The notes below the pieces were generated by a model. That model did not search any database, had not been told where the DNA came from, and saw only the letters and a list, made by a program, of their open reading frames with translations. A program made the translations under genes and the position numbers. From positions 5,252-69,251 of the forward strand of contig JACAFF010000017.1 of NCBI GenBank assembly GCA_013388455.1: a stretch of DNA of 64,000 nt, read 5' to 3'. The DNA is from Nitrospirota bacterium (GTDB lineage Bacteria; Nitrospirota; Thermodesulfovibrionia; Thermodesulfovibrionales; SM23-35). Positions within the stretch are counted from its first letter, which is position 1. The number at the start of each line of letters is the position of its first letter. Of the stretch, positions 1-64,000 are shown piece by piece.

Positions 1-1734
1 CACATCCATACACCTCATGCACTGATAACATATATCAGTATTTATAGAGAGAATTCCAAGGCCAGAACATACTTTTGCCCTGCAGTATTTTTGAAAAACA
101 TGTTCTTCATATTCCTCACGGAAATATTTTATTGTTGATAAAACAGGATTTGGAGCTGAATTCCCAAGCCCGCACAGAGCAGCCTCTTTAACCTTTTTAC
201 CTAATTCCTCAAGCTTCTCGATATCTCCAGATTCTCCATTCCCCGATGTAATCTTTTCAAGTATCTGCATCATCTGGTAAGTTCCGATTCTGCATGGAGG
301 GCATTTACCACATGATTCTGCCTGACAGAAGGATAGAAAGAATTTTGCAACATCAACCATGCAGTTATCTTCATCCATCACTACCATACCGCCCGAACCC
401 ATAATTGAACCTAATTTTGTTAATGAATCAAAGTCTACAGGTATATCAAGATATTTTTCTGGAATACATCCACCTGAAGGACCTCCTGTCTGAACTGCCT
501 TAAATTTTTTATCATGGAGAATTCCACCACCAATATCGTATATAATTTCCCTCAGCGTTATTCCCATCGGAACTTCAATTAACCCTGTGTCCACAACCTT
601 TCCTGTTAATGCAAATACTTTGGTACCGGGCGAATTCTGGGTCCCGATGCTGAGGAACCAGTCTGCACCTTTCTCAATAATATATGGAACACAAGCATAT
701 GTTTCTACATTATTAAGATTTGTAGGATAACCCCATACACCGCCTCCTTTTTCAGATAATCTTGGCGGTCTTGGCCTTGGAAATCCTCTATCTCCTTCTA
801 CAGATGCAACAAGGGCGGTTGATTCACCACATACAAAGGCGCCTGCACCTTGAGCTAACCTTATATCAAAACTTAAATCGGTTCCAAGTATATTTTCGCC
901 CAAAAGTCCCACCTCTTCAGCCTGTTTTATAGCAATACCGAGGTTCTGAACAGCCAGAGGATATTCATGACGCACATAAATAATTCCGTGCCTTCCACCT
1001 ATTGCATATGCACATAAAATCATGCCTTCAAGTAAACTGTGAGGATCACCTTCCATAACTGATCTATCCATAAAAGCTCCCGGATCACCCTCATCGCCAT
1101 TTGCTATTACAAATTTTAAGCCAGGAGACCTTTTTGTATGTCTCCATTTTTTACCAGCAGGGAAACCAGCACCACCACGTCCTCTGAGATTTGCCTTATC
1201 AACCTCATCAAGAACCTGATCAGGAGTCATCTGAAGAAATGCTTTCTCCAGAGCTCTATAACCACCAATTGCAATGTAGTGATAAATATTAGTTGGATCT
1301 ATTCTTCCATTATTGCGAAGTGCTACTCTTTTCTGTTTGCTATAAAAAGGAACCTCATTAATATGATATGCCCTTTCTCCATAAGTTTGGCGGTAAAGGA
1401 GATCCATTATGGGTTTTTCTCCCTCTATTGTCCGCACAATGATGTCTCTTGCCCTTTGAGGTTGAACCCTGTGGTAAAAATATTCCTGTGGCTCAACTAT
1501 CATAACAGGGCCTTTCTGGCATAGACCCTGACAACCTGTTGATATTATTTCAACATCGGTTGCACTCTGGTTAGCAGCGTTTTTAAGTTCCTCTAATAGT
1601 TTTAAAGACTTATTTGCTTTACAGCCTGTTCCGCAACAAACTCTTATCCTCTTTTTCCCCGGTTCTAAGACACCGTCTTTTTGTAAATATTCACGGAGGC
1701 TAATAAGTTCTTTTACACTGTTTAATCTTTTCAT
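1..1734 (-). CDS. nuoF: NuoF/HydB-family NAD(P)H-binding Fe-S flavoprotein, paralogue 3 (3' end runs off the window)
   Basis: Absent from the ORF track; translated by hand from ATG at 1734: MKRLNSVKELISLRE...VCCGTGC...GCQGLCQKGP...LRGRGGAGFP...NGDEGDPGAFMDR...CGESTAL...GGPSGGC...CGKCPPC...KYCRAKVC...CYQCMRC. Symbol is family-level only. Confidence 0.9.
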   Translation of the reverse strand, partial: MKRLNSVKELISLREYLQKDGVLEPGKKRIRVCCGTGCKANKSLKLLEELKNAANQSATDVEIISTGCQGLCQKGPVMIVEPQEYFYHRVQPQRARDIIVRTIEGEKPIMDLLYRQTYGERAYHINEVPFYSKQKRVALRNNGRIDPTNIYHYIAIGGYRALEKAFLQMTPDQVLDEVDKANLRGRGGAGFPAGKKWRHTKRSPGLKFVIANGDEGDPGAFMDRSVMEGDPHSLLEGMILCAYAIGGRHGIIYVRHEYPLAVQNLGIAIKQAEEVGLLGENILGTDLSFDIRLAQGAGAFVCGESTALVASVEGDRGFPRPRPPRLSEKGGGVWGYPTNLNNVETYACVPYIIEKGADWFLSIGTQNSPGTKVFALTGKVVDTGLIEVPMGITLREIIYDIGGGILHDKKFKAVQTGGPSGGCIPEKYLDIPVDFDSLTKLGSIMGSGGMVVMDEDNCMVDVAKFFLSFCQAESCGKCPPCRIGTYQMMQILEKITSGNGESGDIEKLEELGKKVKEAALCGLGNSAPNPVLSTIKYFREEYEEHVFQKYCRAKVCSGLGILSINTDICYQCMRCMDV

Positions 1735-1749
1735 TGTTTTTTCATTGTA

Positions 1750-3981
1750 TCATTTAAGCATATTAACATCAACTCTGGATTCTACCATGTAAGATATCTC
1801 AGGAAGCAGATAAGAGATAAGGTCTCTAACCGTAATCATTCCCAGAATTGTATCTTCTTCAACAACTGGCAAATGCCTCTTATTCTTTCTGCTTGAAATA
1901 GCTATCGCTGCATTTATAGCCATCGAAGGACTGAATGTTGTAATATTTGTGTCCATTGCATCTTTAATAGTTTGATTTTTATTAATGGAGTAAATTTCAT
2001 GGGGTTTTGATAAAAGTATATCTTTTAAAGTCATTTTACATCTCTTTTCCATTAATTCGACATTATTAGCAGGTATTTTAAGTTTCTCTTCAAGCTTTAT
2101 ATATTTTTCTTTTATAATCTTCACTGCACCAACAGGACAGACATGATAGCAGGCTTTACATCTCGTGCAGTAATGCATGACAATAAAAAAACTTCTTCTG
2201 GTCTCTTTTACTGCATCAAAAGCGCACGCCTGTTTACATAGTCCGCAGAGGATACATTCTTCTTGTTCGATTTTCAGCATCCCTATATTGCAGACCTTGG
2301 CTCTGCAATATTTATCATGTATATGTTCCTCGTATTCTTCACGGAAATATTTGATTATTGTAAGTATAGGATTCGGTGCACTCTGTCCAAGCCCACATAA
2401 TGAACTTGCTTTAATATTCTTTCCTAATCTCTCAAGTTTTTCAATATCTCCAGGTTCACCCTTGCCTGATGTTATCTTTTCAAGTATCTGTAACATCTGG
2501 TATGTTCCAATTCTACATGGAATGCATTTTCCACAGGATTCAGATTGTGTGAATGAAAGGAAGAACTTAGCTACATCTACCATACAGTTATCTTCATCCA
2601 TCACTACCATTCCGCCTGAACCCATAATAGAACCTACTTTATTAAGCGAATCAAAATCAACTGGTAGATCAAGATACTTTTCAGGAATACAACCACCTGA
2701 AGGACCTCCAGTCTGAACCGCTTTGAATTTTTTATTCCCCAGGATACCTCCTCCGATATCAAATATAATCTCTCTTAAAGTAATACCCATGGGAACCTCA
2801 ACAAGTCCTGTATTTTTGACTTTTCCTGTCAAGGCAAATACCTTGGTTCCTGGAGAGTTTTCTGTTCCGATGCTAAGAAACCAGTCTGCCCCTTTTTCGA
2901 TAATGGAAGGGATACACGCATATGTCTCAACGTTATTAAGGTTCGCAGGATAGCCCCATGGCCCTCCTCCTGGCTCTGAAACCCTTGGCGGTCTTGGATG
3001 AGGGAAGCCCCTCCTGCCTTCTATAGAAGCTATAAGTGCTGTTGCCTCACCACAAATAAAAGCGCCCGCACCCTCTCTTATATGAATAGTAAAATTAAGA
3101 CCTGTTCCTAAAATGTTTTCTCCTAAAAGTCCCAACTTTTCAGCCTGTTCAATTGCAATCTTGAGATTTTTAACAGCAAGCGGATATTCATGACGAACAT
3201 ATATAAAACCGTAACTAGCCCCGATAGCATAAGCACATATAATCATGCCTTCAATAAGGCTATGGGGATCACCCTCCATGATAGACCTATCCATAAAAGC
3301 ACCTGGATCTCCTTCATCTCCATTTGCAATAACCATCTTAATATTGCCAGGAGCCTTTTTCGTATGAGCCCATTTTACCCCTGCAGGGAAACCTGCACCA
3401 CCTCTTCCCCTAATATTAGCCTTCTTTACTTCTTCAAGTACCTGATCAGGAGTCATTGAAGAGAACATCTTTTCAACAGCTTTATAGCCTCCAACAGCTA
3501 TATAATGATAAATATTAGCAGGATCAATCTTGCCATTATTACTCAAAGCAATCCTCATCTGTTTCTTATAGAATGGAACATCTTCCATATTTTCAATTGG
3601 TTTATCGAGAAAATTACCTCTATAAAGAAGCTTCCTGACTGGAGAATCTTCAAAAAAGGTTGCAGAAATAATATCACGAACACTATGATGTTTTACTTTT
3701 TGATAAAAAAATTCATGAGGTTCAATACTCATCACAGGACCTTTCTGACAGAGTCCCTGGCATCCTGTAGTTACTATCTCTAAATCAATGCCGCTTTTCT
3801 CTGCTTCTTCTTTTAAACTTTCTGCCACTTCAAGGGATTTATTCGCCCTGCATGCCGTACCGCAGCAGTTCCTTATTCTGTTTTTCCCAGGAGCCAGTAT
3901 TTCTTCTCTGGAGATGAGCTCACGTAAATCAGCAAGTTCACTAATTTTGTTTAGTCTGTGTATATTGTCTACTGTTATCAT
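1750..3981 (-). CDS. nuoF: NuoF/HydB-family flavoprotein, paralogue 2, with 2x[4Fe-4S] domain and an internally deleted C-terminal CBS pair
   Basis: RGRGGAGFP, NGDEGDPGAFMDR, GGPSGGC, CGKCIPC, two CxxCxxCxxxC motifs, and a CBS motif RHLPVVEEDTILGMITVRDL. Confidence 0.9.
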   Translation of the reverse strand: MITVDNIHRLNKISELADLRELISREEILAPGKNRIRNCCGTACRANKSLEVAESLKEEAEKSGIDLEIVTTGCQGLCQKGPVMSIEPHEFFYQKVKHHSVRDIISATFFEDSPVRKLLYRGNFLDKPIENMEDVPFYKKQMRIALSNNGKIDPANIYHYIAVGGYKAVEKMFSSMTPDQVLEEVKKANIRGRGGAGFPAGVKWAHTKKAPGNIKMVIANGDEGDPGAFMDRSIMEGDPHSLIEGMIICAYAIGASYGFIYVRHEYPLAVKNLKIAIEQAEKLGLLGENILGTGLNFTIHIREGAGAFICGEATALIASIEGRRGFPHPRPPRVSEPGGGPWGYPANLNNVETYACIPSIIEKGADWFLSIGTENSPGTKVFALTGKVKNTGLVEVPMGITLREIIFDIGGGILGNKKFKAVQTGGPSGGCIPEKYLDLPVDFDSLNKVGSIMGSGGMVVMDEDNCMVDVAKFFLSFTQSESCGKCIPCRIGTYQMLQILEKITSGKGEPGDIEKLERLGKNIKASSLCGLGQSAPNPILTIIKYFREEYEEHIHDKYCRAKVCNIGMLKIEQEECILCGLCKQACAFDAVKETRRSFFIVMHYCTRCKACYHVCPVGAVKIIKEKYIKLEEKLKIPANNVELMEKRCKMTLKDILLSKPHEIYSINKNQTIKDAMDTNITTFSPSMAINAAIAISSRKNKRHLPVVEEDTILGMITVRDLISYLLPEISYMVESRVDVNMLK

Positions 3982-4009
3982 TTAATCCCGCAATTACTCT
4001 TTAATTAAT

Positions 4010-6343
4010 TCAATACATCGTTTCTGCCATAAAACATATCTCTGGAAGTAAATATGAAATCAGATCCCTGTAAGTAATCATTCCTATAATCTTGTCCCCC
4101 TCGACAACAGGTAGATGTCTGATCCCTTTTCTTGAAGCTATAGCTACTGCAGAACTAATTTCAGTAGATGGATCAAAAGTTGTTATTTCCCTCGACTTTA
4201 TTGATTCAAGAGTTTCATTAAATGGGATATTATTAAATACACACCGCACTATATCTCTCTCAGTAAACAGACTTACCAGTTTCTCATTTTCGTCAACAAC
4301 AAATAATCCACTGATATTCCTCTGGGCCATTAAGTGCACTGCATCTGAAATTGTCAGATCTTTATGAATGGTTACAATCTCATATGGCCTTGCTTCCAAG
4401 ATATGCTTTAGTTTCATTTTTCTTCTCCTTTCAACGAGCTCGATTGTTTCAAAAGGCAATTTTAACTCTTCTTCGAGTCTTATGTATTCCTGTTTCATTA
4501 TCTTTACAGCTTTAACAGGACAAACATTATAGCAGGCCTTGCATTTTGTACAATAATTTCTGTCGATAAAGAAACTCCTTCTTGTCTCCTTTATGGCATC
4601 AAAAGCACATGCTTGCTTACAAAGACCGCAAAGTATGCATTCATTATGGTCAATCCAGAAAAATCCAAGATTGCATACTTTTGCCCTACAATATTTATCT
4701 CTTACATGCTCTTCGTATTCTTCCTGAAAATATTTAATAGTCGTAAGAACTGGATTCGGTGCACTCTTACCAAGACCACAGAGTGAACCTGATATAACGA
4801 GTTCCCCCAGTCTCTTTAACTTCTCAATATCTCCTGCTTCACCATTGCCTGAAGTTATCTTTTCAAGTAACTGCAACATCTGATATGTTCCAATCCTACA
4901 AGGTGGACACTTTCCGCATGATTCCGCCTGTGTGAAAGAAAGGAAAAATTTTGCAACATCAACCATGCAATTATCTTCATCCATAACAACCATACCACCA
5001 GATCCCATAATTGAACCTAATTTTGTTAATGAATCAAAGTCTACAGGTATATCAAGATATTTTTCTGGAATACATCCACCTGAAGGACCTCCAGTCTGAA
5101 CTGCCTTGAATCTTTTATCACCTATAATGCCACCACCGATATCAAATATAATCTCTCTTAAAGTAATACCCATGGGAACCTCAACAAGTCCTGTATTTTT
5201 GACTTTACCAGCCAGTGAAAATACCTTTGTACCAGATGAACTTGATGTGCCTATATTTAAGAACCAGTCTGCACCGTTGTTGATGATCGGAGGGATACAG
5301 GCATAGGTTTCTATGTTATTAAGATTAGCAGGGTAACCCCAGGGTCCACCTCCTGGTTCTGATACCCTTGGTGGTCTCGCATGTGGATAACCTCTCCTGC
5401 CTTCTATTGATGCAACAAGTGCAGTTGCCTCTCCACAGACAAAGGCACCCGCCCCTTCCCTGATATGAACTGTAAAATCAAATCCAGTCCCGAGGATATT
5501 TTTTCCTAAAAGCCCTATTTCCTCTGCCTGCTTGATAGCTGTCTTTAATGTTTTAATGGCAAGAGGATATTCATGACGAACGTAAATGAACCCATATTGA
5601 GCATTAATTGCATAAGCACAGATGAGCATTCCTTCAAGAAGGCTATGGGGATCACCTTCCATGATAGACCTGTCCATAAAAGCACCAGGGTCCCCCTCAT
5701 CACCATTGGCTATAACTATTTTTATATTACCGTCAGCCCTTTTAGCATGAGCCCATTTTACACCTGCCGGGAATCCTGCTCCTCCACGCCCTCTAATATT
5801 TGATTTTCTTACCTCTTCTATTACCTGTTCAGGACTCATCTCTAAGAGTATTTTTTCAATAGCCTTGTAACCATCGACTGCTATATAATGATAAATATTA
5901 AACGGATCTATCTCGCCTGTATTTCTGAGAGCAATCTTTAATTGTTTAGTATAGAAAGGAACTTCTTTCTGGGAAGCTTTTGGTGTATCAATAAAAGAAT
6001 CACGGTATTGAAGTTCTCTGACGGGTTCTCTCATCACGAATGTTCTGTTAATAATATCTTGTGCTTTGTCAGCATGAACCTTCTGATAGAAAAAGCCATA
6101 AGGCTTAACTTTTATAAGAGGTCCTTTTTGACAGAGTCCCTGACACCCTGTCTTGATCACCTCAATCTGAAAATTACTCGTTGCCGCCTCTTTCTGCAAT
6201 GCATCTGCCACTTTATGAGACCCCAGTGTACTGCAAGGCAACCCGCAGCAGACTTTGAGAATATTTTTATCAGGGCTGAAGATATCACTCCGAAGAATAG
6301 ATCTGAGGTCTGCAAGCTCACTTATGGAATGCAATCTTTCCAT
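4010..6343 (-). CDS. nuoF: NuoF/HydB-family flavoprotein, paralogue 1, with 2x[4Fe-4S] domain and a complete C-terminal CBS pair
   Basis: Same core motifs; tandem CBS motifs ISGLFVVD..SLFTERDI and IRHLPVVE..GMITYRDL. Confidence 0.9.
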   Translation of the reverse strand: MERLHSISELADLRSILRSDIFSPDKNILKVCCGLPCSTLGSHKVADALQKEAATSNFQIEVIKTGCQGLCQKGPLIKVKPYGFFYQKVHADKAQDIINRTFVMREPVRELQYRDSFIDTPKASQKEVPFYTKQLKIALRNTGEIDPFNIYHYIAVDGYKAIEKILLEMSPEQVIEEVRKSNIRGRGGAGFPAGVKWAHAKRADGNIKIVIANGDEGDPGAFMDRSIMEGDPHSLLEGMLICAYAINAQYGFIYVRHEYPLAIKTLKTAIKQAEEIGLLGKNILGTGFDFTVHIREGAGAFVCGEATALVASIEGRRGYPHARPPRVSEPGGGPWGYPANLNNIETYACIPPIINNGADWFLNIGTSSSSGTKVFSLAGKVKNTGLVEVPMGITLREIIFDIGGGIIGDKRFKAVQTGGPSGGCIPEKYLDIPVDFDSLTKLGSIMGSGGMVVMDEDNCMVDVAKFFLSFTQAESCGKCPPCRIGTYQMLQLLEKITSGNGEAGDIEKLKRLGELVISGSLCGLGKSAPNPVLTTIKYFQEEYEEHVRDKYCRAKVCNLGFFWIDHNECILCGLCKQACAFDAIKETRRSFFIDRNYCTKCKACYNVCPVKAVKIMKQEYIRLEEELKLPFETIELVERRRKMKLKHILEARPYEIVTIHKDLTISDAVHLMAQRNISGLFVVDENEKLVSLFTERDIVRCVFNNIPFNETLESIKSREITTFDPSTEISSAVAIASRKGIRHLPVVEGDKIIGMITYRDLISYLLPEICFMAETMY

Positions 6344-6384
6344 GATACCAATTCCTTTTTAAATGTATTATTTTAAAGGCTTCT

Positions 6385-6873
6385 CTAATCTTCTTTTATC
6401 GATTTAATTAAGGCTTCTATTTTCTTCTCACCTATAAGTTCTCCTGTTACTTCATCATTGATGGTAGTAACAGGAGCAAGACCACAGCAACCCACACATC
6501 CAACTGTCTCAAGTGTCATAGCAAGATCATCAGTGGTATCTCCACTCTTTACATTGAATTCAGTTTCAAGAGCTGTTAAAATTTTCTTTGACCCTCTTAC
6601 GTAACATGCTGTACCCAGACAGACTTTTACAATTTTCCTTCCTCTCGGTTTAAAATGAAACATCTTATAGAAACTTGCAACACTGTATATCTCGGACAAT
6701 GCAATATTAAGCTTTTTGGAAAGCTTTCTCAAAACTTCTTCCGGTAGATAACCTTCTTCTTCCTGTATCTGCTGTAATGCATGGATGAGTATTCCTCTTC
6801 TCGCCTCCTGTTCACCGATTATTCTGCTAACTCCGCCAATCTGTTCATCAATATTAATCTCTTCTACATCCAT
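6385..6873 (-). CDS. nuoE: NuoE/HydC-family [2Fe-2S] subunit
   Basis: GYLPEE, VASFY, CLGTAC...CVGCCGLAP; start moved to the ATG at 6873 behind GGAGG. Confidence 0.9.
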   Translation of the reverse strand: MDVEEINIDEQIGGVSRIIGEQEARRGILIHALQQIQEEEGYLPEEVLRKLSKKLNIALSEIYSVASFYKMFHFKPRGRKIVKVCLGTACYVRGSKKILTALETEFNVKSGDTTDDLAMTLETVGCVGCCGLAPVTTINDEVTGELIGEKKIEALIKSIKED

Positions 6874-6889
6874 ATAACCTCCAAAATTC

Positions 6890-6953
6890 CAGTCACCGGT
6901 CATTAAGTCATCGGTCATTCTAAATATTGACTACTGACTAATGACTATTGACT
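6890..6953. repeat. Inverted array of heptamer repeats (RGTCAYY x4 / AHTGACT x4)
   Basis: agtcacc ggtcatt a agtcatc ggtcatt ... attgact actgact aatgact attgact. Confidence 0.75.
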
Positions 6954-6960
6954 TTCTTGA

Positions 6961-8943
6961 TTATAATCCAAGATGTGGTTTTGCACCTTTTTCAAGCTCG
7001 CGCCTTGCAGCCATATCCATCAAAACTCTTTCTACCCCGAATCTGCCAGGTTGATATTTCCTGAGTTTCAGTGCATCCCTCGCTCTATCAATGTAATCTA
7101 AAGTGAGCTCAAGTATCTTTTCTGGATCAGGCTCGAAATGAAGCGCACCCTTAAATCTCTCAAACCATACTTCTGTCATTATCTTTGTCACTTCTTTGCT
7201 TGCTCCAACCGGGGATTCTCCTCCGAATATAACAGGTACACCTGATGCAACAAAATAGCATCCGATTGAAATTGCCTTTTCGGACATCCACTCGGGTGCA
7301 ATGCCTACTGCCGGCATTCCTCCTATTTCGTCAGAAAGACCGCCTTCGGCAGCCATTGCAGCTGCTATAGTTAAAATCCTTGAATTATCCACACAAGAAC
7401 CAAGGTGAAGAATAGGAGGAATTCCTATTGCTTCACATACCTCCCGTAAACCAGGCCCTGCATTTTCAAGAGCCATCTCTGGAGTAAGATATCCAGCAGT
7501 CCCGCAGGCATGTGAACCACAACCTGTTGATACTATAAGCACATCATTCTTAATTAATTCAATCGCAAGAAAACGATGAAGACCCTGTGACGGAACCCGT
7601 GGATTATCACATCCTGCAAGCCCAACAACACCACGAATTCTTCCAGCTATTATCGCATCATTCAAAGGCCTGAATGACGCGCGCCATCTCCCTCCTTGCA
7701 TATATTCTATGTATTCATGTGAAAAACCTGCTATTACAGGAAATTTATCCGTAACATGACTGCCTTTACCTTTCCTGTTAGAAAAATTATCAATAGCTGT
7801 CCTGACTATCTGACGCGCTATCTCCCTTGCTCTGTGTTCGTCATATTCTATGTGTAAAGCACCCTGTATCTTTGCCTTATAAGAAGTAGTTATTACTTTT
7901 GTATGAAATTTCTGTGATAGTTCTGTCAGAGCAGGCATAATGCATTGCACATCAACTGTTATTGCATCAATAAGTCCTGTAAGAACAGCGAGTTCCTGAT
8001 TGGTAAAACCGCCAGCAGTGGAAATACCATGCCGCATCAGTACTTCATTAGCTGTGCAGCACATGCCACCGAGATTTATTCCCTTTGCACCTTTTGTTTT
8101 TGCATATTCGATCATGTCTGGCTCGTTGACAACATCTACAATCACTTCTGCAAGTGAAGGTTCATGTCCGTGGACTACGAGGTTGACTTCATCCTCCTTG
8201 AAAATTCCGAAACTTGCTTCTGCTTTTACCGGATGAGGCGTTCCAAAAAGTATATCTGTTATATCTGTCGAAATCATACTTCCGCCCCACCCATCTGCAA
8301 TTGATACTTTCAAAGCGCTCAGGAGAAGATTATCAGGGTCATGGTCAACACCCATATGAGTGCGATGCATTGCTTCTGTTATTTCTCTGTCAATACCTCT
8401 CGGAATGATTCCCCATTTCCTCCATCTTTCCTGTGTCTTCTTAGGTGCTCTCTTAATAAAGTTCAGTTCTCCTTTTTGTCTTCCAAAATCTTCAAGTAGC
8501 TTTGTTGCAACATCTCTTGCTACATCATTCACTTGACGTCCTTCAAATTCTATTTCGAGTATTTCAGCAATTCTGTATAGTTTTCTAACATCTGTTATTC
8601 TGAAGTCTTTTGTCTCACCATTTGCTACTGCAAGCAATATAAATACCATGTCTCTGGCATGATCAGAGTGTGCAGATGCACCTGCAACAGCCATCCTTAA
8701 AAAATTCCTTGCAGAAACTGTTGGTAGCGTTGCACCACATACTCCTCTTGCTTCATTTTCCGCATTTAGCCCCACGAATCTGCATGGTCCCATATGACAT
8801 ATTTTGCAACATGCCCCTGCAGCACCAATCGGACAGGGTTTGTTCTTTTCTGCCCGTTCAAAACATGTCTGTATATTTTGAGTTTCACCCCATTCTATAA
8901 TTTCTTCAGATGCCTTATTTGCACTCTTTATAATTTTGTCCAT
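6961..8943 (-). CDS. cooS: Anaerobic Ni-Fe carbon monoxide dehydrogenase catalytic subunit (CooS/AcsA)
   Basis: CPIG..CCKICHMGPC..CG (D/B cluster), HSDH, HGHEP, MCCTANE, GSCVDNSR, PEWMSEKA; start at ATG 8943 after GGAGG. Confidence 0.95.
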   Translation of the reverse strand: MDKIIKSANKASEEIIEWGETQNIQTCFERAEKNKPCPIGAAGACCKICHMGPCRFVGLNAENEARGVCGATLPTVSARNFLRMAVAGASAHSDHARDMVFILLAVANGETKDFRITDVRKLYRIAEILEIEFEGRQVNDVARDVATKLLEDFGRQKGELNFIKRAPKKTQERWRKWGIIPRGIDREITEAMHRTHMGVDHDPDNLLLSALKVSIADGWGGSMISTDITDILFGTPHPVKAEASFGIFKEDEVNLVVHGHEPSLAEVIVDVVNEPDMIEYAKTKGAKGINLGGMCCTANEVLMRHGISTAGGFTNQELAVLTGLIDAITVDVQCIMPALTELSQKFHTKVITTSYKAKIQGALHIEYDEHRAREIARQIVRTAIDNFSNRKGKGSHVTDKFPVIAGFSHEYIEYMQGGRWRASFRPLNDAIIAGRIRGVVGLAGCDNPRVPSQGLHRFLAIELIKNDVLIVSTGCGSHACGTAGYLTPEMALENAGPGLREVCEAIGIPPILHLGSCVDNSRILTIAAAMAAEGGLSDEIGGMPAVGIAPEWMSEKAISIGCYFVASGVPVIFGGESPVGASKEVTKIMTEVWFERFKGALHFEPDPEKILELTLDYIDRARDALKLRKYQPGRFGVERVLMDMAARRELEKGAKPHLGL

Positions 8944-8961
8944 ATAACCTCCATCTAAATA

Positions 8962-9028
8962 AGCCATTAGTTAACTGTCATCAGTCATTGTCTTTTTACT
9001 CTTGACTAATGACTATTAACTGATAACT
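8962..9028. repeat. Second inverted heptamer repeat array
   Basis: agccatt agttaac tgtcatc agtcatt ... ttgact aatgact attaact gataact. Confidence 0.65.
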
Positions 9029-9032
9029 TTCT

Positions 9033-11231
9033 TTATAGCATCGGTTCCATCTCAAGTGCAGGATGTCCAACACTTGTAAGGAATTCGAGTAATTTTTCAG
9101 AGTCTTCACATATAGTCTCATCGGCTATCTTATCAAGCAGGTCTGGGACTCCTTCTTCTTCAGCTCTCTTGTTAAAAGCCTCTTTAAGGCCTTCTTTCAG
9201 ATTCTTTGTCATCCAGACTATCCTTTTAATCCCACCATCTCCTGCAAGAAACTTCTTGCTGACAATAAAGTTTCTTCCTATACCCATAAATCCAGGATTC
9301 TGTGTTCCTCCCCCAACACTTCCTGCAAGTGTCGAGAATTTCATTCCAACAGGGGTCATACCAGTATGCCCGCGCTGGACAATCATAACGCCATTTGCTT
9401 CAGGAATTATTGCTACAATACATTCAAAGCAACCGCAGGAAGTCATTGGATTTTCCATAATTGTATATAGATTTAGCGTCTCAACTGAACCACCAGATGC
9501 CTTTTTCAGATAATCATCAATTCCAGAGTATCTGCCGTAACGCGCATCCAGAAGCTCTCCTTTTATTATAGGCTGGTTACCTCCGGTTGGATCAATCTCA
9601 TACGCTGCCCTACAGTCAAGCCAGTTAAAAGCTCCGCATAGACCGAGCCTTTCTGGGCTTACAACACACACATGACTTGGAGCAAATGATTGACAGAGAA
9701 GACATGAATAGAAGGTATCTACTGCTTCATCGGTAAGACCACCGAGCCTCTGGTCTCTTTCTCTGTAAGCTTTCCTCGCCTCTTCCTGAATTCTCAGAAC
9801 GTCTTCCTCATCAGTATAAAGAGTAACCTGAACTTTGTCTACAATAGTTTTGAATCTATTATGTATCATAGTTATATTAATGATTCCAAGATGTTCGAGA
9901 GTAAAGCCTTCCTTCTTGGCATTATGGCTAATTCTAAGCCAGTTAATATCACGCTGACCCATATGCCACACACCTTGTGCCTCATTGATATTGGAATGCA
10001 CTTTTCGCTCTATGACCGATTCAAAATCTGTCTGCATTTTTCTTCCAGCAACATCTATTACAATACCAAGAGGCATTTGGCCACCCTTATTGTATTTCTC
10101 CTCCCAATCGTTTCCAACAATAATTACCTTGCCATCTTCTATTTCATCCATTTCCTTCATCCGCACCCATTCGAATGAGGGGGTTCTGTTACCACCGAAC
10201 TCCATGAACATATCTTCTTTACGAATTCTTTCACCTTCAAATGCAGGACCATACGCAACAGGAATTGGTGGTTTTTCAACTATAATCTTTAAACCTCTGA
10301 CCTCTATAGCCTTCTGGACAATCTTATCGTGATCCAGCTCTTTATCAACTTCTTCATAAATACATACACCTGTTGGATGTATGACAGGCACATCAGTATC
10401 ACAGACCGCTGGGTATCCCATGTTTATTGCACCTGCACCTGTTGTCCATTTTATTTCGTCAAGATCCCCTAATACCAGGGCAAAAGCAAAAACCCTGTCT
10501 TTCGTATATTTGAGATGGGCTTTATAATCACCCGGCTTTTTACCTCCAAAAATAAGAGAAGCTCTTATTGACCAGTCCAATGGATATATCGTATGCTCTG
10601 TATCTGGTCCTACAGGCACGATCCGCGTCTCCCATCCCAGTTCTACACCTTTCCTGAGAAGCTGCTTTGTAACGCTGTTCCCATTAACATGGCCTGACAG
10701 AAAAGTAAGGATATTCTTTTCCTGAAGTTCTCGCACTATCTTTACAGCTGTGTCGTCATCTGGAGCTGCTCCAATAATAGCTGCAAAACCTGGCATAGTT
10801 CCATCAACAAGCTGAATGCCTAAATTCCTCTGAATAGTATCAGTAATAAATCCATTATAAACATATCCAGTCTCAGGGTCTGTAAAAGGTTCAAGATTAT
10901 TTATATACCGAAGTGCCATTAGAATCTCTTCTGCGAAAAGTGATGCCATTCCTGAATCCAATGCTTCACCGAGATATGGTCTCCACAAGTTCTCTTCTGG
11001 TTCCGGGTGTAACATTTCTTTTGCCATCCCGAGTGCAACCCTCATATCTGATAGTGTCTTTACTGGAAAAGCTGTCATAGCATATATAAGTGGTAAATAA
11101 AAAGCTGTATCGGGAAACTCGAAAGTAAAATTTTCGCCTTTTTCTGATATATTTTTTTCGAGCATATCTTCTGCCTTCTTGACAAGTAAATGGGCACCTC
11201 TTATAGCGGCTGAGGCAATTAGCTTGGACAT
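9033..11231 (-). CDS. acsB: Acetyl-CoA synthase (CO-methylating), bacterial type
   Basis: FPDTAFYLP N-domain, YSCLLCQSFAPSHVC, LGLCGA, PMTSCGCFE A-cluster ligands. Confidence 0.97.
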   Translation of the reverse strand: MSKLIASAAIRGAHLLVKKAEDMLEKNISEKGENFTFEFPDTAFYLPLIYAMTAFPVKTLSDMRVALGMAKEMLHPEPEENLWRPYLGEALDSGMASLFAEEILMALRYINNLEPFTDPETGYVYNGFITDTIQRNLGIQLVDGTMPGFAAIIGAAPDDDTAVKIVRELQEKNILTFLSGHVNGNSVTKQLLRKGVELGWETRIVPVGPDTEHTIYPLDWSIRASLIFGGKKPGDYKAHLKYTKDRVFAFALVLGDLDEIKWTTGAGAINMGYPAVCDTDVPVIHPTGVCIYEEVDKELDHDKIVQKAIEVRGLKIIVEKPPIPVAYGPAFEGERIRKEDMFMEFGGNRTPSFEWVRMKEMDEIEDGKVIIVGNDWEEKYNKGGQMPLGIVIDVAGRKMQTDFESVIERKVHSNINEAQGVWHMGQRDINWLRISHNAKKEGFTLEHLGIINITMIHNRFKTIVDKVQVTLYTDEEDVLRIQEEARKAYRERDQRLGGLTDEAVDTFYSCLLCQSFAPSHVCVVSPERLGLCGAFNWLDCRAAYEIDPTGGNQPIIKGELLDARYGRYSGIDDYLKKASGGSVETLNLYTIMENPMTSCGCFECIVAIIPEANGVMIVQRGHTGMTPVGMKFSTLAGSVGGGTQNPGFMGIGRNFIVSKKFLAGDGGIKRIVWMTKNLKEGLKEAFNKRAEEEGVPDLLDKIADETICEDSEKLLEFLTSVGHPALEMEPML

Positions 11232-11284
11232 TACTTCCTCCTGTATTTAAAATTGAAAAGCAAAATTTAAAAAAATTTCTATTT

Positions 11285-12640
11285 CTATGCTGTCCTTACT
11301 CTTAAAAATGCAGGAATGCCATTTGCTTCTCTTGGTCCTACAGTGACTTTCCACCCATCAAGTTTATCTTCAATTGCCCCACTTAGTATTGCTACATATC
11401 CAGGAATTATTAATTCTCGATGTTTTATTTCTTTCTCTACTCCGCTTTCCTTGATGAATTGCGCAATCTTTCCTGCTGTAAATTTTCCGGCTGCCCACGC
11501 AGTAAGAACAGAAAGTCCTTCGCAGTCCATTACAGCAAGATAACTCGGGATCCTGCTGTTTTCTATTTCTCCTGAAACAATGAAGTATGTAAGTGAGAAA
11601 TTAGTTGTTATCATAAGTGGGGAATCAGGAGTTGGTTCGCCAAGTTTATAAATTTTCTGTTCAACCTGCATAGGGACCTGTGGATCTGTGTAAATATTCT
11701 GTCTTAATGTAAACAGAACTATGTTCTTCCATTTTTCGATGCTGCTAAGAACAATAATTGAAGAGTACTTTATAGTAGCGAGACCTGCTATAAGTGCTTC
11801 TGTAAGACTGTCTTCTCGTTGAGCAAAAGTGATCACAGGGAATCCAAGTGGTTTAAAATTCTTTTTTATGGCTGATCTTCTTATCAATGTGTTATGTTCC
11901 AATATTTCGTTTGCCTTTCTTGCACCTGAATCTATTACCATATCAGATATTCCTGAAGATTGAAGCTTTTCTGTTAATGAAACGAGAGCTTCAAAACCAC
12001 CATTAGTTGATGAGACAGTAACACCAGCAATTGCATTGTATTTTTTTACAATTGGCACTATCTGTTCAACATTGTCTTTGTTTACTCCATAAACTATAGG
12101 CCTTTTATCAGCACAAAGCTTCAACGCAGACTCAGCAGATTGCGGGTTAACTGTGCAAATAATCAGAGGCACTTCAGGTGCTTTTGTAATAATCGTCTTA
12201 ACAGCATACTCAAACTTTCCTGCATCATTTGAATCATTAAAAAGGGCTATCGCATCTATCCTTAGTTTCTGTCCCACTCTGTCAATTTCTGAATGAAGCA
12301 CTTCATCAACCTTCTTTATTATTTCAGACTCTGGAAGTGTGTCTTTAATCTCTAATGCAAATGCACAGGGATTAACAAATCTTTTATCGTGTCTAAAAAG
12401 GACAGTCTCTTCCCCCAATTTTATAGATCTTTCACCAATGCCAAAAGTGATAGGTCTTATTGGTGGTGCAGAAGCCTCTCCGAGTTTTTGTCTGGCTTCA
12501 TCAGAGACATCAGGACATGCATCCAGCGACGCTTGCCTCTGTGCCAGTTTCATTGCAAAAGCAAGACACGTGGGAAATCCGCATTTTTTACAGTTTGTTT
12601 TTGGTAACAGCTTAAATATCTCAACACCGGTTAAAGCCAT
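11285..12640 (-). CDS. acsC: Corrinoid iron-sulfur protein large subunit
   Basis: LPKTNCKKCGFPTCLAFAM, TTNFSLTYF, SVLTAWAAGKF. Confidence 0.97.
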   Translation of the reverse strand: MALTGVEIFKLLPKTNCKKCGFPTCLAFAMKLAQRQASLDACPDVSDEARQKLGEASAPPIRPITFGIGERSIKLGEETVLFRHDKRFVNPCAFALEIKDTLPESEIIKKVDEVLHSEIDRVGQKLRIDAIALFNDSNDAGKFEYAVKTIITKAPEVPLIICTVNPQSAESALKLCADKRPIVYGVNKDNVEQIVPIVKKYNAIAGVTVSSTNGGFEALVSLTEKLQSSGISDMVIDSGARKANEILEHNTLIRRSAIKKNFKPLGFPVITFAQREDSLTEALIAGLATIKYSSIIVLSSIEKWKNIVLFTLRQNIYTDPQVPMQVEQKIYKLGEPTPDSPLMITTNFSLTYFIVSGEIENSRIPSYLAVMDCEGLSVLTAWAAGKFTAGKIAQFIKESGVEKEIKHRELIIPGYVAILSGAIEDKLDGWKVTVGPREANGIPAFLRVRTA

Positions 12641-12664
12641 TCTTTTACCTCCGTTAACAACTTT

Positions 12665-13609
12665 CTACCCTATTAATTCGTCAATAATTTTCTCAACTCC
12701 TTCAACTGCTTTAGGATGCCTCATAATCAGAAGTTCAGCTCCTGCAATAAGCAATGACATTGCTGTAACAGCTTCCCATGCTATTCCTCTATCTGAAACA
12801 TTCCCCCATTGTGGCACTTCATCTTCAGTGGCCTGAGTTTCTTTTACTTTCCATACATACATTCCTATATCCCCTAATAATGGTTGCTGCATAGTCACAT
12901 CGTTCTGAGTGAGTGCTGCAAGTCGTATTCTCTCCATAACTGAATAGGTATATTCAAGTCCATAACCTAAGGCAGAACACATGGGATCGATAATAATTCT
13001 CTCTTTATCAAAACCCATCTGTGTAATAAGAATATTCAACTGTTTTGATAGATTAATATCAAGTTCGGACATAGCAATTAATTTATGGTTATGTGCCATA
13101 GCAGCAGCAGCGATCGTTTTGTAATTTGCTTCCTGCGCCTTCCCAATTATACAATTTCTTCCTTTTGCTGCCTCCGCAGCTGCAATCAAAATAGAAGCAT
13201 CTTTCTCTGCATGGTTACTGCCAAGTATAATTAAAGGAACATCAACTGCTGAAAGGACTTCTCTTACCGTCTTAGCAGCATGTTCAGGTGGACTATTTTC
13301 TCTGTCTGGGTGTGTGCTTATCAACCTCAGCGCTATAGTTTTAGCATGCAAATCATTCTGACAAAACTTTGCCCATGATACAGGATCGTTTGATACACCA
13401 TCATATAGTTTTTGTAAATTTTCAGGCCAGTCAATTGGAGGCACATCCTGTATTTCATAAGCGATTAAAGGTCTATTAGGACATGATCCATCAAAAACAT
13501 GGAGGTTAAGGACATTCTCCCCTCCGAATTTTATTTCTTTTGGATCATCTCCGATAGATACTTGATAAACTTTCCCTGAATATGTCTCTTTCGGTGGGGT
13601 AAAAGCCAT
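12665..13609 (-). CDS. acsD: Corrinoid iron-sulfur protein small subunit
   Basis: DINLSKQLN, ALGYGLEYTYSVMERIRLAAL, LIMRHP; start after GGAGG. Confidence 0.95.
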   Translation of the reverse strand: MAFTPPKETYSGKVYQVSIGDDPKEIKFGGENVLNLHVFDGSCPNRPLIAYEIQDVPPIDWPENLQKLYDGVSNDPVSWAKFCQNDLHAKTIALRLISTHPDRENSPPEHAAKTVREVLSAVDVPLIILGSNHAEKDASILIAAAEAAKGRNCIIGKAQEANYKTIAAAAMAHNHKLIAMSELDINLSKQLNILITQMGFDKERIIIDPMCSALGYGLEYTYSVMERIRLAALTQNDVTMQQPLLGDIGMYVWKVKETQATEDEVPQWGNVSDRGIAWEAVTAMSLLIAGAELLIMRHPKAVEGVEKIIDELIG

Positions 13610-13722
13610 CTTATCCTCCAATTAGCAATTTTAATAATTCATTAAGAAACTTTATTTTAATAAATTAAAGTATGAGTATGCAATTTTTTATTAGCCCATT
13701 TTTTACACTCTGATAAATAATC

Positions 13723-14508
13723 CTAATGTATCTCTAAATAAGAATGAGCATAAAGAGTCCTTCCCATAATGACATTAATAGTCTTTACTGTTGGAGTAAT
13801 CTCATGAGGATCAGCAATAACAGCAGTCAAACCTTCATACATCAAAAGTGAAAGGAAATGATTATTTAATATCGGCCTTATGTGTTTTGGGCACCCATTC
13901 GATACATTACTAAGACCTACTACTGTTTTCATTGGTGGATCATTAAGTTCTTGAAAAATCCTGACAGCCTTTATGACCTTCAATGCATGGTCCTGGGAAG
14001 TTGCCACTTGCAACACCAGAGGATCCAGATATAAGTCTTCAAGAGGAACACCATATTCTGAAGTTCTTGCCATAATTTCTGCTGCTAAAGCAGCTCTTTC
14101 TTCTGCATCTGCAGGCAAACCTCCTTTTCCAACAGTAAGACCTATTATCTGAGAATTATACTTTGCTGCAAGTTCGAGCATCGGAAACCTTTCGGGATCA
14201 TTTGATGTTGAATTGATAAGAGGCCTGCCCCACTGATTATTATGCACCTTTAGCCCAGCTTCAATTGCTTTATAATTTGTTGTATCAAGACAAACGGGCA
14301 AAGGGACTACTTCTTGTATTGTAGTTACCATCCATTGCATCATTTCTTCGCCTTGGTCTTCAGCAGGTCCGATATTTGCGTCTATCATTCCCGCGCCAGC
14401 TTTCCACTGTGATATAGCAATATCCTGTATCGGTCCTTTATCCTTTTTCAATAATGCTTCTCTTACTCTTTTAGCAATGATACTTAATTTTTCTCCAATG
14501 ATAAGCAT
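13723..14508 (-). CDS. acsE: Methyltetrahydrofolate:CFeSP methyltransferase
   Basis: MLIIGEKL, LCLDTT-like, LINSTS, DPLVL, GLSNVSNG pterin-binding barrel; start at ATG 14508 after GAAAGGAG. Confidence 0.92.
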   Translation of the reverse strand: MLIIGEKLSIIAKRVREALLKKDKGPIQDIAISQWKAGAGMIDANIGPAEDQGEEMMQWMVTTIQEVVPLPVCLDTTNYKAIEAGLKVHNNQWGRPLINSTSNDPERFPMLELAAKYNSQIIGLTVGKGGLPADAEERAALAAEIMARTSEYGVPLEDLYLDPLVLQVATSQDHALKVIKAVRIFQELNDPPMKTVVGLSNVSNGCPKHIRPILNNHFLSLLMYEGLTAVIADPHEITPTVKTINVIMGRTLYAHSYLEIH

Positions 14509-14549
14509 AACTAAATATGCTCCTTTCTGATTTTCTGGGTAATCCAAAA

Positions 14550-14592
14550 ATTGTATACCAGACAATCTTGATTTTCAAACTTGATTTTCAAA
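14550..14592 (-). promoter_or_regulatory. Putative sigma70 promoter of the acs operon, overlapped by a 13-bp tandem repeat
   Basis: Minus strand TTGAAA-17-TACAAT; CTTGATTTTCAAA x2 at 14567-14592. Confidence 0.5.
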
Positions 14593-14730
14593 ATTATGAA
14601 ACCTCAATAAAATGCATAAGTCAAAAACAATAACATAAAAACATTTTTCAGGTAAAGAACTTCTATAAGCAATTGTTAAAAATATCCTTGATTATTTTCT
14701 AAAAATAATTATAAAATCGCAGAAATAATA

Positions 14731-14759
14731 TTGACAAAGGTAGACGTTTATACTATCTT
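14731..14759 (+). promoter_or_regulatory. Putative sigma70 promoter
   Basis: TTGACA-17-TATCTT upstream of the small lipoprotein gene. Confidence 0.4.
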
Positions 14760-14799
14760 TTATGTTACGTTTTGAAATTTGGAAGGAGGTGAAAATTTA

Positions 14800-15006
14800 A
14801 TGAAGAAAATTATAGCGTTAATCTTATCATTAGCCTTAATGGTAGCATTTACAATAGGGTGCAAACCAGCTGAAACACCAAAGCCTGAGGCACCAGCACC
14901 AGCTCCAGCTCCAGCTCCTGAGCAGGCACCAGCTCCAGCTCCAGCTCCTGAGCAGGCTCCAGCTCCAGCTCCTGAGAAGCCAGCTGAAGCTCCAGCAGGC
15001 AAATAG
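14800..15006 (+). CDS. Small Pro/Ala-rich lipoprotein
   Basis: AAGGAGGT RBS, signal peptide with lipobox TIGC, PAPAPAPEQA repeats, downstream terminator. Confidence 0.8.
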   Translation: MKKIIALILSLALMVAFTIGCKPAETPKPEAPAPAPAPAPEQAPAPAPAPEQAPAPAPEKPAEAPAGK

Positions 15007-15015
15007 CAATTTAAC

Positions 15016-15046
15016 AAAGAAGGGCAGTATAACTGCCCTTCTTTTT
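15016..15046 (+). terminator. Intrinsic terminator
   Basis: aaagaagggcagt-ata-actgcccttcttt followed by T. Confidence 0.85.
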
Positions 15047-15103
15047 AATTGCTTTTTCATTACAAAAACTGGTATTTTACAATTATCCTACGATTTTTAA
15101 TTT

Positions 15104-15133
15104 AAAGAGTGGGTTTACCCACTCTTTTGTTTT
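15104..15133 (+). promoter_or_regulatory. rimP-leader-like hairpin/attenuator
   Basis: AAAGAGTGGG-ttta-CCCACTCTTT TGTTT just upstream of rimP, the position of the conserved rimP leader. Confidence 0.75.
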
Positions 15134-15163
15134 ATATACTACTATTAACAGGTAATTTCATAA

Positions 15164-15619
15164 ATGATTCAAGAAACGAAACAGAAAATAAAAGAATTAG
15201 CAACTCAGGTTGCTGAAGAATATGGAGTTGAAATCTTTGACATCGAGCTGCTCGGGACTGGAAAAATTTTACTAAGAGTGATTATTGATAAAGAGGGTGG
15301 TATTACACTTGATGACTGTGAAAGGTTCAGTAAGCGTCTCGGGGCTCTGCTCGATATTGAAGATCCAATCCCTGGTTCTTACACACTTGAAATTTCTTCA
15401 CCTGGTCTCGACCGACCTCTAAAAAATATCAGGGATTTTCAGATTAGTTTGGGAAAATTGGCACGTATCATAACAACAGAAAAAATTGAAAATCAAAATT
15501 TTTTTATCGGATATATATCAGAAATAAATGATGATTATGTAAAATTAATAGTACATGGGAAGGAAATTAAAATCCCATTTGAAAAAATATCGAAAGCACG
15601 GCTGGAGATAGAAGTATAA
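15164..15619 (+). CDS. rimP: Ribosome maturation factor RimP
   Basis: GITLDDC, YTLEISSPGLDRPL. Confidence 0.95.
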   Translation: MIQETKQKIKELATQVAEEYGVEIFDIELLGTGKILLRVIIDKEGGITLDDCERFSKRLGALLDIEDPIPGSYTLEISSPGLDRPLKNIRDFQISLGKLARIITTEKIENQNFFIGYISEINDDYVKLIVHGKEIKIPFEKISKARLEIEV

Positions 15620-16707
15620 TGTCCAAAGAGCTTTGTTTTGTAATTGACCAAATAAGTAGAGAAAAGGGCATTTCGAGAGAGACGCTAATTGAAACACTGC
15701 GTTCAGCCCTACTTTCTGCTGTAAGGAAGAGGTTTGGAGGTAGGACAAATATTAATCTGCAGATAGATCCAAAGACCTGTGATATATTGGTGTTTGAAAC
15801 AAAGTATATTGTATCAAAAGTATCAAATAAGGACGAGGAAATCTCATTGGAAGATGCAAACAAAATTTCACCTGAAGCATCGGTAGGAAACACTATCAAT
15901 ATACCATTGAATTTTCACGATTTCAGCAGAATCGCTGCTCAGACTGCAAAACAGGTTATATTCCAAAGGGTAAGAGAAGCTGAGAGAGATGTAATCTATA
16001 ACGAATTCAAAGATAAGACAGGTGAGATAGTAAGCGGTGTTGTAATGAGAAAAGAAAAAGGATTTTTTTATTTAAATCTCGGGAAAACAGAAGCAATACT
16101 GCCTCTTAAAGAAATGCTTCCCAATGAGAATCTCAAAAGAGGAGATAACATACGAGCTTTAATACAAGATGTAAGAATTACTCCAAAAGGCCCTGCAATT
16201 CTGGTAACAAGGACAAGCCCACAGTTTGTCGCAGCCCTTTTCAAAATGGAGGTCCCTGAAATAAATGAAGGGCTTGTACTAATCAGGAACATAGTACGAG
16301 AACCGGGTGAAAGGACAAAAATTGCAGTCTATTCAAAGAATCCTTCTATTGACCCTGTCGGTGCTTGCGTGGGAATGAAAGGCACACGTGTTCAATCTAT
16401 TGTAAGAGAACTCCGCGGTGAGAGAATAGACATCATTCCATGGACAGATGATCCAAGAGAACTCGTTGCAAGAGCACTCAGTCCTGCATCAGTGGACAGA
16501 ATTGGCATAAACGAGGATACAAAAACAGCAATGGTAGTCGTTAATGACCAACAACTATCCCTTGCAATAGGTAAAAAAGGCCAAAATGTTAGACTTGCGA
16601 TGAAACTAACCGGCTGGGATATTGATATCATTAGCGAAACAGAATATTCCAAAATGAGAATAGAAGAGGCGGATAAGACATTTTCACCTCCTTCTGCTGA
16701 TGGATAA
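15619..16707 (+). CDS. nusA: Transcription termination factor NusA
   Basis: RIAAQTAKQVI, DPVGACVGMKGTRV, LSLAIGKKGQNVRLA. Confidence 0.97.
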   Translation: MSKELCFVIDQISREKGISRETLIETLRSALLSAVRKRFGGRTNINLQIDPKTCDILVFETKYIVSKVSNKDEEISLEDANKISPEASVGNTINIPLNFHDFSRIAAQTAKQVIFQRVREAERDVIYNEFKDKTGEIVSGVVMRKEKGFFYLNLGKTEAILPLKEMLPNENLKRGDNIRALIQDVRITPKGPAILVTRTSPQFVAALFKMEVPEINEGLVLIRNIVREPGERTKIAVYSKNPSIDPVGACVGMKGTRVQSIVRELRGERIDIIPWTDDPRELVARALSPASVDRIGINEDTKTAMVVVNDQQLSLAIGKKGQNVRLAMKLTGWDIDIISETEYSKMRIEEADKTFSPPSADG

Positions 16708-18787
16708 GGACCCTTCAGATTTTCAAATCCAGTATATAAAGGGTGTAGGCCCATATCGTGCAAAACTCCTAACTCGTCTCGGCATCAAAACAGTAAAAGA
16801 TGCATTATATTACCTCCCTTACCGATATGAAGACAGAAGTAACATTCGTAAAATAAGCGACTTGAGATATAGCAGTCTTGAAACTGCGGCAGGTAAAATA
16901 GTTTCTGCTGAGGTCATAAAATTGCCAGGCAAAAACTTGAAAATATTTGAGCTGACTATCTATGACGGAAGCGGCATTCTGAAAGGCAAATGGTTTAACC
17001 AGCCTTATATGAAGAAAATTTTTAAATTGGGGCAGGAAATTTTACTCTGCGGCATTGTAAAAAGAAATCCTTATTGGGGGATTGGCTTTGAAATGGACAA
17101 TCCTGAATATGAGATTATTACCGATGAAGATATCTCTATTCATATGAACCGTATTGTACCGATATACAGAGTGACAAGTGGACTGTCTGTAAGACAGATG
17201 CGGTCAATACTATACAACATCATCAATACATTTACAAAAACACTTTGTGATCATTTGCCTAAGGAGGTAAGGGAAAGGAATACCTTACCGGATTTATCAA
17301 AAAGTATATCAGAGGTCCATTTCCCAAGTTCAGTCACCGATATCGAAATCCTAAATAGATGGGCAACAGAATATCACAGAAGACTTTCTTTTGATGAACT
17401 TTTTATGCTCGAACTTGGCCTTGCAGTTATGAAAAAAGGCTTTACACAAGAAAAAGGCATCTCCTTCAATCCTGAAGGAAAACTCTTGAGAAAATTCATT
17501 GAGATACTTCCATTCAAACTAACCATGGCTCAGAAAAAAATATTCAATGAAATTCTCAGAGATATGAAAAAACCAAATCCAATGAATAGGCTTATTCAGG
17601 GCGATGTGGGATGTGGTAAAACAGTAGTTGCTTTAATGGCAATGCTCGTGGCAACAGAATGCGGCTATCAATCAACTCTGATGGCCCCAACAGAAATTCT
17701 TGCAGAACAGCACTATCTCAATATATATAAACTGTTAGAAGATCTCGGACTTAAAATATGCCTTTTGACTGGTAGCAAAAAGGATAGACCACTCGATAAG
17801 ATAGCTGCTGGTGAGGTCGACATCATTGTTGGCACACATGCATTAATTCAAGAGTCAGTAACTTTTTCGAAGCTTGGACTTGTAGTCATAGATGAACAGC
17901 ACAGATTCGGAGTTATACAGAGGTCTCTATTAAGAAAAAAAGGGATTAATCCTGATGTTCTTGTCATGACTGCCACACCTATCCCGAGGACACTTTCTCT
18001 TACACTTTATGGAGATTTAGATTACTCAATTATTGACGAACTTCCTCCAAACAGAAGACCTATAACTACAATACTTGTTAAATCATCACAAAAGGAATAT
18101 ATTTACAGACTCATAAAAGAAGAAGTCAAAAAGGGAAGACAGGTTTATGTTGTATATCCTATAATAGAAGAGTCTGAAAAAATCGATTTAAAGTCTGCAA
18201 TCTTAGGGAAAAAAGCCTTCGAAAAAGTATTCCCCTATCTCAAGATAGGCCTGATTCATGGAAAAATGAAGGCTATTGAAAGAGAAACAATCATGACAGC
18301 ATTCAAACATGGGGAAATACAGATACTTGTCAGCACAACTGTGATAGAGGTCGGAGTAGATGTGCCTAATGCCACCCTTATGGTTATAATACATGCTGAA
18401 AGATTCGGACTCTCACAGCTTCATCAACTAAGGGGCAGAATAGGAAGAAGTTCGCATAAATCTTATTGTATACTTGTTGCATATGAACCATATGGCGAGG
18501 AGGCTAAGAGGAGATTGAATATTATGGTTAAGACAAATGATGGCTTTAAGATTGCCGAAGAGGATTTAGCCATCAGAGGTCCAGGAGAGTTTTTTGGTAC
18601 ACGTCAATCAGGTGTGCCTGATCTCAAAATCGCCAATATTGTAAGAGATGCTTCACTTCTGAACGAAGCAAGAAAAGAAGCATTCAATATAATTGATATA
18701 GACCCTGAGTTGCTCAGTTTTCCCAGCCTGAAGAATTCACTTGAACAGTTCTGGCATGGAAAGATAGAATTGTTTAAAACAGGTTAA
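16700..18787 (+). CDS. recG: ATP-dependent DNA helicase RecG
   Basis: QGDVGCGKT, DEQHRFG, MTATPIPRTL, QLHQLRGRIGR. Confidence 0.97.
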   Translation: MDKDPSDFQIQYIKGVGPYRAKLLTRLGIKTVKDALYYLPYRYEDRSNIRKISDLRYSSLETAAGKIVSAEVIKLPGKNLKIFELTIYDGSGILKGKWFNQPYMKKIFKLGQEILLCGIVKRNPYWGIGFEMDNPEYEIITDEDISIHMNRIVPIYRVTSGLSVRQMRSILYNIINTFTKTLCDHLPKEVRERNTLPDLSKSISEVHFPSSVTDIEILNRWATEYHRRLSFDELFMLELGLAVMKKGFTQEKGISFNPEGKLLRKFIEILPFKLTMAQKKIFNEILRDMKKPNPMNRLIQGDVGCGKTVVALMAMLVATECGYQSTLMAPTEILAEQHYLNIYKLLEDLGLKICLLTGSKKDRPLDKIAAGEVDIIVGTHALIQESVTFSKLGLVVIDEQHRFGVIQRSLLRKKGINPDVLVMTATPIPRTLSLTLYGDLDYSIIDELPPNRRPITTILVKSSQKEYIYRLIKEEVKKGRQVYVVYPIIEESEKIDLKSAILGKKAFEKVFPYLKIGLIHGKMKAIERETIMTAFKHGEIQILVSTTVIEVGVDVPNATLMVIIHAERFGLSQLHQLRGRIGRSSHKSYCILVAYEPYGEEAKRRLNIMVKTNDGFKIAEEDLAIRGPGEFFGTRQSGVPDLKIANIVRDASLLNEARKEAFNIIDIDPELLSFPSLKNSLEQFWHGKIELFKTG

Positions 18788-18799
18788 GGTAAAATCGCC

Positions 18800-19114
18800 A
18801 TGTGGCAACGTTTAAAAAATAATTTCGACAATGGTATCAAAAAACTCAAATGGTTTTCATCAGCTCTGTCGGAAAGACTGAAGATAGAGATATCTGTAAT
18901 GAAACTGCTTCATCAGTCTGAACAACTGGCTGAAAAAAAAGATGAATTGATGAAAGTAATCGGTCGTAGAGTATTTGAATTAAGACAACAATCCGAACGG
19001 TCTATAATTAATGACAGAATTATCTCGGAAGCACTTATTGAAATCGAACGGATTAATAGCGAAATAGAAGCCACAAAGAAGAAGGCTTCGGAAATAAGTA
19101 AAATAGAACCTTGA
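18800..19114 (+). CDS. Hypothetical coiled-coil protein
   Basis: 104-aa ORF packed in the operon, overlapping the pilD start. Confidence 0.7.
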   Translation: MWQRLKNNFDNGIKKLKWFSSALSERLKIEISVMKLLHQSEQLAEKKDELMKVIGRRVFELRQQSERSIINDRIISEALIEIERINSEIEATKKKASEISKIEP

Positions 19115-19890
19115 TTGAGTATTTTATTCCATATATATTAAGCTTTTTACTTGGCTCTATCGTTGGTTCTTTCCTTAATGTCTGCATTTATAGAATTCCA
19201 AGAAATCTTTCGATTATTACACCTTCATCAAGATGTCCTTCCTGTAATACACCAATAAACGCCTTTGATAATATACCATTACTCAGCTATTTTTTCCTTC
19301 GAGGAAGATGTAGAATCTGTAAAAAACGAATATCGCTGAGATATCCACTTGTTGAATTACTGAATGCATTATTATATGTATTTATACTCTGGAGATTCGG
19401 AATAGGATGGCATATGCTCATCTATTGTCTTTTTTGTTCTACACTGATTGTGATAACTTTCATAGATCTTGAATTCCAGATAATACCCGACCGAATAACT
19501 TTACCGGGCATAGTTATAGGACTTATTACAGGTTCCTTTTTTCTCTTTGATCCTTTCCTGAGATACTCTCTTCTTGGATGGAAAGCATCCATTATTGGCT
19601 TCCTGACAGGGGGTGGATTATTTTATGCTATTGCAGTATTAAGCAAAGGTGGAATGGGAGGAGGAGACATCAAAATGATGGCAATGGTCGGTGCTATAAT
19701 GGGATGGAAATCTGTACTCCTGACTACATTTATTGGCAGTCTTGCAGGAGCAATCTTTGGAATATTTCTCATGATATTCAGAGGAAAAGGTCGCAAGACT
19801 AAAATTCCCTTTGGACCATTCCTTGCCCTTGGAACACTTGCAACCCTGTTTTATGGACAGGAGATGTTTAACTTTTATTTTTACAGATAA
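19111..19890 (+). CDS. pilD: Prepilin peptidase/N-methyltransferase (A24)
   Basis: GSFLNVCIYRIP, two CxxC pairs, GMGGGDIK, PFGPFLA. Confidence 0.93.
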   Translation: MIEYFIPYILSFLLGSIVGSFLNVCIYRIPRNLSIITPSSRCPSCNTPINAFDNIPLLSYFFLRGRCRICKKRISLRYPLVELLNALLYVFILWRFGIGWHMLIYCLFCSTLIVITFIDLEFQIIPDRITLPGIVIGLITGSFFLFDPFLRYSLLGWKASIIGFLTGGGLFYAIAVLSKGGMGGGDIKMMAMVGAIMGWKSVLLTTFIGSLAGAIFGIFLMIFRGKGRKTKIPFGPFLALGTLATLFYGQEMFNFYFYR

Positions 19891-19893
19891 TTT

Positions 19894-21126
19894 ATGAATA
19901 TTGAGTTTATTTTTTTCAATTCTATTATTTTACTTATCCTGGCACTCATATCTTTCTTTCTAATAAGGGCTTTTTTTAAAGTATACAGTAGAAAAAAGAA
20001 TTTAGATCAAAAGGATCTCTCAAAAGTAGGCTTCGTCGTGGACACCTTTCATGAACTTGTAGCCAAGCTGAAAGAGAAGGAAAAAGAACTCGAGATTCTT
20101 CGCAAAAAAGCTGAAGATAGGGCTACTGCAATCGAAGGTTATAATGAAAATATTCTTCAGAGTGTTCCAAGTGGGGTTATAAGCTTTGATGACAATCTGA
20201 GGATTACAAAGGTTAATCAATCTGCTGAAAAGATACTCGAAATGGATGGAAAGAGCATCATAGGCAAATATCATGAAGAAGTTTTGAACAAACCGATTAC
20301 TGATATGCTAAATGAAAGAAAAATCACAGAAAGGGGTGAAATAAGTTATAAAACAAACTCAGGCAAAAGGATATGGTTGGGGCTTACAATTTCCCCACTA
20401 AAAGACAAGGAGGGAAAGACAATAGGTCAGATCCTCGTTTTTACCGATCTTACCCATCTCAAGTCATTCGAGGCTCAAATGGAATTGAGGGATAAACTCG
20501 CCAGTCTTGGTGAAATATCAGCCGGCATCGCTCACGAGTTAAGGAATCCGATGGCAGTAATTGCAGGATATACAAAACTTCTTTATAAAAAAGTGGATGA
20601 ATCCATGAAAGCTACGGTCGGAGCTATATCAAAAGAGATATCAGTAATGGACAGAATTATTACGGATTTTCTCTCATTTGCAAAACCTCTTGAACTTACA
20701 ATTTCTAATATTGATCTTAAGTCACTTATAGAGAAATGTATTTCTTCATTAAGGGAAGAAAGAACTGATATTAAATTTTTTCTAAATTTTCAGGAAATAC
20801 CTTTAATTAAAGGTGATGAAGTTCTTCTCAGACAGGCATTCACAAATCTTATACAGAACTCGACCGAAGCAATGCCTCAAGGTGGTGAACTGAAAATAAC
20901 TGCGGATAAGGATGATTATCTCAATGTATCTATTTCAGATTCAGGTCATGGAATTTCAGAGAATATAATTGACAAAATCTTTTTGCCATTTTTTACTACA
21001 AAAGAAAAAGGTACAGGACTTGGTCTTGCTATTGTCCACAAGATTATTATTTCCCACGGAGGCAGTATTTCTGTCACAAGCAATGAAAAAGGGACTACAT
21101 TCAGAATCAGATTCCCTATAAAATAA
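19894..21126 (+). CDS. Membrane-anchored PAS sensor histidine kinase
   Basis: N-terminal TM, PAS, AHELRNP H-box, N/G1/F/G2 boxes (GTGLGL). Confidence 0.92.
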   Translation: MNIEFIFFNSIILLILALISFFLIRAFFKVYSRKKNLDQKDLSKVGFVVDTFHELVAKLKEKEKELEILRKKAEDRATAIEGYNENILQSVPSGVISFDDNLRITKVNQSAEKILEMDGKSIIGKYHEEVLNKPITDMLNERKITERGEISYKTNSGKRIWLGLTISPLKDKEGKTIGQILVFTDLTHLKSFEAQMELRDKLASLGEISAGIAHELRNPMAVIAGYTKLLYKKVDESMKATVGAISKEISVMDRIITDFLSFAKPLELTISNIDLKSLIEKCISSLREERTDIKFFLNFQEIPLIKGDEVLLRQAFTNLIQNSTEAMPQGGELKITADKDDYLNVSISDSGHGISENIIDKIFLPFFTTKEKGTGLGLAIVHKIIISHGGSISVTSNEKGTTFRIRFPIK

Positions 21127-21146
21127 CCCTAAAAAAGGAGCAAACT

Positions 21147-21947
21147 ATGTCAAAAATAACAATTCTTGATCTTCTTAAAAAAAAGAGTGAAAAAAGAAAG
21201 ATTACGATGATTACTGCATATGATTATCCTTTTGCACGGATAGTTGACGAGGCGGGAATAGATGGTATTATAGTGGGTGATTCCGTTGGTATGGTTGTGC
21301 AAGGACTTGAAAACACTTTGCCGGTGACGATGGATGAAATGATATATCATACTAAAATTGTTTCAAAAGCAGTAAATAATGCAATGATCATCGGCGACCT
21401 TCCTTTTATGTCTTATCAAGCAAGCATAGAAGAAGGGGTAAGAAATGCAGGCAGATTTATAAAAGAAGCTGGGGCTACCTGTGTGAAAATAGAAGGTGGG
21501 GCCGAAGTGGCTGAACATATCAGAAGAATGACGAAATCAGATATTCCTGTTATGGCACATATCGGCCTCACACCTCAGTCCATTCACAGAATGGGTGGGT
21601 ATAGAGTTCAGGGTAAAACTGAAGAAGCTGCGAGAAGATTAATTGAAGAAGCTCATATTGCCGAGGATGCTGGAGCTTGTTCACTACTTCTTGAGGCGAT
21701 ACCTATGAAACTTGCGAAAACTATTACCGATTCAATCTCCATACCAACTATTGGTATTGGCGCAGGGCCATATTGTGATGGTCAGGTTCTCGTCTTACAT
21801 GATGTTCTGGGTCTATTTGAGAGGTTTTTACCAAAATTTGCAAAACGATATGTAAATCTGAAAGAAGAAGCATTAAAGGCAATTAAAACATATAAGGAAG
21901 AGGTCGAAAACGGCATCTTCCCTTCAGAAGAACAGAGTTTCAAATAA
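21147..21947 (+). CDS. panB: 3-methyl-2-oxobutanoate hydroxymethyltransferase
   Basis: TAYDY, VGDS, HIGLTPQ, IGIGAG..DGQVLV. Confidence 0.97.
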   Translation: MSKITILDLLKKKSEKRKITMITAYDYPFARIVDEAGIDGIIVGDSVGMVVQGLENTLPVTMDEMIYHTKIVSKAVNNAMIIGDLPFMSYQASIEEGVRNAGRFIKEAGATCVKIEGGAEVAEHIRRMTKSDIPVMAHIGLTPQSIHRMGGYRVQGKTEEAARRLIEEAHIAEDAGACSLLLEAIPMKLAKTITDSISIPTIGIGAGPYCDGQVLVLHDVLGLFERFLPKFAKRYVNLKEEALKAIKTYKEEVENGIFPSEEQSFK

Positions 21948-21949
21948 CC

Positions 21950-22101
21950 TAACCCTGATTATTTATAAACTATGATTAAGCCAAATAATGCAGATATTGC
22001 TCGAAAATTTCGTTAACTCGATATCCCCCCTTCGTCCCCCCTTGGCAAGGGGAGAATTAAAGTCAGGCTTTATAGATTTTTTAATCGCATTTTTCGGGTT
22101 A
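21950..22101. mobile_element. MITE-like element A
   Basis: TA-ACCC...GGGT-TA ends; 41/46 nt identical to the reverse complement of 60767-60812; internal C-rich/G-rich palindrome. Confidence 0.65.
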
Positions 22102-22156
22102 AATACTATGTCCTGTATATATATTAAGAATTTATGAATGAATAAAATTGGCTAAA

Positions 22157-22813
22157 TTAGCGAATAGAAATACCATGTGTCTTAAGCATATCAGTAAATG
22201 GTCTACCGAATATAAAAAGTTCGAACTCCACTTTAAGCCCCAATTCATTTTTTGCATACTCACGGATAGTAATATCTCTTTTTACAAGTTCAGATAATAA
22301 TTCGAGATTCTTTTTATAATCTTTGCCTCGTTTTATAAGTGATACAAGATTACTAAATTCGTCACAAGAGCATTGTTGCTCATGAGCCTTAATAATATCC
22401 AGAATGGGATCATCAGGATTGATAATATCTGCACGGGAAAGGTTATCTTTTCCTATTATACTTATCAAGTCCGAAGGGTCCCAACACTTAAGCAGACGAC
22501 ATTCTATAAACCGATGTCTGTAAATCTTACATGATGAATCCTTTTCACTGAAAAAAATACAAGACCAGTTTTCATTTTTACCCAATACTTTTAATAATTC
22601 TTTCTGGTTTTTCCCCAGCTTTCTTGTAACAGGGTCATACACCATCTCTCCTTTTCTCAATGTTACAAGATGCTGATGACCAGCATATCCTGCCAATAAT
22701 ATTGCTTTGTCCTTATCATGCAAAACCGGGCCACCTCTTTTACAACATGTTCCACACCTTATACAGTATGACCTTAAGCTTTTTTCTTTTCTCCTTTGAC
22801 GGTAAAAATTCAT
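22157..22813 (-). CDS. YkgJ-family cysteine-cluster protein
   Basis: CIRCGTCC...CIFF...CKIYRHR...CRLLKCW. Confidence 0.85.
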   Translation of the reverse strand: MNFYRQRRKEKSLRSYCIRCGTCCKRGGPVLHDKDKAILLAGYAGHQHLVTLRKGEMVYDPVTRKLGKNQKELLKVLGKNENWSCIFFSEKDSSCKIYRHRFIECRLLKCWDPSDLISIIGKDNLSRADIINPDDPILDIIKAHEQQCSCDEFSNLVSLIKRGKDYKKNLELLSELVKRDITIREYAKNELGLKVEFELFIFGRPFTDMLKTHGISIR

Positions 22814-23265
22814 TTCTTTAAGATACGCTTCAAATTCTCTATTCTCGCTGAAAGTCCTTCTCTTAAAACAAAATCTCTATCTGACATGCCTGTAAGAAGA
22901 TCATTTTCAAGTGAGTATAAAAGCTGTTCACCGAATCCTCGCTGCACACATATTTCGTCAATATGCTCATGGTCAGAAATATTCTGCTCTCTGGCCACGA
23001 TTTGTGCAAATTCATGTGCAATGACTGCAGTTGTAATATCATCATCTACACGGTAAAGAACTGATATGGCATATACTTGCTCTTTACTCTCGTAAAGAAA
23101 CTCAGGAGTAAACCCCAGAATTTTTTTGAATTCCTCAAGCTTGAGTGCCCAGGCTGTTGTAAAGCACATAAGTTCAAAATAAGGTTTTATAAGTGAAACC
23201 TTTTCCCTCACATCAGCAAAGTTCTCTCTTACTCTAAGAAAAATCTCGGTTGTCCTGTCTTGCAT
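22810..23265 (-). CDS. Hypothetical protein, zincin-like (HEFAQ)
   Basis: 151-aa ORF coupled to ykgJ; AVIAHEFAQ resembles HExxH. Confidence 0.65.
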   Translation of the reverse strand: MQDRTTEIFLRVRENFADVREKVSLIKPYFELMCFTTAWALKLEEFKKILGFTPEFLYESKEQVYAISVLYRVDDDITTAVIAHEFAQIVAREQNISDHEHIDEICVQRGFGEQLLYSLENDLLTGMSDRDFVLREGLSARIENLKRILKK

Positions 23266-23369
23266 AATTTAAACCACATCTACTTAGCCAGCTCTCGGCA
23301 AAGGGAATATGGGGGTTAAGTAGTTTATTTTGATTCAGAAATTGAGTTGATATTAAGAAGGCGAAAATT

Positions 23370-23558
23370 TTATTTTTTCTTAAGAACAATTTTATGATTT
23401 AAGAGTGATATTTCCTTTATTTCTCCCTCGAAAACCTTCTGTTCTCCGAAAAGGCTTCGCAAATATATTTTGCCTTCTTCAGGCCTCATAATGTCTACAC
23501 TTTCGAGGTAAAGCAATTCTTTTCCATCTTCATATATATAGGCATTAGCTTCACACAT
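23370..23558 (-). CDS. cooT: CooT-family nickel-binding protein
   Basis: MCEANAY start (Cys2), LFGEQK, HKIVL; 62 aa. Confidence 0.85.
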   Translation of the reverse strand: MCEANAYIYEDGKELLYLESVDIMRPEEGKIYLRSLFGEQKVFEGEIKEISLLNHKIVLKKK

Positions 23559-23982
23559 TTTCTTTCTCCTTTCCAAGATCCTTTCTTACTGTCTCAATAA
23601 TTTTCTCTATCATATGCGGAAGGGGCTCTCTGTCGACCCCTATAATTTCAATACCTTCCTGATTCAGAGGTAATAGTATTTTTTTAGCGTCGCATGATGC
23701 AACTGCCTCTGCCATCTTTGGTGTCAATTCCCCTAACATTGCATTTGCAAGGACTATGCTCAAAGGACCTATAATAATATTAAATTTATTTGCATTCCTT
23801 ACAATAGAATTTTCTCCTGTAGCACCTTTATTCGCTCTTGACTTCATCATGGCTGAAGTTGCAGCAGCATTAGTCCCAAGAGCAAAAATCTCGATTTCAT
23901 CACCGAATTCATCTTTAAGCCTCTTTACAATGAGACTCCCGATTCCGCCACCCTGTCCGTCAATAACTGCTATTCTGAACAC
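23551..23982 (-). CDS. DUF3842 family protein
   Basis: IAVIDGQGGGIG, ALGTNAAAT, GATGENSI, GELTPKMA. Confidence 0.88.
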   Translation of the reverse strand: MFRIAVIDGQGGGIGSLIVKRLKDEFGDEIEIFALGTNAAATSAMMKSRANKGATGENSIVRNANKFNIIIGPLSIVLANAMLGELTPKMAEAVASCDAKKILLPLNQEGIEIIGVDREPLPHMIEKIIETVRKDLGKEKENV

Positions 23983-23988
23983 ATGATA

Positions 23989-24018
23989 AGTATAAAAATA
24001 TATTGTCTACCATGTCAA
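23989..24018 (-). promoter_or_regulatory. Sigma70 promoter, probably leaderless, for DUF3842-cooT
   Basis: TTGACA-18-TATACT-6-GTG on the minus strand. Confidence 0.65.
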
Positions 24019-24032
24019 ATTGTAGATTTTTC

Positions 24033-24060
24033 TTGACTTACTCTTTTAAATACATATAAT
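24033..24060 (+). promoter_or_regulatory. Sigma70 promoter of the TPR-barrel/FecR/lipoprotein cassette
   Basis: TTGACT-16-TATAAT. Confidence 0.55.
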
Positions 24061-24084
24061 TAATTAAACAAAAGGATTATTAAG

Positions 24085-25407
24085 GTGAACAAAAAGTATC
24101 CTTTATTTTTTATTTTTACAATCCTTTTTATTCCAGTATTCTTCTTTTATTTTGCCTCAATAGTTCATGCAGAGGAAGTTGATACCATTTATGAACAAAC
24201 AATTACTAAGGCTGTAAATAAGATAGAAAATCGTGAATATGAAGAAGCAATTCAAGATCTGAGAAATATCTTACAGTCAAGATCTCAAGATGAAGAGGCA
24301 AATTTATACCTCGGTATAGCACTCAGCCGGACAGGAAATGAAGATGCTGAGGGAGTTCTGAAAAAAGCACTTTCTTTAAATCCAGAAAATCCGCGAACAA
24401 ATCTTGAGCTCGGGATACTATATTATAAAAAAGCACTTTTTGATGAGGCAGAAGACTACTTTAAAACTGCAATAACAATCGCGCCAGATACAGAAATATC
24501 AGCAAGTGCAAATGAATATCTAAATTCTATCAAACAAAAAGAAAAAACCAAACAATGGGGACTGAGCATATCTGTTGGTGGACAATATGATTCTAATGTT
24601 ATTCTCAATGCAGAAGATAACCCACTACCTGAAGGAATTTCACAGGAATCAGACTGGAAAGCAGTATTATATCTCAAAGGTATTTATAATTTCGTTATTG
24701 GGGGAAAATTTAATGTTCTCACAGGATATAATCTATATCAAAATTTCTATGCCAAACTTTCTGATTTCAATACAACCAGCCATCTGATAAAGCTTGAACC
24801 TACTTACAGACTCTCATCAATTATAACATTTAAGGGTCAATATGCTTTTCAGCACGTAAGCGTCGGAGGTGATTCATACGATTATTCACATTCTTTTTCT
24901 CCAATGCTTATTTTATCTCAAGGTAAAGGATTCTCTACAATCATTACATATAGATACTTAAAGACACATTTCATGGATACAGAGTTATTTGAAGAAAATT
25001 CAGATAGGACTGGTTTCAATAATCTTGTTGGAATAACACAGGAAATTCCATTGGGAAGCTCGGTCAGGTTACAGATTAGTTACCAGTATGATAAAGATTC
25101 AACAAGTAAGGATTTCTGGGACTATACCGGTAATAAGGGTTTAATAGGTGTTCAGATTAATTTATTGCATAATCTTATTATAAATCTTTCGGGCGAATAC
25201 TATAATAAAGATTACGAAGGAATCTATCCTTCTGAAACGATAGAGAGAGAAGATGATATCAGCACAGCATCTTTTTTAATTATAAAAGAATTATCCAATA
25301 TATTTAGTTTGACAATAGGTCAATTTTATACAAAAAATAAATCAAATATCGATATATTTGATTATGATCGAGCTATAACAAGCTTTTTCATTAATATGAG
25401 GTTTTAA
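24085..25407 (+). CDS. TPR plus outer-membrane beta-barrel protein (Slam/DUF560-like)
   Basis: Signal peptide, TPR repeats, GGQYDSNV barrel start, alternating aromatic strands, C-terminal Phe. Confidence 0.75.
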   Translation: MNKKYPLFFIFTILFIPVFFFYFASIVHAEEVDTIYEQTITKAVNKIENREYEEAIQDLRNILQSRSQDEEANLYLGIALSRTGNEDAEGVLKKALSLNPENPRTNLELGILYYKKALFDEAEDYFKTAITIAPDTEISASANEYLNSIKQKEKTKQWGLSISVGGQYDSNVILNAEDNPLPEGISQESDWKAVLYLKGIYNFVIGGKFNVLTGYNLYQNFYAKLSDFNTTSHLIKLEPTYRLSSIITFKGQYAFQHVSVGGDSYDYSHSFSPMLILSQGKGFSTIITYRYLKTHFMDTELFEENSDRTGFNNLVGITQEIPLGSSVRLQISYQYDKDSTSKDFWDYTGNKGLIGVQINLLHNLIINLSGEYYNKDYEGIYPSETIEREDDISTASFLIIKELSNIFSLTIGQFYTKNKSNIDIFDYDRAITSFFINMRF

Positions 25408-26214
25408 ATGAAGACTTGTAGATGTATTACAATGACTTTTATTTTAGTATTTATTGCATTATTCATTTATCAAAATGCTGACGCAAAGGTTGACATTGGT
25501 TCTTTTGTTGCTATAAGGGGCAAGGCAATAGTAGAAAGAGATAAAAAATCATTTGAGGCTAAACTTAGAGATGGTGTTCTTCTACACGATACTGTTTCAA
25601 CACTTGAAGCTTCGAGAGTAAAAATGCTATTTATAGATGACAGTGTCCTGACACTTGGCGAGAAATCAAGAGTAATCATCAAAGAATTCGTCTATGGTAA
25701 GGAAAAAGGAAATAAATCTGTCGTTAATCTCATTGAAGGAAAAATGCGTTCCATTGTAGGGAAGACAAGTTTTGAGATTCACACACCAACAGCAGTGGCA
25801 GCAGCAAGAGGGACAGCTATACTTTCCGAAGCAGGGATAAAAGATGGTAAAAAGTTCACTATTTTTATATGTCTTGAGGGAGAATTTATTGTTAAAAGTT
25901 CATCTCCAGAAATAACAGGAAGCTTTCTTCTTACGCCTCACATGATGATAATAGTTTTTGAAGGAGAACCACTCACTCAACCTTTCTTAGCACCAGCTGG
26001 AGAAATAGAAAGGCTTTTAAAAGAAACAGAAATTTATACAGAACTCTCTATACCCGGGCCGGCTGAGATAATAGTCTTACCAAGAGCAATAACTCCTGAA
26101 GGAACGGAGGGTATAACTTCAACAGATATCCCCCCTCCCTTTGATCAACAACCTGTAGGAGTAGAAACAGGACCGAATACCACCCCCGTTAAAATTGATG
26201 TGGAATTCCCATGA
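25408..26214 (+). CDS. Secreted FecR-domain protein
   Basis: Signal peptide, LFIDDSVLTLGEKS, IHTPTAVAAARGT. Confidence 0.85.
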   Translation: MKTCRCITMTFILVFIALFIYQNADAKVDIGSFVAIRGKAIVERDKKSFEAKLRDGVLLHDTVSTLEASRVKMLFIDDSVLTLGEKSRVIIKEFVYGKEKGNKSVVNLIEGKMRSIVGKTSFEIHTPTAVAAARGTAILSEAGIKDGKKFTIFICLEGEFIVKSSSPEITGSFLLTPHMMIIVFEGEPLTQPFLAPAGEIERLLKETEIYTELSIPGPAEIIVLPRAITPEGTEGITSTDIPPPFDQQPVGVETGPNTTPVKIDVEFP

Positions 26215-26231
26215 GAAATCAGATGATAACT

Positions 26232-27608
26232 ATGAAAAAAATATATATTCTATTAATTCTTGCTTTAATTACCATTAATATCTCTTGCGGAGGTGATGGA
26301 AGTTTATCATCTGATAGCTCCGGAATGACAAAGGTAACTATAAACTTAGGCGAAACAAGGATAGCCCAATCTGCTGGTAACCAGCCATCTACCGCTACAA
26401 CTATACCATCACATGTGACAACTATAAGATTTGAAATTTCAGCACCGGATATGAATACTATCGAAAAAACCGTATCTATTTCCGGACAGGAGAGCATCTC
26501 TGAATCATTCATAGTCCCGAATGGCTTAAACAGACATTTTGTAGTAGAAGCATATAATATAAACAACCTCCTTATTTACACAGGAGATTCATATGCTGAC
26601 CTCAATGGGTCACCTGTAAATATTACTATAGTCATGGTATCACTGGATCAGAATGTGCCTGCTTTTATCGGCGCAAAATCTTTGGAAAAAATATCTGAGA
26701 CATCTGTATCATTATCATGGGAACCAGCTATTGATGATGTAACCCCACAGGATAAAATTGTCTATCTTATTTATCAACAAACCGAACCTTTCAACTTTTC
26801 GGAAGCAACTAATAAACTCTCAGCACAAGATGCGATGCAACCAACATATGTTACAGAACCTGGTGCAACGTCTTATATAATTACAGGCTTAACGCGGGGT
26901 ATTATATATTATTTCCTCATCAGGGCAAAAGATGAAGCTGGAAATATTGATACGAATACCGATGTGCTTTCAATAGATTTAGCCGCACCTGTTTTTAATG
27001 GTATAACTTCTGCATCCGCAGTCTCAGAAACCGCAATAACATTGTCATGGGAACCTGCAACAGATGATTCAACCCCATCATCAGAGATCATTTATTTAAT
27101 CTATATGGCAACAACACCAGGTGGAGAAAACTTTACAGAGCCAAACTTTATCACCACTCCAGGATCAACTCAATATACTGTAAGGAATCTAATAACAAAT
27201 AGAATGTATTATTTTGTTGTGAGAGCAATGGACAGCGACGGAAATGTTGACTCAAATACCATAGAGAAGTCAGCCAAACCACTTCCTGATCTTTATCCAA
27301 GTGATGTATTTGGTAATGGATATTTTATAAGTTTTAAGGTTAATAACATAAGTTCAGTGCCTCTTTCTAACATATTAGTTGTGGTTCAGTATGAAGATAC
27401 TTATTATGGAATTTCCTATTGCGAAACATTTACTATTTCAATTTCAGCCAGAAACTATGTTTATCTCTCAGTTGAAGATATCTGGTATAACACTTATATA
27501 ATCCGAGTTGATCCTGAAAACACTATACCTGAAATAAATGAGACAAACAATACAGCATGCAGTGGTTTATATTGTACAAATCCACCTCCTTTATCTAATT
27601 GTTATTAA
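26232..27608 (+). CDS. Lipoprotein with two fibronectin type III repeats and a CARDB-like C-terminus
   Basis: Lipobox NISC-GG; two LSWEPAxDD...YFxxRAxDxxGNxD repeats; PDL...VDPENTIPEINETNN. Confidence 0.8.
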   Translation: MKKIYILLILALITINISCGGDGSLSSDSSGMTKVTINLGETRIAQSAGNQPSTATTIPSHVTTIRFEISAPDMNTIEKTVSISGQESISESFIVPNGLNRHFVVEAYNINNLLIYTGDSYADLNGSPVNITIVMVSLDQNVPAFIGAKSLEKISETSVSLSWEPAIDDVTPQDKIVYLIYQQTEPFNFSEATNKLSAQDAMQPTYVTEPGATSYIITGLTRGIIYYFLIRAKDEAGNIDTNTDVLSIDLAAPVFNGITSASAVSETAITLSWEPATDDSTPSSEIIYLIYMATTPGGENFTEPNFITTPGSTQYTVRNLITNRMYYFVVRAMDSDGNVDSNTIEKSAKPLPDLYPSDVFGNGYFISFKVNNISSVPLSNILVVVQYEDTYYGISYCETFTISISARNYVYLSVEDIWYNTYIIRVDPENTIPEINETNNTACSGLYCTNPPPLSNCY

Positions 27609-27751
27609 TAGATCGCAGTTTCGAAAATCATTTACACATATTTCCTTAAAAAGTTTTCCTTTTTTAACTCTATTTATTCTTGTCTTACTGAATTATTCAA
27701 TATTTCTGATGATATCGGATATAATATTTAGTCAGTTAAAAGGGAGGACAT

Positions 27752-28945
27752 ATTAAAAGTTTACCTGATAAAAAGGGTTATTTTGGAATATATGGTGGGA
27801 AATTTGTTCCAGAGACACTTATGCCAGCACTCAGCGAACTTGAAGATGCTTTTCTTTACTATAAAAAAGACAGGGACTTTTTAAATGAACTCAACCAATT
27901 ACGGAAAACTTATATAGGCAGACCCACCCCGCTTTATTTTGCAAAAAGGTTTTCTGAACATCTTAAAGGTCCAAAGATCTATTTGAAGCGTGAAGACCTT
28001 GCACATACTGGTGCACATAAGATTAATAATGCAGTTGGTCAGGTACTACTTGCAAAAAAGATGGGAAAGAAAAGAGTAATTGCAGAGACAGGGGCAGGAC
28101 AGCATGGAGTTGCCACAGCAACTGCTGCTGCACTTGTAGGGCTCGAGTGCGAAATCTATATGGGTTCTGTTGATATGAAACGTCAGGCCTTAAATGTTTT
28201 CAGAATGAAATTGCTTGGTTCTAAGGTAACAGAAGTTCCTACAGGTTCGAGAACTCTTAAGGATGCCATCAATGAAGCCTTACGAGACTGGACGACTAAT
28301 GTCAGAAACACTCACTATGTCCTTGGAACTGTATTTGGACCTCATCCATTTCCGATTATGGTTAGAGAATTTCAATCAGTTATTGGTAAAGAGGCTCGGA
28401 AACAAATCCTTGATGCTGAAAATAGATTGCCTGATTATATTATTGCTTGTGTCGGTGGAGGGAGTAATGCAATGGGAATTTTTCACGAATTCCTTGAAAA
28501 AGAAGATATAACAATGATTGGTGTCGAAGCAGGAGGCATGGGAATCGAAACAGGCAAACATGCAGCAAGATTTGCAGGCGGTTCTCTCGGTGTATTTCAA
28601 GGTTGCAAAAGTTATCTTCTTCAAGATGATAACGGAAATGTTCTCGAGACTCATTCTGTCTCAGCTGGACTCGACTATGCATCCATAGGCCCAGAACATT
28701 CATATCTGAGAGACCTTAAACGTATTATTTATACATATGCAACTGATGATGAGGCATTGAATGCTTTTGAGCTACTGTCAGAAACTGAAGGAATAATACC
28801 AGCACTGGAATCAGCACATGCACTCGCAGAGGCAATAAAACGTGCTCCTGATCTTTCACATGAAAAAATTGTAATTGTAAATCTTTCAGGTCGAGGTGAC
28901 AAAGATGTACAGCATGTCGCACAGATCAAGGGAATAGCATTTTAA
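27752..28945 (+). CDS. trpB: Tryptophan synthase beta chain (probable ATT start)
   Basis: [30 protein letters not shown]; the conserved PDxxGYFGxYGGxFVPETL lies upstream of the ORF-track ATG. Confidence 0.95.
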
Positions 28946-29721
28946 TGCCAGCAATCGCAAAAACATTCAGCAGGCTTAAGATAGAAGGAAGAAAGGCTTT
29001 CATTCCCTATATTATGGCTGGCGATCCTTCTATTGAAAAAACAGAAGAAATTCTTCATTTATTTAAAGAATGTGGGGCGGATATTGTGGAGTTGGGAGTG
29101 CCTTTTTCTGACCCATTAGCAGATGGGCCAACAATCCAGCGTGCGTCAGAACGTGCATTACAAAATGGTATTACCTTAAGAAAAATAATTTCTTTTGTTA
29201 GAAACATAAGACAAAATCTCCATATTCCAATCGTGCTTATGACATACTTTAACCCGGTTTTTAAATATGGTATTCAGGATTTTATCAGGGATGCAAACGA
29301 CAGTGGTGTGAACGGTGTTATCATTCCTGATCTACCACCAGATGAAGCAACAGATTTCATTCAACTTGCAAAACATGCAAAAATAGACACAATTTTCCTG
29401 CTTGCGCCAACCTCTACAGAAAGCAGGATAAAAAAAGTTATAAAGGCATCAAGTGGTTTTATATACTATGTTTCTATAACTGGCATAACAGGAGCATCTC
29501 TTCTTTTCGATGGCTCAATGGACTTATTAATATCAAATATAAGGAAATACACGAATAAACCGGTTGCAGTAGGTTTTGGGATTTCTACTCCGGAAGAGGC
29601 TACTGCTGTCTCACGGATCTCTGATGGTATCATTATAGGAAGTGCCATTATCAAAAAGCTTCATGAAAGTCCTCTTGAATTAAAAAATTATCTTATAAGT
29701 CTGCGCGAGGCTATACAATGA
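28945..29721 (+). CDS. trpA: Tryptophan synthase alpha chain
   Basis: ELGVPFSDPLADGPTIQ, YYVSITGITG, VGFGIS. Confidence 0.97.
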   Translation: MPAIAKTFSRLKIEGRKAFIPYIMAGDPSIEKTEEILHLFKECGADIVELGVPFSDPLADGPTIQRASERALQNGITLRKIISFVRNIRQNLHIPIVLMTYFNPVFKYGIQDFIRDANDSGVNGVIIPDLPPDEATDFIQLAKHAKIDTIFLLAPTSTESRIKKVIKASSGFIYYVSITGITGASLLFDGSMDLLISNIRKYTNKPVAVGFGISTPEEATAVSRISDGIIIGSAIIKKLHESPLELKNYLISLREAIQ

Positions 29722-30821
29722 ACGATCTCATAAAAAAGCTCGAACAATTAAATACACTTATAGAACTTTCCTCACTGATTAATTCGACACTTGATACCAA
29801 TGAGATAAGAAAGCGAACTATTGAGGCTGCTGTTAAACTTCTGGATGCTGAGACAGGTAGCCTGTTGCTGATTGACACGGAAACAGGAGAACTCTTCTTT
29901 GAGGTTGCTCTCGGAGAAAAAGGTGATGTGCTTAAAAAAATAAGACTCAAAAAAGGGGAAGGTATCGCAGGATGGGTTGCAGAGAGTGGGGAGTCAATAA
30001 TTATTCATGATGTTCAATCAGACCCGAGATTTTTGAAAACAGCTGATGAAAAAAGTAAATTCATTACAAAAAATATGATATGTACTCCTGTCAAGTCAAA
30101 AGACTGCATCCTTGGGGTACTTGAAACAATTAATAAAAAAAATGGATCTTTTAACGAAGATGATAAAGAAATACTAATAGCCCTCTCAAATCAGGTTGCA
30201 ATTGCAATCGAAAACGCAAATCTTTATCAGAAATTGAAAGAAACATTCTATAGCACAGCAGAAGCTCTTGCAGAGACAATAGAAAAAAGGGATCCATATA
30301 CAGGAGGCCATACGCGCAGGGTAATGAACTACAGTTACAGTATCGGGAAAGCCATGGGACTTTCGAAAAATGATCTTGATAATCTTAAGCTTGCTGCAAT
30401 TTTACATGATGTAGGAAAAATCGGAGTTAAAGACAGTATTCTTCTGAAAGAAGACAGACTCAGCCCTGAGGAAAATGAGAAAATGTGCATGCATTGTGAA
30501 TATGGAGCAGAAATACTCGGTCATATAAAACATCTAAAAGATATCATTCCTGGAGTCAGGAATCATCATGAAAGAATTGACGGAAAAGGATATCCTGACA
30601 AACTGAAAAACGGTGATATCCCGCTCATAGCACGAATCATATCAGTTGCAGACACCTTTGATGCAATGACTACAGATAGACCTTATAGAAAGGCGTTGAG
30701 TCTTGAGACTGCGTTTGAAGAATTAAGAAAATATTCAGGGATTCAGTTTGATAAGGATGTTGTTAAGATCTTCATACAACTATGGGAAAAAGGGGAATTG
30801 AGTTTTCAACAAAAATCTTAA
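29718..30821 (+). CDS. GAF plus HD-GYP cyclic-di-GMP phosphodiesterase
   Basis: GAF (GIAGWVA), LHDVGKIG, HHERIDGKGYP, DAMTTDRPY. Confidence 0.92.
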   Translation: MNDLIKKLEQLNTLIELSSLINSTLDTNEIRKRTIEAAVKLLDAETGSLLLIDTETGELFFEVALGEKGDVLKKIRLKKGEGIAGWVAESGESIIIHDVQSDPRFLKTADEKSKFITKNMICTPVKSKDCILGVLETINKKNGSFNEDDKEILIALSNQVAIAIENANLYQKLKETFYSTAEALAETIEKRDPYTGGHTRRVMNYSYSIGKAMGLSKNDLDNLKLAAILHDVGKIGVKDSILLKEDRLSPEENEKMCMHCEYGAEILGHIKHLKDIIPGVRNHHERIDGKGYPDKLKNGDIPLIARIISVADTFDAMTTDRPYRKALSLETAFEELRKYSGIQFDKDVVKIFIQLWEKGELSFQQKS

Positions 30822-30842
30822 AAAACAATATATATAATCAAT

Positions 30843-31676
30843 ATGGCATGGTTTAAAAAGACAAAGGAATTAAAAGCAGAGAAAAAGGGGAAAATTCCAG
30901 AGGGTTTGTGGGTTAAATGTGAAGGATGCAAGGAGATTATTTATAAGAAAGAAATCGAAAAAAATCTCAAAGTATGTCCGAAATGCAATTACCATTTCAG
31001 AATTAGTGCACGCGAAAGATTAAAGCTACTTGTTGATGAAGGAAGTTTTGTTGAAATCAATGAAGGGCTCGAATCTGTTGATCCTCTCCATTTTAATGAT
31101 AAGATTTCCTATAAAGACAGGCTAAAAGAGAACCAGAAAAAAACTAATTTAAGAGATGCTGTAATTTCTGGCAATGCACTTATAAAAGGATATCCAATCA
31201 GTCTTATTGTTATGGATTTCTCCTTTATGGGCGGAAGTATGGGATCTGTTGTCGGAGAAAAAGTAGCAAGGGCTGCAGAGAGAGCTATTGAAGAAAGGCA
31301 TTCACTGCTTGCAGTCTCATCATCAGGTGGCGCAAGAATGCAGGAAGGAATCTTTTCACTAATGCAGATGGCAAAAGTTTCCTCTGTAATAGCCAGACTT
31401 AAAGATGCCGATCTTCTATATATATCAATATTATGTGACCCGACCTTTGGAGGTGTTACCGCAAGTTTTGCAAGTCTTGGAGACATTATTATTGCTGAAC
31501 CTAAAAGTCTGATTGGTTTTGCCGGCCCACGGGTAATCGAGCAGACTATTAAACAACCATTACCAGATGATTTCCAGAGGGCTGATTTTCTTCTCGAACA
31601 TGGCCTCATTGACATAATAGTAGATAGAAAAAACCTCAGGGATACGATCGCTAAGCTCTTTGAACTTCTTTTATGA
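30843..31676 (+). CDS. accD: Acetyl-CoA carboxylase carboxyltransferase beta
   Basis: LWVKC zinc finger, GGSMGSVVGEK, SGGARMQE, FAGPRVIEQT. Confidence 0.97.
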   Translation: MAWFKKTKELKAEKKGKIPEGLWVKCEGCKEIIYKKEIEKNLKVCPKCNYHFRISARERLKLLVDEGSFVEINEGLESVDPLHFNDKISYKDRLKENQKKTNLRDAVISGNALIKGYPISLIVMDFSFMGGSMGSVVGEKVARAAERAIEERHSLLAVSSSGGARMQEGIFSLMQMAKVSSVIARLKDADLLYISILCDPTFGGVTASFASLGDIIIAEPKSLIGFAGPRVIEQTIKQPLPDDFQRADFLLEHGLIDIIVDRKNLRDTIAKLFELLL

Positions 31677-32998
31677 GCTATAGCGAAACAGTCAATTATC
31701 TTTACAATCTTCAGAAATACGGCATTAAATTCGGACTTGAGAATATTCAGCGGCTAATGTCATCTCTCGATAATCCCCATAAAGCATTCCGTTTCGTTCA
31801 TGTTGCTGGAACAAATGGTAAAGGCTCGACTTCAGCGATGATTGCATCGCTGCTTAAAAAAACTGGTTTAAAAGTGGGGCTCTTTACTTCACCACACCTT
31901 GTTAGTTTCACAGAGAGAATAAGGGTTAACGGAGATGAAATAACTGAAAATGAGGTAATCAGCCTCGCATCTCATATTAAAAAAGTTGTTGAAAAAATTG
32001 AGGATTTTTCGCCAACCTTTTTTGAAACAGTAACAGCAATGGCAATACTCTATTTCAAAGAAAAAAAGATTGACATAGCAGTCATGGAGGTTGGCATGGG
32101 CGGTAGGCTCGATGCAACAAATATAATACTTCCAGAAGTTTCTGTTATTACATCAATAAGTTTTGACCACAGGGAATTTCTCGGCGACTCTCTTGAAGAT
32201 ATCGCTCGTGAGAAGGCAGGTATTATCAAGAAAGGCATCCCGGTTGTAACAGCCAGGCAAGAAATTCCTGCCGATAAGTTGATAAAAAAAACTGCTGATC
32301 TGATGGGTTCGCCACTTTACATATATGGCAGAGATTTTGGAGGATTAATCAGGGCATCGGATATAAGAGGAATTACTATGAAATACTTTGATAATATAAC
32401 ATCTATCGATGATATCTTTATTCCACTTGCGGGAGAGCATCAGCTTATTAATTCATGTATTGCAATTAAATCTGTTCTTCTTTTAACAGAGAAACTTAAA
32501 AGAAACCTTTTACTCTCATCTGTGAAGCAAGCATTCTGCGATCTCAAATGGCCCGGAAGGCTGGAATTTATTGCGGCTGATCCTCCTGTTCTTATAGACG
32601 GCGCACATAATCCTTCTGCTGCAAAGGCTCTTTCAGACACATTAAAAACAACCTTTAAAAACAGGTTTAAAAAAATTATTATGATACTCGGTGTAATGGC
32701 TGATAAAGATATCAGCGGAATTATGGAACCCCTCCTCCCCTTAGCTGATGAGATTATCTTTACAACACCTGCATATAGCAGAGCTGCATCCCCTGAAAAA
32801 CTTAAACAAGTTGCGAAATCATTGGGTTTCAGCAATATGCAAACTGCACAAACAGTTAAAGATGCAATAGAAACTGCCACACAACTCGCTCTTAGAAAAC
32901 AGAATCCTCTTATTATGATAACAGGCTCTTTTTATACAATAGGTGAAGCAAAGGAAGTTCTCGGACAGAAAGGAGTTCTTACAAATCTGCGCGAATGA
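31673..32998 (+). CDS. folC: Folylpolyglutamate synthase/dihydrofolate synthase
   Basis: HVAGTNGKGS, FTSPHL, EVGMGGRLDATN, DGAHNP. Confidence 0.96.
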   Translation: MSYSETVNYLYNLQKYGIKFGLENIQRLMSSLDNPHKAFRFVHVAGTNGKGSTSAMIASLLKKTGLKVGLFTSPHLVSFTERIRVNGDEITENEVISLASHIKKVVEKIEDFSPTFFETVTAMAILYFKEKKIDIAVMEVGMGGRLDATNIILPEVSVITSISFDHREFLGDSLEDIAREKAGIIKKGIPVVTARQEIPADKLIKKTADLMGSPLYIYGRDFGGLIRASDIRGITMKYFDNITSIDDIFIPLAGEHQLINSCIAIKSVLLLTEKLKRNLLLSSVKQAFCDLKWPGRLEFIAADPPVLIDGAHNPSAAKALSDTLKTTFKNRFKKIIMILGVMADKDISGIMEPLLPLADEIIFTTPAYSRAASPEKLKQVAKSLGFSNMQTAQTVKDAIETATQLALRKQNPLIMITGSFYTIGEAKEVLGQKGVLTNLRE

Positions 32999-35073
32999 AA
33001 ACAAGAGAAAAAAAACAAATACCTCAATTAAACTATAAGCACCTCAGACGTTTGATACTCGTGTCATTGCGAGCCCTCAAAATGCTTTCGGGGAACGAAC
33101 ATTACACTTGCAATGACAATTCTTATAGCTGGATTGTAGAAGTATTATTATTCATACTACCGACGTGTATCTTTGTCCTTCTTCTTTCACCTTCCCATGT
33201 TTATGCTGCAGAAGAGCAAACTAACATCGTTGCTGATAACCTTCAATATCTAAAAGAGACATCCACCTACATTGCTACCGGGAAAGTGAAGATTCAAAAG
33301 ACTGATGTTGTTATTGAAGCTGATGAGATAATCTATAATGAACAGACCTCGGATATGGTTGCAACAGGGAATGTAACTTACAAAGACCCTGATGTTTCGA
33401 TAAATGCAGATAAGGTATCTATGAACCTTAATAAAAAAACAGGGAAAATCCTTAATGCAAAAATCTTTTATAAAAAAGACAACTACCACATTTATGGAAA
33501 AGAGATTGAAAAAAAAGGCGAAAATTATTATTCAAGTCCAGAAGCTATGTTTACAACGTGCGATGGTCTGAATCCTTCATGGTGCTTTAAAGGAGAAGAC
33601 ATTGAGGCTATAGTTGGCGATACACTAAAAGCCAGAAATGCATCTTTTCGTATAAAAAATATTCCATTACTATACAGCCCTTATTTTAGTGCACCTGTTC
33701 TTGCAGACAGGGAAACAGGTCTTTTAATCCCGCTGATTGGATATAGCGACATAAGGGGCTTTAATTTGAATATCCCGTTTTACTGGGCAATCTCAGAGAA
33801 TCGTGATGCAACATTTTATCTTGACATCTATACAAAGCGTGGATTGGGACAGGGGCTGGAATATCGGTATGTTGAACCTTTTAATATCAGGGGAGAATGG
33901 TGGCTTTATCACTTACAGGATAATGAACTCCGTAAAGACTATTACGAGTTCAAAGGAGTCCATAAGCATTTCTCCTCAAACAGTATCGGCGGATTTTTGA
34001 ATGTAAATCTTGTGAATGAGAAAGACTTTTATAGAGAATTTAAAACAAACCTCGAGATACAGTCTAATCGCTTCCTTGAATCAATAGGTGAGATATCGAT
34101 TCCGTTCACTCAATCACGTCTATTCTTTCTCTCACAATACTGGATTGACCTAAGAGAAAATACCTTACCTGTCTCACAAAAACTTCCTGAAGTTGGCCTT
34201 ATTTTAAATAATCATGAGGTTGGTCCTGTATGGTTTTTCAATTCAGCAACTGTATCAAATCTATGGAGAGAAGAAGGATTACGCGGACAGAGGGTTGACC
34301 TATATCCGAGTATATTTCATACATTTGGAAGTGATCTCACTGTTTCGCAGATGTTATCTTTTCGTGAGACAGCATATTTTTTTCAAGATTACGATGAAGA
34401 CAGTCTTCACAGGGAATCTCTGGAATACTCCATTAAAGTAAATACGAGATTTATGAAGAATTACAGTAAATTTATACATGTTATTGAACCAACTTTAAGT
34501 TATACTCTTATTTCAAATTCAGAGGAAGACATTCCGGTTTTTGATTCAACTGAATTTTTCAATAAGACTTCCTTAATCGAGCTTGCCCTGCTCAACAGGA
34601 TTATTCAAAGTAAAGGTGAGTTTATTGTCTTCAGGGCATCACAGGGCTTTGATTCAAATAAAGGAGACAGACCCTTCCGGCCATTGAAATTTGAGTTGGG
34701 GATAAAACTACCTGTTCAATTAAGGCTCGAGGCCGATTATAACGTAAATACAGGCAGAATGACGAGCATCATTTCTGACATCAGGGCGACCATAAATGGA
34801 GTAACGTTATTTACTTCCCAGATATATAATAAGAAACATAATACAACATATTACCGTACAGGAATCGGAGTCCATCCATTTAAGCCCTTATATCTCCATG
34901 GAAGGTTCTGGTATGATGCTGAGGAAAATGAGACAAAAGAGATTGCGTTGAATATAAGATACCTGAGCCAGTGCTGGGGTTTATTAACCGAAGTCATAAA
35001 AAGACCCGATGATTTTATTATCTCCGTTATGTTTGAGCTGAAAGGGATAACAAATCTGTTCAAGCTTTATTAA
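32995..35073 (+). CDS. lptD: LPS-assembly protein LptD
   Basis: OstA-like N-domain, FTTC, RETGLLIP, PFYWAI, SQCWG; follows folC. Start uncertain. Confidence 0.85.
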   Translation: MKTREKKQIPQLNYKHLRRLILVSLRALKMLSGNEHYTCNDNSYSWIVEVLLFILPTCIFVLLLSPSHVYAAEEQTNIVADNLQYLKETSTYIATGKVKIQKTDVVIEADEIIYNEQTSDMVATGNVTYKDPDVSINADKVSMNLNKKTGKILNAKIFYKKDNYHIYGKEIEKKGENYYSSPEAMFTTCDGLNPSWCFKGEDIEAIVGDTLKARNASFRIKNIPLLYSPYFSAPVLADRETGLLIPLIGYSDIRGFNLNIPFYWAISENRDATFYLDIYTKRGLGQGLEYRYVEPFNIRGEWWLYHLQDNELRKDYYEFKGVHKHFSSNSIGGFLNVNLVNEKDFYREFKTNLEIQSNRFLESIGEISIPFTQSRLFFLSQYWIDLRENTLPVSQKLPEVGLILNNHEVGPVWFFNSATVSNLWREEGLRGQRVDLYPSIFHTFGSDLTVSQMLSFRETAYFFQDYDEDSLHRESLEYSIKVNTRFMKNYSKFIHVIEPTLSYTLISNSEEDIPVFDSTEFFNKTSLIELALLNRIIQSKGEFIVFRASQGFDSNKGDRPFRPLKFELGIKLPVQLRLEADYNVNTGRMTSIISDIRATINGVTLFTSQIYNKKHNTTYYRTGIGVHPFKPLYLHGRFWYDAEENETKEIALNIRYLSQCWGLLTEVIKRPDDFIISVMFELKGITNLFKLY
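33062..33118. repeat. REP-like palindrome inside the lptD 5' region
   Basis: TGTCATTGCGAG ... CTTGCAATGACA (11/12 inverted match). Confidence 0.65.
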
Positions 35074-35597
35074 TTTTTCATTTTTCCTATTACCTTTTGA
35101 ATAGTTTCAACGATTTCATCAACTGAGGTTTTTTCCGTATCCACAATCATTTCGGGATTGAGCGGTTCTTCATATGGAGCTGTTAATCCGGGCACGGGCC
35201 AGCCAGCGGCGCCCTTCTGATAAATATCTCTGGGTGCCTTGTGCGTATCAATCCTTTTTTGTTCGCGCTCCTTGCAGATTTGAATCGGGCATTTCAAATA
35301 TATCTCTGCATATCGGGGAATTAATTGTCTTGCAAGGTCTCGCCATCTCCTCATATTTCCTGTTGCATCAATGATAACGTTGTGTCCAAGTTCAGTTAGC
35401 ATCCAGGCTATAAAGACTATCGCACGATATAGTATTTCTCTCTCAGAATCAGAATATGTTGGTTCAGGCGTAACAACCTTTCTCAACTCATCCATCCTGA
35501 GTATAATAAATTCAGGATAAACATTCTTTAAGACCTCAGCCACTGTGCTCTTGCCGCTCCCGGGCAGCCCTGTTATCCAGATTGCCATTCCTTTCAT
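35070..35597 (-). CDS. Adenylyl-sulfate kinase-like P-loop kinase
   Basis: IWITGLPGSGKST, APYEEPLNPE; lacks the canonical LDGD. Confidence 0.75.
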   Translation of the reverse strand: MKGMAIWITGLPGSGKSTVAEVLKNVYPEFIILRMDELRKVVTPEPTYSDSEREILYRAIVFIAWMLTELGHNVIIDATGNMRRWRDLARQLIPRYAEIYLKCPIQICKEREQKRIDTHKAPRDIYQKGAAGWPVPGLTAPYEEPLNPEMIVDTEKTSVDEIVETIQKVIGKMKN

Positions 35598-35654
35598 TTC
35601 AGACAAAGCTTAGTATTTTTTTTATAGGAAATCAAGAACATTAATACCATCTAA

Positions 35655-35707
35655 TATCCGCTCCCCCTTTATCCCCTTCCCTCAAGGGATGGAAGAAATT
35701 GCGGATA
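35655..35707. repeat. C-rich/G-rich palindromic REP-like element
   Basis: TATCCGC...CCCCCTTTATCCCCTTCCCTCAAGGGATGG...GCGGATA; resembles 22025-22053. Confidence 0.5.
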
Positions 35708-35913
35708 CATTATAAAATTATGGGAAAGTAAGCCTTTTTGTATTCCATCACGGAAAAGTGATTGCGTTTATTAACAGTAATATGCTATTATCTTCCTGAA
35801 GCTTAAAGGAGTGTTTGTTGTATAGAATCATCAGAGCATTCTGAAGCAAGGTTTTTTATGACATTACCTCTTTATGCATGCTTCAAATTTTTTTTGAAAG
35901 GAGGGGTGTCATC

Positions 35914-36114
35914 ATGGCAAAAGGTACTGTTAAGTGGTTTAATGAGTCAAAAGGCTATGGCTTTATCACCAAAGAAGATGGCGGTGATGTTTTTGCTCAT
36001 TACTCAGCTATCGAAGGCAATGGGTTTAAAACCCTTGCTGAAGGCGATAAGGTGAGCTTTGATGTTGTTAATGGAGATAAAGGTCCAAAGGCAACAAAGA
36101 TTGTAAAACTGTAA
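35914..36114 (+). CDS. Cold-shock protein (CspA family)
   Basis: [37 protein letters not shown]. Confidence 0.96.
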
Positions 36115-36119
36115 TCTAA

Positions 36120-36153
36120 GAAACCAGGCTCTGATTAGACAGAGCCTGGTTTC
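36120..36153 (+). terminator. Terminator-like hairpin after csp
   Basis: GAAACCAGGCTCTG-attaga-CAGAGCCTGGTTTC; short U tract. Confidence 0.7.
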
Positions 36154-36340
36154 CATCTCCCCAATGAACTAAAGCCCTCAAAAAGACTAAAGGCAAGAAA
36201 AAATTAGTATTTTCTATACTGTTAATTCATAATTTTTATATAAAATCATTGCAAAAATAAAAATTTAAGAGGATTTTTTATTAAAACCAAAGTATTGAAC
36301 CGTTTATTGTGTTATACTAAAGACTTAAAATATAACGAAT

Positions 36341-38887
36341 ATGTCATATCGAGCATGGTTTGAATGCATAAACCCTGAGTGTAAAGCAACCTACCCGCTT
36401 AACTCAATTATTTATCGCTGTAAAGATTGCGGGGAATTATTGGAAGTTCGGCATGACATTCAAGCCCTTTCAAATATTGATCCAAAAGCATGGACAAAGC
36501 TCTTCGACGAACGTTATAAGTCCACAGAGTGGCCATATGGCTCAGGTGTATGGGGGAAAAAGGAATGGGTTCTACCAGAGATTAACAACGATAACATTGT
36601 TTCTCTTTACGAAGGAGGCACAAATCTTTTCTGGGCTGAACGGTTCGGAAAGATGTTAGGACTTGATGATCTCTGGATCAAACTCTGTGGCAACTCTCAC
36701 AGTGGTTCATTTAAAGACCTTGGGATGACAGTGCTTGTATCCCAGGTAAAACAGATGATTAGTGAAGGTGCACCAATCAAGGCGGTTGCCTGCGCCTCTA
36801 CAGGAGATACCTCAGCAGCACTGGCTGTATATTGTGCAGCAGCCGGAATACAATCTATCGTTCTTCTGCCTAAAGGCAAAATATCAATTGCACAGCTTGT
36901 TCAGCCTATCTCCAATGGCTCACTTGTATTGTCTCTGGACACTGATTTTGACGGTTGCATGCATGTTGTCAAGGAAATCACAAAAGACGAAACAATATAT
37001 CTTGCAAATTCGATGAACTCCTTAAGAATCGAAGGTCAAAAAACTGTTGGCATTGAGATCATTCAGCAGTTCGACTGGGAAACCCCTGATGTTATTATCA
37101 TCCCTGGAGGCAACCTTGGAAACGTCTCTGCACTTGGAAATGGGCTCCTTATGATGCGTGATCTTGGTCTGATTTCAAAACTACCGCGTATTGTTGTTGC
37201 ACAGGCTGAACGAGCCAATCCACTTTATCGTTCATATCTTAAAAATTTTGAAACATTCGAGCCTATTGAAGCTCAAAAGACACTGGCCAGTGCTATTCAG
37301 ATAGGCAATCCAGTAAGTGTTAATAAAGCTATCCGAACTCTTAAGCAGTTTAATGGTATTGTCGAACAGGCAACAGAACAAGAACTTGCCGATGCTGCTG
37401 CATTAGGGGATACCACTGGCATGTTCAACGACCCTCATACAGGGGTAGCGCTGGCAGTTTTGATTAAATTAATTACTTCAGGAAAGATTGACAAATCTGA
37501 ACGTATTGTTGTTATCTCTACAGCTCACGGGCTTAAATTCACTGACTTCAAGGTTCGTTATCATGAGGGCACCCTTGAATTTCCGAGCCACTTTGCAAAC
37601 AAACCCATCGAACTGCCACCCAGCATAGATGCAGTTAAGGAAGTTCTTCAGCAAGCTCTTAAGAAGAGGAGGAATCCCATGGCGAAAAAATCTTCAAAAA
37701 CAAAAATTTGGAAACCAGCAACGCTCGCAATTCACGGCCTAAAAAGAATTCCTAAAGCACATTATTCGGTTTCCACTCCCATTGTTCAAACCTCTAATTA
37801 CTATTTCGATTCCACTGCTGAAGTATTGGAGTTCATGAAAGCAAAAAAGGCTGGCAATCTGGTTCGTGAACATGAATATGGCCGATACGGGAATCCAACT
37901 CAACAGGAATGTGAACGGAAACTTGCTGCTATCGAAGGTGCTGAAAGGGCTATGCTTTTTGCTACAGGAATGAGTGCAGTGATTATGACCTTGCTTGCCT
38001 ACATGAGACGAAACGGCCATATAATTTTCACAAATGATTGCTACCGTCAGACACGTGACTTTGCCACAAAGCTACAAGCAGAATTCGGGATTGAAGTCTC
38101 ACTGGTAGACCCGAATGCTGATGCTATTTCGAGAGCAATTCAACCCAATACAAATATAATCTTCACTGAATCCCCGACAAATCCTTATCTTCGGGTATTG
38201 GATATTAAATCAGTTGTGAAAGTTGCGCAAAAGCACAATTTAATGACCATAATTGATGCAACACTGGCAACCCCTTATAATATCAAGCCTTTAGAAATGG
38301 GTGTGGATATTGTCATCCATTCTGCTACAAAATACCTTGGTGGCCACAATGACTTGCTGGCTGGGGTCGTGCTCGGGAAACAAGAAATTCTTAACGAACT
38401 TAATACTATGCAGCGCATGATAGGCGCTACCCCTGGTCCTTTTACCTGTTTTCTACTTGAACGTGGACTAAAAACCTTTGCACTCCGGATGGAACATCAC
38501 AATAGGGCTGGCTTGACTATCGCCCGTATGCTTGAATCACATCCAAAAATTGAAAAGGTATGGTATCCAGGACTCGATTCTCATCCTGACCACAAAATTG
38601 CTGTTCAGCAAATGAGCGGATTTGGAAGTGTCATAACTTTTCTTATTAAAGGTGGGGCAAAAGAAACCCGAAAGTTTATTGATTCACTTGAGCTTTTTCT
38701 TATAACACCCAGTCTTGGAGGCAGTGAAAGTCTTGTTACCCAGATGGCAACCATGTCATTCTTTGATTACCCTGAGGAATACAGACGCTCAATCGGCATG
38801 GTAGATAATTTAGTACGCATTGCTCTGGGATTAGAAGATGTTGATGATCTTATCTTTGATTTAAATCAGGCATTAGACAAGATCTGA
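36341..38887 (+). CDS. thrC: Threonine synthase fused to cystathionine gamma-synthase-family PLP enzyme
   Basis: N-half [30 protein letters not shown]-half [32 protein letters not shown]. Confidence 0.92.
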
Positions 38888-38899
38888 ATATAGCTATTA

Positions 38900-39385
38900 T
38901 CATCCTTCTACGATACTATACTCATTCCACATAAACCAGTTACCCGTGTCTGATAGAAATGAATGCGTATTCTCAAGAATTGAATAGTGCTCCTGCTCAT
39001 CTTTTATAATACATTCAAAAAATTTCCTCTCCAAAGGATCACTTGCATTTGAAGCAGCCTGCTGATAGAATTTGATTGTCTCTTCCTCCATCTTCATAGC
39101 TATTTCAAGGGCATGTAAATCATCGGATGTTGAGGACACACGCTGTAACATTTCTTGCTTATTCTTCTCAAAAATACTCTTCATGTCCTGCAAAGGTGTT
39201 GTTTCAGATGGGCTAAATTCCTGACCATGCGTAACCTTGTTTGCACATGCGATATGATATTTCTCATCTTCTGCAATGCTCAGAAACATCTTCTTTCCGA
39301 ATGGATTATTAGTTTTCGCCGCACATTTTGTATAGAAATCTATAGCCTCCTGCTCCATTTTCATAGCTATTTCAATAGCATTCAT
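38900..39385 (-). CDS. Rubrerythrin/ferritin-like diiron protein
   Basis: Duplicated A(I/L)EIAMKME...FY...DExxH motifs. Confidence 0.88.
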   Translation of the reverse strand: MNAIEIAMKMEQEAIDFYTKCAAKTNNPFGKKMFLSIAEDEKYHIACANKVTHGQEFSPSETTPLQDMKSIFEKNKQEMLQRVSSTSDDLHALEIAMKMEEETIKFYQQAASNASDPLERKFFECIIKDEQEHYSILENTHSFLSDTGNWFMWNEYSIVEG

Positions 39386-39577
39386 TTTTCCTCCTTGATA
39401 AGCACCTTGCTTTGTAAGTTTTTATGCCGAGTAGTTTTGCAGACTATATTAACATATAATAATCTAAAGCGTGCATGTAGCGAGCAGAAGCATCACCTAT
39501 AACTTATAAAAAATAATTCTGATTTACAATTTAATGGTATTTATTCTATAGTAAAATAACTTTTAGAGTTATGGCAC

Positions 39578-39610
39578 CCCCAGAGACTTTAAAAGCCTCT
39601 GGGGTTTTTT
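39578..39610 (+). terminator. Terminator-like hairpin upstream of the RRM gene
   Basis: CCCCAGAG-actttaaaagc-CTCTGGGG-TTTTTT. Confidence 0.55.
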
Positions 39611-39638
39611 ATTTAGACAGAAAAAAAGGAGAATAATC

Positions 39639-39977
39639 ATGGAAAAGAAGCTTTACGTTGGAAATATCTCATTCAAGGCAACAGAAGAAGATATAAGAGA
39701 AATTTTTTCAAAAACAGGTGAAGTTGAATCAGTCAAGATAATAAAAGATATATATACAGGGAATCCAAAAGGTTTTGGGTTTGTTGAAATGGCTACTGCA
39801 GAAGATGCCCATAAAGCAGTAGAAGCACTAAATGGAACTATGTTTATGGAAAGAATACTATCTGTTGATGAAGCAAGACCTCAGAAAGCGCGGCAGAAAA
39901 GAAACTCTAAAAGTGGTTTTGAAAAAGGAAGAAGTAATTTTGGCAAAAACAGAGGCACTGGTAGGGGATGGAGATAA
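39639..39977 (+). CDS. RRM RNA-binding protein
   Basis: RNP2 LYVGNI, RNP1 KGFGFVEM, Gly/Arg tail. Confidence 0.93.
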   Translation: MEKKLYVGNISFKATEEDIREIFSKTGEVESVKIIKDIYTGNPKGFGFVEMATAEDAHKAVEALNGTMFMERILSVDEARPQKARQKRNSKSGFEKGRSNFGKNRGTGRGWR

Positions 39978-39983
39978 ACGATC

Positions 39984-40178
39984 TTGGATATAAAAGTTTA
40001 TGGTAATGATATAGAAAAAGCTCTCAAATCTCTTAAGCGTCAACTCCAGAAAGAAGGATTGTTTAAAGAGATCAAACAGAGAAGTTTTTTTGAAAAGCCT
40101 TCTGAAAAAGAGAAAAGAAAAAAAAGAGAAGCGAAAAGGAAAAGAATAAAAGCTTTGAGATTTAAAAGGTCTGTTTAA
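39984..40178 (+). CDS. rpsU: 30S ribosomal protein S21
   Basis: IEKALKSLKR..KEG..KEIK.R.FFEKPS; TTG start. Confidence 0.93.
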   Translation: MDIKVYGNDIEKALKSLKRQLQKEGLFKEIKQRSFFEKPSEKEKRKKREAKRKRIKALRFKRSV

Positions 40179-40197
40179 CTTTTAAAAGGAGAAAAAA

Positions 40198-40626
40198 ATG
40201 GGACAAGCAAAAATTGGTGATACTGTAAAAGTTCATTACACGGGCAAATTAAACGATGGAACCATATTTGATACCTCTGAAGGCCGTGAACCACTGAAAT
40301 TTACGATTGGGGAAGGTCATATTATTCCAGGATTTGAGCAGGCGATAATTGGGATGAGCATCAATGAATCAAAGACCATTAAAATCCCCTCTGATAATGC
40401 ATATGGTCCATATCGTAAAGAAATGGTAGTAGTAGTGCAACGAAATCAATTACCTTCTCATATAAAACCAGAAAAAGGTCTACATTTAAGGATTCCAGGT
40501 CCGGATGGACAGGGTTTTGTGGTAATTATAACTGACATGTCTGATTCGACTATTACGTTAGATGGAAATCATCCGCTTGCAGGGAAAGACCTTACATTTG
40601 ATATTCAGCTAATAGAAATAGCCTGA
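40198..40626 (+). CDS. slyD: FKBP-type peptidyl-prolyl isomerase (SlyD-like, no His tail)
   Basis: VHYTGKL, IPGFE, AYGP, DGNHPLAGKDLTF. Confidence 0.9.
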   Translation: MGQAKIGDTVKVHYTGKLNDGTIFDTSEGREPLKFTIGEGHIIPGFEQAIIGMSINESKTIKIPSDNAYGPYRKEMVVVVQRNQLPSHIKPEKGLHLRIPGPDGQGFVVIITDMSDSTITLDGNHPLAGKDLTFDIQLIEIA

Positions 40627-40774
40627 AATGATTATTATTTTTTAGTCTCTTCGCAGAAACTTTAGTAAGCAAGGTTTATTTTGGTCAATCTGCTCCTTCA
40701 GAAATAACAGTGAGCAAAGACATCTCTTTCATTTTTTCCTCTATGAGATTTATAATAAAAAAAATTTAAAGACG

Positions 40775-41167
40775 ATGCTAACAGGTTATAACACCAATAT
40801 CGCCTATAAAAACAAAGTTTACCATATTCAGACTGAGGATAGTGGACAGAACAATCCAGTCATAGTATCCCTACTCTATTTCCAGGGTGCAATCCTTGCA
40901 TCGAAAAAAACAAGCTATGCACATCTTTTGAATGATACCAATTTCAGAACAAAAGTCAGGGAGATGATGAAGGAACAGCATAAAACTATGATAAAAGAGC
41001 TTCTCGAGGGTAAACATACCCCTGATTTAAAAGAAAAAACTCTTGAAGAACAGCAAACAGAACAATCTCTCAAACAACCTGTTAAAAAAACTGATGAACA
41101 GGCTATTCAAAAACCTCAGAGTCTTGATGAAATACTTTTAAACTACATTATGAAAAGGGAAAAATAA
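40775..41167 (+). CDS. Hypothetical protein
   Basis: 130-aa ORF directly abutting the transketolase gene; GYNTN...YHIQTED. Confidence 0.75.
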   Translation: MLTGYNTNIAYKNKVYHIQTEDSGQNNPVIVSLLYFQGAILASKKTSYAHLLNDTNFRTKVREMMKEQHKTMIKELLEGKHTPDLKEKTLEEQQTEQSLKQPVKKTDEQAIQKPQSLDEILLNYIMKREK

Positions 41168-42001
41168 ATGAAAAAAGATATTACAGATTCAGTGATTAGC
41201 AATTTAAAAGAAAAAGCAAGGTCTCTCAGAATAGAAGTCCTGAGGATGCTTACCGATGCAGGCTCAGGTCATACCGGTGGATCATTATCAGCAGCAGATA
41301 TTGTCACCGCACTTTATTTTTATAAAATGAAACATAACCCGGAAAATCCCCAATGGAGAGAACGGGACAGGTTCATTCTTTCTAAAGGTCATGCAGCACC
41401 GATACTTTATGCCGCACTTGCAATCTCAGGATATTTTGACAGAGCTTTACTTAAAACTTTGCGAAAACTTGGCAGTCCGTTGCAAGGACATCCATGTTCC
41501 AAGATGCTGGCTGGAATAGAAATCTCAACAGGTTCATTGGGACAGGGACTTTCAATTTCAAATGGTATTGCATTAGGTCTAAAGCTCGATGGGTTGACCT
41601 CACGCGTATACTGTCTTCTCGGAGATGGTGAGATTCAAGAGGGTCAAGTGTGGGAAGCTGCCATGACATCTTCACATTACAAACTTGATAATCTCTGCGC
41701 AATAATTGATAATAATGGGCTTCAAATAGATGGGCACTGTTGTGACGTCATGCATATCGAGCCAATTGTAAATAAATGGAGGGCATTCGGATGGCATGTC
41801 ATTGATATAGATGGACATGACATGAAAGCTATAATTGAAGCCTTGAATCAGGCTGATAATGTTAAAAAGAAACCAACCATGATAGTTGCCAGGACAGTTA
41901 AAGGAAAGGGAGTATCAATATTTGAAGGTAAGGTTCAATACCATGGAATTGCACCAACACAAGAAGAACTCGAAATTGCAATAAAGGAGCTTGGGAGCTA
42001 A
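41168..42001 (+). CDS. Transketolase N-terminal subunit
   Basis: [30 protein letters not shown]. Confidence 0.94.
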
Positions 42002-42987
42002 TGGGAAAAATATTAGAGAATATAACAAACACACAAAGAAAACCAACTGCTACAAGAGATGCTTATGGAGAAGCACTTCTTGCATTAGGCAGAAAAAGAT
42101 CAGATGTTGTTGTTCTTGATGCTGACCTGTCTGGTTCTACAAAGACTGGTAAATTTGCAAAAGCATTCCCTGATAGGTTTTTTAATCTTGGAGTTGCCGA
42201 ACAAGACATGATTGGCACAGCAGGTGGGCTGGCATTGGCTGGTAAACTTCCATTTGCTTCTACATTCGCAATATTCGAAACTGGCAGGGCATGGGAACAG
42301 ATACGTCAGACAATCTGTTACTCTAACCTCAATGTCAAACTTGTTGCAACACACAGTGGTATAACAGTTGGAGAGGATGGTGCATCCCATCAGGCAATAG
42401 AAGACGTTGCACTTATGAGAGTACTTCCAAATATGACAGTTATAGTTCCTTCGGACGGCAATGAAACCATGAAAGCAATAGAAGCAATAGCGGATTATTA
42501 CGGACCTGTATATGTCCGGCTGGGCAGGCCAAAGGTTCCAAATGTCATGCCCGAGGACTATGAATTCAATATTGGCAAGGCTTATACTTTCCACATAGGG
42601 AAAGATGTGAATATCATTGCAATGGGTATCATGGTAGCAATGTCACTTGAGGCAGCAGAAATTCTGAAGGGAAAGGGAATAGATGCCGGGGTCATCAATA
42701 TGTCAACAATAAAACCCATTGACACAGAAACAATAATAAGAGCTGCAAAATCATGTAAACTTATTGTAACCGCAGAAGAGCATTCTATCATAGGAGGACT
42801 CGGTGGTGCTGTTAGTGAATTTTTATCTGAACATTATCCAATTCTTATCAAAAGAATCGGCATAAAAGACAACTTTGGATGCTCTGGTCCTTCAGACGAA
42901 TTATTGAAATTATACGGACTTACTCCTGAGCATATTATAAAAACAGTACTAAATTTTCTTAAAGAAAATAAAAAAGCAGGCAAATGA
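42001..42987 (+). CDS. Transketolase C-terminal subunit
   Basis: [31 protein letters not shown]. Confidence 0.94.
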
Positions 42988-43019
42988 ATTTCACATCTTA
43001 AAAATTTCGATTTCAAAGA

Positions 43020-43682
43020 ATGATAAAATTCAATCAAGTTTCAAAACATTACGATACACATACAGCTTTAAGAAAGATAACTTTTTCCATTTCAAAAGGC
43101 GAGATGGTTTTTGTTACCGGGCCAAGCGGTTCTGGAAAAACCACACTTCTTAAACTTATCTATCTTGCAGAAAAACCTGATGAGGGAAATATTTCTGTTG
43201 GTGAATGGGAACTTAATAAACTCAAAGACTCAAGCATCCCTATATTGAGAAGAAATATCGGCGTAATTTTTCAGGACTTCAGACTTCTTTATAATAAGAC
43301 TGTATTTGATAATGTTGCTATCTCTCTTCGGATAAGAGGAGAGGATGATAGGGATTTTAAGGCCAGTGTATTTGAGGCACTAAAATTAGTAGGTCTCAGA
43401 CATAAGGCTGACTATTACCCAGGATATCTATCCGGAGGGGAACAGCAGCGTGTCTCAATAGCAAGAGCTATTGTCTCAGAACCAACTATACTCCTTGCTG
43501 ATGAGCCCACAGGAAATGTTGACCCAGATACTTCTGCAGGAATAATAAGGACTTTTAAAGATATTAATGCTAAAGGAACAACTATTATAATTGCAACACA
43601 TAATAGAGAACTTTTCAGAAATACTGGAAGAAGGGTGCTAAGGCTTGACTTTGGAAATCTCGTCGGCGAGGAAAAGGGTTAA
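43020..43682 (+). CDS. ftsE: Cell division ATP-binding protein FtsE
   Basis: GPSGSGKTT, FQDFRLL, LSGGEQQR, ADEPTGN; precedes ftsX. Confidence 0.92.
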   Translation: MIKFNQVSKHYDTHTALRKITFSISKGEMVFVTGPSGSGKTTLLKLIYLAEKPDEGNISVGEWELNKLKDSSIPILRRNIGVIFQDFRLLYNKTVFDNVAISLRIRGEDDRDFKASVFEALKLVGLRHKADYYPGYLSGGEQQRVSIARAIVSEPTILLADEPTGNVDPDTSAGIIRTFKDINAKGTTIIIATHNRELFRNTGRRVLRLDFGNLVGEEKG

Positions 43683-44558
43683 ATGAGACTTCCATATGCA
43701 TTCAGACTCGCTTTTCAAAGCATTCTTCATGAGAAATGGATCAATCTTCTCTCTATATTTACTATAGCAACAGGTCTCCTTTTTACAGCGATCACAATGA
43801 TTTCTATTTATAATATCCATTTGCTTACACAGAAACTTCCTGATAAATTTTCGATTATGGCATATTTGAAAGACAATATTTCTCAGAATGAGATTGATAA
43901 TATAATCAACACAGCAAGAAAAAATAGTATTGTTGATAAAGTAATCCATATACCAAAAGAACAAGCCCTTAAAGAGCTTAAGAATACCTTAAAAAATACA
44001 GATTACATACTTGAAGGTCTTGGAGGCAATCCACTTCCTGATACCATAGAGATAAAACTTAAACGAGAATCTGTATCACCTGAGAATGTAAGAAATTTAT
44101 CTATTAGTTTGAAAGATATATACGGCATAGATGAAGTAGAATACGGCGAACAGTTTTTGTCCTCCATATACTCCATCAATATGGGCATTCAGACAATTGG
44201 AATTGTTTTCATAATAATCATGTCTACTGGTATGATTTTCGTCTGTTATAGTACTGTTAAGATACTATTTTACAGAAAAAATATTGAGATAGAAACTTAT
44301 AAACTATTAGGTGCTACAAAAGGGTTCATACGTGCGCCTTTTCTGATAGAGGGTGCAGTAATTGGGTTAGGCAGTGGTATTATAAGTCTTATTGAGATTT
44401 TTCTAATATATTATCTGTTTATTCTAAAATTCAGCCTTACAATGCCTTTATTTAAAGCTTTTATCTTCCCTGTAAATTTTTGCTTAATCCTTCCACTCAC
44501 AGGTCTATTCATCGGGATAACTGGCGCAATTATAGCTATCGGGAGGATACGATATTAA
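43683..44558 (+). CDS. ftsX: Cell division permease FtsX
   Basis: GGNPLPD, KLLGATKGFIRAPFLIEG. Confidence 0.9.
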   Translation: MRLPYAFRLAFQSILHEKWINLLSIFTIATGLLFTAITMISIYNIHLLTQKLPDKFSIMAYLKDNISQNEIDNIINTARKNSIVDKVIHIPKEQALKELKNTLKNTDYILEGLGGNPLPDTIEIKLKRESVSPENVRNLSISLKDIYGIDEVEYGEQFLSSIYSINMGIQTIGIVFIIIMSTGMIFVCYSTVKILFYRKNIEIETYKLLGATKGFIRAPFLIEGAVIGLGSGIISLIEIFLIYYLFILKFSLTMPLFKAFIFPVNFCLILPLTGLFIGITGAIIAIGRIRY

Positions 44559-44564
44559 AAGTTA

Positions 44565-45764
44565 ATGATGTTAAAAAATCCAAGAGAAGAATATCTTATT
44601 AGAAAGAGAAATCTGATTGTTTCAGCTTTCAACTTAATATTAATTTTATTCACTCTTTTCTTTTTACATTGTCCTTTGCTGTTTGCTGAAACACCGGAGG
44701 CTGAATACAAAAAAATCCAAAAAGAAATAAAGACACATGAACAGAAGCTTAAAGAAGTAAAAAAGCGTGAATTCTCTGTTTTATCTGAAATTGAAAATAC
44801 AAATAAACAATTGAAAAAAATTGACTCTGATCTAAAAAAATACAGGAATAAAATCATACAAACTAATAGCAAAATATCGGAAATTGAATTTGAAATATCT
44901 CAGCACAAAAGCAATATTGAAAGAAACAGCAAGTGGATAAAAAGAAAATTGAGAGCCATTCATAAATATGGATATTACTCAGATATTATGATGTTGTTTA
45001 TGAATTCAACAGACATTTCGCAAATAATCAGAAATGGAAAATACTTACAGTATATTGTTAAAAAAGAACACGCCCAATTAAAACTTTACACTGAAACAGT
45101 TCAAAGCCTTAGCATGAAAGAAAAGCAATTGATGGCATTGCGAGAGGAACTTTTGAATGACACAAAAAGGGTTAAGGAGGAAGAACAATTACTTGCGCAA
45201 CGAAAAAGAAGCAAAGAAATTTTTCTCGCCTCTATAAAATCTGAGGAATCTACATATAAAAAAATGCTTAAAGAACTAAAAGATGCTTCAAACCGGCTCA
45301 TTGAGATTATACGGAAATCTGAAAAGACAGAGGATGAAGAAGGTTTCTCTACTACTAATTTTGCAAAACTTAGAGGAAAACTTCCTTGGCCAGTTGAAGG
45401 CAAGGTAGTTATACCGTATGGTTCTCAAAAAGACCCTCAATTTAATACTCCTATTTTTAGAAGTGGCACCTATATTAAAGCTGATAATGACAAAATTGCA
45501 AAAGCTGTCCATAGTGGGAAAGTAGTATTTGCTGAATGGTTTAAAGGTTATGGCCAACTCGTTATTGTCAACCATGGTAGTGGATATCACACATTATATG
45601 GCAGCCTTTCCGAGATTTTCACAAAAGTTGGAGATATAATAAAAGTTAGTCAGGCTATTGGAAGGATTGGGACTTCAGGTATAATAGATGTACCTGGCCT
45701 TTATTTTGAATTAAGATATAAAGGAAAACCCCTCGACCCGATAAGATGGTTGAAAAGTAGATAA
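44565..45764 (+). CDS. envC: EnvC-family murein hydrolase activator (coiled coil plus degenerate M23)
   Basis: Long coiled coil, LPWPVEG, GYGQLVIVNHG, LYFELR. Confidence 0.88.
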   Translation: MMLKNPREEYLIRKRNLIVSAFNLILILFTLFFLHCPLLFAETPEAEYKKIQKEIKTHEQKLKEVKKREFSVLSEIENTNKQLKKIDSDLKKYRNKIIQTNSKISEIEFEISQHKSNIERNSKWIKRKLRAIHKYGYYSDIMMLFMNSTDISQIIRNGKYLQYIVKKEHAQLKLYTETVQSLSMKEKQLMALREELLNDTKRVKEEEQLLAQRKRSKEIFLASIKSEESTYKKMLKELKDASNRLIEIIRKSEKTEDEEGFSTTNFAKLRGKLPWPVEGKVVIPYGSQKDPQFNTPIFRSGTYIKADNDKIAKAVHSGKVVFAEWFKGYGQLVIVNHGSGYHTLYGSLSEIFTKVGDIIKVSQAIGRIGTSGIIDVPGLYFELRYKGKPLDPIRWLKSR

Positions 45765-45783
45765 ATCTGGAGGAAAGAAAAAT

Positions 45784-47094
45784 ATGATTAAAAGGATTTT
45801 AGAGAAAAGAAAATTGCTAATAGTGATACTTATATTCACATTTGCAACTGCAGGTGTTTTTGCCGGAAGATGGACAATTCGAACTGTAATTGCAGAAGAT
45901 GCATATGAAGACCTGAAAATTTTTACAGAATCCCTATCTATTGTTAGAAAAAACTATGTCGAAGAGGTAAAACCAAAAGACCTTGTTTATGGCGCTATTA
46001 AGGGTATGCTTGCATCACTCGATCCACATTCTGCCTTTATGACTCCTGAACAGTATAAAGAAATGCAAATAGACACTAAAGGAGAATTTGGCGGTGTCGG
46101 TATTCAGATAGGCATAAAGGATGGAATGCTTACGGTCATTGCACCAATTGAGGATACACCTGCCTATAAAGTTGGCATAAAAGCTGGTGATAAGATTATA
46201 AAAATAGATGATGAATTTACAAAAGACATGACCCTTCAAGATGCTGTAAATAAAATGAGAGGGATCCCATCAACAACAGTTAAGATTACCATAATTCGTG
46301 AAGGATGGAAAGAAACAAGAGATTTTGTTATAACACGTGAGATTATAAAAATTGATAGTGTTAAGACAAAAATTATTGAAGATAACATTGGATATGTAAA
46401 AATAAACCAATTTCAAGAGCAGACTGCCTCTGAACTCTCTGAGGGGTTAAAAAATTTATCAAAAAATAACATTGACTCAATAATTCTTGATTTGCGCAAT
46501 AATCCAGGTGGGCTCCTCAATGCTGCAGTGGATGTCACAAGCCAATTTCTTCCAGAAGGAAAAATAATTGTATCAATAAAAGATAAAAAAGGTGAAAAGA
46601 TAGAATATCGAAGTGAGAAATCTGATATTAATATATCACTTCCCATGATAGTCCTGGTTAATCAGGGTAGTGCAAGTGCATCTGAAATAGTTGCAGGTGC
46701 TCTCAAGGACTGGAATAGGGCTGTCATTATGGGAACACAGACATTTGGAAAAGGTTCTGTACAATCAGTAATTCCTCTTGGAGATGGCTCTGCTTTGAGG
46801 CTAACAACGGCAAGATATTATACACCAAAGGGCACATCAATACAGACAACAGGCATTACACCAGATATTCTTGTAAAATTGGTGATAAATGGAGAAGAAA
46901 AAGCAGGGCATCCAGCAATCCGTGAGAAAGACCTAAAAAGACATCTTGAAAATGATGAAAAAGAACAAAAACCTTCTGAACCCGAAGAGATAATTCCAAT
47001 AGAAGTAGACGAAAATGAAGATATGCAGCTACAGAGAGCTATAGACCTTCTCAAAACATGGAAGGTCTTTAAACATTTACCCAAGGCATCATGA
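45784..47094 (+). CDS. ctpA: C-terminal processing protease (S41)
   Basis: LDPHS, PDZ, DLRNNPGGLL, SASASEI, TFGKGSVQ. Confidence 0.93.
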   Translation: MIKRILEKRKLLIVILIFTFATAGVFAGRWTIRTVIAEDAYEDLKIFTESLSIVRKNYVEEVKPKDLVYGAIKGMLASLDPHSAFMTPEQYKEMQIDTKGEFGGVGIQIGIKDGMLTVIAPIEDTPAYKVGIKAGDKIIKIDDEFTKDMTLQDAVNKMRGIPSTTVKITIIREGWKETRDFVITREIIKIDSVKTKIIEDNIGYVKINQFQEQTASELSEGLKNLSKNNIDSIILDLRNNPGGLLNAAVDVTSQFLPEGKIIVSIKDKKGEKIEYRSEKSDINISLPMIVLVNQGSASASEIVAGALKDWNRAVIMGTQTFGKGSVQSVIPLGDGSALRLTTARYYTPKGTSIQTTGITPDILVKLVINGEEKAGHPAIREKDLKRHLENDEKEQKPSEPEEIIPIEVDENEDMQLQRAIDLLKTWKVFKHLPKAS

Positions 47095-47106
47095 CCAAGA
47101 ATATTT

Positions 47107-47775
47107 ATGTCAAGGATTATTATTGATATTGAAACAGTAGGAAAAGATTTTGAATCACTCGACAGACCTATACAGGAATACCTTTTGCGATATGCTGAAT
47201 CTGAAGATGAGAAGGATGAAATAAAAGACCGCCTTTCTTTTTATCCTTTAACTGCGGAAATTGTCACAATTGGTCTATTAGATCCGGACAAAAATAAGGG
47301 ATTTGTATTTTATCAAACTAAAGGTGATCCATTGCTTCCATTTGAAGAAGATAGCGTTCAATATGAAACAGGTACAGAAAAAGAAATCCTCGAAAAATTC
47401 TGGCATCTTATACCAACTTATAATCAAATCATTACCTTTAACGGTAGAAGTTTTGATTGCCCATTTATTCTGATCCGTTCCGCTATACATAAGATAAAGC
47501 CTAATAAGGAATTAATACCAAACAGATATAGTGACTCCCATATAGACCTACTCGATCAACTCACCTTTTTTGGTGTATCTCGCCGGAAGTTCAGTCTTGA
47601 TATGTGGTGCAGGGCTTTCGGGATAAAAAGCCCCAAGGAAGATGGAATAACAGGTTATGAAATTAAGGACCTATTTAAAAAAGGCCGATTTCTTGATATC
47701 GCGAGATACTGTGTTGGAGATTTAAAAGCAACTGCTCAGCTTTTATCAATATGGGAAAATTATATAAAGTTTTAG
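47107..47775 (+). CDS. Stand-alone DEDDy 3'-5' exonuclease (PolB/RNase H-like)
   Basis: DIET, TFNGRSFD, YCVGD. Confidence 0.82.
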   Translation: MSRIIIDIETVGKDFESLDRPIQEYLLRYAESEDEKDEIKDRLSFYPLTAEIVTIGLLDPDKNKGFVFYQTKGDPLLPFEEDSVQYETGTEKEILEKFWHLIPTYNQIITFNGRSFDCPFILIRSAIHKIKPNKELIPNRYSDSHIDLLDQLTFFGVSRRKFSLDMWCRAFGIKSPKEDGITGYEIKDLFKKGRFLDIARYCVGDLKATAQLLSIWENYIKF

Positions 47776-47799
47776 TCACAGGACTATCTTTATATACTT

Positions 47800-48867
47800 T
47801 TATAGATAATCATTTACCCTTTGGTAGTCAAAATCATTGCTATCAAGAACATTATTTATGAACCTGAATATTAGCTCTCTCTGCTCTTGTGTGAGTTCAG
47901 GATAAAAAACAGGATTGGCAACAACTACTCCCCGAAATGCAAAAAAAGGTGCTAAAATTTTTGTAATATCTACGTCTTTAGATTTATCTATGTATTCATC
48001 AAAAAAAAGTGTAAGACTTTCAAGATATGAACCCCTAATATCACCATAATTTTTGATAGAAAAAAATATATAATTTATAGTTAGTGCTGTAATATCATCC
48101 GCTGGCTCACCCCATGGTCCACGACTCCTGTCAAGTAAAACAAAATCAGTACTTCTGACTCCTGATATCTGACTGCTACTCTCTTTAAACCATATATTGC
48201 CGGGATGAAAGTCTCCATGTATCTGTGATAAACGTTTATAAAGTGGCTTTAATTGATAAATATAATCAACTGATTTTTTAATTATTTCAGACATTCTCGC
48301 ATAACTCAATGTTCCTTCTGGATAGGTATCAAGCACTCCCATAAGACACTCTCCATGTCCGATTGTATCTCTTAATTTCCTCCAATATAATGTTTTTGAA
48401 TCTTTTCTAACACTATGGATTTCTGCAAGATACGAAGTCATAATTTCTATCTTTTTAATATCATAAGCATCAATATGATTCTTTCTTGAAAATTCATTCA
48501 GGTCATAAAAATAATTCATACCTTCTGCTTTTTCCATTAGAAGATAATATTCTTTTCCACCTCCAATTGATTTGATTGTTCCATCGTGCATTTCAGAGAG
48601 AACATCAATCGCCCTAACATGTTTTGGCAGGTTCTTATATTCATCAAGGTCGAGCAGGAATACCGAGGCTCTGTCCGATGGATAATCATGTCCTAACCCT
48701 TCAGAAAGGAGCGTCTTGATAACATATGATTTAACTCCTTCCAGACTCTCCAATTCTAAGAGAAAACCTGACCCCTGCACACCAGATCCAAGCTTTTTTA
48801 CATTGACATTAATAATGCCCTTAAAATTTTCTATCAAATATTTCCTGATTGCATCTTCATTAATCAT
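47800..48867 (-). CDS. APH/choline-kinase-like phosphotransferase
   Basis: LGSG loop, HGDFHPGNI, LLD. Confidence 0.8.
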   Translation of the reverse strand: MINEDAIRKYLIENFKGIINVNVKKLGSGVQGSGFLLELESLEGVKSYVIKTLLSEGLGHDYPSDRASVFLLDLDEYKNLPKHVRAIDVLSEMHDGTIKSIGGGKEYYLLMEKAEGMNYFYDLNEFSRKNHIDAYDIKKIEIMTSYLAEIHSVRKDSKTLYWRKLRDTIGHGECLMGVLDTYPEGTLSYARMSEIIKKSVDYIYQLKPLYKRLSQIHGDFHPGNIWFKESSSQISGVRSTDFVLLDRSRGPWGEPADDITALTINYIFFSIKNYGDIRGSYLESLTLFFDEYIDKSKDVDITKILAPFFAFRGVVVANPVFYPELTQEQRELIFRFINNVLDSNDFDYQRVNDYL

Positions 48868-48948
48868 TTGAGATTATTTTTTGGCAGATTGTTATAATAC
48901 GCAAATCGTTAACATATTCTTTATCCAGAATATTTTGACACCAATTAG

Positions 48949-49884
48949 CTACTTTAATTCTCCAAAATTTTCCTCATATCTTTTAGAGAATTCCTCAAAG
49001 GTATAGCGGTGCTCTTGTGTCCCATATTTTTCTATAGCATAAACTGCTGCAACCGTTCCCATTTTTGCAGCAGTCTGTATATCCTTACCGAGAACCATGC
49101 CTTTCAACAAACCCGCCCTGTATGCGTCGCCTGCACCTGTAGGATCAATAATATCTAAAGTTTTTATTGATGGAATTTCTATTATATATTCCTTTGTGCT
49201 AATTATTGACCCCTTCTCACCCAGTGTTGTAATGATTGTTTCAGTTAATTTTAACAATTGATGCTTTTCTAACCCCGTTAATCTCTTTATTATCTCAAGT
49301 TCGTAATCATTCGAAATCAACATCATTGAACCATCTATCCACTCCAAAAGATCTCTCGAATGCCATTTTGACAGGGATTGACCTGGGTCACAGATATACC
49401 TGACATCCCTGTCTTTACATTGCCTTGCATAAACCATCATATCTTCAATATTTCCTGGCGCAATAAGCACGAGAGAATCGTCAGGATTTTCACTATCCAA
49501 TTGGTAACCTGAAGGATATTTCATTGCTCCGGGATTGAATCCTGTTATCTGATTATCTGCCTTATCTGTTGTTATATAAGCACCTGCTGTAAATTCCTCG
49601 TGTATTATCTTAATGCCATCTGTTGGTATATTATTAATTTTTAACCATTCAAAATAATTATGATAGTCTTTTCCGATCGTTGCAAGAATAAAAGGTCTTT
49701 CATTCAGTAGGCTCAGTGTGTATGCAATATTGCCTGCGGTTCCGCCAAATTTTTCAACCATACCGTTTACGTTGAAACAAACATTCAGTACATGTATTTT
49801 ATCAGGCAGGATATAATCAGAAAACTTGCCTGGAAAGTCCATGATTCTGTCATATGCAAGAGATCCAGAAATATATATATTCAC
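48949..49884 (-). CDS. PfkB-family carbohydrate/nucleoside kinase (adenosine kinase-like)
   Basis: GSLAYD, FGGTAGNIAY, DPGQ, DPTGAGDAYRAG. Confidence 0.9.
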   Translation of the reverse strand: MNIYISGSLAYDRIMDFPGKFSDYILPDKIHVLNVCFNVNGMVEKFGGTAGNIAYTLSLLNERPFILATIGKDYHNYFEWLKINNIPTDGIKIIHEEFTAGAYITTDKADNQITGFNPGAMKYPSGYQLDSENPDDSLVLIAPGNIEDMMVYARQCKDRDVRYICDPGQSLSKWHSRDLLEWIDGSMMLISNDYELEIIKRLTGLEKHQLLKLTETIITTLGEKGSIISTKEYIIEIPSIKTLDIIDPTGAGDAYRAGLLKGMVLGKDIQTAAKMGTVAAVYAIEKYGTQEHRYTFEEFSKRYEENFGELK

Positions 49885-49905
49885 ACAATAAACCGATTTC
49901 TTAAT

Positions 49906-50457
49906 TTATCTTTGTAAAGTTCTAAGTTCATCCAGAAGAGTGTCTCTGTTTTTTAACAGTTCGGACTTTTTCTGCTGAATGTTAGATAATTCTTTTTGCA
50001 ATGGCTCTATTTCATTTTCTAATTGTCTTAGTTGAAAGGTGTTATAAACCTTTTTACTTGATTTCTGATTTATTTCTGTAACAAGTCTTGACTCTTTCTC
50101 CTCAAGTGACCTAATTTCAGAGAGAATAGAATCCAGATCCTTCTGCAATGCATTTCGTCTAATATCTTTCTCATCAGAAGGAGCCGGCATATTGTTCGAA
50201 CGTAGCGTCTCCTGTGTCTCTTTTGTTTCACTTCTTATGAAGTCTTTCATGGGTTCTTCGCTCTCTTCTATTTTTTCAATATCCTTCTTGTATAAAGTCA
50301 TTGAGCCTGTGCTGAAATATATCGAAATTTCTTCCTGTCCCTCAGTATAAGAAATAACATCTGGAATCACAGAACCGTTTTTTAAATAAATTTTATAGGC
50401 AGCTTCGGAATAACCTGGCATCAAAAAAATCAAAAGCAATAAAATTATCTGAATCAT
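49906..50457 (-). CDS. Secreted hypothetical protein with coiled coil
   Basis: Signal peptide, IYLKNGSVI N-domain, long heptad-rich C-terminus. Confidence 0.72.
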   Translation of the reverse strand: MIQIILLLLIFLMPGYSEAAYKIYLKNGSVIPDVISYTEGQEEISIYFSTGSMTLYKKDIEKIEESEEPMKDFIRSETKETQETLRSNNMPAPSDEKDIRRNALQKDLDSILSEIRSLEEKESRLVTEINQKSSKKVYNTFQLRQLENEIEPLQKELSNIQQKKSELLKNRDTLLDELRTLQR

Positions 50458-52238
50458 TGAGACCTCCTTAATTCATACAAAATCTTTTCTGCAACTTTTT
50501 TATTGAAGCCTTTCAATTTAGCTATTTGATTAACATCAGCACTCTTTATACTTTCTATACTACCAAAAACTCTTAAAAGTTCAAGCCTTCTCTTTATTCC
50601 TACACCCGGAATCTTCCCAAGTGGAGATAATAGAATTTTTTTGCTCCTTAATTTCCTATGATACTCTATAGCAAATCTATGAGTCTCATCTCTTATTTTT
50701 TTAAGCATTAATGCCGCTTGACTTCTATCTTCAAGGCTTATCTCTGAAGTAATTTTTGTAAGGAAAGCCCTATCTGGATGTTTTGCTATAGCAACAAGAG
50801 AAGGAGTTTTTTTTAATATATTTATATTTCTTTCAATAACCTTGCTTGCTCTTTCAAGATGCCCTTTACCTCCGTCAATAATCACAAGGTCTGGCAGAGA
50901 ACCACCGAGGTTGCCTATAATACGACTTATGATTTCTTCCATCATAGAATAATCATCAATCGTTTTTACCGATTTTACCTTCATTCTCCTGTACATATCT
51001 TTTTTGAACTCACCATCAGCCCAATAAACAAAGGCACCAACAGCCTCGTCACCTGATATAGATGAAACATCAAATGCTCCGATACTTTCAGGTTTCTTTT
51101 CGAGATATAATTTCTCCTTTATTTCTTCAAGAATTTCCTCTGTCTTCTCTATTTTCCTCGATCGCAAGACAAACTGTGCATTTTCAATTGCCATATCCAG
51201 AAGTTCCTTTTTCTTTCCCGATGTTGGCAGTATTATTTTTACCTGTTCTCCTCTACGGTGGGTCAACCACATCTCAAGTGATTCCATATCATCTGGTAAT
51301 ATTGATGTAACAATTTCTGTGGGAGGAATAATCTCCTTTGAATAAAATTGAGACAAGAAGGCGTGCATCATCTCCGAATCTGTAACATCTACATTTTTTC
51401 TGATTAAAAAATCTTTTGAACCGATCGTAATTCCTTTACGAATAAATAGCAATAGAATTACAACTTCTGTATCTTCTCTATAAAAACCAGCTATATCAAT
51501 ATCTTCAAGTTCAGGAACAATTACTTTCTGTGATAACCATACCTGTTCAATTGATTTAATTCTATCCCGCAGTTTTGCAGCATCTTCAAATTTCATCTCA
51601 TCTGAAAGATTTATCATTCTCTTCTTGAGTACTCCAATAAGATCCTTTCTTTTACCACTAAGAAAAAGTCTTACTTCGTCTATGTGTTTCATATATTCTT
51701 CCCTGCTTATATAGCCTGCACATGGCGCAAAACACCTTCCCATCTGATATTGAATACATGGTCTTATTTTCTTATCAAGAACGAACCGACAGTGCCTTAA
51801 ATAAAAATTCTTCCTGATAAAAGCAAGTGTCTCCCACATTGAGCTGGCTGGCACATATGGCCCAAAATATAATGCGCCATCCTTTTTTATCTTTCTTACA
51901 ACTTCTAATTTTGGCCATTCCTCATTTATAGTTAATTTCAGATATGGGTAGTTCTTATCATCTCTGAGAATGATATTAAATTTTGGCCTGAACTGTTTTA
52001 TGAGATTTGCTTCAAGCACAAAAGCTTCCAGCTCATTACTTGTAACGATATATGAAATATCACTCACCTCTCTCATCATAGAGACTTTACGATTGTCAAG
52101 GCTTGATGTTTGCTGAAAATAACTTCTGAGGCGGTTCTTAAGATTTTTTGCTTTTCCTACATATAGAGCTTTCTCTTTTGCATTTTTAAAAATATAGACA
52201 CCAGTATTTGGAGGTATGGTTGAGATTTTAGGCAGCAT
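50454..52238 (-). CDS. uvrC: Excinuclease ABC subunit C
   Basis: GVY..YVGKAKNL, DDKNYPY, IDGGKG, RDETHRFA, HhH. Confidence 0.96.
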   Translation of the reverse strand: MLPKISTIPPNTGVYIFKNAKEKALYVGKAKNLKNRLRSYFQQTSSLDNRKVSMMREVSDISYIVTSNELEAFVLEANLIKQFRPKFNIILRDDKNYPYLKLTINEEWPKLEVVRKIKKDGALYFGPYVPASSMWETLAFIRKNFYLRHCRFVLDKKIRPCIQYQMGRCFAPCAGYISREEYMKHIDEVRLFLSGKRKDLIGVLKKRMINLSDEMKFEDAAKLRDRIKSIEQVWLSQKVIVPELEDIDIAGFYREDTEVVILLLFIRKGITIGSKDFLIRKNVDVTDSEMMHAFLSQFYSKEIIPPTEIVTSILPDDMESLEMWLTHRRGEQVKIILPTSGKKKELLDMAIENAQFVLRSRKIEKTEEILEEIKEKLYLEKKPESIGAFDVSSISGDEAVGAFVYWADGEFKKDMYRRMKVKSVKTIDDYSMMEEIISRIIGNLGGSLPDLVIIDGGKGHLERASKVIERNINILKKTPSLVAIAKHPDRAFLTKITSEISLEDRSQAALMLKKIRDETHRFAIEYHRKLRSKKILLSPLGKIPGVGIKRRLELLRVFGSIESIKSADVNQIAKLKGFNKKVAEKILYELRRSQ

Positions 52239-52275
52239 AATAAATAATAAATTATTAAATCTTTAAACTTCTGTT

Positions 52276-53256
52276 CTATTCTGATTCTTCATTGAACATT
52301 CCTATTCGCCGGTACTTTTTATATCTCTCTTCGAGCAATTTATTAATGCTTTTTGCGCTTAACTCTTCTATAGCTGCTAAAATATATTCTATAATTTTTT
52401 TAGCCATACCTTCAGGATCTCGATGAGCACCTCCGAGAGGTTCAGGGATAATACCATCTATAATTTTGAAATTCAGCAGGTCATTTGCGGTCATCTTGAG
52501 TGTTTCTGCTGCCTTTGAAAAATCTTCAGGTCCGAGTTCTCCATTCTTCTTCCATAATATCGCTGCACAACCTTCGGGAGAAATGACAGAATAAACAGAA
52601 TGCTCGAGCATGTATATCCTATCAGCAACACTAAGTGCCAATGCTCCTCCACTTCCACCTTCACCGATAACAATAGATATAATCGGTATCCTCAGTTTCG
52701 ACATCTCTGCGAGATTCACCGCAATTGCTTCTGCCTGTCCCCTTTCCTCAGCACCAATTCCAGGGTAGGCTCCGGGTGTATCGATAAAAGTTATAACTGG
52801 CTTTTTGAATTTTTCAGCAAGCTTCATAACCCTGAGAGCTTTCCTATAACCTTCTGGATGAGGTTGCCCAAAATTTCTAAAAATCCTCTCCTTGGTACCG
52901 CGCCCTTTCTGATGTCCGATAATAATTACTGGAATGTCATTGATTTTTGCTATTCCTGCTACAATTGCAGGATCGTCAGAGAATCTCCTGTCTCCATGAA
53001 TTTCTATAAAGTCACTTGTCAAAAGGTTAATGTAATCTAATGTATAAGGTCTTTCAGGATGTCTTGCTATTAAAGTCTTTTGCCAGGGTGTAAGTGAAGA
53101 ATATATTTCGGAACATAAATCTTTTACCTTCTTTTCAAGCTTCTTGATCTCTCCTGAAATATCTATCTCTCTTCCATCTGATAACCTTTTGAGTTCTTCT
53201 ATTTTAATTTCGAGTTCTTCGAGAGGTCGTTCAAATTCAAGATAATATCTGATCAT
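52276..53256 (-). CDS. accA: Acetyl-CoA carboxylase carboxyltransferase alpha
   Basis: [30 protein letters not shown]. Confidence 0.97.
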
Positions 53257-56200
53257 TGACAGAATACCGCTCCTTTACCGGTTATTTCTTCTATTTTATG
53301 AATTGTATCATTATCTGGAGATATACTGAAACCAGTTGCTATTATCGCTTCAAAATCTCTTAAATGTATTCTCAGATACAGTGGATATTTCCCCTCATTC
53401 TGCGATAACAGAATATCTCTCAGTCTGATGAGGTCTGTACTATCAGGATCAGGATTTCTCAGGCTTATTTCGACTTTATGTTTAGCTTTTGTGTCTAATG
53501 TATCTATTGTTGATATCTCCGTAGATTTAATTTTTATTCCTTTTTCTGTCTTATCAAGAGTCCCTTTTACAAGTAGAGGCAAATCTTTCTGCAATATCTG
53601 TATACATGACCTGTATAATTCAGGAAAAACAATAACTTCAACATGTCCCTCTGGGTCCTCAATGGTAACATATGCCATTATTTCTGCCTTTGATTTTGTT
53701 GGAAATTTTTTTATACCTGTCACAATACCAATTATTTTAACTTCTCTTCCATCTTCAAGATTGTCGAGAGCGGATATCTTTGTCGTCCCCATCTTTTTCA
53801 ACAGTTTATCGTATTTCGTCAATGGATGACCAGTTATATAAAAACCAAGTGCTTCCTTTTCATATTTAAGAATTTCATCTGTACTCCATTGTGCAACAAA
53901 TTCTTCAGGTTCATCTCTATATGTATCGAAAATACTCTGTTGACCAGAAAATCTTGCAGCATAAATCTTTGAACTGCCATTCAGCATTCTATTCATGTAT
54001 TCAAGAACTCTGGGTCTTGAAGTATCCAGTGAATCAAAGGCTCCAGCTTTAACAAGGCTTTCTATAACTTTTTTATTCACTCTTCTCTGGTCAACTTTTT
54101 CAAGGAAATCTGAAATTGAAGAAAAGGCTCCACCTTTATCTCTTGATTCCAATATTGAATCTATCGCTGCTGAACCAACTCCCTTGACTGCTTCAAGGCC
54201 AAAGCGTATTGAATTCCCGATCACTTTAAATTCTCTTCCGGATTGATTAATATCAGGAGGAAGTATAGATATCCCCATTTCACGACAATCTGCAATAAAT
54301 CTGACAACCTTGTCTGTATTGTCCATATCTGCAGATAGAGTAGCAGCCATAAATTCGACAGGGAAGTGTGCCTTCAGATAAGCTGTTTGATAGGCAACAT
54401 AAGCATATGCAGCAGAATGAGATTTGTTAAATCCATACTGTGCAAAAGATGCCATCAAATCGAATATAGTTATTGCCTTTTTTTCTGATATATTATTAGC
54501 TTTTGCTCCCTTAATAAATGCCTCTTTGAGCTTCTCCATCTCCTCAGGCATCTTTTTTCCCATCGCCTTTCTTAGAATATCTGCCTGTCCCATCGTAAAG
54601 TTTGCAAGTTTATTAGCTATTGTCATCACCTGCTCCTGATAGAGAATTATTCCATATGTCTCGTCAAGGATATCCTTTAATTGTGGAAGAGGATGTTTTA
54701 CTGAAATCTTTCCCTTCTTTCTTTTGATAAAGTCATCGATCATTCCACTCGCCATCGGACCAGGTCTGTGCAATGCTACGATAGCTATTAAATCCTCAAA
54801 TCTATTTGGATTGATCCTCACCAGGAGGTCTCGCATTCCCGCGCTTTCAAGCTGGAATATACCGGTTGTATTTCCTGAACTTAAAAGGTCATATGTCTTT
54901 TTATCTTCAAAAGATATATCCTTCAATGAAAATTCTTTACCATTTTCTCTGAGATACTTCAACGTCTTATCTATAACTGTGAGTGTCTTAAGTCCAAGAA
55001 AATCGAATTTGAGCAACCCGATTTTTTCAACTGAATTCATATCAAATTGGGTCATAATACTACCATCAGTAGGGTTCTTATATAGAGGCGTATACTCTGT
55101 TAAAGGCACGGGTGAAATAACAACTCCAGCAGCATGAGTTGATGCATGTCTGCAGAGCCCTTCAAGTCTTATTGCAGTATTGATGAGTTCCTGTATCCTG
55201 GAATTCGTTTCATAAAGTACCTTTAACTGAGGCTCAATCTTTAGAGTTTCTTCGATCGTAATATTTGGAGTAGCGGGAATTAGCTTTGCGATTCTATCAA
55301 CCTCTCCATATGAGAAGTCAAGCGCTCTGCCGACATCTCTAATTGCTGCCTTAGCAGCCATTGTACCAAATGTAATAATCTGTGCAACATGATCCTGTCC
55401 GTATTTTTCAGCAACATAAGATATAACTTCTGACCTCCTGTCTTTACAAAAGTCAACATCTATATCTGGCATATTTACTCTTTCAGGATTCAAGAATCTC
55501 TCAAAAAGAAGATTATATTTAACTGGATCAATATCTGTAATACCAAGAAAATATGACACAAGACTTCCCGCTGCAGAGCCTCTCCCTGGACCTACAGGAA
55601 TTCCCTTCTTTTTAGCAAAACTAATAAAATCCCAGACTATCAGGAAGTATGAAGAATAATCCATCTTCTTTATCATCTCTAACTCTCTCTTAAGTCTCTC
55701 TTTATATTCAGCAGGCGGTTCATTCCCAAGTTTAGTTTTCATTCCTTCAAAGGCAATTTTTTCCAGCAAATCATTTGCAGATTGACCGTTTGGCAGCTCA
55801 TATCGAGGAAGCAGATTAAATCCTAACTTGAATTCAACATTGCACATCTCTGCGATTAATCTCGTATTCATTATAGCTTCTGGAATATCCTTAAAAGCTT
55901 CTTTCATTTCATGTGGAGACTTAAAATAGAATCCATCCGATTGGAACTGAAGTCTTCCTTTGTCTTTGACAGTTTTACCTGTCTGTATGCAAAGAAGAAT
56001 ATCATGTGCCTTTGCATCATCCCGCCTCATATAATGACAGTCATTTGTTGCCACTACTCTTATCTGTAAATCCCTGGCAAGCTCCACCAGTTTTTTGTTC
56101 ACTTCTTCCTGTTCAGGGATTCCGTTGTGTTGTAACTCAATATAAAAATTCTCAGGGCCAAAAATCTCTTTGTATTCACATGCCTTCTCACGTGCTTTAT

Positions 56201-56672
56201 CAATCATGCCCCTCTGTAAATAAAATGGCACTTCTCCTTTCAAACATGAGGTTAACCCAATCAACCCATTACAATATTGCTTGAGAAGATCTATGTCTAT
56301 TCGCGGCTTGTAATAAAATCCCTCTGTATATGCCCTGGTTACAAGTGAAACAAGATTCCTGTATCCATGATTATCTTTTGCAAGAAGAATAAGATGAAAA
56401 GATGCTTCCTCAATATCCTGGGCAGGTCTTTTTTCAAACCGGCTTCCGGGTGCAACATATACCTCGCATCCGATTATGGGTTTTATTCCTGCTTTTGTGG
56501 TATTCCTGTAAAACTCTACCGCTCCGAATAGGTTTCCGTGGTCCGTAATAGCTACCGCTGGCATTTTATAAGTAACTGCCTGTTCTACAAGTTCCTTTAT
56601 TCTTATTGCTCCATCAAGCAGGCTATACTCAGTATGCAGATGCAGGGGAACATAATCAGAGTGTTGACGCAT
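53253..56672 (-). CDS. dnaE: DNA polymerase III alpha subunit
   Basis: [34 protein letters not shown]. Confidence 0.98.
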
Positions 56673-56727
56673 AATTATGATATTAAACTTATAAACAGGT
56701 TCAAGTCAATGTAATGGAAAACTCTTT

Positions 56728-56757
56728 TTGACACACCCTTTGAATCAAAAGTATAAT
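56728..56757 (+). promoter_or_regulatory. Consensus sigma70 promoter, probably leaderless, for PBP1A
   Basis: TTGACA-18-TATAAT-6-ATG. Confidence 0.7.
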
Positions 56758-56763
56758 TGAGCA

Positions 56764-59073
56764 ATGAGGTTTAGATACATTTTAATCATTGCAGCCTTAG
56801 CCATCATTATTGGCACTACAGTAGGAGCATACCTTGCATTCACTCATGGTATCCCATCCATTGAAGAGATTAAGGAATATAAACCTGAAGTAGGCACGAG
56901 GATATATTCAGATGATGATGTTCTTATTGGTGAACTTAAAGCTGAAAAAGGGATATTTGTACCAATCGAGAAAATACCACTGCATATGATTAACGCTGTT
57001 ATTGCTGTTGAAGACTCCAGATACTGGAAACATAAAGGTGTTGATTATCTTGCTATCTTAAGGGCATTAGTAAAAGATATCCTTTACATAGAACTGAAAG
57101 AAGGAGGAAGCACTATTACACAACAGCTTGCGAAAGTTATATTTCTAACTCCTGAGAAGACGCTGAAAAGGAAGATCAGGGAAGCGGCTCTTGCGTTCAA
57201 GATCGAAAAAAACCTCGATAAAAAGGAAATACTTGAACTCTATCTGAATAAAATCTATTTCGGCCATGGTGCTTATGGTGTTGAGATGGCATCAAAAACT
57301 TATTTCGGGAAATCAGTCAGAAATATTTCACTGTCTGAAGCTGCAGTCATAGCAGGTCTCATAAGAGCTCCTGCTATTTACTCCCCTTACAATGACATTA
57401 CAAAAGCAAGAGAACGTCAGCTTACAGTGCTTTCACGTATGGAGGACGAAGGATATATCAAAAAATCTGATAAAGATGCTGCTTTAAAACAACCCCTTTA
57501 TCTCTCAAGCACACGTAAATATATAGAAGCAAATAATTATTTTATTGAATATATAAAAAGATATCTTGAAGAAAAGTATGGTGAAGAAAAAGTCTACAAG
57601 GAAAACCTTAAAGTATATACAACTTTAGATAGAAGAGCTCAGATAATTGCTGCAAAGGCAATACAGCAGGGGCTACGGGAACTTGATAAAAGAAGAGGAT
57701 GGCGAGGTCCCATAGAGCATAAAAGTGACATCGATATTGAAAAAGAGTTGAAAATGAAAGATATTGTTAACACAGTTGTCACTAATTCCGGAGATATATC
57801 TTCTGGCCTTGTTCTCAAGGTAAGTAATAAAGAAGCGATTATTAAGACAAGGGGAATACTCGGAAAACTTTCTATAGATGATGCTAAATGGGCTTCAAAG
57901 GTTATTGACTCAAAAAGTGGCAAAGTCAAGTTCATGAAAGAATTCTCTCTAATAAATATTCTCCAGCCAGGAGATGTTGTTAAAGTTAGTATTAAAAACA
58001 GGAGCGGGGATGCTGTGCATCTCAGACTTGAACAAGAACCGGAAGTAGAAGGAGCTTTAATTGCAATTGAACAGGAAACAGGCTTTATACGTGCAATGAT
58101 CGGTGGATACGATTTCATAAAGAGCAGTTATAACAGAGCTGCTTATGCAAAAAGACAACCGGGTTCTGCATTTAAACCAATAATTTATGCTGCTGCATTG
58201 GATCATGGATTTACACCTGCAAGTATATTCATTGATGAACCAGTAACTTATCCAGGAGGTCCCGGAGGCAACTGGACCCCTGAAAACGCAGACCGTGAAT
58301 ACTACGGCCCTATTACTCTCAGAGAAGCATTGACTTATTCAAGAAATGTCGTTACAGTAAAATTAGCCGAGGAAATAGGAATACAGAATTTGATAGATTT
58401 TGCAAGGAATATGGGGATAAAAGCCGATATGCCGCATGATCTTACAATAGCATTAGGTTCTCTCAGCCTGACTCCACTCGATCTTGCACTCTCTTACTGT
58501 GTTTTTGCAAATGGTGGGATGAAAATTAATCCTATTGCAATCAAGTATATTACTGATTCAAAAGGAAGAATTATAGAAAGTAATGAACCAGAGGCAGAAG
58601 AGATTTTGAACCCCCAAACAGCATTCCTCATCACTTCAATAATGGAAGACGTGGTAAAAAAAGGCACTGGCTGGCGTGCTAAATCACTCGGAAGGCCTGT
58701 TGCTGGGAAAACAGGTACTACAAACGACTATAGAGATGCCTGGTTTGTCGGTTATTCCCCTCATCTGGTTGCTGCTGTTTGGGTAGGATTTGACGACATG
58801 AGGCCGTTGGGTCATCACGAGACAGGCGCTCAAGCAGCATCTCCTATTTGGGTATCTTTTATGAAAAATTTTCTGACAGAAGAACCAGAAGAATTTCCTA
58901 TTCCTGAAGGCATTATTAGTTGTACAATAGACCCTACAACAGGGCTTTTAGTAAAAGATGATTCAAAAGGGATGAAAGAATATTTCATAGAAGGCACTGA
59001 GCCTAAAAAATACACAGCATCACCTTCTATCCATCCGACGAAGGAAAAAAATATAAACCTTAATTTTGATTAG
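56764..59073 (+). CDS. mrcA: Class A penicillin-binding protein (PBP1A)
   Basis: EDSRY, GGSTITQQ, RKIRE, PGSAFK, SRN, KTGT. Confidence 0.93.
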   Translation: MRFRYILIIAALAIIIGTTVGAYLAFTHGIPSIEEIKEYKPEVGTRIYSDDDVLIGELKAEKGIFVPIEKIPLHMINAVIAVEDSRYWKHKGVDYLAILRALVKDILYIELKEGGSTITQQLAKVIFLTPEKTLKRKIREAALAFKIEKNLDKKEILELYLNKIYFGHGAYGVEMASKTYFGKSVRNISLSEAAVIAGLIRAPAIYSPYNDITKARERQLTVLSRMEDEGYIKKSDKDAALKQPLYLSSTRKYIEANNYFIEYIKRYLEEKYGEEKVYKENLKVYTTLDRRAQIIAAKAIQQGLRELDKRRGWRGPIEHKSDIDIEKELKMKDIVNTVVTNSGDISSGLVLKVSNKEAIIKTRGILGKLSIDDAKWASKVIDSKSGKVKFMKEFSLINILQPGDVVKVSIKNRSGDAVHLRLEQEPEVEGALIAIEQETGFIRAMIGGYDFIKSSYNRAAYAKRQPGSAFKPIIYAAALDHGFTPASIFIDEPVTYPGGPGGNWTPENADREYYGPITLREALTYSRNVVTVKLAEEIGIQNLIDFARNMGIKADMPHDLTIALGSLSLTPLDLALSYCVFANGGMKINPIAIKYITDSKGRIIESNEPEAEEILNPQTAFLITSIMEDVVKKGTGWRAKSLGRPVAGKTGTTNDYRDAWFVGYSPHLVAAVWVGFDDMRPLGHHETGAQAASPIWVSFMKNFLTEEPEEFPIPEGIISCTIDPTTGLLVKDDSKGMKEYFIEGTEPKKYTASPSIHPTKEKNINLNFD

Positions 59074-59082
59074 GAGGTAATT

Positions 59083-59376
59083 ATGAAAATTTTAATCTTT
59101 GTATTGGCAATTATAGTTTTCATGAGCACTTTCGCTTATGCAGATGAGGTAAGTTATGAAAAAGCCTTTCTATCTTATAAGAAAGGAGACTATAAAACTG
59201 CTATTAGTCTATTGAAACAATACGTAGAAAAAAAACCTGATCCTTATGCTTATTATTTGATCGGTTATGCATCTTACAAGTTAAAAAAACATAAGGAATC
59301 AGTAAAATACTTTAATGAGGCATATGTAATAGATCCAAATTTTTCTCCGCAAACTGTTTTTGTAAAGGGTGAGTAA
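59083..59376 (+). CDS. Small secreted TPR protein
   Basis: Signal peptide plus TPR-like helices; GGAGGT RBS. Confidence 0.8.
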   Translation: MKILIFVLAIIVFMSTFAYADEVSYEKAFLSYKKGDYKTAISLLKQYVEKKPDPYAYYLIGYASYKLKKHKESVKYFNEAYVIDPNFSPQTVFVKGE

Positions 59377-59396
59377 ATATTACTTTATTTTACCTC

Positions 59397-59425
59397 TTGA
59401 CTTTTCACTATTAAGCATGTAATAT
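59397..59425 (+). promoter_or_regulatory. Putative promoter of atpBE
   Basis: TTGACT-17-TAATAT. Confidence 0.5.
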
Positions 59426-59453
59426 AAGCTACTTTTTCAATCAGGAGGCACAT

Positions 59454-60146
59454 ATGGAGGGTTTACACGAGACACTATTAATGGATGCTATCATTAATCC
59501 CGAAGTAGTACCACATAATGTCAGTCATGCAATTTTAGTATCAATACTTTTAATAGTTATAGCTCTTGCTGTAAAAGGTTCTATGCGTTTGATTCCAAAA
59601 GGACTACAGAACTTTATTGAGTTAATTCTTGAGCAGATATTTAAATTGGTAGATGATACTATAGGCCACCACTGGAGCAAAACTTTATTCCCTTTTATCT
59701 GTACAATTTTTTTGTTTATTCTTCTGGCAAATCTCATGAGTTTAGTTCCTGGCTTTACTGCTGCAACCGCAAATGTCAATACAAATGCAGCTATGGCAAT
59801 CCCTGTTTTTTTACTTTACCATTTTTTTGGCTTTAAGGTTCATGGACTTAGTTATATAAATCACTTCGTCGGACCTATTCGTTCACTAAAAGGGCTTCCT
59901 CTTATGATTTTAATGTTTCCGGTAGAGGTTATTGGTCATTTTGTTCGTCCATTAACACTTACTGTCCGACTTTTTGGCAATATGACAGGAAAACATATAT
60001 TACTTCTTGTTCTCGGAATCATCGCACCATGGATAATTCCGTGTGTTATTTTAGGACTTGGTTTACTTGTTAGTGTTATTCAGGCACTTGTTTTTACACT
60101 TTTGACAATCTGCTATTTCGCTGGTGCCGTCGAAGAGGCACATTAA
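59454..60146 (+). CDS. atpB: F0F1 ATP synthase subunit a
   Basis: RPLTLTVRLFGNM, IQALVFTLL. Confidence 0.96.
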   Translation: MEGLHETLLMDAIINPEVVPHNVSHAILVSILLIVIALAVKGSMRLIPKGLQNFIELILEQIFKLVDDTIGHHWSKTLFPFICTIFLFILLANLMSLVPGFTAATANVNTNAAMAIPVFLLYHFFGFKVHGLSYINHFVGPIRSLKGLPLMILMFPVEVIGHFVRPLTLTVRLFGNMTGKHILLLVLGIIAPWIIPCVILGLGLLVSVIQALVFTLLTICYFAGAVEEAH

Positions 60147-60179
60147 TTTCATTTCTTTAATGAAAGGAGGAAGTCAGTA

Positions 60180-60539
60180 ATGAAAAAGACTGTTGTTGTT
60201 CTTCTTCTTGCCCTCACTATGATCTGGGTTACAGCTCCTTTATGTTTTGCCGAGGAGGCAGCAGCTACAGGAGCAAAAAGTTCTAATATCTTTTATTACG
60301 CTCTTGCTGCCCTTGGATGTGGTATTGCTATGGGCCTCGCTGCATTCGGTACAGGCATTGGGATGGGTACAGGTCTTGGTTCTGCTTGCGAAGGCGTTGC
60401 AAGAAATCCAGGTGCTTCCGGTAAGATCACTACAACACTCATCATCGGTCTTGCTATGATCGAGTCTCTTGCAATTTATGCTCTCGTTGTTGTCTTAATT
60501 CTCATCTTCGTGAACCCGTTTGGAAAGCTCCTTCAATAG
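60180..60539 (+). CDS. atpE: F0F1 ATP synthase subunit c
   Basis: Gly-rich helix, ARNP loop, IESLAIY. Confidence 0.96.
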
Positions 60540-60555
60540 TAGTACAATATAATCT

Positions 60556-60586
60556 AAAAAGGCAGACATTTTGTCTGCCTTTTTTT
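60556..60586 (+). terminator. Intrinsic (probably bidirectional) terminator
   Basis: AAAAAGGCAGACA-ttt-TGTCTGCCTTTTTTT. Confidence 0.88.
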
Positions 60587-60633
60587 GTGCCTGCCTCCAG
60601 TTAATTTATACCCAAGTCCAGCGATAACTTTGT

Positions 60634-60890
60634 TAACCCAAAAAATGCAGTTGAATAATGCAGATGTTGTGAAAAAATTTATTTTTCGATTCCTTAGTGT
60701 TCCTTTAACTAATGGGTTTACGAATATTTTTGTCCATAAAACAATTAAAATAAATCCGATAATTCATTGAGTTAAAGAAATTTTTGAGCAATGTCTGCAT
60801 TATTCGGCTTAAAGAGCTTTCTCCCAGAGCAAGCTTAGGATAGAAATAATAAACCTTTGGAATAGCGCTCGTTATGAATACTCAGGGTTA
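60634..60890. mobile_element. MITE-like element B (inverted relative to A)
   Basis: TA-ACCC...GGGT-TA ends matching both ends of element A; shared 46-bp core. Confidence 0.65.
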
Positions 60891-60901
60891 AATATTTGCT
60901 G

Positions 60902-62059
60902 CTATTTTTTATGAAAAAGTCTTTTTTTAAGAATATGACTTATTAGATAGGATGCGAGACCCCTGTGCCAGTCAAAGTCTGACTTTTTAATAAAAGGAAG
61001 AACTCCATCTCTCCTTGCAAAATCAATAATATTATCAATCTGATGATCTGAAAACTTAGAAAAAATGCTCCTCAAAATCAAACCAGACTTCAATTCGATA
61101 TCAATTTTCTTTTTCCATAAAATTTCGTATTGCTTGAATAATCGCTCACTGTAATCATTGGTTTGAAAAGCCTTATAAATAGTATCTGCAGCAATCTCGG
61201 AACAGAGCATGCCAAAATAAATACCACCTCCTGTTGTTGTCTTAACCTGACCAGCTGCTTCTCCAACAATGAGAAGCCTTTGTGCATAACTCTTAGAAAT
61301 CGAACCAAGCGGGATAGGACTGCACTTTATTTTATAGTCACTATACATCAGTCTGTCTAATATGTTAGGAGTTTGGAGAAATTTTTTTAAATACTCTAAA
61401 GGTTTATCCTTTACGATAAGTCCTATCCTGACAGTTTTTCCAGCGGTTGGCACTATCCATGCAAATGAACCTGGAGCAATATTTCTACCAAAATAAACCT
61501 CAACATCATCTATATCTTCCATTATTCCTTCTGTTTGTATTCCATAAAGATACTCAGAAGGTTTTTTTAGTGCGCTCTTTAGAGATGTAAACTCAAACCC
61601 TGTTGCAATCACTCCAACTCTCGAGGAGATTTCTTTCTCACTTTCTTCAGTCATAACACGAAGAACAAACCCTTTTTTGTCAATAATGGCTTCTTTTGCC
61701 TTAGTATTAAGGTACAAAGTTGCCCCTTCTTCCTGAGCCATACGGTTTATTTCAGTATCAAATAATTCACGTTCGATAGCATATGCAAATGGGATATCAG
61801 CCTCGTATCTCAAAAACACTCCTGATGGTGAAAATGCTTTAATTGAACGGATAGGTTTAAGGATTACATCCTTCTTAAATTGGAATTTCTTCAGGCATTC
61901 ATTGCTTATTATTCCTGTGCAGTTGATATTTTTGGCAATAACATTATTCCTTTCGATGATACCAACATCTAAACCTTTTTTAGCTAAAAGATATGCTGTA
62001 TAACTGCCTATAGGTCCTGCTCCAACAATAATAACATCATGTAAGATATCTCTTGTCAT
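60902..62059 (-). CDS. Geranylgeranyl reductase-family FAD oxidoreductase
   Basis: VIIVGAGPIG, CTGII, FAWIVP, VGEAAGQVKTTTGGGI. Confidence 0.88.
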   Translation of the reverse strand: MTRDILHDVIIVGAGPIGSYTAYLLAKKGLDVGIIERNNVIAKNINCTGIISNECLKKFQFKKDVILKPIRSIKAFSPSGVFLRYEADIPFAYAIERELFDTEINRMAQEEGATLYLNTKAKEAIIDKKGFVLRVMTEESEKEISSRVGVIATGFEFTSLKSALKKPSEYLYGIQTEGIMEDIDDVEVYFGRNIAPGSFAWIVPTAGKTVRIGLIVKDKPLEYLKKFLQTPNILDRLMYSDYKIKCSPIPLGSISKSYAQRLLIVGEAAGQVKTTTGGGIYFGMLCSEIAADTIYKAFQTNDYSERLFKQYEILWKKKIDIELKSGLILRSIFSKFSDHQIDNIIDFARRDGVLPFIKKSDFDWHRGLASYLISHILKKRLFHKK

Positions 62060-62124
62060 GATTTACTTAAAACCCTATTCATAATGATGTTTTATAGAAC
62101 CTCTTCATCGGGTTAATATAATAA

Positions 62125-62673
62125 TTAAATGTCTATTATTTTATCAAATTCACTTTTAAAATATTTAGCAGTCACTTCATCAAATATACAGAACTCAATC
62201 AATGTAAGACAACTTCGGGGATTTTTTCTGATGTAATCCAATGCAGTTCTGACAAGAATCATTGCACATCTGTCCTTCGGAAATCCGAATATACCTGAAC
62301 TTATTGCTGGCATTGATATACTCTTTATTCCCTTCTTATCTGCAAGCTGTAAGCTGTTAATTATAGCTTCCTTCAGTTTATTATCCTCATCTCCTTCTCC
62401 CATTCTTGGCCCCACTGCATGAATTACATACTTCGCTGGCAACCTGCCTGCACTTGTAATCGCAGCATTTCCTACGGGAACAAAACCTATCCTATCGCTT
62501 TCCTCCTGTATAATATGCCCACCTTTTTTTACTATTGCACCCGCAACCCCACCTCCATGTTGTAGATAAGAATTCGCTGCATTCACTATTGCATCTACGT
62601 CTCTTTCAGTAATGTCCCCCAGCACAAGACGTAATAACTTTCCCTCAATTTTTTTCTCAGATATAACTTTCAT
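62125..62673 (-). CDS. Macro domain protein (O-acetyl-ADP-ribose deacetylase-like)
   Basis: GDIT, AIVNAAN, GGGVAGAI, HAVGP, PAISSGIFGFP; start at ATG 62673. Confidence 0.92.
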   Translation of the reverse strand: MKVISEKKIEGKLLRLVLGDITERDVDAIVNAANSYLQHGGGVAGAIVKKGGHIIQEESDRIGFVPVGNAAITSAGRLPAKYVIHAVGPRMGEGDEDNKLKEAIINSLQLADKKGIKSISMPAISSGIFGFPKDRCAMILVRTALDYIRKNPRSCLTLIEFCIFDEVTAKYFKSEFDKIIDI

Positions 62674-62729
62674 AAAATTACCCCCTTGTTCATTATGATA
62701 TAATAAATATAAAAAAATGGAGGTCTTAA

Positions 62730-64000
62730 ATACCAGCACTTCACGGAAATCTATCAGGTCTTAAGACAAGTTACCTTCACTTACTCGAAAGAATTTACAG
62801 GAGAAAAGCATATCGTGAAGTAATAACACCTGAACTCGCCAGATTTATTACTGAAATCTCTTACGAGATAAACCGTCAGATAGGTATTCTCATTGATAGA
62901 AACGGTTCTATCACACATGTGATTATCGGTGATGCAAAAAGCATTTATATCCCGGAGCTTGCGGATTATCGTTTAGGGAGAAAACCTCTAAGAGGGCTGA
63001 GGCTGATCCATACACATCTGAATGAAGAAGCACTCACTCAGGATGACTTAACAGATCTTGCCCTTTTAAGATTAGATCTAATAGCATCAATAGGGGTTAG
63101 AAAAGGTTTCCCAGGGAATATCTATATCGCTTATTTATTACCAGATGGCACAAAACCTTTCGAGATTCTTCATTACCAAAATTTCCATGCTTTTGAACTC
63201 GAATTTTTACCTTTCATAACATCACTCGAAAGTGAAATGGAGAGGCATAGACTCTTCAGTTCGGATGATAGCAGAGAGCGCGCTATACTTGTAAGTGTTT
63301 CAACAAGACCTAAATTTGAACAGGAAGATTCAATTGAGGAATTGAAGGACCTTGCACGCTCAAGTAACGTGCTCGTTCTCGATACTTTAATTCAGAGACC
63401 CAGACAAATAAACCCAAGATATCTTATGGGTGAAGGTAAGATAAAAGAAATGATAATCAATGCTCTGAGCAAAGGAGCTACACTTCTTATCTTCGATCAA
63501 GAGCTCAGCCCCTCACAGGTAAAATCTATCAGCGAGCTTACAGAGCTAAAGGTTATTGATCGTTCACAGTTAATACTCGATATCTTCGCACGCCGTGCAC
63601 ATAGCAGAGATGGTAAAGTCCAGGTTGAACTAGCTCAGTTAAAATACCGCCTTCCGAGATTAACCGGTAAAGGAACTGCTATGTCACGTTTAATGGGCGG
63701 TATCGGTGGCAGAGGGCCAGGTGAAATGAAATTGGAGATTGACAGAAGGCGTGTTCGTGATAGAATTGCTCTCCTTGATAAAGAGCTGAGAACACTCAGT
63801 GAAGCAAGAAAGCAGAGGAAACAACGGAGGGTTGAACAGGGGATACCGATCATTTCAATTATTGGATATACCAATGCAGGGAAATCCACTTTGTTAAATT
63901 CGCTTACAAAAAGTTCTGTATTTGTTGAGGATAAACTTTTTGCAACTCTCGATACCTCAAGCAGACGCCTGCGTTTTCCAAAGGAACGCGATGTTATAAT
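62730..64000 (+). CDS. hflX: GTPase HflX, long form (partial; probable ATA start)
   Basis: Hand translation: GNLSGLK, LIHTH, DDLTDLA, ILDIFARRA, QVELAQL, GGRGPGE, GYTNAGKSTL, LFATLD. Confidence 0.93.
   Translation, partial: MPALHGNLSGLKTSYLHLLERIYRRKAYREVITPELARFITEISYEINRQIGILIDRNGSITHVIIGDAKSIYIPELADYRLGRKPLRGLRLIHTHLNEEALTQDDLTDLALLRLDLIASIGVRKGFPGNIYIAYLLPDGTKPFEILHYQNFHAFELEFLPFITSLESEMERHRLFSSDDSRERAILVSVSTRPKFEQEDSIEELKDLARSSNVLVLDTLIQRPRQINPRYLMGEGKIKEMIINALSKGATLLIFDQELSPSQVKSISELTELKVIDRSQLILDIFARRAHSRDGKVQVELAQLKYRLPRLTGKGTAMSRLMGGIGGRGPGEMKLEIDRRRVRDRIALLDKELRTLSEARKQRKQRRVEQGIPIISIIGYTNAGKSTLLNSLTKSSVFVEDKLFATLDTSSRRLRFPKERDVI

What the first reader, a model, noticed from the sequence alone, without database searches (positions are those of the whole stretch)
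1..14508. CODH/ACS operon extended by NuoE plus three tandem HydB/NuoF paralogues: candidate electron-bifurcating CODH module
Seen: acsE-D-C-B-cooS is followed on the same strand, with short gaps, by one HydC/NuoE-like gene and three HydB-like genes. No HydA/NuoG, hydrogenase or FDH gene lies between them. Each paralogue has an N-terminal thioredoxin-like [2Fe-2S] domain, GAFM, TKVF, GGPSG, the C...H..C..C metal site and a ferredoxin domain (only its start is visible for copy 3). Known: these features characterise bifurcating HydABC/Bfu-type B subunits rather than complex I NuoF. Inference: a redox module supplying or removing low-potential electrons for CODH, with interchangeable B subunits. 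I am not aware of a characterised case of three tandem B subunits sharing one C subunit.
Basis: partly seen in the sequence, partly recalled or inferred. Interest (0 to 1): 0.85.

Follow-up and report, generated by a model that had tools for sequence, protein, structure and literature searches.

The report
Three-cassette NADPH module on CODH/ACS
In a hot-spring sulfur bacterium, the genes for the enzyme that builds acetyl-CoA from CO2 run on into an electron-bifurcating-type flavin module with three old, differently tailed copies of its flavin subunit, which likely lets the cell feed this carbon-fixing enzyme with NADPH as well as ferredoxin.

Summary
Left of the window the cluster goes on with a flavin-less 205-aa 'mini-B' (only the Fe-S/Zn end of HydB) and a 674-aa BfuA/NuoG-like subunit without H-cluster or Mo/W site, so no hydrogenase or FDH is the partner. 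The module sits beside cooS or inside the acs genes in 33 of 41 genomes of the order (Thermodesulfovibrionales); 46 of 66 whole modules have one B, 14 two. The three copies are old (tree rejects one clade, p-AU 4e-5), bridged by contigs of two other studies, and not alike: B1 ends in a CBS pair, B2 in a CBS pair with a strain-level 47-aa deletion, B3 in two extra [4Fe-4S]. All three carry the NADP-type pocket of T. kivui HydB; NAD-type pockets occur only in multi-copy operons (8 of 14, 0 of 46). Best reading (0.55): an NADPH/ferredoxin bifurcating-type electron supply for CODH/ACS with alternative B cassettes; activity, complex, direction and co-transcription are untested. New variant of the predicted Codh-Bfu; not found in ten literature searches. 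The scan noted the module and the CBS fusion before on three other genomes.

The parts
13723..14508 (-). acsE, methyltetrahydrofolate:corrinoid Fe-S protein methyltransferase; likely start ATG 14508
   Evidence: Pterin_bind PF00809, NF040758 249.5 bits; AAGGAG before ATG 14508; relatives align from this residue
12665..13621 (-). acsD, small subunit of the corrinoid Fe-S protein
   Evidence: CdhD PF03599; NF003376 above cut-off
11285..12640 (-). acsC, large subunit of the corrinoid Fe-S protein
   Evidence: NF003195 590.6 bits, cut-off 306
9033..11231 (-). acsB, acetyl-CoA synthase
   Evidence: NF040764 1013 bits, cut-off 800
6961..8967 (-). cooS/acsA, Ni-CO dehydrogenase; about 35-aa C-terminal tail (634-668) not matched by solved CODHs
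   Evidence: TIGR01702 589.5 bits, cut-off 478; solved CODHs match only up to residue 617-633; most relatives match to 668
6385..6918 (-). bfuC (HydC/NuoE-like [2Fe-2S] subunit), single copy; likely start at Met16
   Evidence: PF01257 157.8 bits; GGAGG before Met16
4010..6343 (-). bfuB1, 777 aa: thioredoxin-like domain, FMN domain, SLBB, N3/B1 cluster, Zn(B2) site, 2x[4Fe-4S], intact C-terminal CBS pair; NADP-type pocket (A306, R326)
1750..3981 (-). bfuB2, 743 aa: same core, CBS pair with an in-frame 47-aa deletion near window 1957-1971; NADP-type pocket
   Evidence: orthologue P0238 (83% identical, 789 aa) has the 47 residues; run X8 record 23 carries 141 extra nt there, X2 and X3 share the deletion
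1..1734 (-). bfuB3, 694 aa (runs on 351 nt left of the window, L001:4901-6985): same core, four ferredoxin motifs instead of CBS; NADP-type pocket (Ser, Arg)
   Evidence: groups with the polyferredoxin and POR-linked B copies
1..1 (-). OUTSIDE the window, to its left (placeholder coordinates): mini-B, 205 aa, L001:4259-4876 (G000:C36, same numbers). Only the N3/B1 four-helix domain, Zn(B2) ligands and 2x[4Fe-4S] of HydB; no FMN or thioredoxin domain
   Evidence: Cys ligands and His116 invariant in 84 sequences; found in 37 of 41 genomes
1..1 (-). OUTSIDE the window, to its left (placeholder coordinates): bfuA, 674 aa, L001:2209-4233. NuoG/HydA-like, ligand sets for one [2Fe-2S] and four [4Fe-4S]; no H-cluster domain, no molybdopterin-dinucleotide domain, no Cys/Sec-His at the FDH active-site position
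   Evidence: ligands invariant in 89 sequences
14708..14737 (-). best sigma-70-like promoter match upstream of acsE (11 of 12); a lead only
   Evidence: the region holds 45 matches against 43.3 in shuffles

Best explanation
The CODH/ACS genes are followed by a Bfu (HydABC-type) module of one C, three B, one flavin-less mini-B and one A subunit with no active site of its own, which likely couples NADPH and ferredoxin to the CO2/CO chemistry of CODH, the three B copies likely acting as alternative cassettes on one A/C scaffold. Shown: gene order, domain content, cluster ligands, NADP-type pocket residues, conserved linkage to cooS, age of the copies. Inferred: electrons from NADPH (at FMN) and reduced ferredoxin (at the C-terminal clusters of B) are merged at the B1-FMN-C1 site and passed through the Fe-S chain of A, probably with mini-B as adaptor, to CooS, so that CO2 reduction channelled to ACS costs less reduced ferredoxin; the reaction would be reversible during acetyl-CoA oxidation. 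B1 would be gated by an adenine nucleotide through its CBS pair, B2 would have lost that gate in this population, and B3 would reach another Fe-S partner through its two extra clusters; B3 belongs to the lineage that in relatives lies beside a pyruvate:ferredoxin oxidoreductase cluster, and this genome has no Bfu genes at its own por locus.
For: Bfu-type core with all ligands kept. No catalytic domain in A and no FeFe-hydrogenase found in the genome; FDH has its own Bfu module next to fhs. Module directly after cooS or inside the acs genes in 33 of 41 genomes, within about 5 kb in 2 more; both genomes with no cooS match also lack it (G034, G038). It sits between acsC and acsB in L025 and between cooS and acsB in a Ca. 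Brocadiia record (L131), and follows cooS in a Desulfovibrionales record (L097) whose B nests inside the Nitrospirota clade. NADP pocket: T. kivui HydB, strictly NADP+-dependent (PMC8578170), has Ser and Arg340 (Arg340 contacts the nucleotide, PMC10021017) where three NAD-linked B subunits have Glu and Phe; all three copies here have Ala/Ser plus Arg, and the two positions co-vary in 111 of 111 distinct clade proteins (94 S/A+R, 17 E+F/Y). Copies are old and kept: monophyly rejected, orthologues at 88, 83 and 93%. Folate branch genes fhs, folD, metF present.
Against: No protein or activity data; promoter and terminator scans are at chance level, so one transcript is not shown. G035 keeps cooS/acsB without the module, and in G029, G037 and G002 linkage is absent or not shown, so the module is dispensable for CODH/ACS. 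The mean of NADPH (-380 mV) and ferredoxin (-500 mV) is above free CO2/CO (-520 mV; values from PMC9304861), so the fixing direction works only if ACS pulls the CO (recalled, not computed here). The NADP call rests on one characterised NADP enzyme against three NAD enzymes. B2 and B3 show a weak or no Shine-Dalgarno motif and B2 has lost part of its CBS pair, which fits decay as well as tuning. Which subunit touches CooS is unknown.
Confidence: 0.55

Rival explanations
1. The module serves CODH but does not bifurcate: it is a plain CO:NADP+ oxidoreductase (diaphorase) arm that makes NADPH during acetyl-CoA or CO oxidation, with ferredoxin handled separately by CODH or by mini-B.
For: CO (-520 mV) can reduce the pyridine nucleotide and ferredoxin without coupling (PMC9304861 says so itself). 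The genome has dsrA, and Thermodesulfovibrionia are suggested to run the pathway oxidatively (PMC11033732). Mini-B offers a separate ferredoxin-like exit.
Against: All B copies keep the features that non-bifurcating homologues lack according to PMC9304861 (extra B2-B5 sites, the conserved His): C/T/H at the B2 site in 106 of 113 proteins and His in all 113; thioredoxin-domain cysteines nearly invariant.
Confidence: 0.2
2. The module is a shared NADPH/ferredoxin hub whose real partner lies elsewhere, such as the 11-subunit complex I that lacks nuoEFG in this genome (Nuo-Bfu-like) or pyruvate:ferredoxin oxidoreductase; it is only co-regulated with CODH/ACS.
For: The nuo operon on G000:C25 has no nuoEFG; A scores best with NuoG among NCBIfam models (346 bits, cut-off 470); PMC9304861 reports Nuo-Bfu in Nitrospirae. 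A copy of the module (B3 fused to mini-B) lies at a second locus in 14 distinct loci, with porC seen downstream in 9.
Against: G030 and G031 have nuoD with their own NuoF/NuoG neighbours and still keep the cooS-linked module; G034 and G038 have NuoD but no module. The module occurs with cooS in other phyla and is inserted among acs genes.
Confidence: 0.12
3. The module works with CODH, but the extra B copies are functionally redundant leftovers of a duplication-prone locus (dosage or drift), with B1 doing the work and B2/B3 slowly decaying.
For: 46 of 66 whole modules have one B; all three copies here have the same pocket type; B2 has a CBS deletion and B2/B3 lack a clear ribosome-binding site; identical runs of 71 and 89 nt between copies and tails that do not follow the core tree point to gene conversion.
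Against: Core protein identity stays at 71-86% while four-fold sites are near saturation; a related organism likely keeps all three at 83-93% identity with an intact CBS pair (P0122, P0238, P0243 share a longest contig of 47,011 nt); NAD-type pockets need at least three changes on the tree and, among whole modules, occur only in multi-copy ones.
Confidence: 0.25
4. The triplication is an assembly artefact.
For: The genome is a 44-contig assembly; no single laid contig spans the whole stretch; two identical runs of 71 and 89 nt could mislead an assembler.
Against: Copies differ at 19-32% of core nucleotides; each junction is crossed by contigs from runs of other studies (X4, X8) at about 92-97% identity, and so are the identical runs in B1 and B3.
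Confidence: 0.01

Closest known systems
Codh-Bfu (predicted, uncharacterised; Schut et al. 2022, PMC9304861)
   Same: BfuABC genes linked to a Ni-CODH, A subunit without catalytic domain, CO/CO2 as proposed third substrate.
   Different: Described as Type 2 (A lacks A3 and A5), 4 sequences, Firmicutes only, CODH genes between bfuB and bfuA. Here: Nitrospirota, full CODH/ACS operon, A with five cluster ligand sets (Type 3-like), cooS upstream of bfuC, an extra mini-B gene, CBS or polyferredoxin tails, NADP-type pocket, one to three B copies.
NiFe-Bfu HydABCSL of Acetomicrobium mobile (PDB 7T2R) and NADP-specific HydABC of Thermoanaerobacter kivui (PDB 8A6T)
   Same: Top two solved relatives of B1 (727 and 725 bits; 8A6T best fold match); 7T2R has an A subunit fed by extra subunits; 8A6T shares the Ser/Ala+Arg pocket and the N-terminal extension.
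   Different: No hydrogenase subunit or H-cluster here; no solved relative listed covers residues 617-777 of B1 (CBS pair); no mini-B subunit appeared among solved structures.
Por-Bfu (predicted; PMC9304861)
   Same: Relatives carry a copy of this module next to porCDAB, and B3 belongs to that B lineage.
   Different: Por-Bfu was described for Chloroflexi and syntrophic Proteobacteria; here B is fused to mini-B (about 900 aa, six ferredoxin motifs), and this genome's por locus has no Bfu genes.
Nuo-Bfu clade 39 (Planctomycetes, Nitrospirae; PMC9304861)
   Same: NuoG-like A subunit; same phylum.
   Different: Nuo-Bfu genes lie in the middle of the nuo operon; these lie in the acs operon on another contig.

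Membership tests
Bfu (BfuABC) family, Schut et al. 2022 | BfuB with FMN-binding, SLBB, NADH_4Fe-4S and 4Fe-4S ferredoxin domains | tested here: met
   Pfam equivalents in all three copies; SLBB scores 23-26 bits against a cut-off of 27 (E 1e-5 to 6e-5); definition read
Bfu (BfuABC) family, Schut et al. 2022 | BfuC, NuoE-like [2Fe-2S] subunit | tested here: met
   PF01257 157.8 bits; one copy for three B
Bfu (BfuABC) family, Schut et al. 2022 | BfuA with [2Fe-2S] and [4Fe-4S] ferredoxin domains | tested here: met
   L001:2209-4233
Bfu (BfuABC) family, Schut et al. 2022 | B2 (Zn or 2Fe-2S) site C438, C/T476, H525, C531, C536 of A. mobile | tested here: met
   B1 C459, T497, H546, C552, C557 by alignment to 7T2R_B; same in B2 and B3
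Bfu (BfuABC) family, Schut et al. 2022 | Coupled reduction of NAD(P)+ and ferredoxin by a third substrate | not testable with these tools
   needs purified enzyme
Codh-Bfu as defined by Schut et al. (Type 2, clade 49) | BfuA lacks clusters A3 and A5 | tested here: not met
   five complete ligand sets invariant in 89 sequences; Type 2 definition
Codh-Bfu as defined by Schut et al. (Type 2, clade 49) | CODH genes lie between bfuB and bfuA | tested here: not met
   cooS is upstream of bfuC; only mini-B lies between B and A
Codh-Bfu as defined by Schut et al. (Type 2, clade 49) | BfuB falls in clade 49 | not tested
   reference set of 1558 sequences not at hand; the held supplement is 8,449 characters of legends and one table; top PDB hit is the NiFe enzyme by only 2 bits
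Bifurcating [FeFe]-hydrogenase HydABC | H-cluster domain in the A subunit | tested here: not met
   no such domain in A; PF02906 not found in G000
Fdh-Bfu / NAD(P)-dependent FDH | Mo/W site with Cys or Sec followed by His, and molybdopterin-dinucleotide domain | tested here: not met
   A has no PF01568 and no Cys-His at the position aligned to FdsA; the Sec-type FDH is elsewhere, on C9
Nuo-Bfu / complex I N-module | bfuABC genes inside the nuo operon | tested here: not met
   nuoA-D,H-N on C25 without EFG; module on C36

The most novel reading that the evidence does not exclude
A modular electron-bifurcating front end on CODH/ACS itself: one A/C scaffold plus a new flavin-less Fe-S adaptor (mini-B) takes swappable B cassettes that set the pyridine nucleotide (NADP or NAD), the adenylate gate (CBS on, off or absent) and the Fe-S exit (two, four or six ferredoxin-type clusters), letting Wood-Ljungdahl carbon fixation draw half of its carbonyl-branch electrons from NAD(P)H under energy-charge control.
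Probability: 0.3. Interest if true: 0.85.

Novelty: new variant of a known kind. Interest (0 to 1): 0.6.

Why it matters
CODH is normally taken to be ferredoxin-dependent (T. kivui: PMC8578170). A bifurcating NADPH/ferredoxin input would change the energy budget of the Wood-Ljungdahl pathway in a widespread subsurface and hot-spring order and would give an ACS-linked Codh-Bfu, a class that the paper read here only predicts. A CBS pair on a bifurcating flavoprotein would be an allosteric handle not found in the searches made here, and the paired Glu/Phe versus Ser-Ala/Arg pocket gives a simple, testable rule for NAD versus NADP choice in HydB-type proteins. A named species carries a mini-B relative (Dissulfurispira thermophila JZK55_05520, named by the source; that it is in culture is recalled), so the question can be tested.

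Tried and rejected
Complex prediction of mini-B against BfuA(1-275) plus B1(135-620): no answer (score 0.00, mark 0.32); not used as evidence either way. Sequencing-run search: no RNA holder listed, so expression is unchecked; 5 of 12 listed runs were laid (X1-X4, X8), the other 7 were not. Promoter/terminator scans at chance level; no stable hairpin after bfuA (z 0.91). Genus-level search holds only G000. The cluster look-up for P0122, P0238 and others could not be made, so their sharing one contig rests on equal contig length alone. The careful B tree did not finish; quick trees were used, and the sister relation of B2 to the second copy of G001 (98) is not recovered in the 81-row tree. Three partial B proteins were left out, 17 of its 49 rows out, and the 900-aa forms, outgroups and two short cores out. 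Rejected: recent triplication in this lineage; orphan hydrogenase as partner (the NiFe enzymes on C9, C17 and C25 have their own partner genes; a fragment at the end of C34 was not resolved). The Lost City 'divergent FDH-like' gene (bioRxiv 2022.01.25.477282) was not compared and may or may not be related. Literature searches with no paper seen to describe this module: (most listed papers not opened); no paper was found for the Glu-to-Ala NADPH switch in NuoF, which is recalled only.
Full report
Observation. The window's minus strand carries acsE-acsD-acsC-acsB-cooS, one NuoE/HydC-like gene and three HydB-like genes, with gaps of 15-101 nt and family hits as expected. The window is G000:C36:5252-69251. 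The 5.2 kb to its left (L001) completes B3 (694 aa) and holds two more genes on the same strand, 24 and 25 nt apart: a 205-aa protein and a 674-aa protein; a 267-nt gap and a sensor-kinase-like gene (by eye) follow.

Anatomy. B1 (777 aa) has a thioredoxin-like domain, FMN domain, SLBB, the N3/B1 cluster domain, two ferredoxin motifs and a CBS pair; B2 (743 aa) is the same with one CBS match; B3 has four ferredoxin motifs and no CBS. The best solved relatives of B1 are bifurcating HydB/NfnB/StnB chains (E 3e-217 to 9e-178) ahead of complex I Nqo1/NuoF (E 2e-108), and none of the 60 listed covers residues 617-777; the predicted model (pLDDT 86.7) matches T. kivui HydB best. The B2/Zn site of A. 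mobile (C438, C/T476, H525, C531, C536; PMC9304861 section 6) maps to C459, T497, H546, C552, C557; later structures put Zn there (PMC11829005 passages). The 205-aa 'mini-B' aligns only to the C-terminal 160 residues of HydB and keeps its Cys ligands and the His in 84 of 84 sequences. The 674-aa A subunit keeps ligand sets for one [2Fe-2S] and four [4Fe-4S] in 89 of 89 sequences but has no H-cluster domain, no PF01568 and no Cys/Sec-His at the FDH site. The genome gave no FeFe-hydrogenase match; its Sec-type FDH has a separate C-B-A cluster next to fhs; folD, metF and dsrA are present.

Not an artefact. B2 and B3 are 72% and 62% identical to B1; in the core, nucleotide identity is 0.68-0.81 and four-fold sites 0.30-0.49, with longest identical runs of 71 nt (B1/B2), 89 nt (B1/B3) and 26 nt (B2/B3). 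Twelve DNA runs hold part of the stretch, the best being hot-spring metagenomes; five were laid. One X4 contig covers A, mini-B and half of B3. The B3/B2 junction is crossed in X2, X3, X4 and X8, B2/B1 in X3, X4 and X8 (X2 has too few letters on one side), B1/C in X2, X3 and X8, C/cooS in X2, X3, X4 and X8. X1-X3 are one study and X1 may be the source; X4 and X8 are other studies. No single piece spans everything. X8 record 23 has 141 more nucleotides at window 1957-1971, and protein P0238 (83% identical to B2) has 47 more residues there, so the CBS deletion in B2 is real in this population (X2, X3) and absent in relatives. By alignment to B1 it removes the T-E-R-D stretch that is invariant in 41 long B proteins; that this stretch binds the adenine nucleotide in CBS pairs is recalled.

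Distribution. Related records are titled Thermodesulfovibrionales/Nitrospirota, with three Desulfonatronospira, one Desulfovibrionales, one Nitrospinota and one Ca. Brocadiia (best 80 of 261 kept). Among 41 genomes of the order (loci read), the module lies directly after cooS (at most one short ORF between) or inside the acs genes in 33, within about 5 kb in 2 (G025, G033), unlinked or not shown in 3 (G002, G029, G037), is not found in G035, which has cooS and acsB, and is not found in G034 and G038, which gave no cooS match (G034 has a distant acsB). These genomes are kin, not independent. Of 66 distinct modules seen whole from C to A, 46 have one B, 14 two, 1 (this one) three, and 5 a fragmented B; 60 have acsB, acsC or cooS in the fetched stretch. 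G013 likely has three as well, split over two contigs (L051, L026), and P0122, P0238 and P0243, orthologues of B1, B2 and B3 at 88, 83 and 93%, share a longest contig of 47,011 nt, which suggests a third case. CBS fusions are common (229 proteins matched B1 residues 600-777; the 120 listed all carry PF00571) and stand-alone CBS genes follow B or A in several loci. A second copy of the module, with B3 fused to mini-B (about 900 aa), occurs in 14 distinct loci, with porC seen downstream in 9; G000 has porCDAB without it.

History. In core-domain trees B1, B2 and B3 fall in separate groups; B1 is closest to first copies of other genera and B3 to the polyferredoxin and POR-linked forms. Holding the three together is rejected (p-AU 3.9e-5, 32 rows, quick LG+G4). 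Tail types do not follow the core tree fully, which with the identical runs suggests gene conversion (inference).

Nucleotide pocket. T. kivui HydABC reduces NADP+ and not NAD+ (PMC8578170 section 18), with Arg340 contacting the nucleotide (PMC10021017 passages). In the alignments it has G-E-S and P-P-R where A. mobile, A. woodii and S. ovata B subunits have G-E-E and P-P-F. All three copies here have Ala or Ser plus Arg. The two positions co-vary in 111 of 111 distinct clade proteins from the loci (94 S/A+R, 17 E+F/Y) and in 177 of 178 database hits, one being unreadable. All 46 single-B modules are NADP-type; NAD-type appears in 8 of 14 double-B modules and needs at least three changes on the tree. 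So the cofactor switch goes with duplication in relatives, but in this genome the copies differ in their tails, not their pockets. The cofactor call is an inference from one NADP and three NAD references.

Mechanism. Bfu enzymes merge or split electrons at B1-FMN-C1, exchange with ferredoxin at the C-terminal clusters of B, and meet the third substrate through A (PMC9304861; PMC11829005). With no active site in A, the linked CODH is the likely third partner. With NADPH at -380 mV, ferredoxin at -500 mV and CO at -520 mV, merged electrons average -440 mV, enough only if ACS draws off the channelled CO (recalled: that step is exergonic by some tens of kJ/mol). An NADP pocket, a like module at POR in relatives and an NADP-type module at FDH fit an anabolic role; an oxidative role is not excluded. 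One C and one A for three B genes implies alternative complexes (inference). The role of mini-B is open; its near-constant presence (37 of 41 genomes) and its fusion to B at the por locus point to a true subunit. Co-transcription is not shown.

Comparison with what is known. The module meets the sequence definition of the Bfu family. It works like the predicted Codh-Bfu but fails two features given for it (Type 2 A subunit, CODH genes between bfuB and bfuA), and the paper lists that class for Firmicutes only and Nitrospirae only under Nuo-Bfu (supplement text; its tree figures are pictures and could not be read, and may hold unassigned Nitrospirota sequences). The Nuo-Bfu rival is real for this genome, whose complex I lacks nuoEFG, but G030 and G031 have their own NuoF/G beside nuoD and keep the cooS-linked module, and G034 and G038 have NuoD without it. 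Ten searches of the open-access library showed no paper on this operon, on CBS-fused HydB or on mini-B; most listed papers were not opened and subscription papers are not covered. Papers seen: PMC9304861 (abstract, passages, section 4 part 1, section 5 part 2, section 6 part 1, supplement passages); PMC8578170 (passages, section 18 part 1); PMC10021017, PMC10482914, PMC11829005, PMC11033732, PMC10203281 (passages); bioRxiv 2022.01.25.477282 (passages, section 8; supplements not seen); others as listings only. Earlier scan notes on three other genomes describe the same module and the CBS fusion; one reads it as NADH-linked, which the pocket residues here speak against; a word search for the three-copy case found none.

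Verdict. Real, conserved and uncharacterised; a new variant of a predicted kind. The triplication itself is the tail of a 1-2-3 series; the stronger points are the ACS-linked NADP-type Bfu module, the mini-B subunit, the CBS gate and the cofactor switch that goes with duplication. Interest 0.6.

Noticed in passing
L027, L033, L035, L038-L041 and others: Second module bfuC-bfuB(about 900 aa, B3 fused to mini-B, six ferredoxin motifs)-bfuA next to porCDAB in relatives: a Por-Bfu-like cluster in Nitrospirota; not at this genome's por locus (L059).
   Followed up: partly
L060:7977-13109 (G000:C9): bfuC-bfuB-fdhA with an in-frame TGA at the Sec position, followed by a small 151-aa gene and fhs; its B also has the Ala+Arg (NADP-type) pocket.
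   Followed up: partly
L061:1-3181 (G000:C3): A further B fragment at a contig end and a 902-aa FDH-like A subunit.
   Followed up: no
G000:C25:113853-126540: 11-subunit complex I (nuoA-D, H-N) without nuoEFG, divergent from an nfnAB-like gene pair (by eye).
   Followed up: partly
L059:10690-16001 (G000:C25): After por: an mglBA-like pair, then hdrA-, mvhD-, mvhG- and mvhA-like genes (by eye).
   Followed up: no
window 6961-7065 (cooS residues 634-668): Conserved C-terminal tail of CooS not matched by any solved CODH listed; also present in G035, which lacks the module.
   Followed up: partly
window 14567-14591, minus strand: Short direct repeat (12 nt, twice, period 13) just upstream of acsE, a possible regulator site.
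   Followed up: no
window about 14800-15010, plus strand: Small Pro/Ala-rich, lipoprotein-like reading frame with AP repeats between acsE and rimP (by eye).
   Followed up: no
L131:5142-20567; L097:133-13742: Ca. Brocadiia record with cooS-C-B-mini-A-acsB, and a Desulfovibrionales record with cooS-C-B-CBS-mini-A followed by the FDH module; their B proteins nest among Nitrospirota sequences, suggesting transfer (or mis-binning, not checked).
   Followed up: partly
L020 (G023:C1:3034000-3053999): A second, partly broken copy of the acsB-C-B-mini cluster in a complete genome.
   Followed up: no
window 36341-38887: 848-aa reading frame that looks like threonine synthase fused to a cystathionine gamma-synthase-like domain (by eye).
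   Followed up: no
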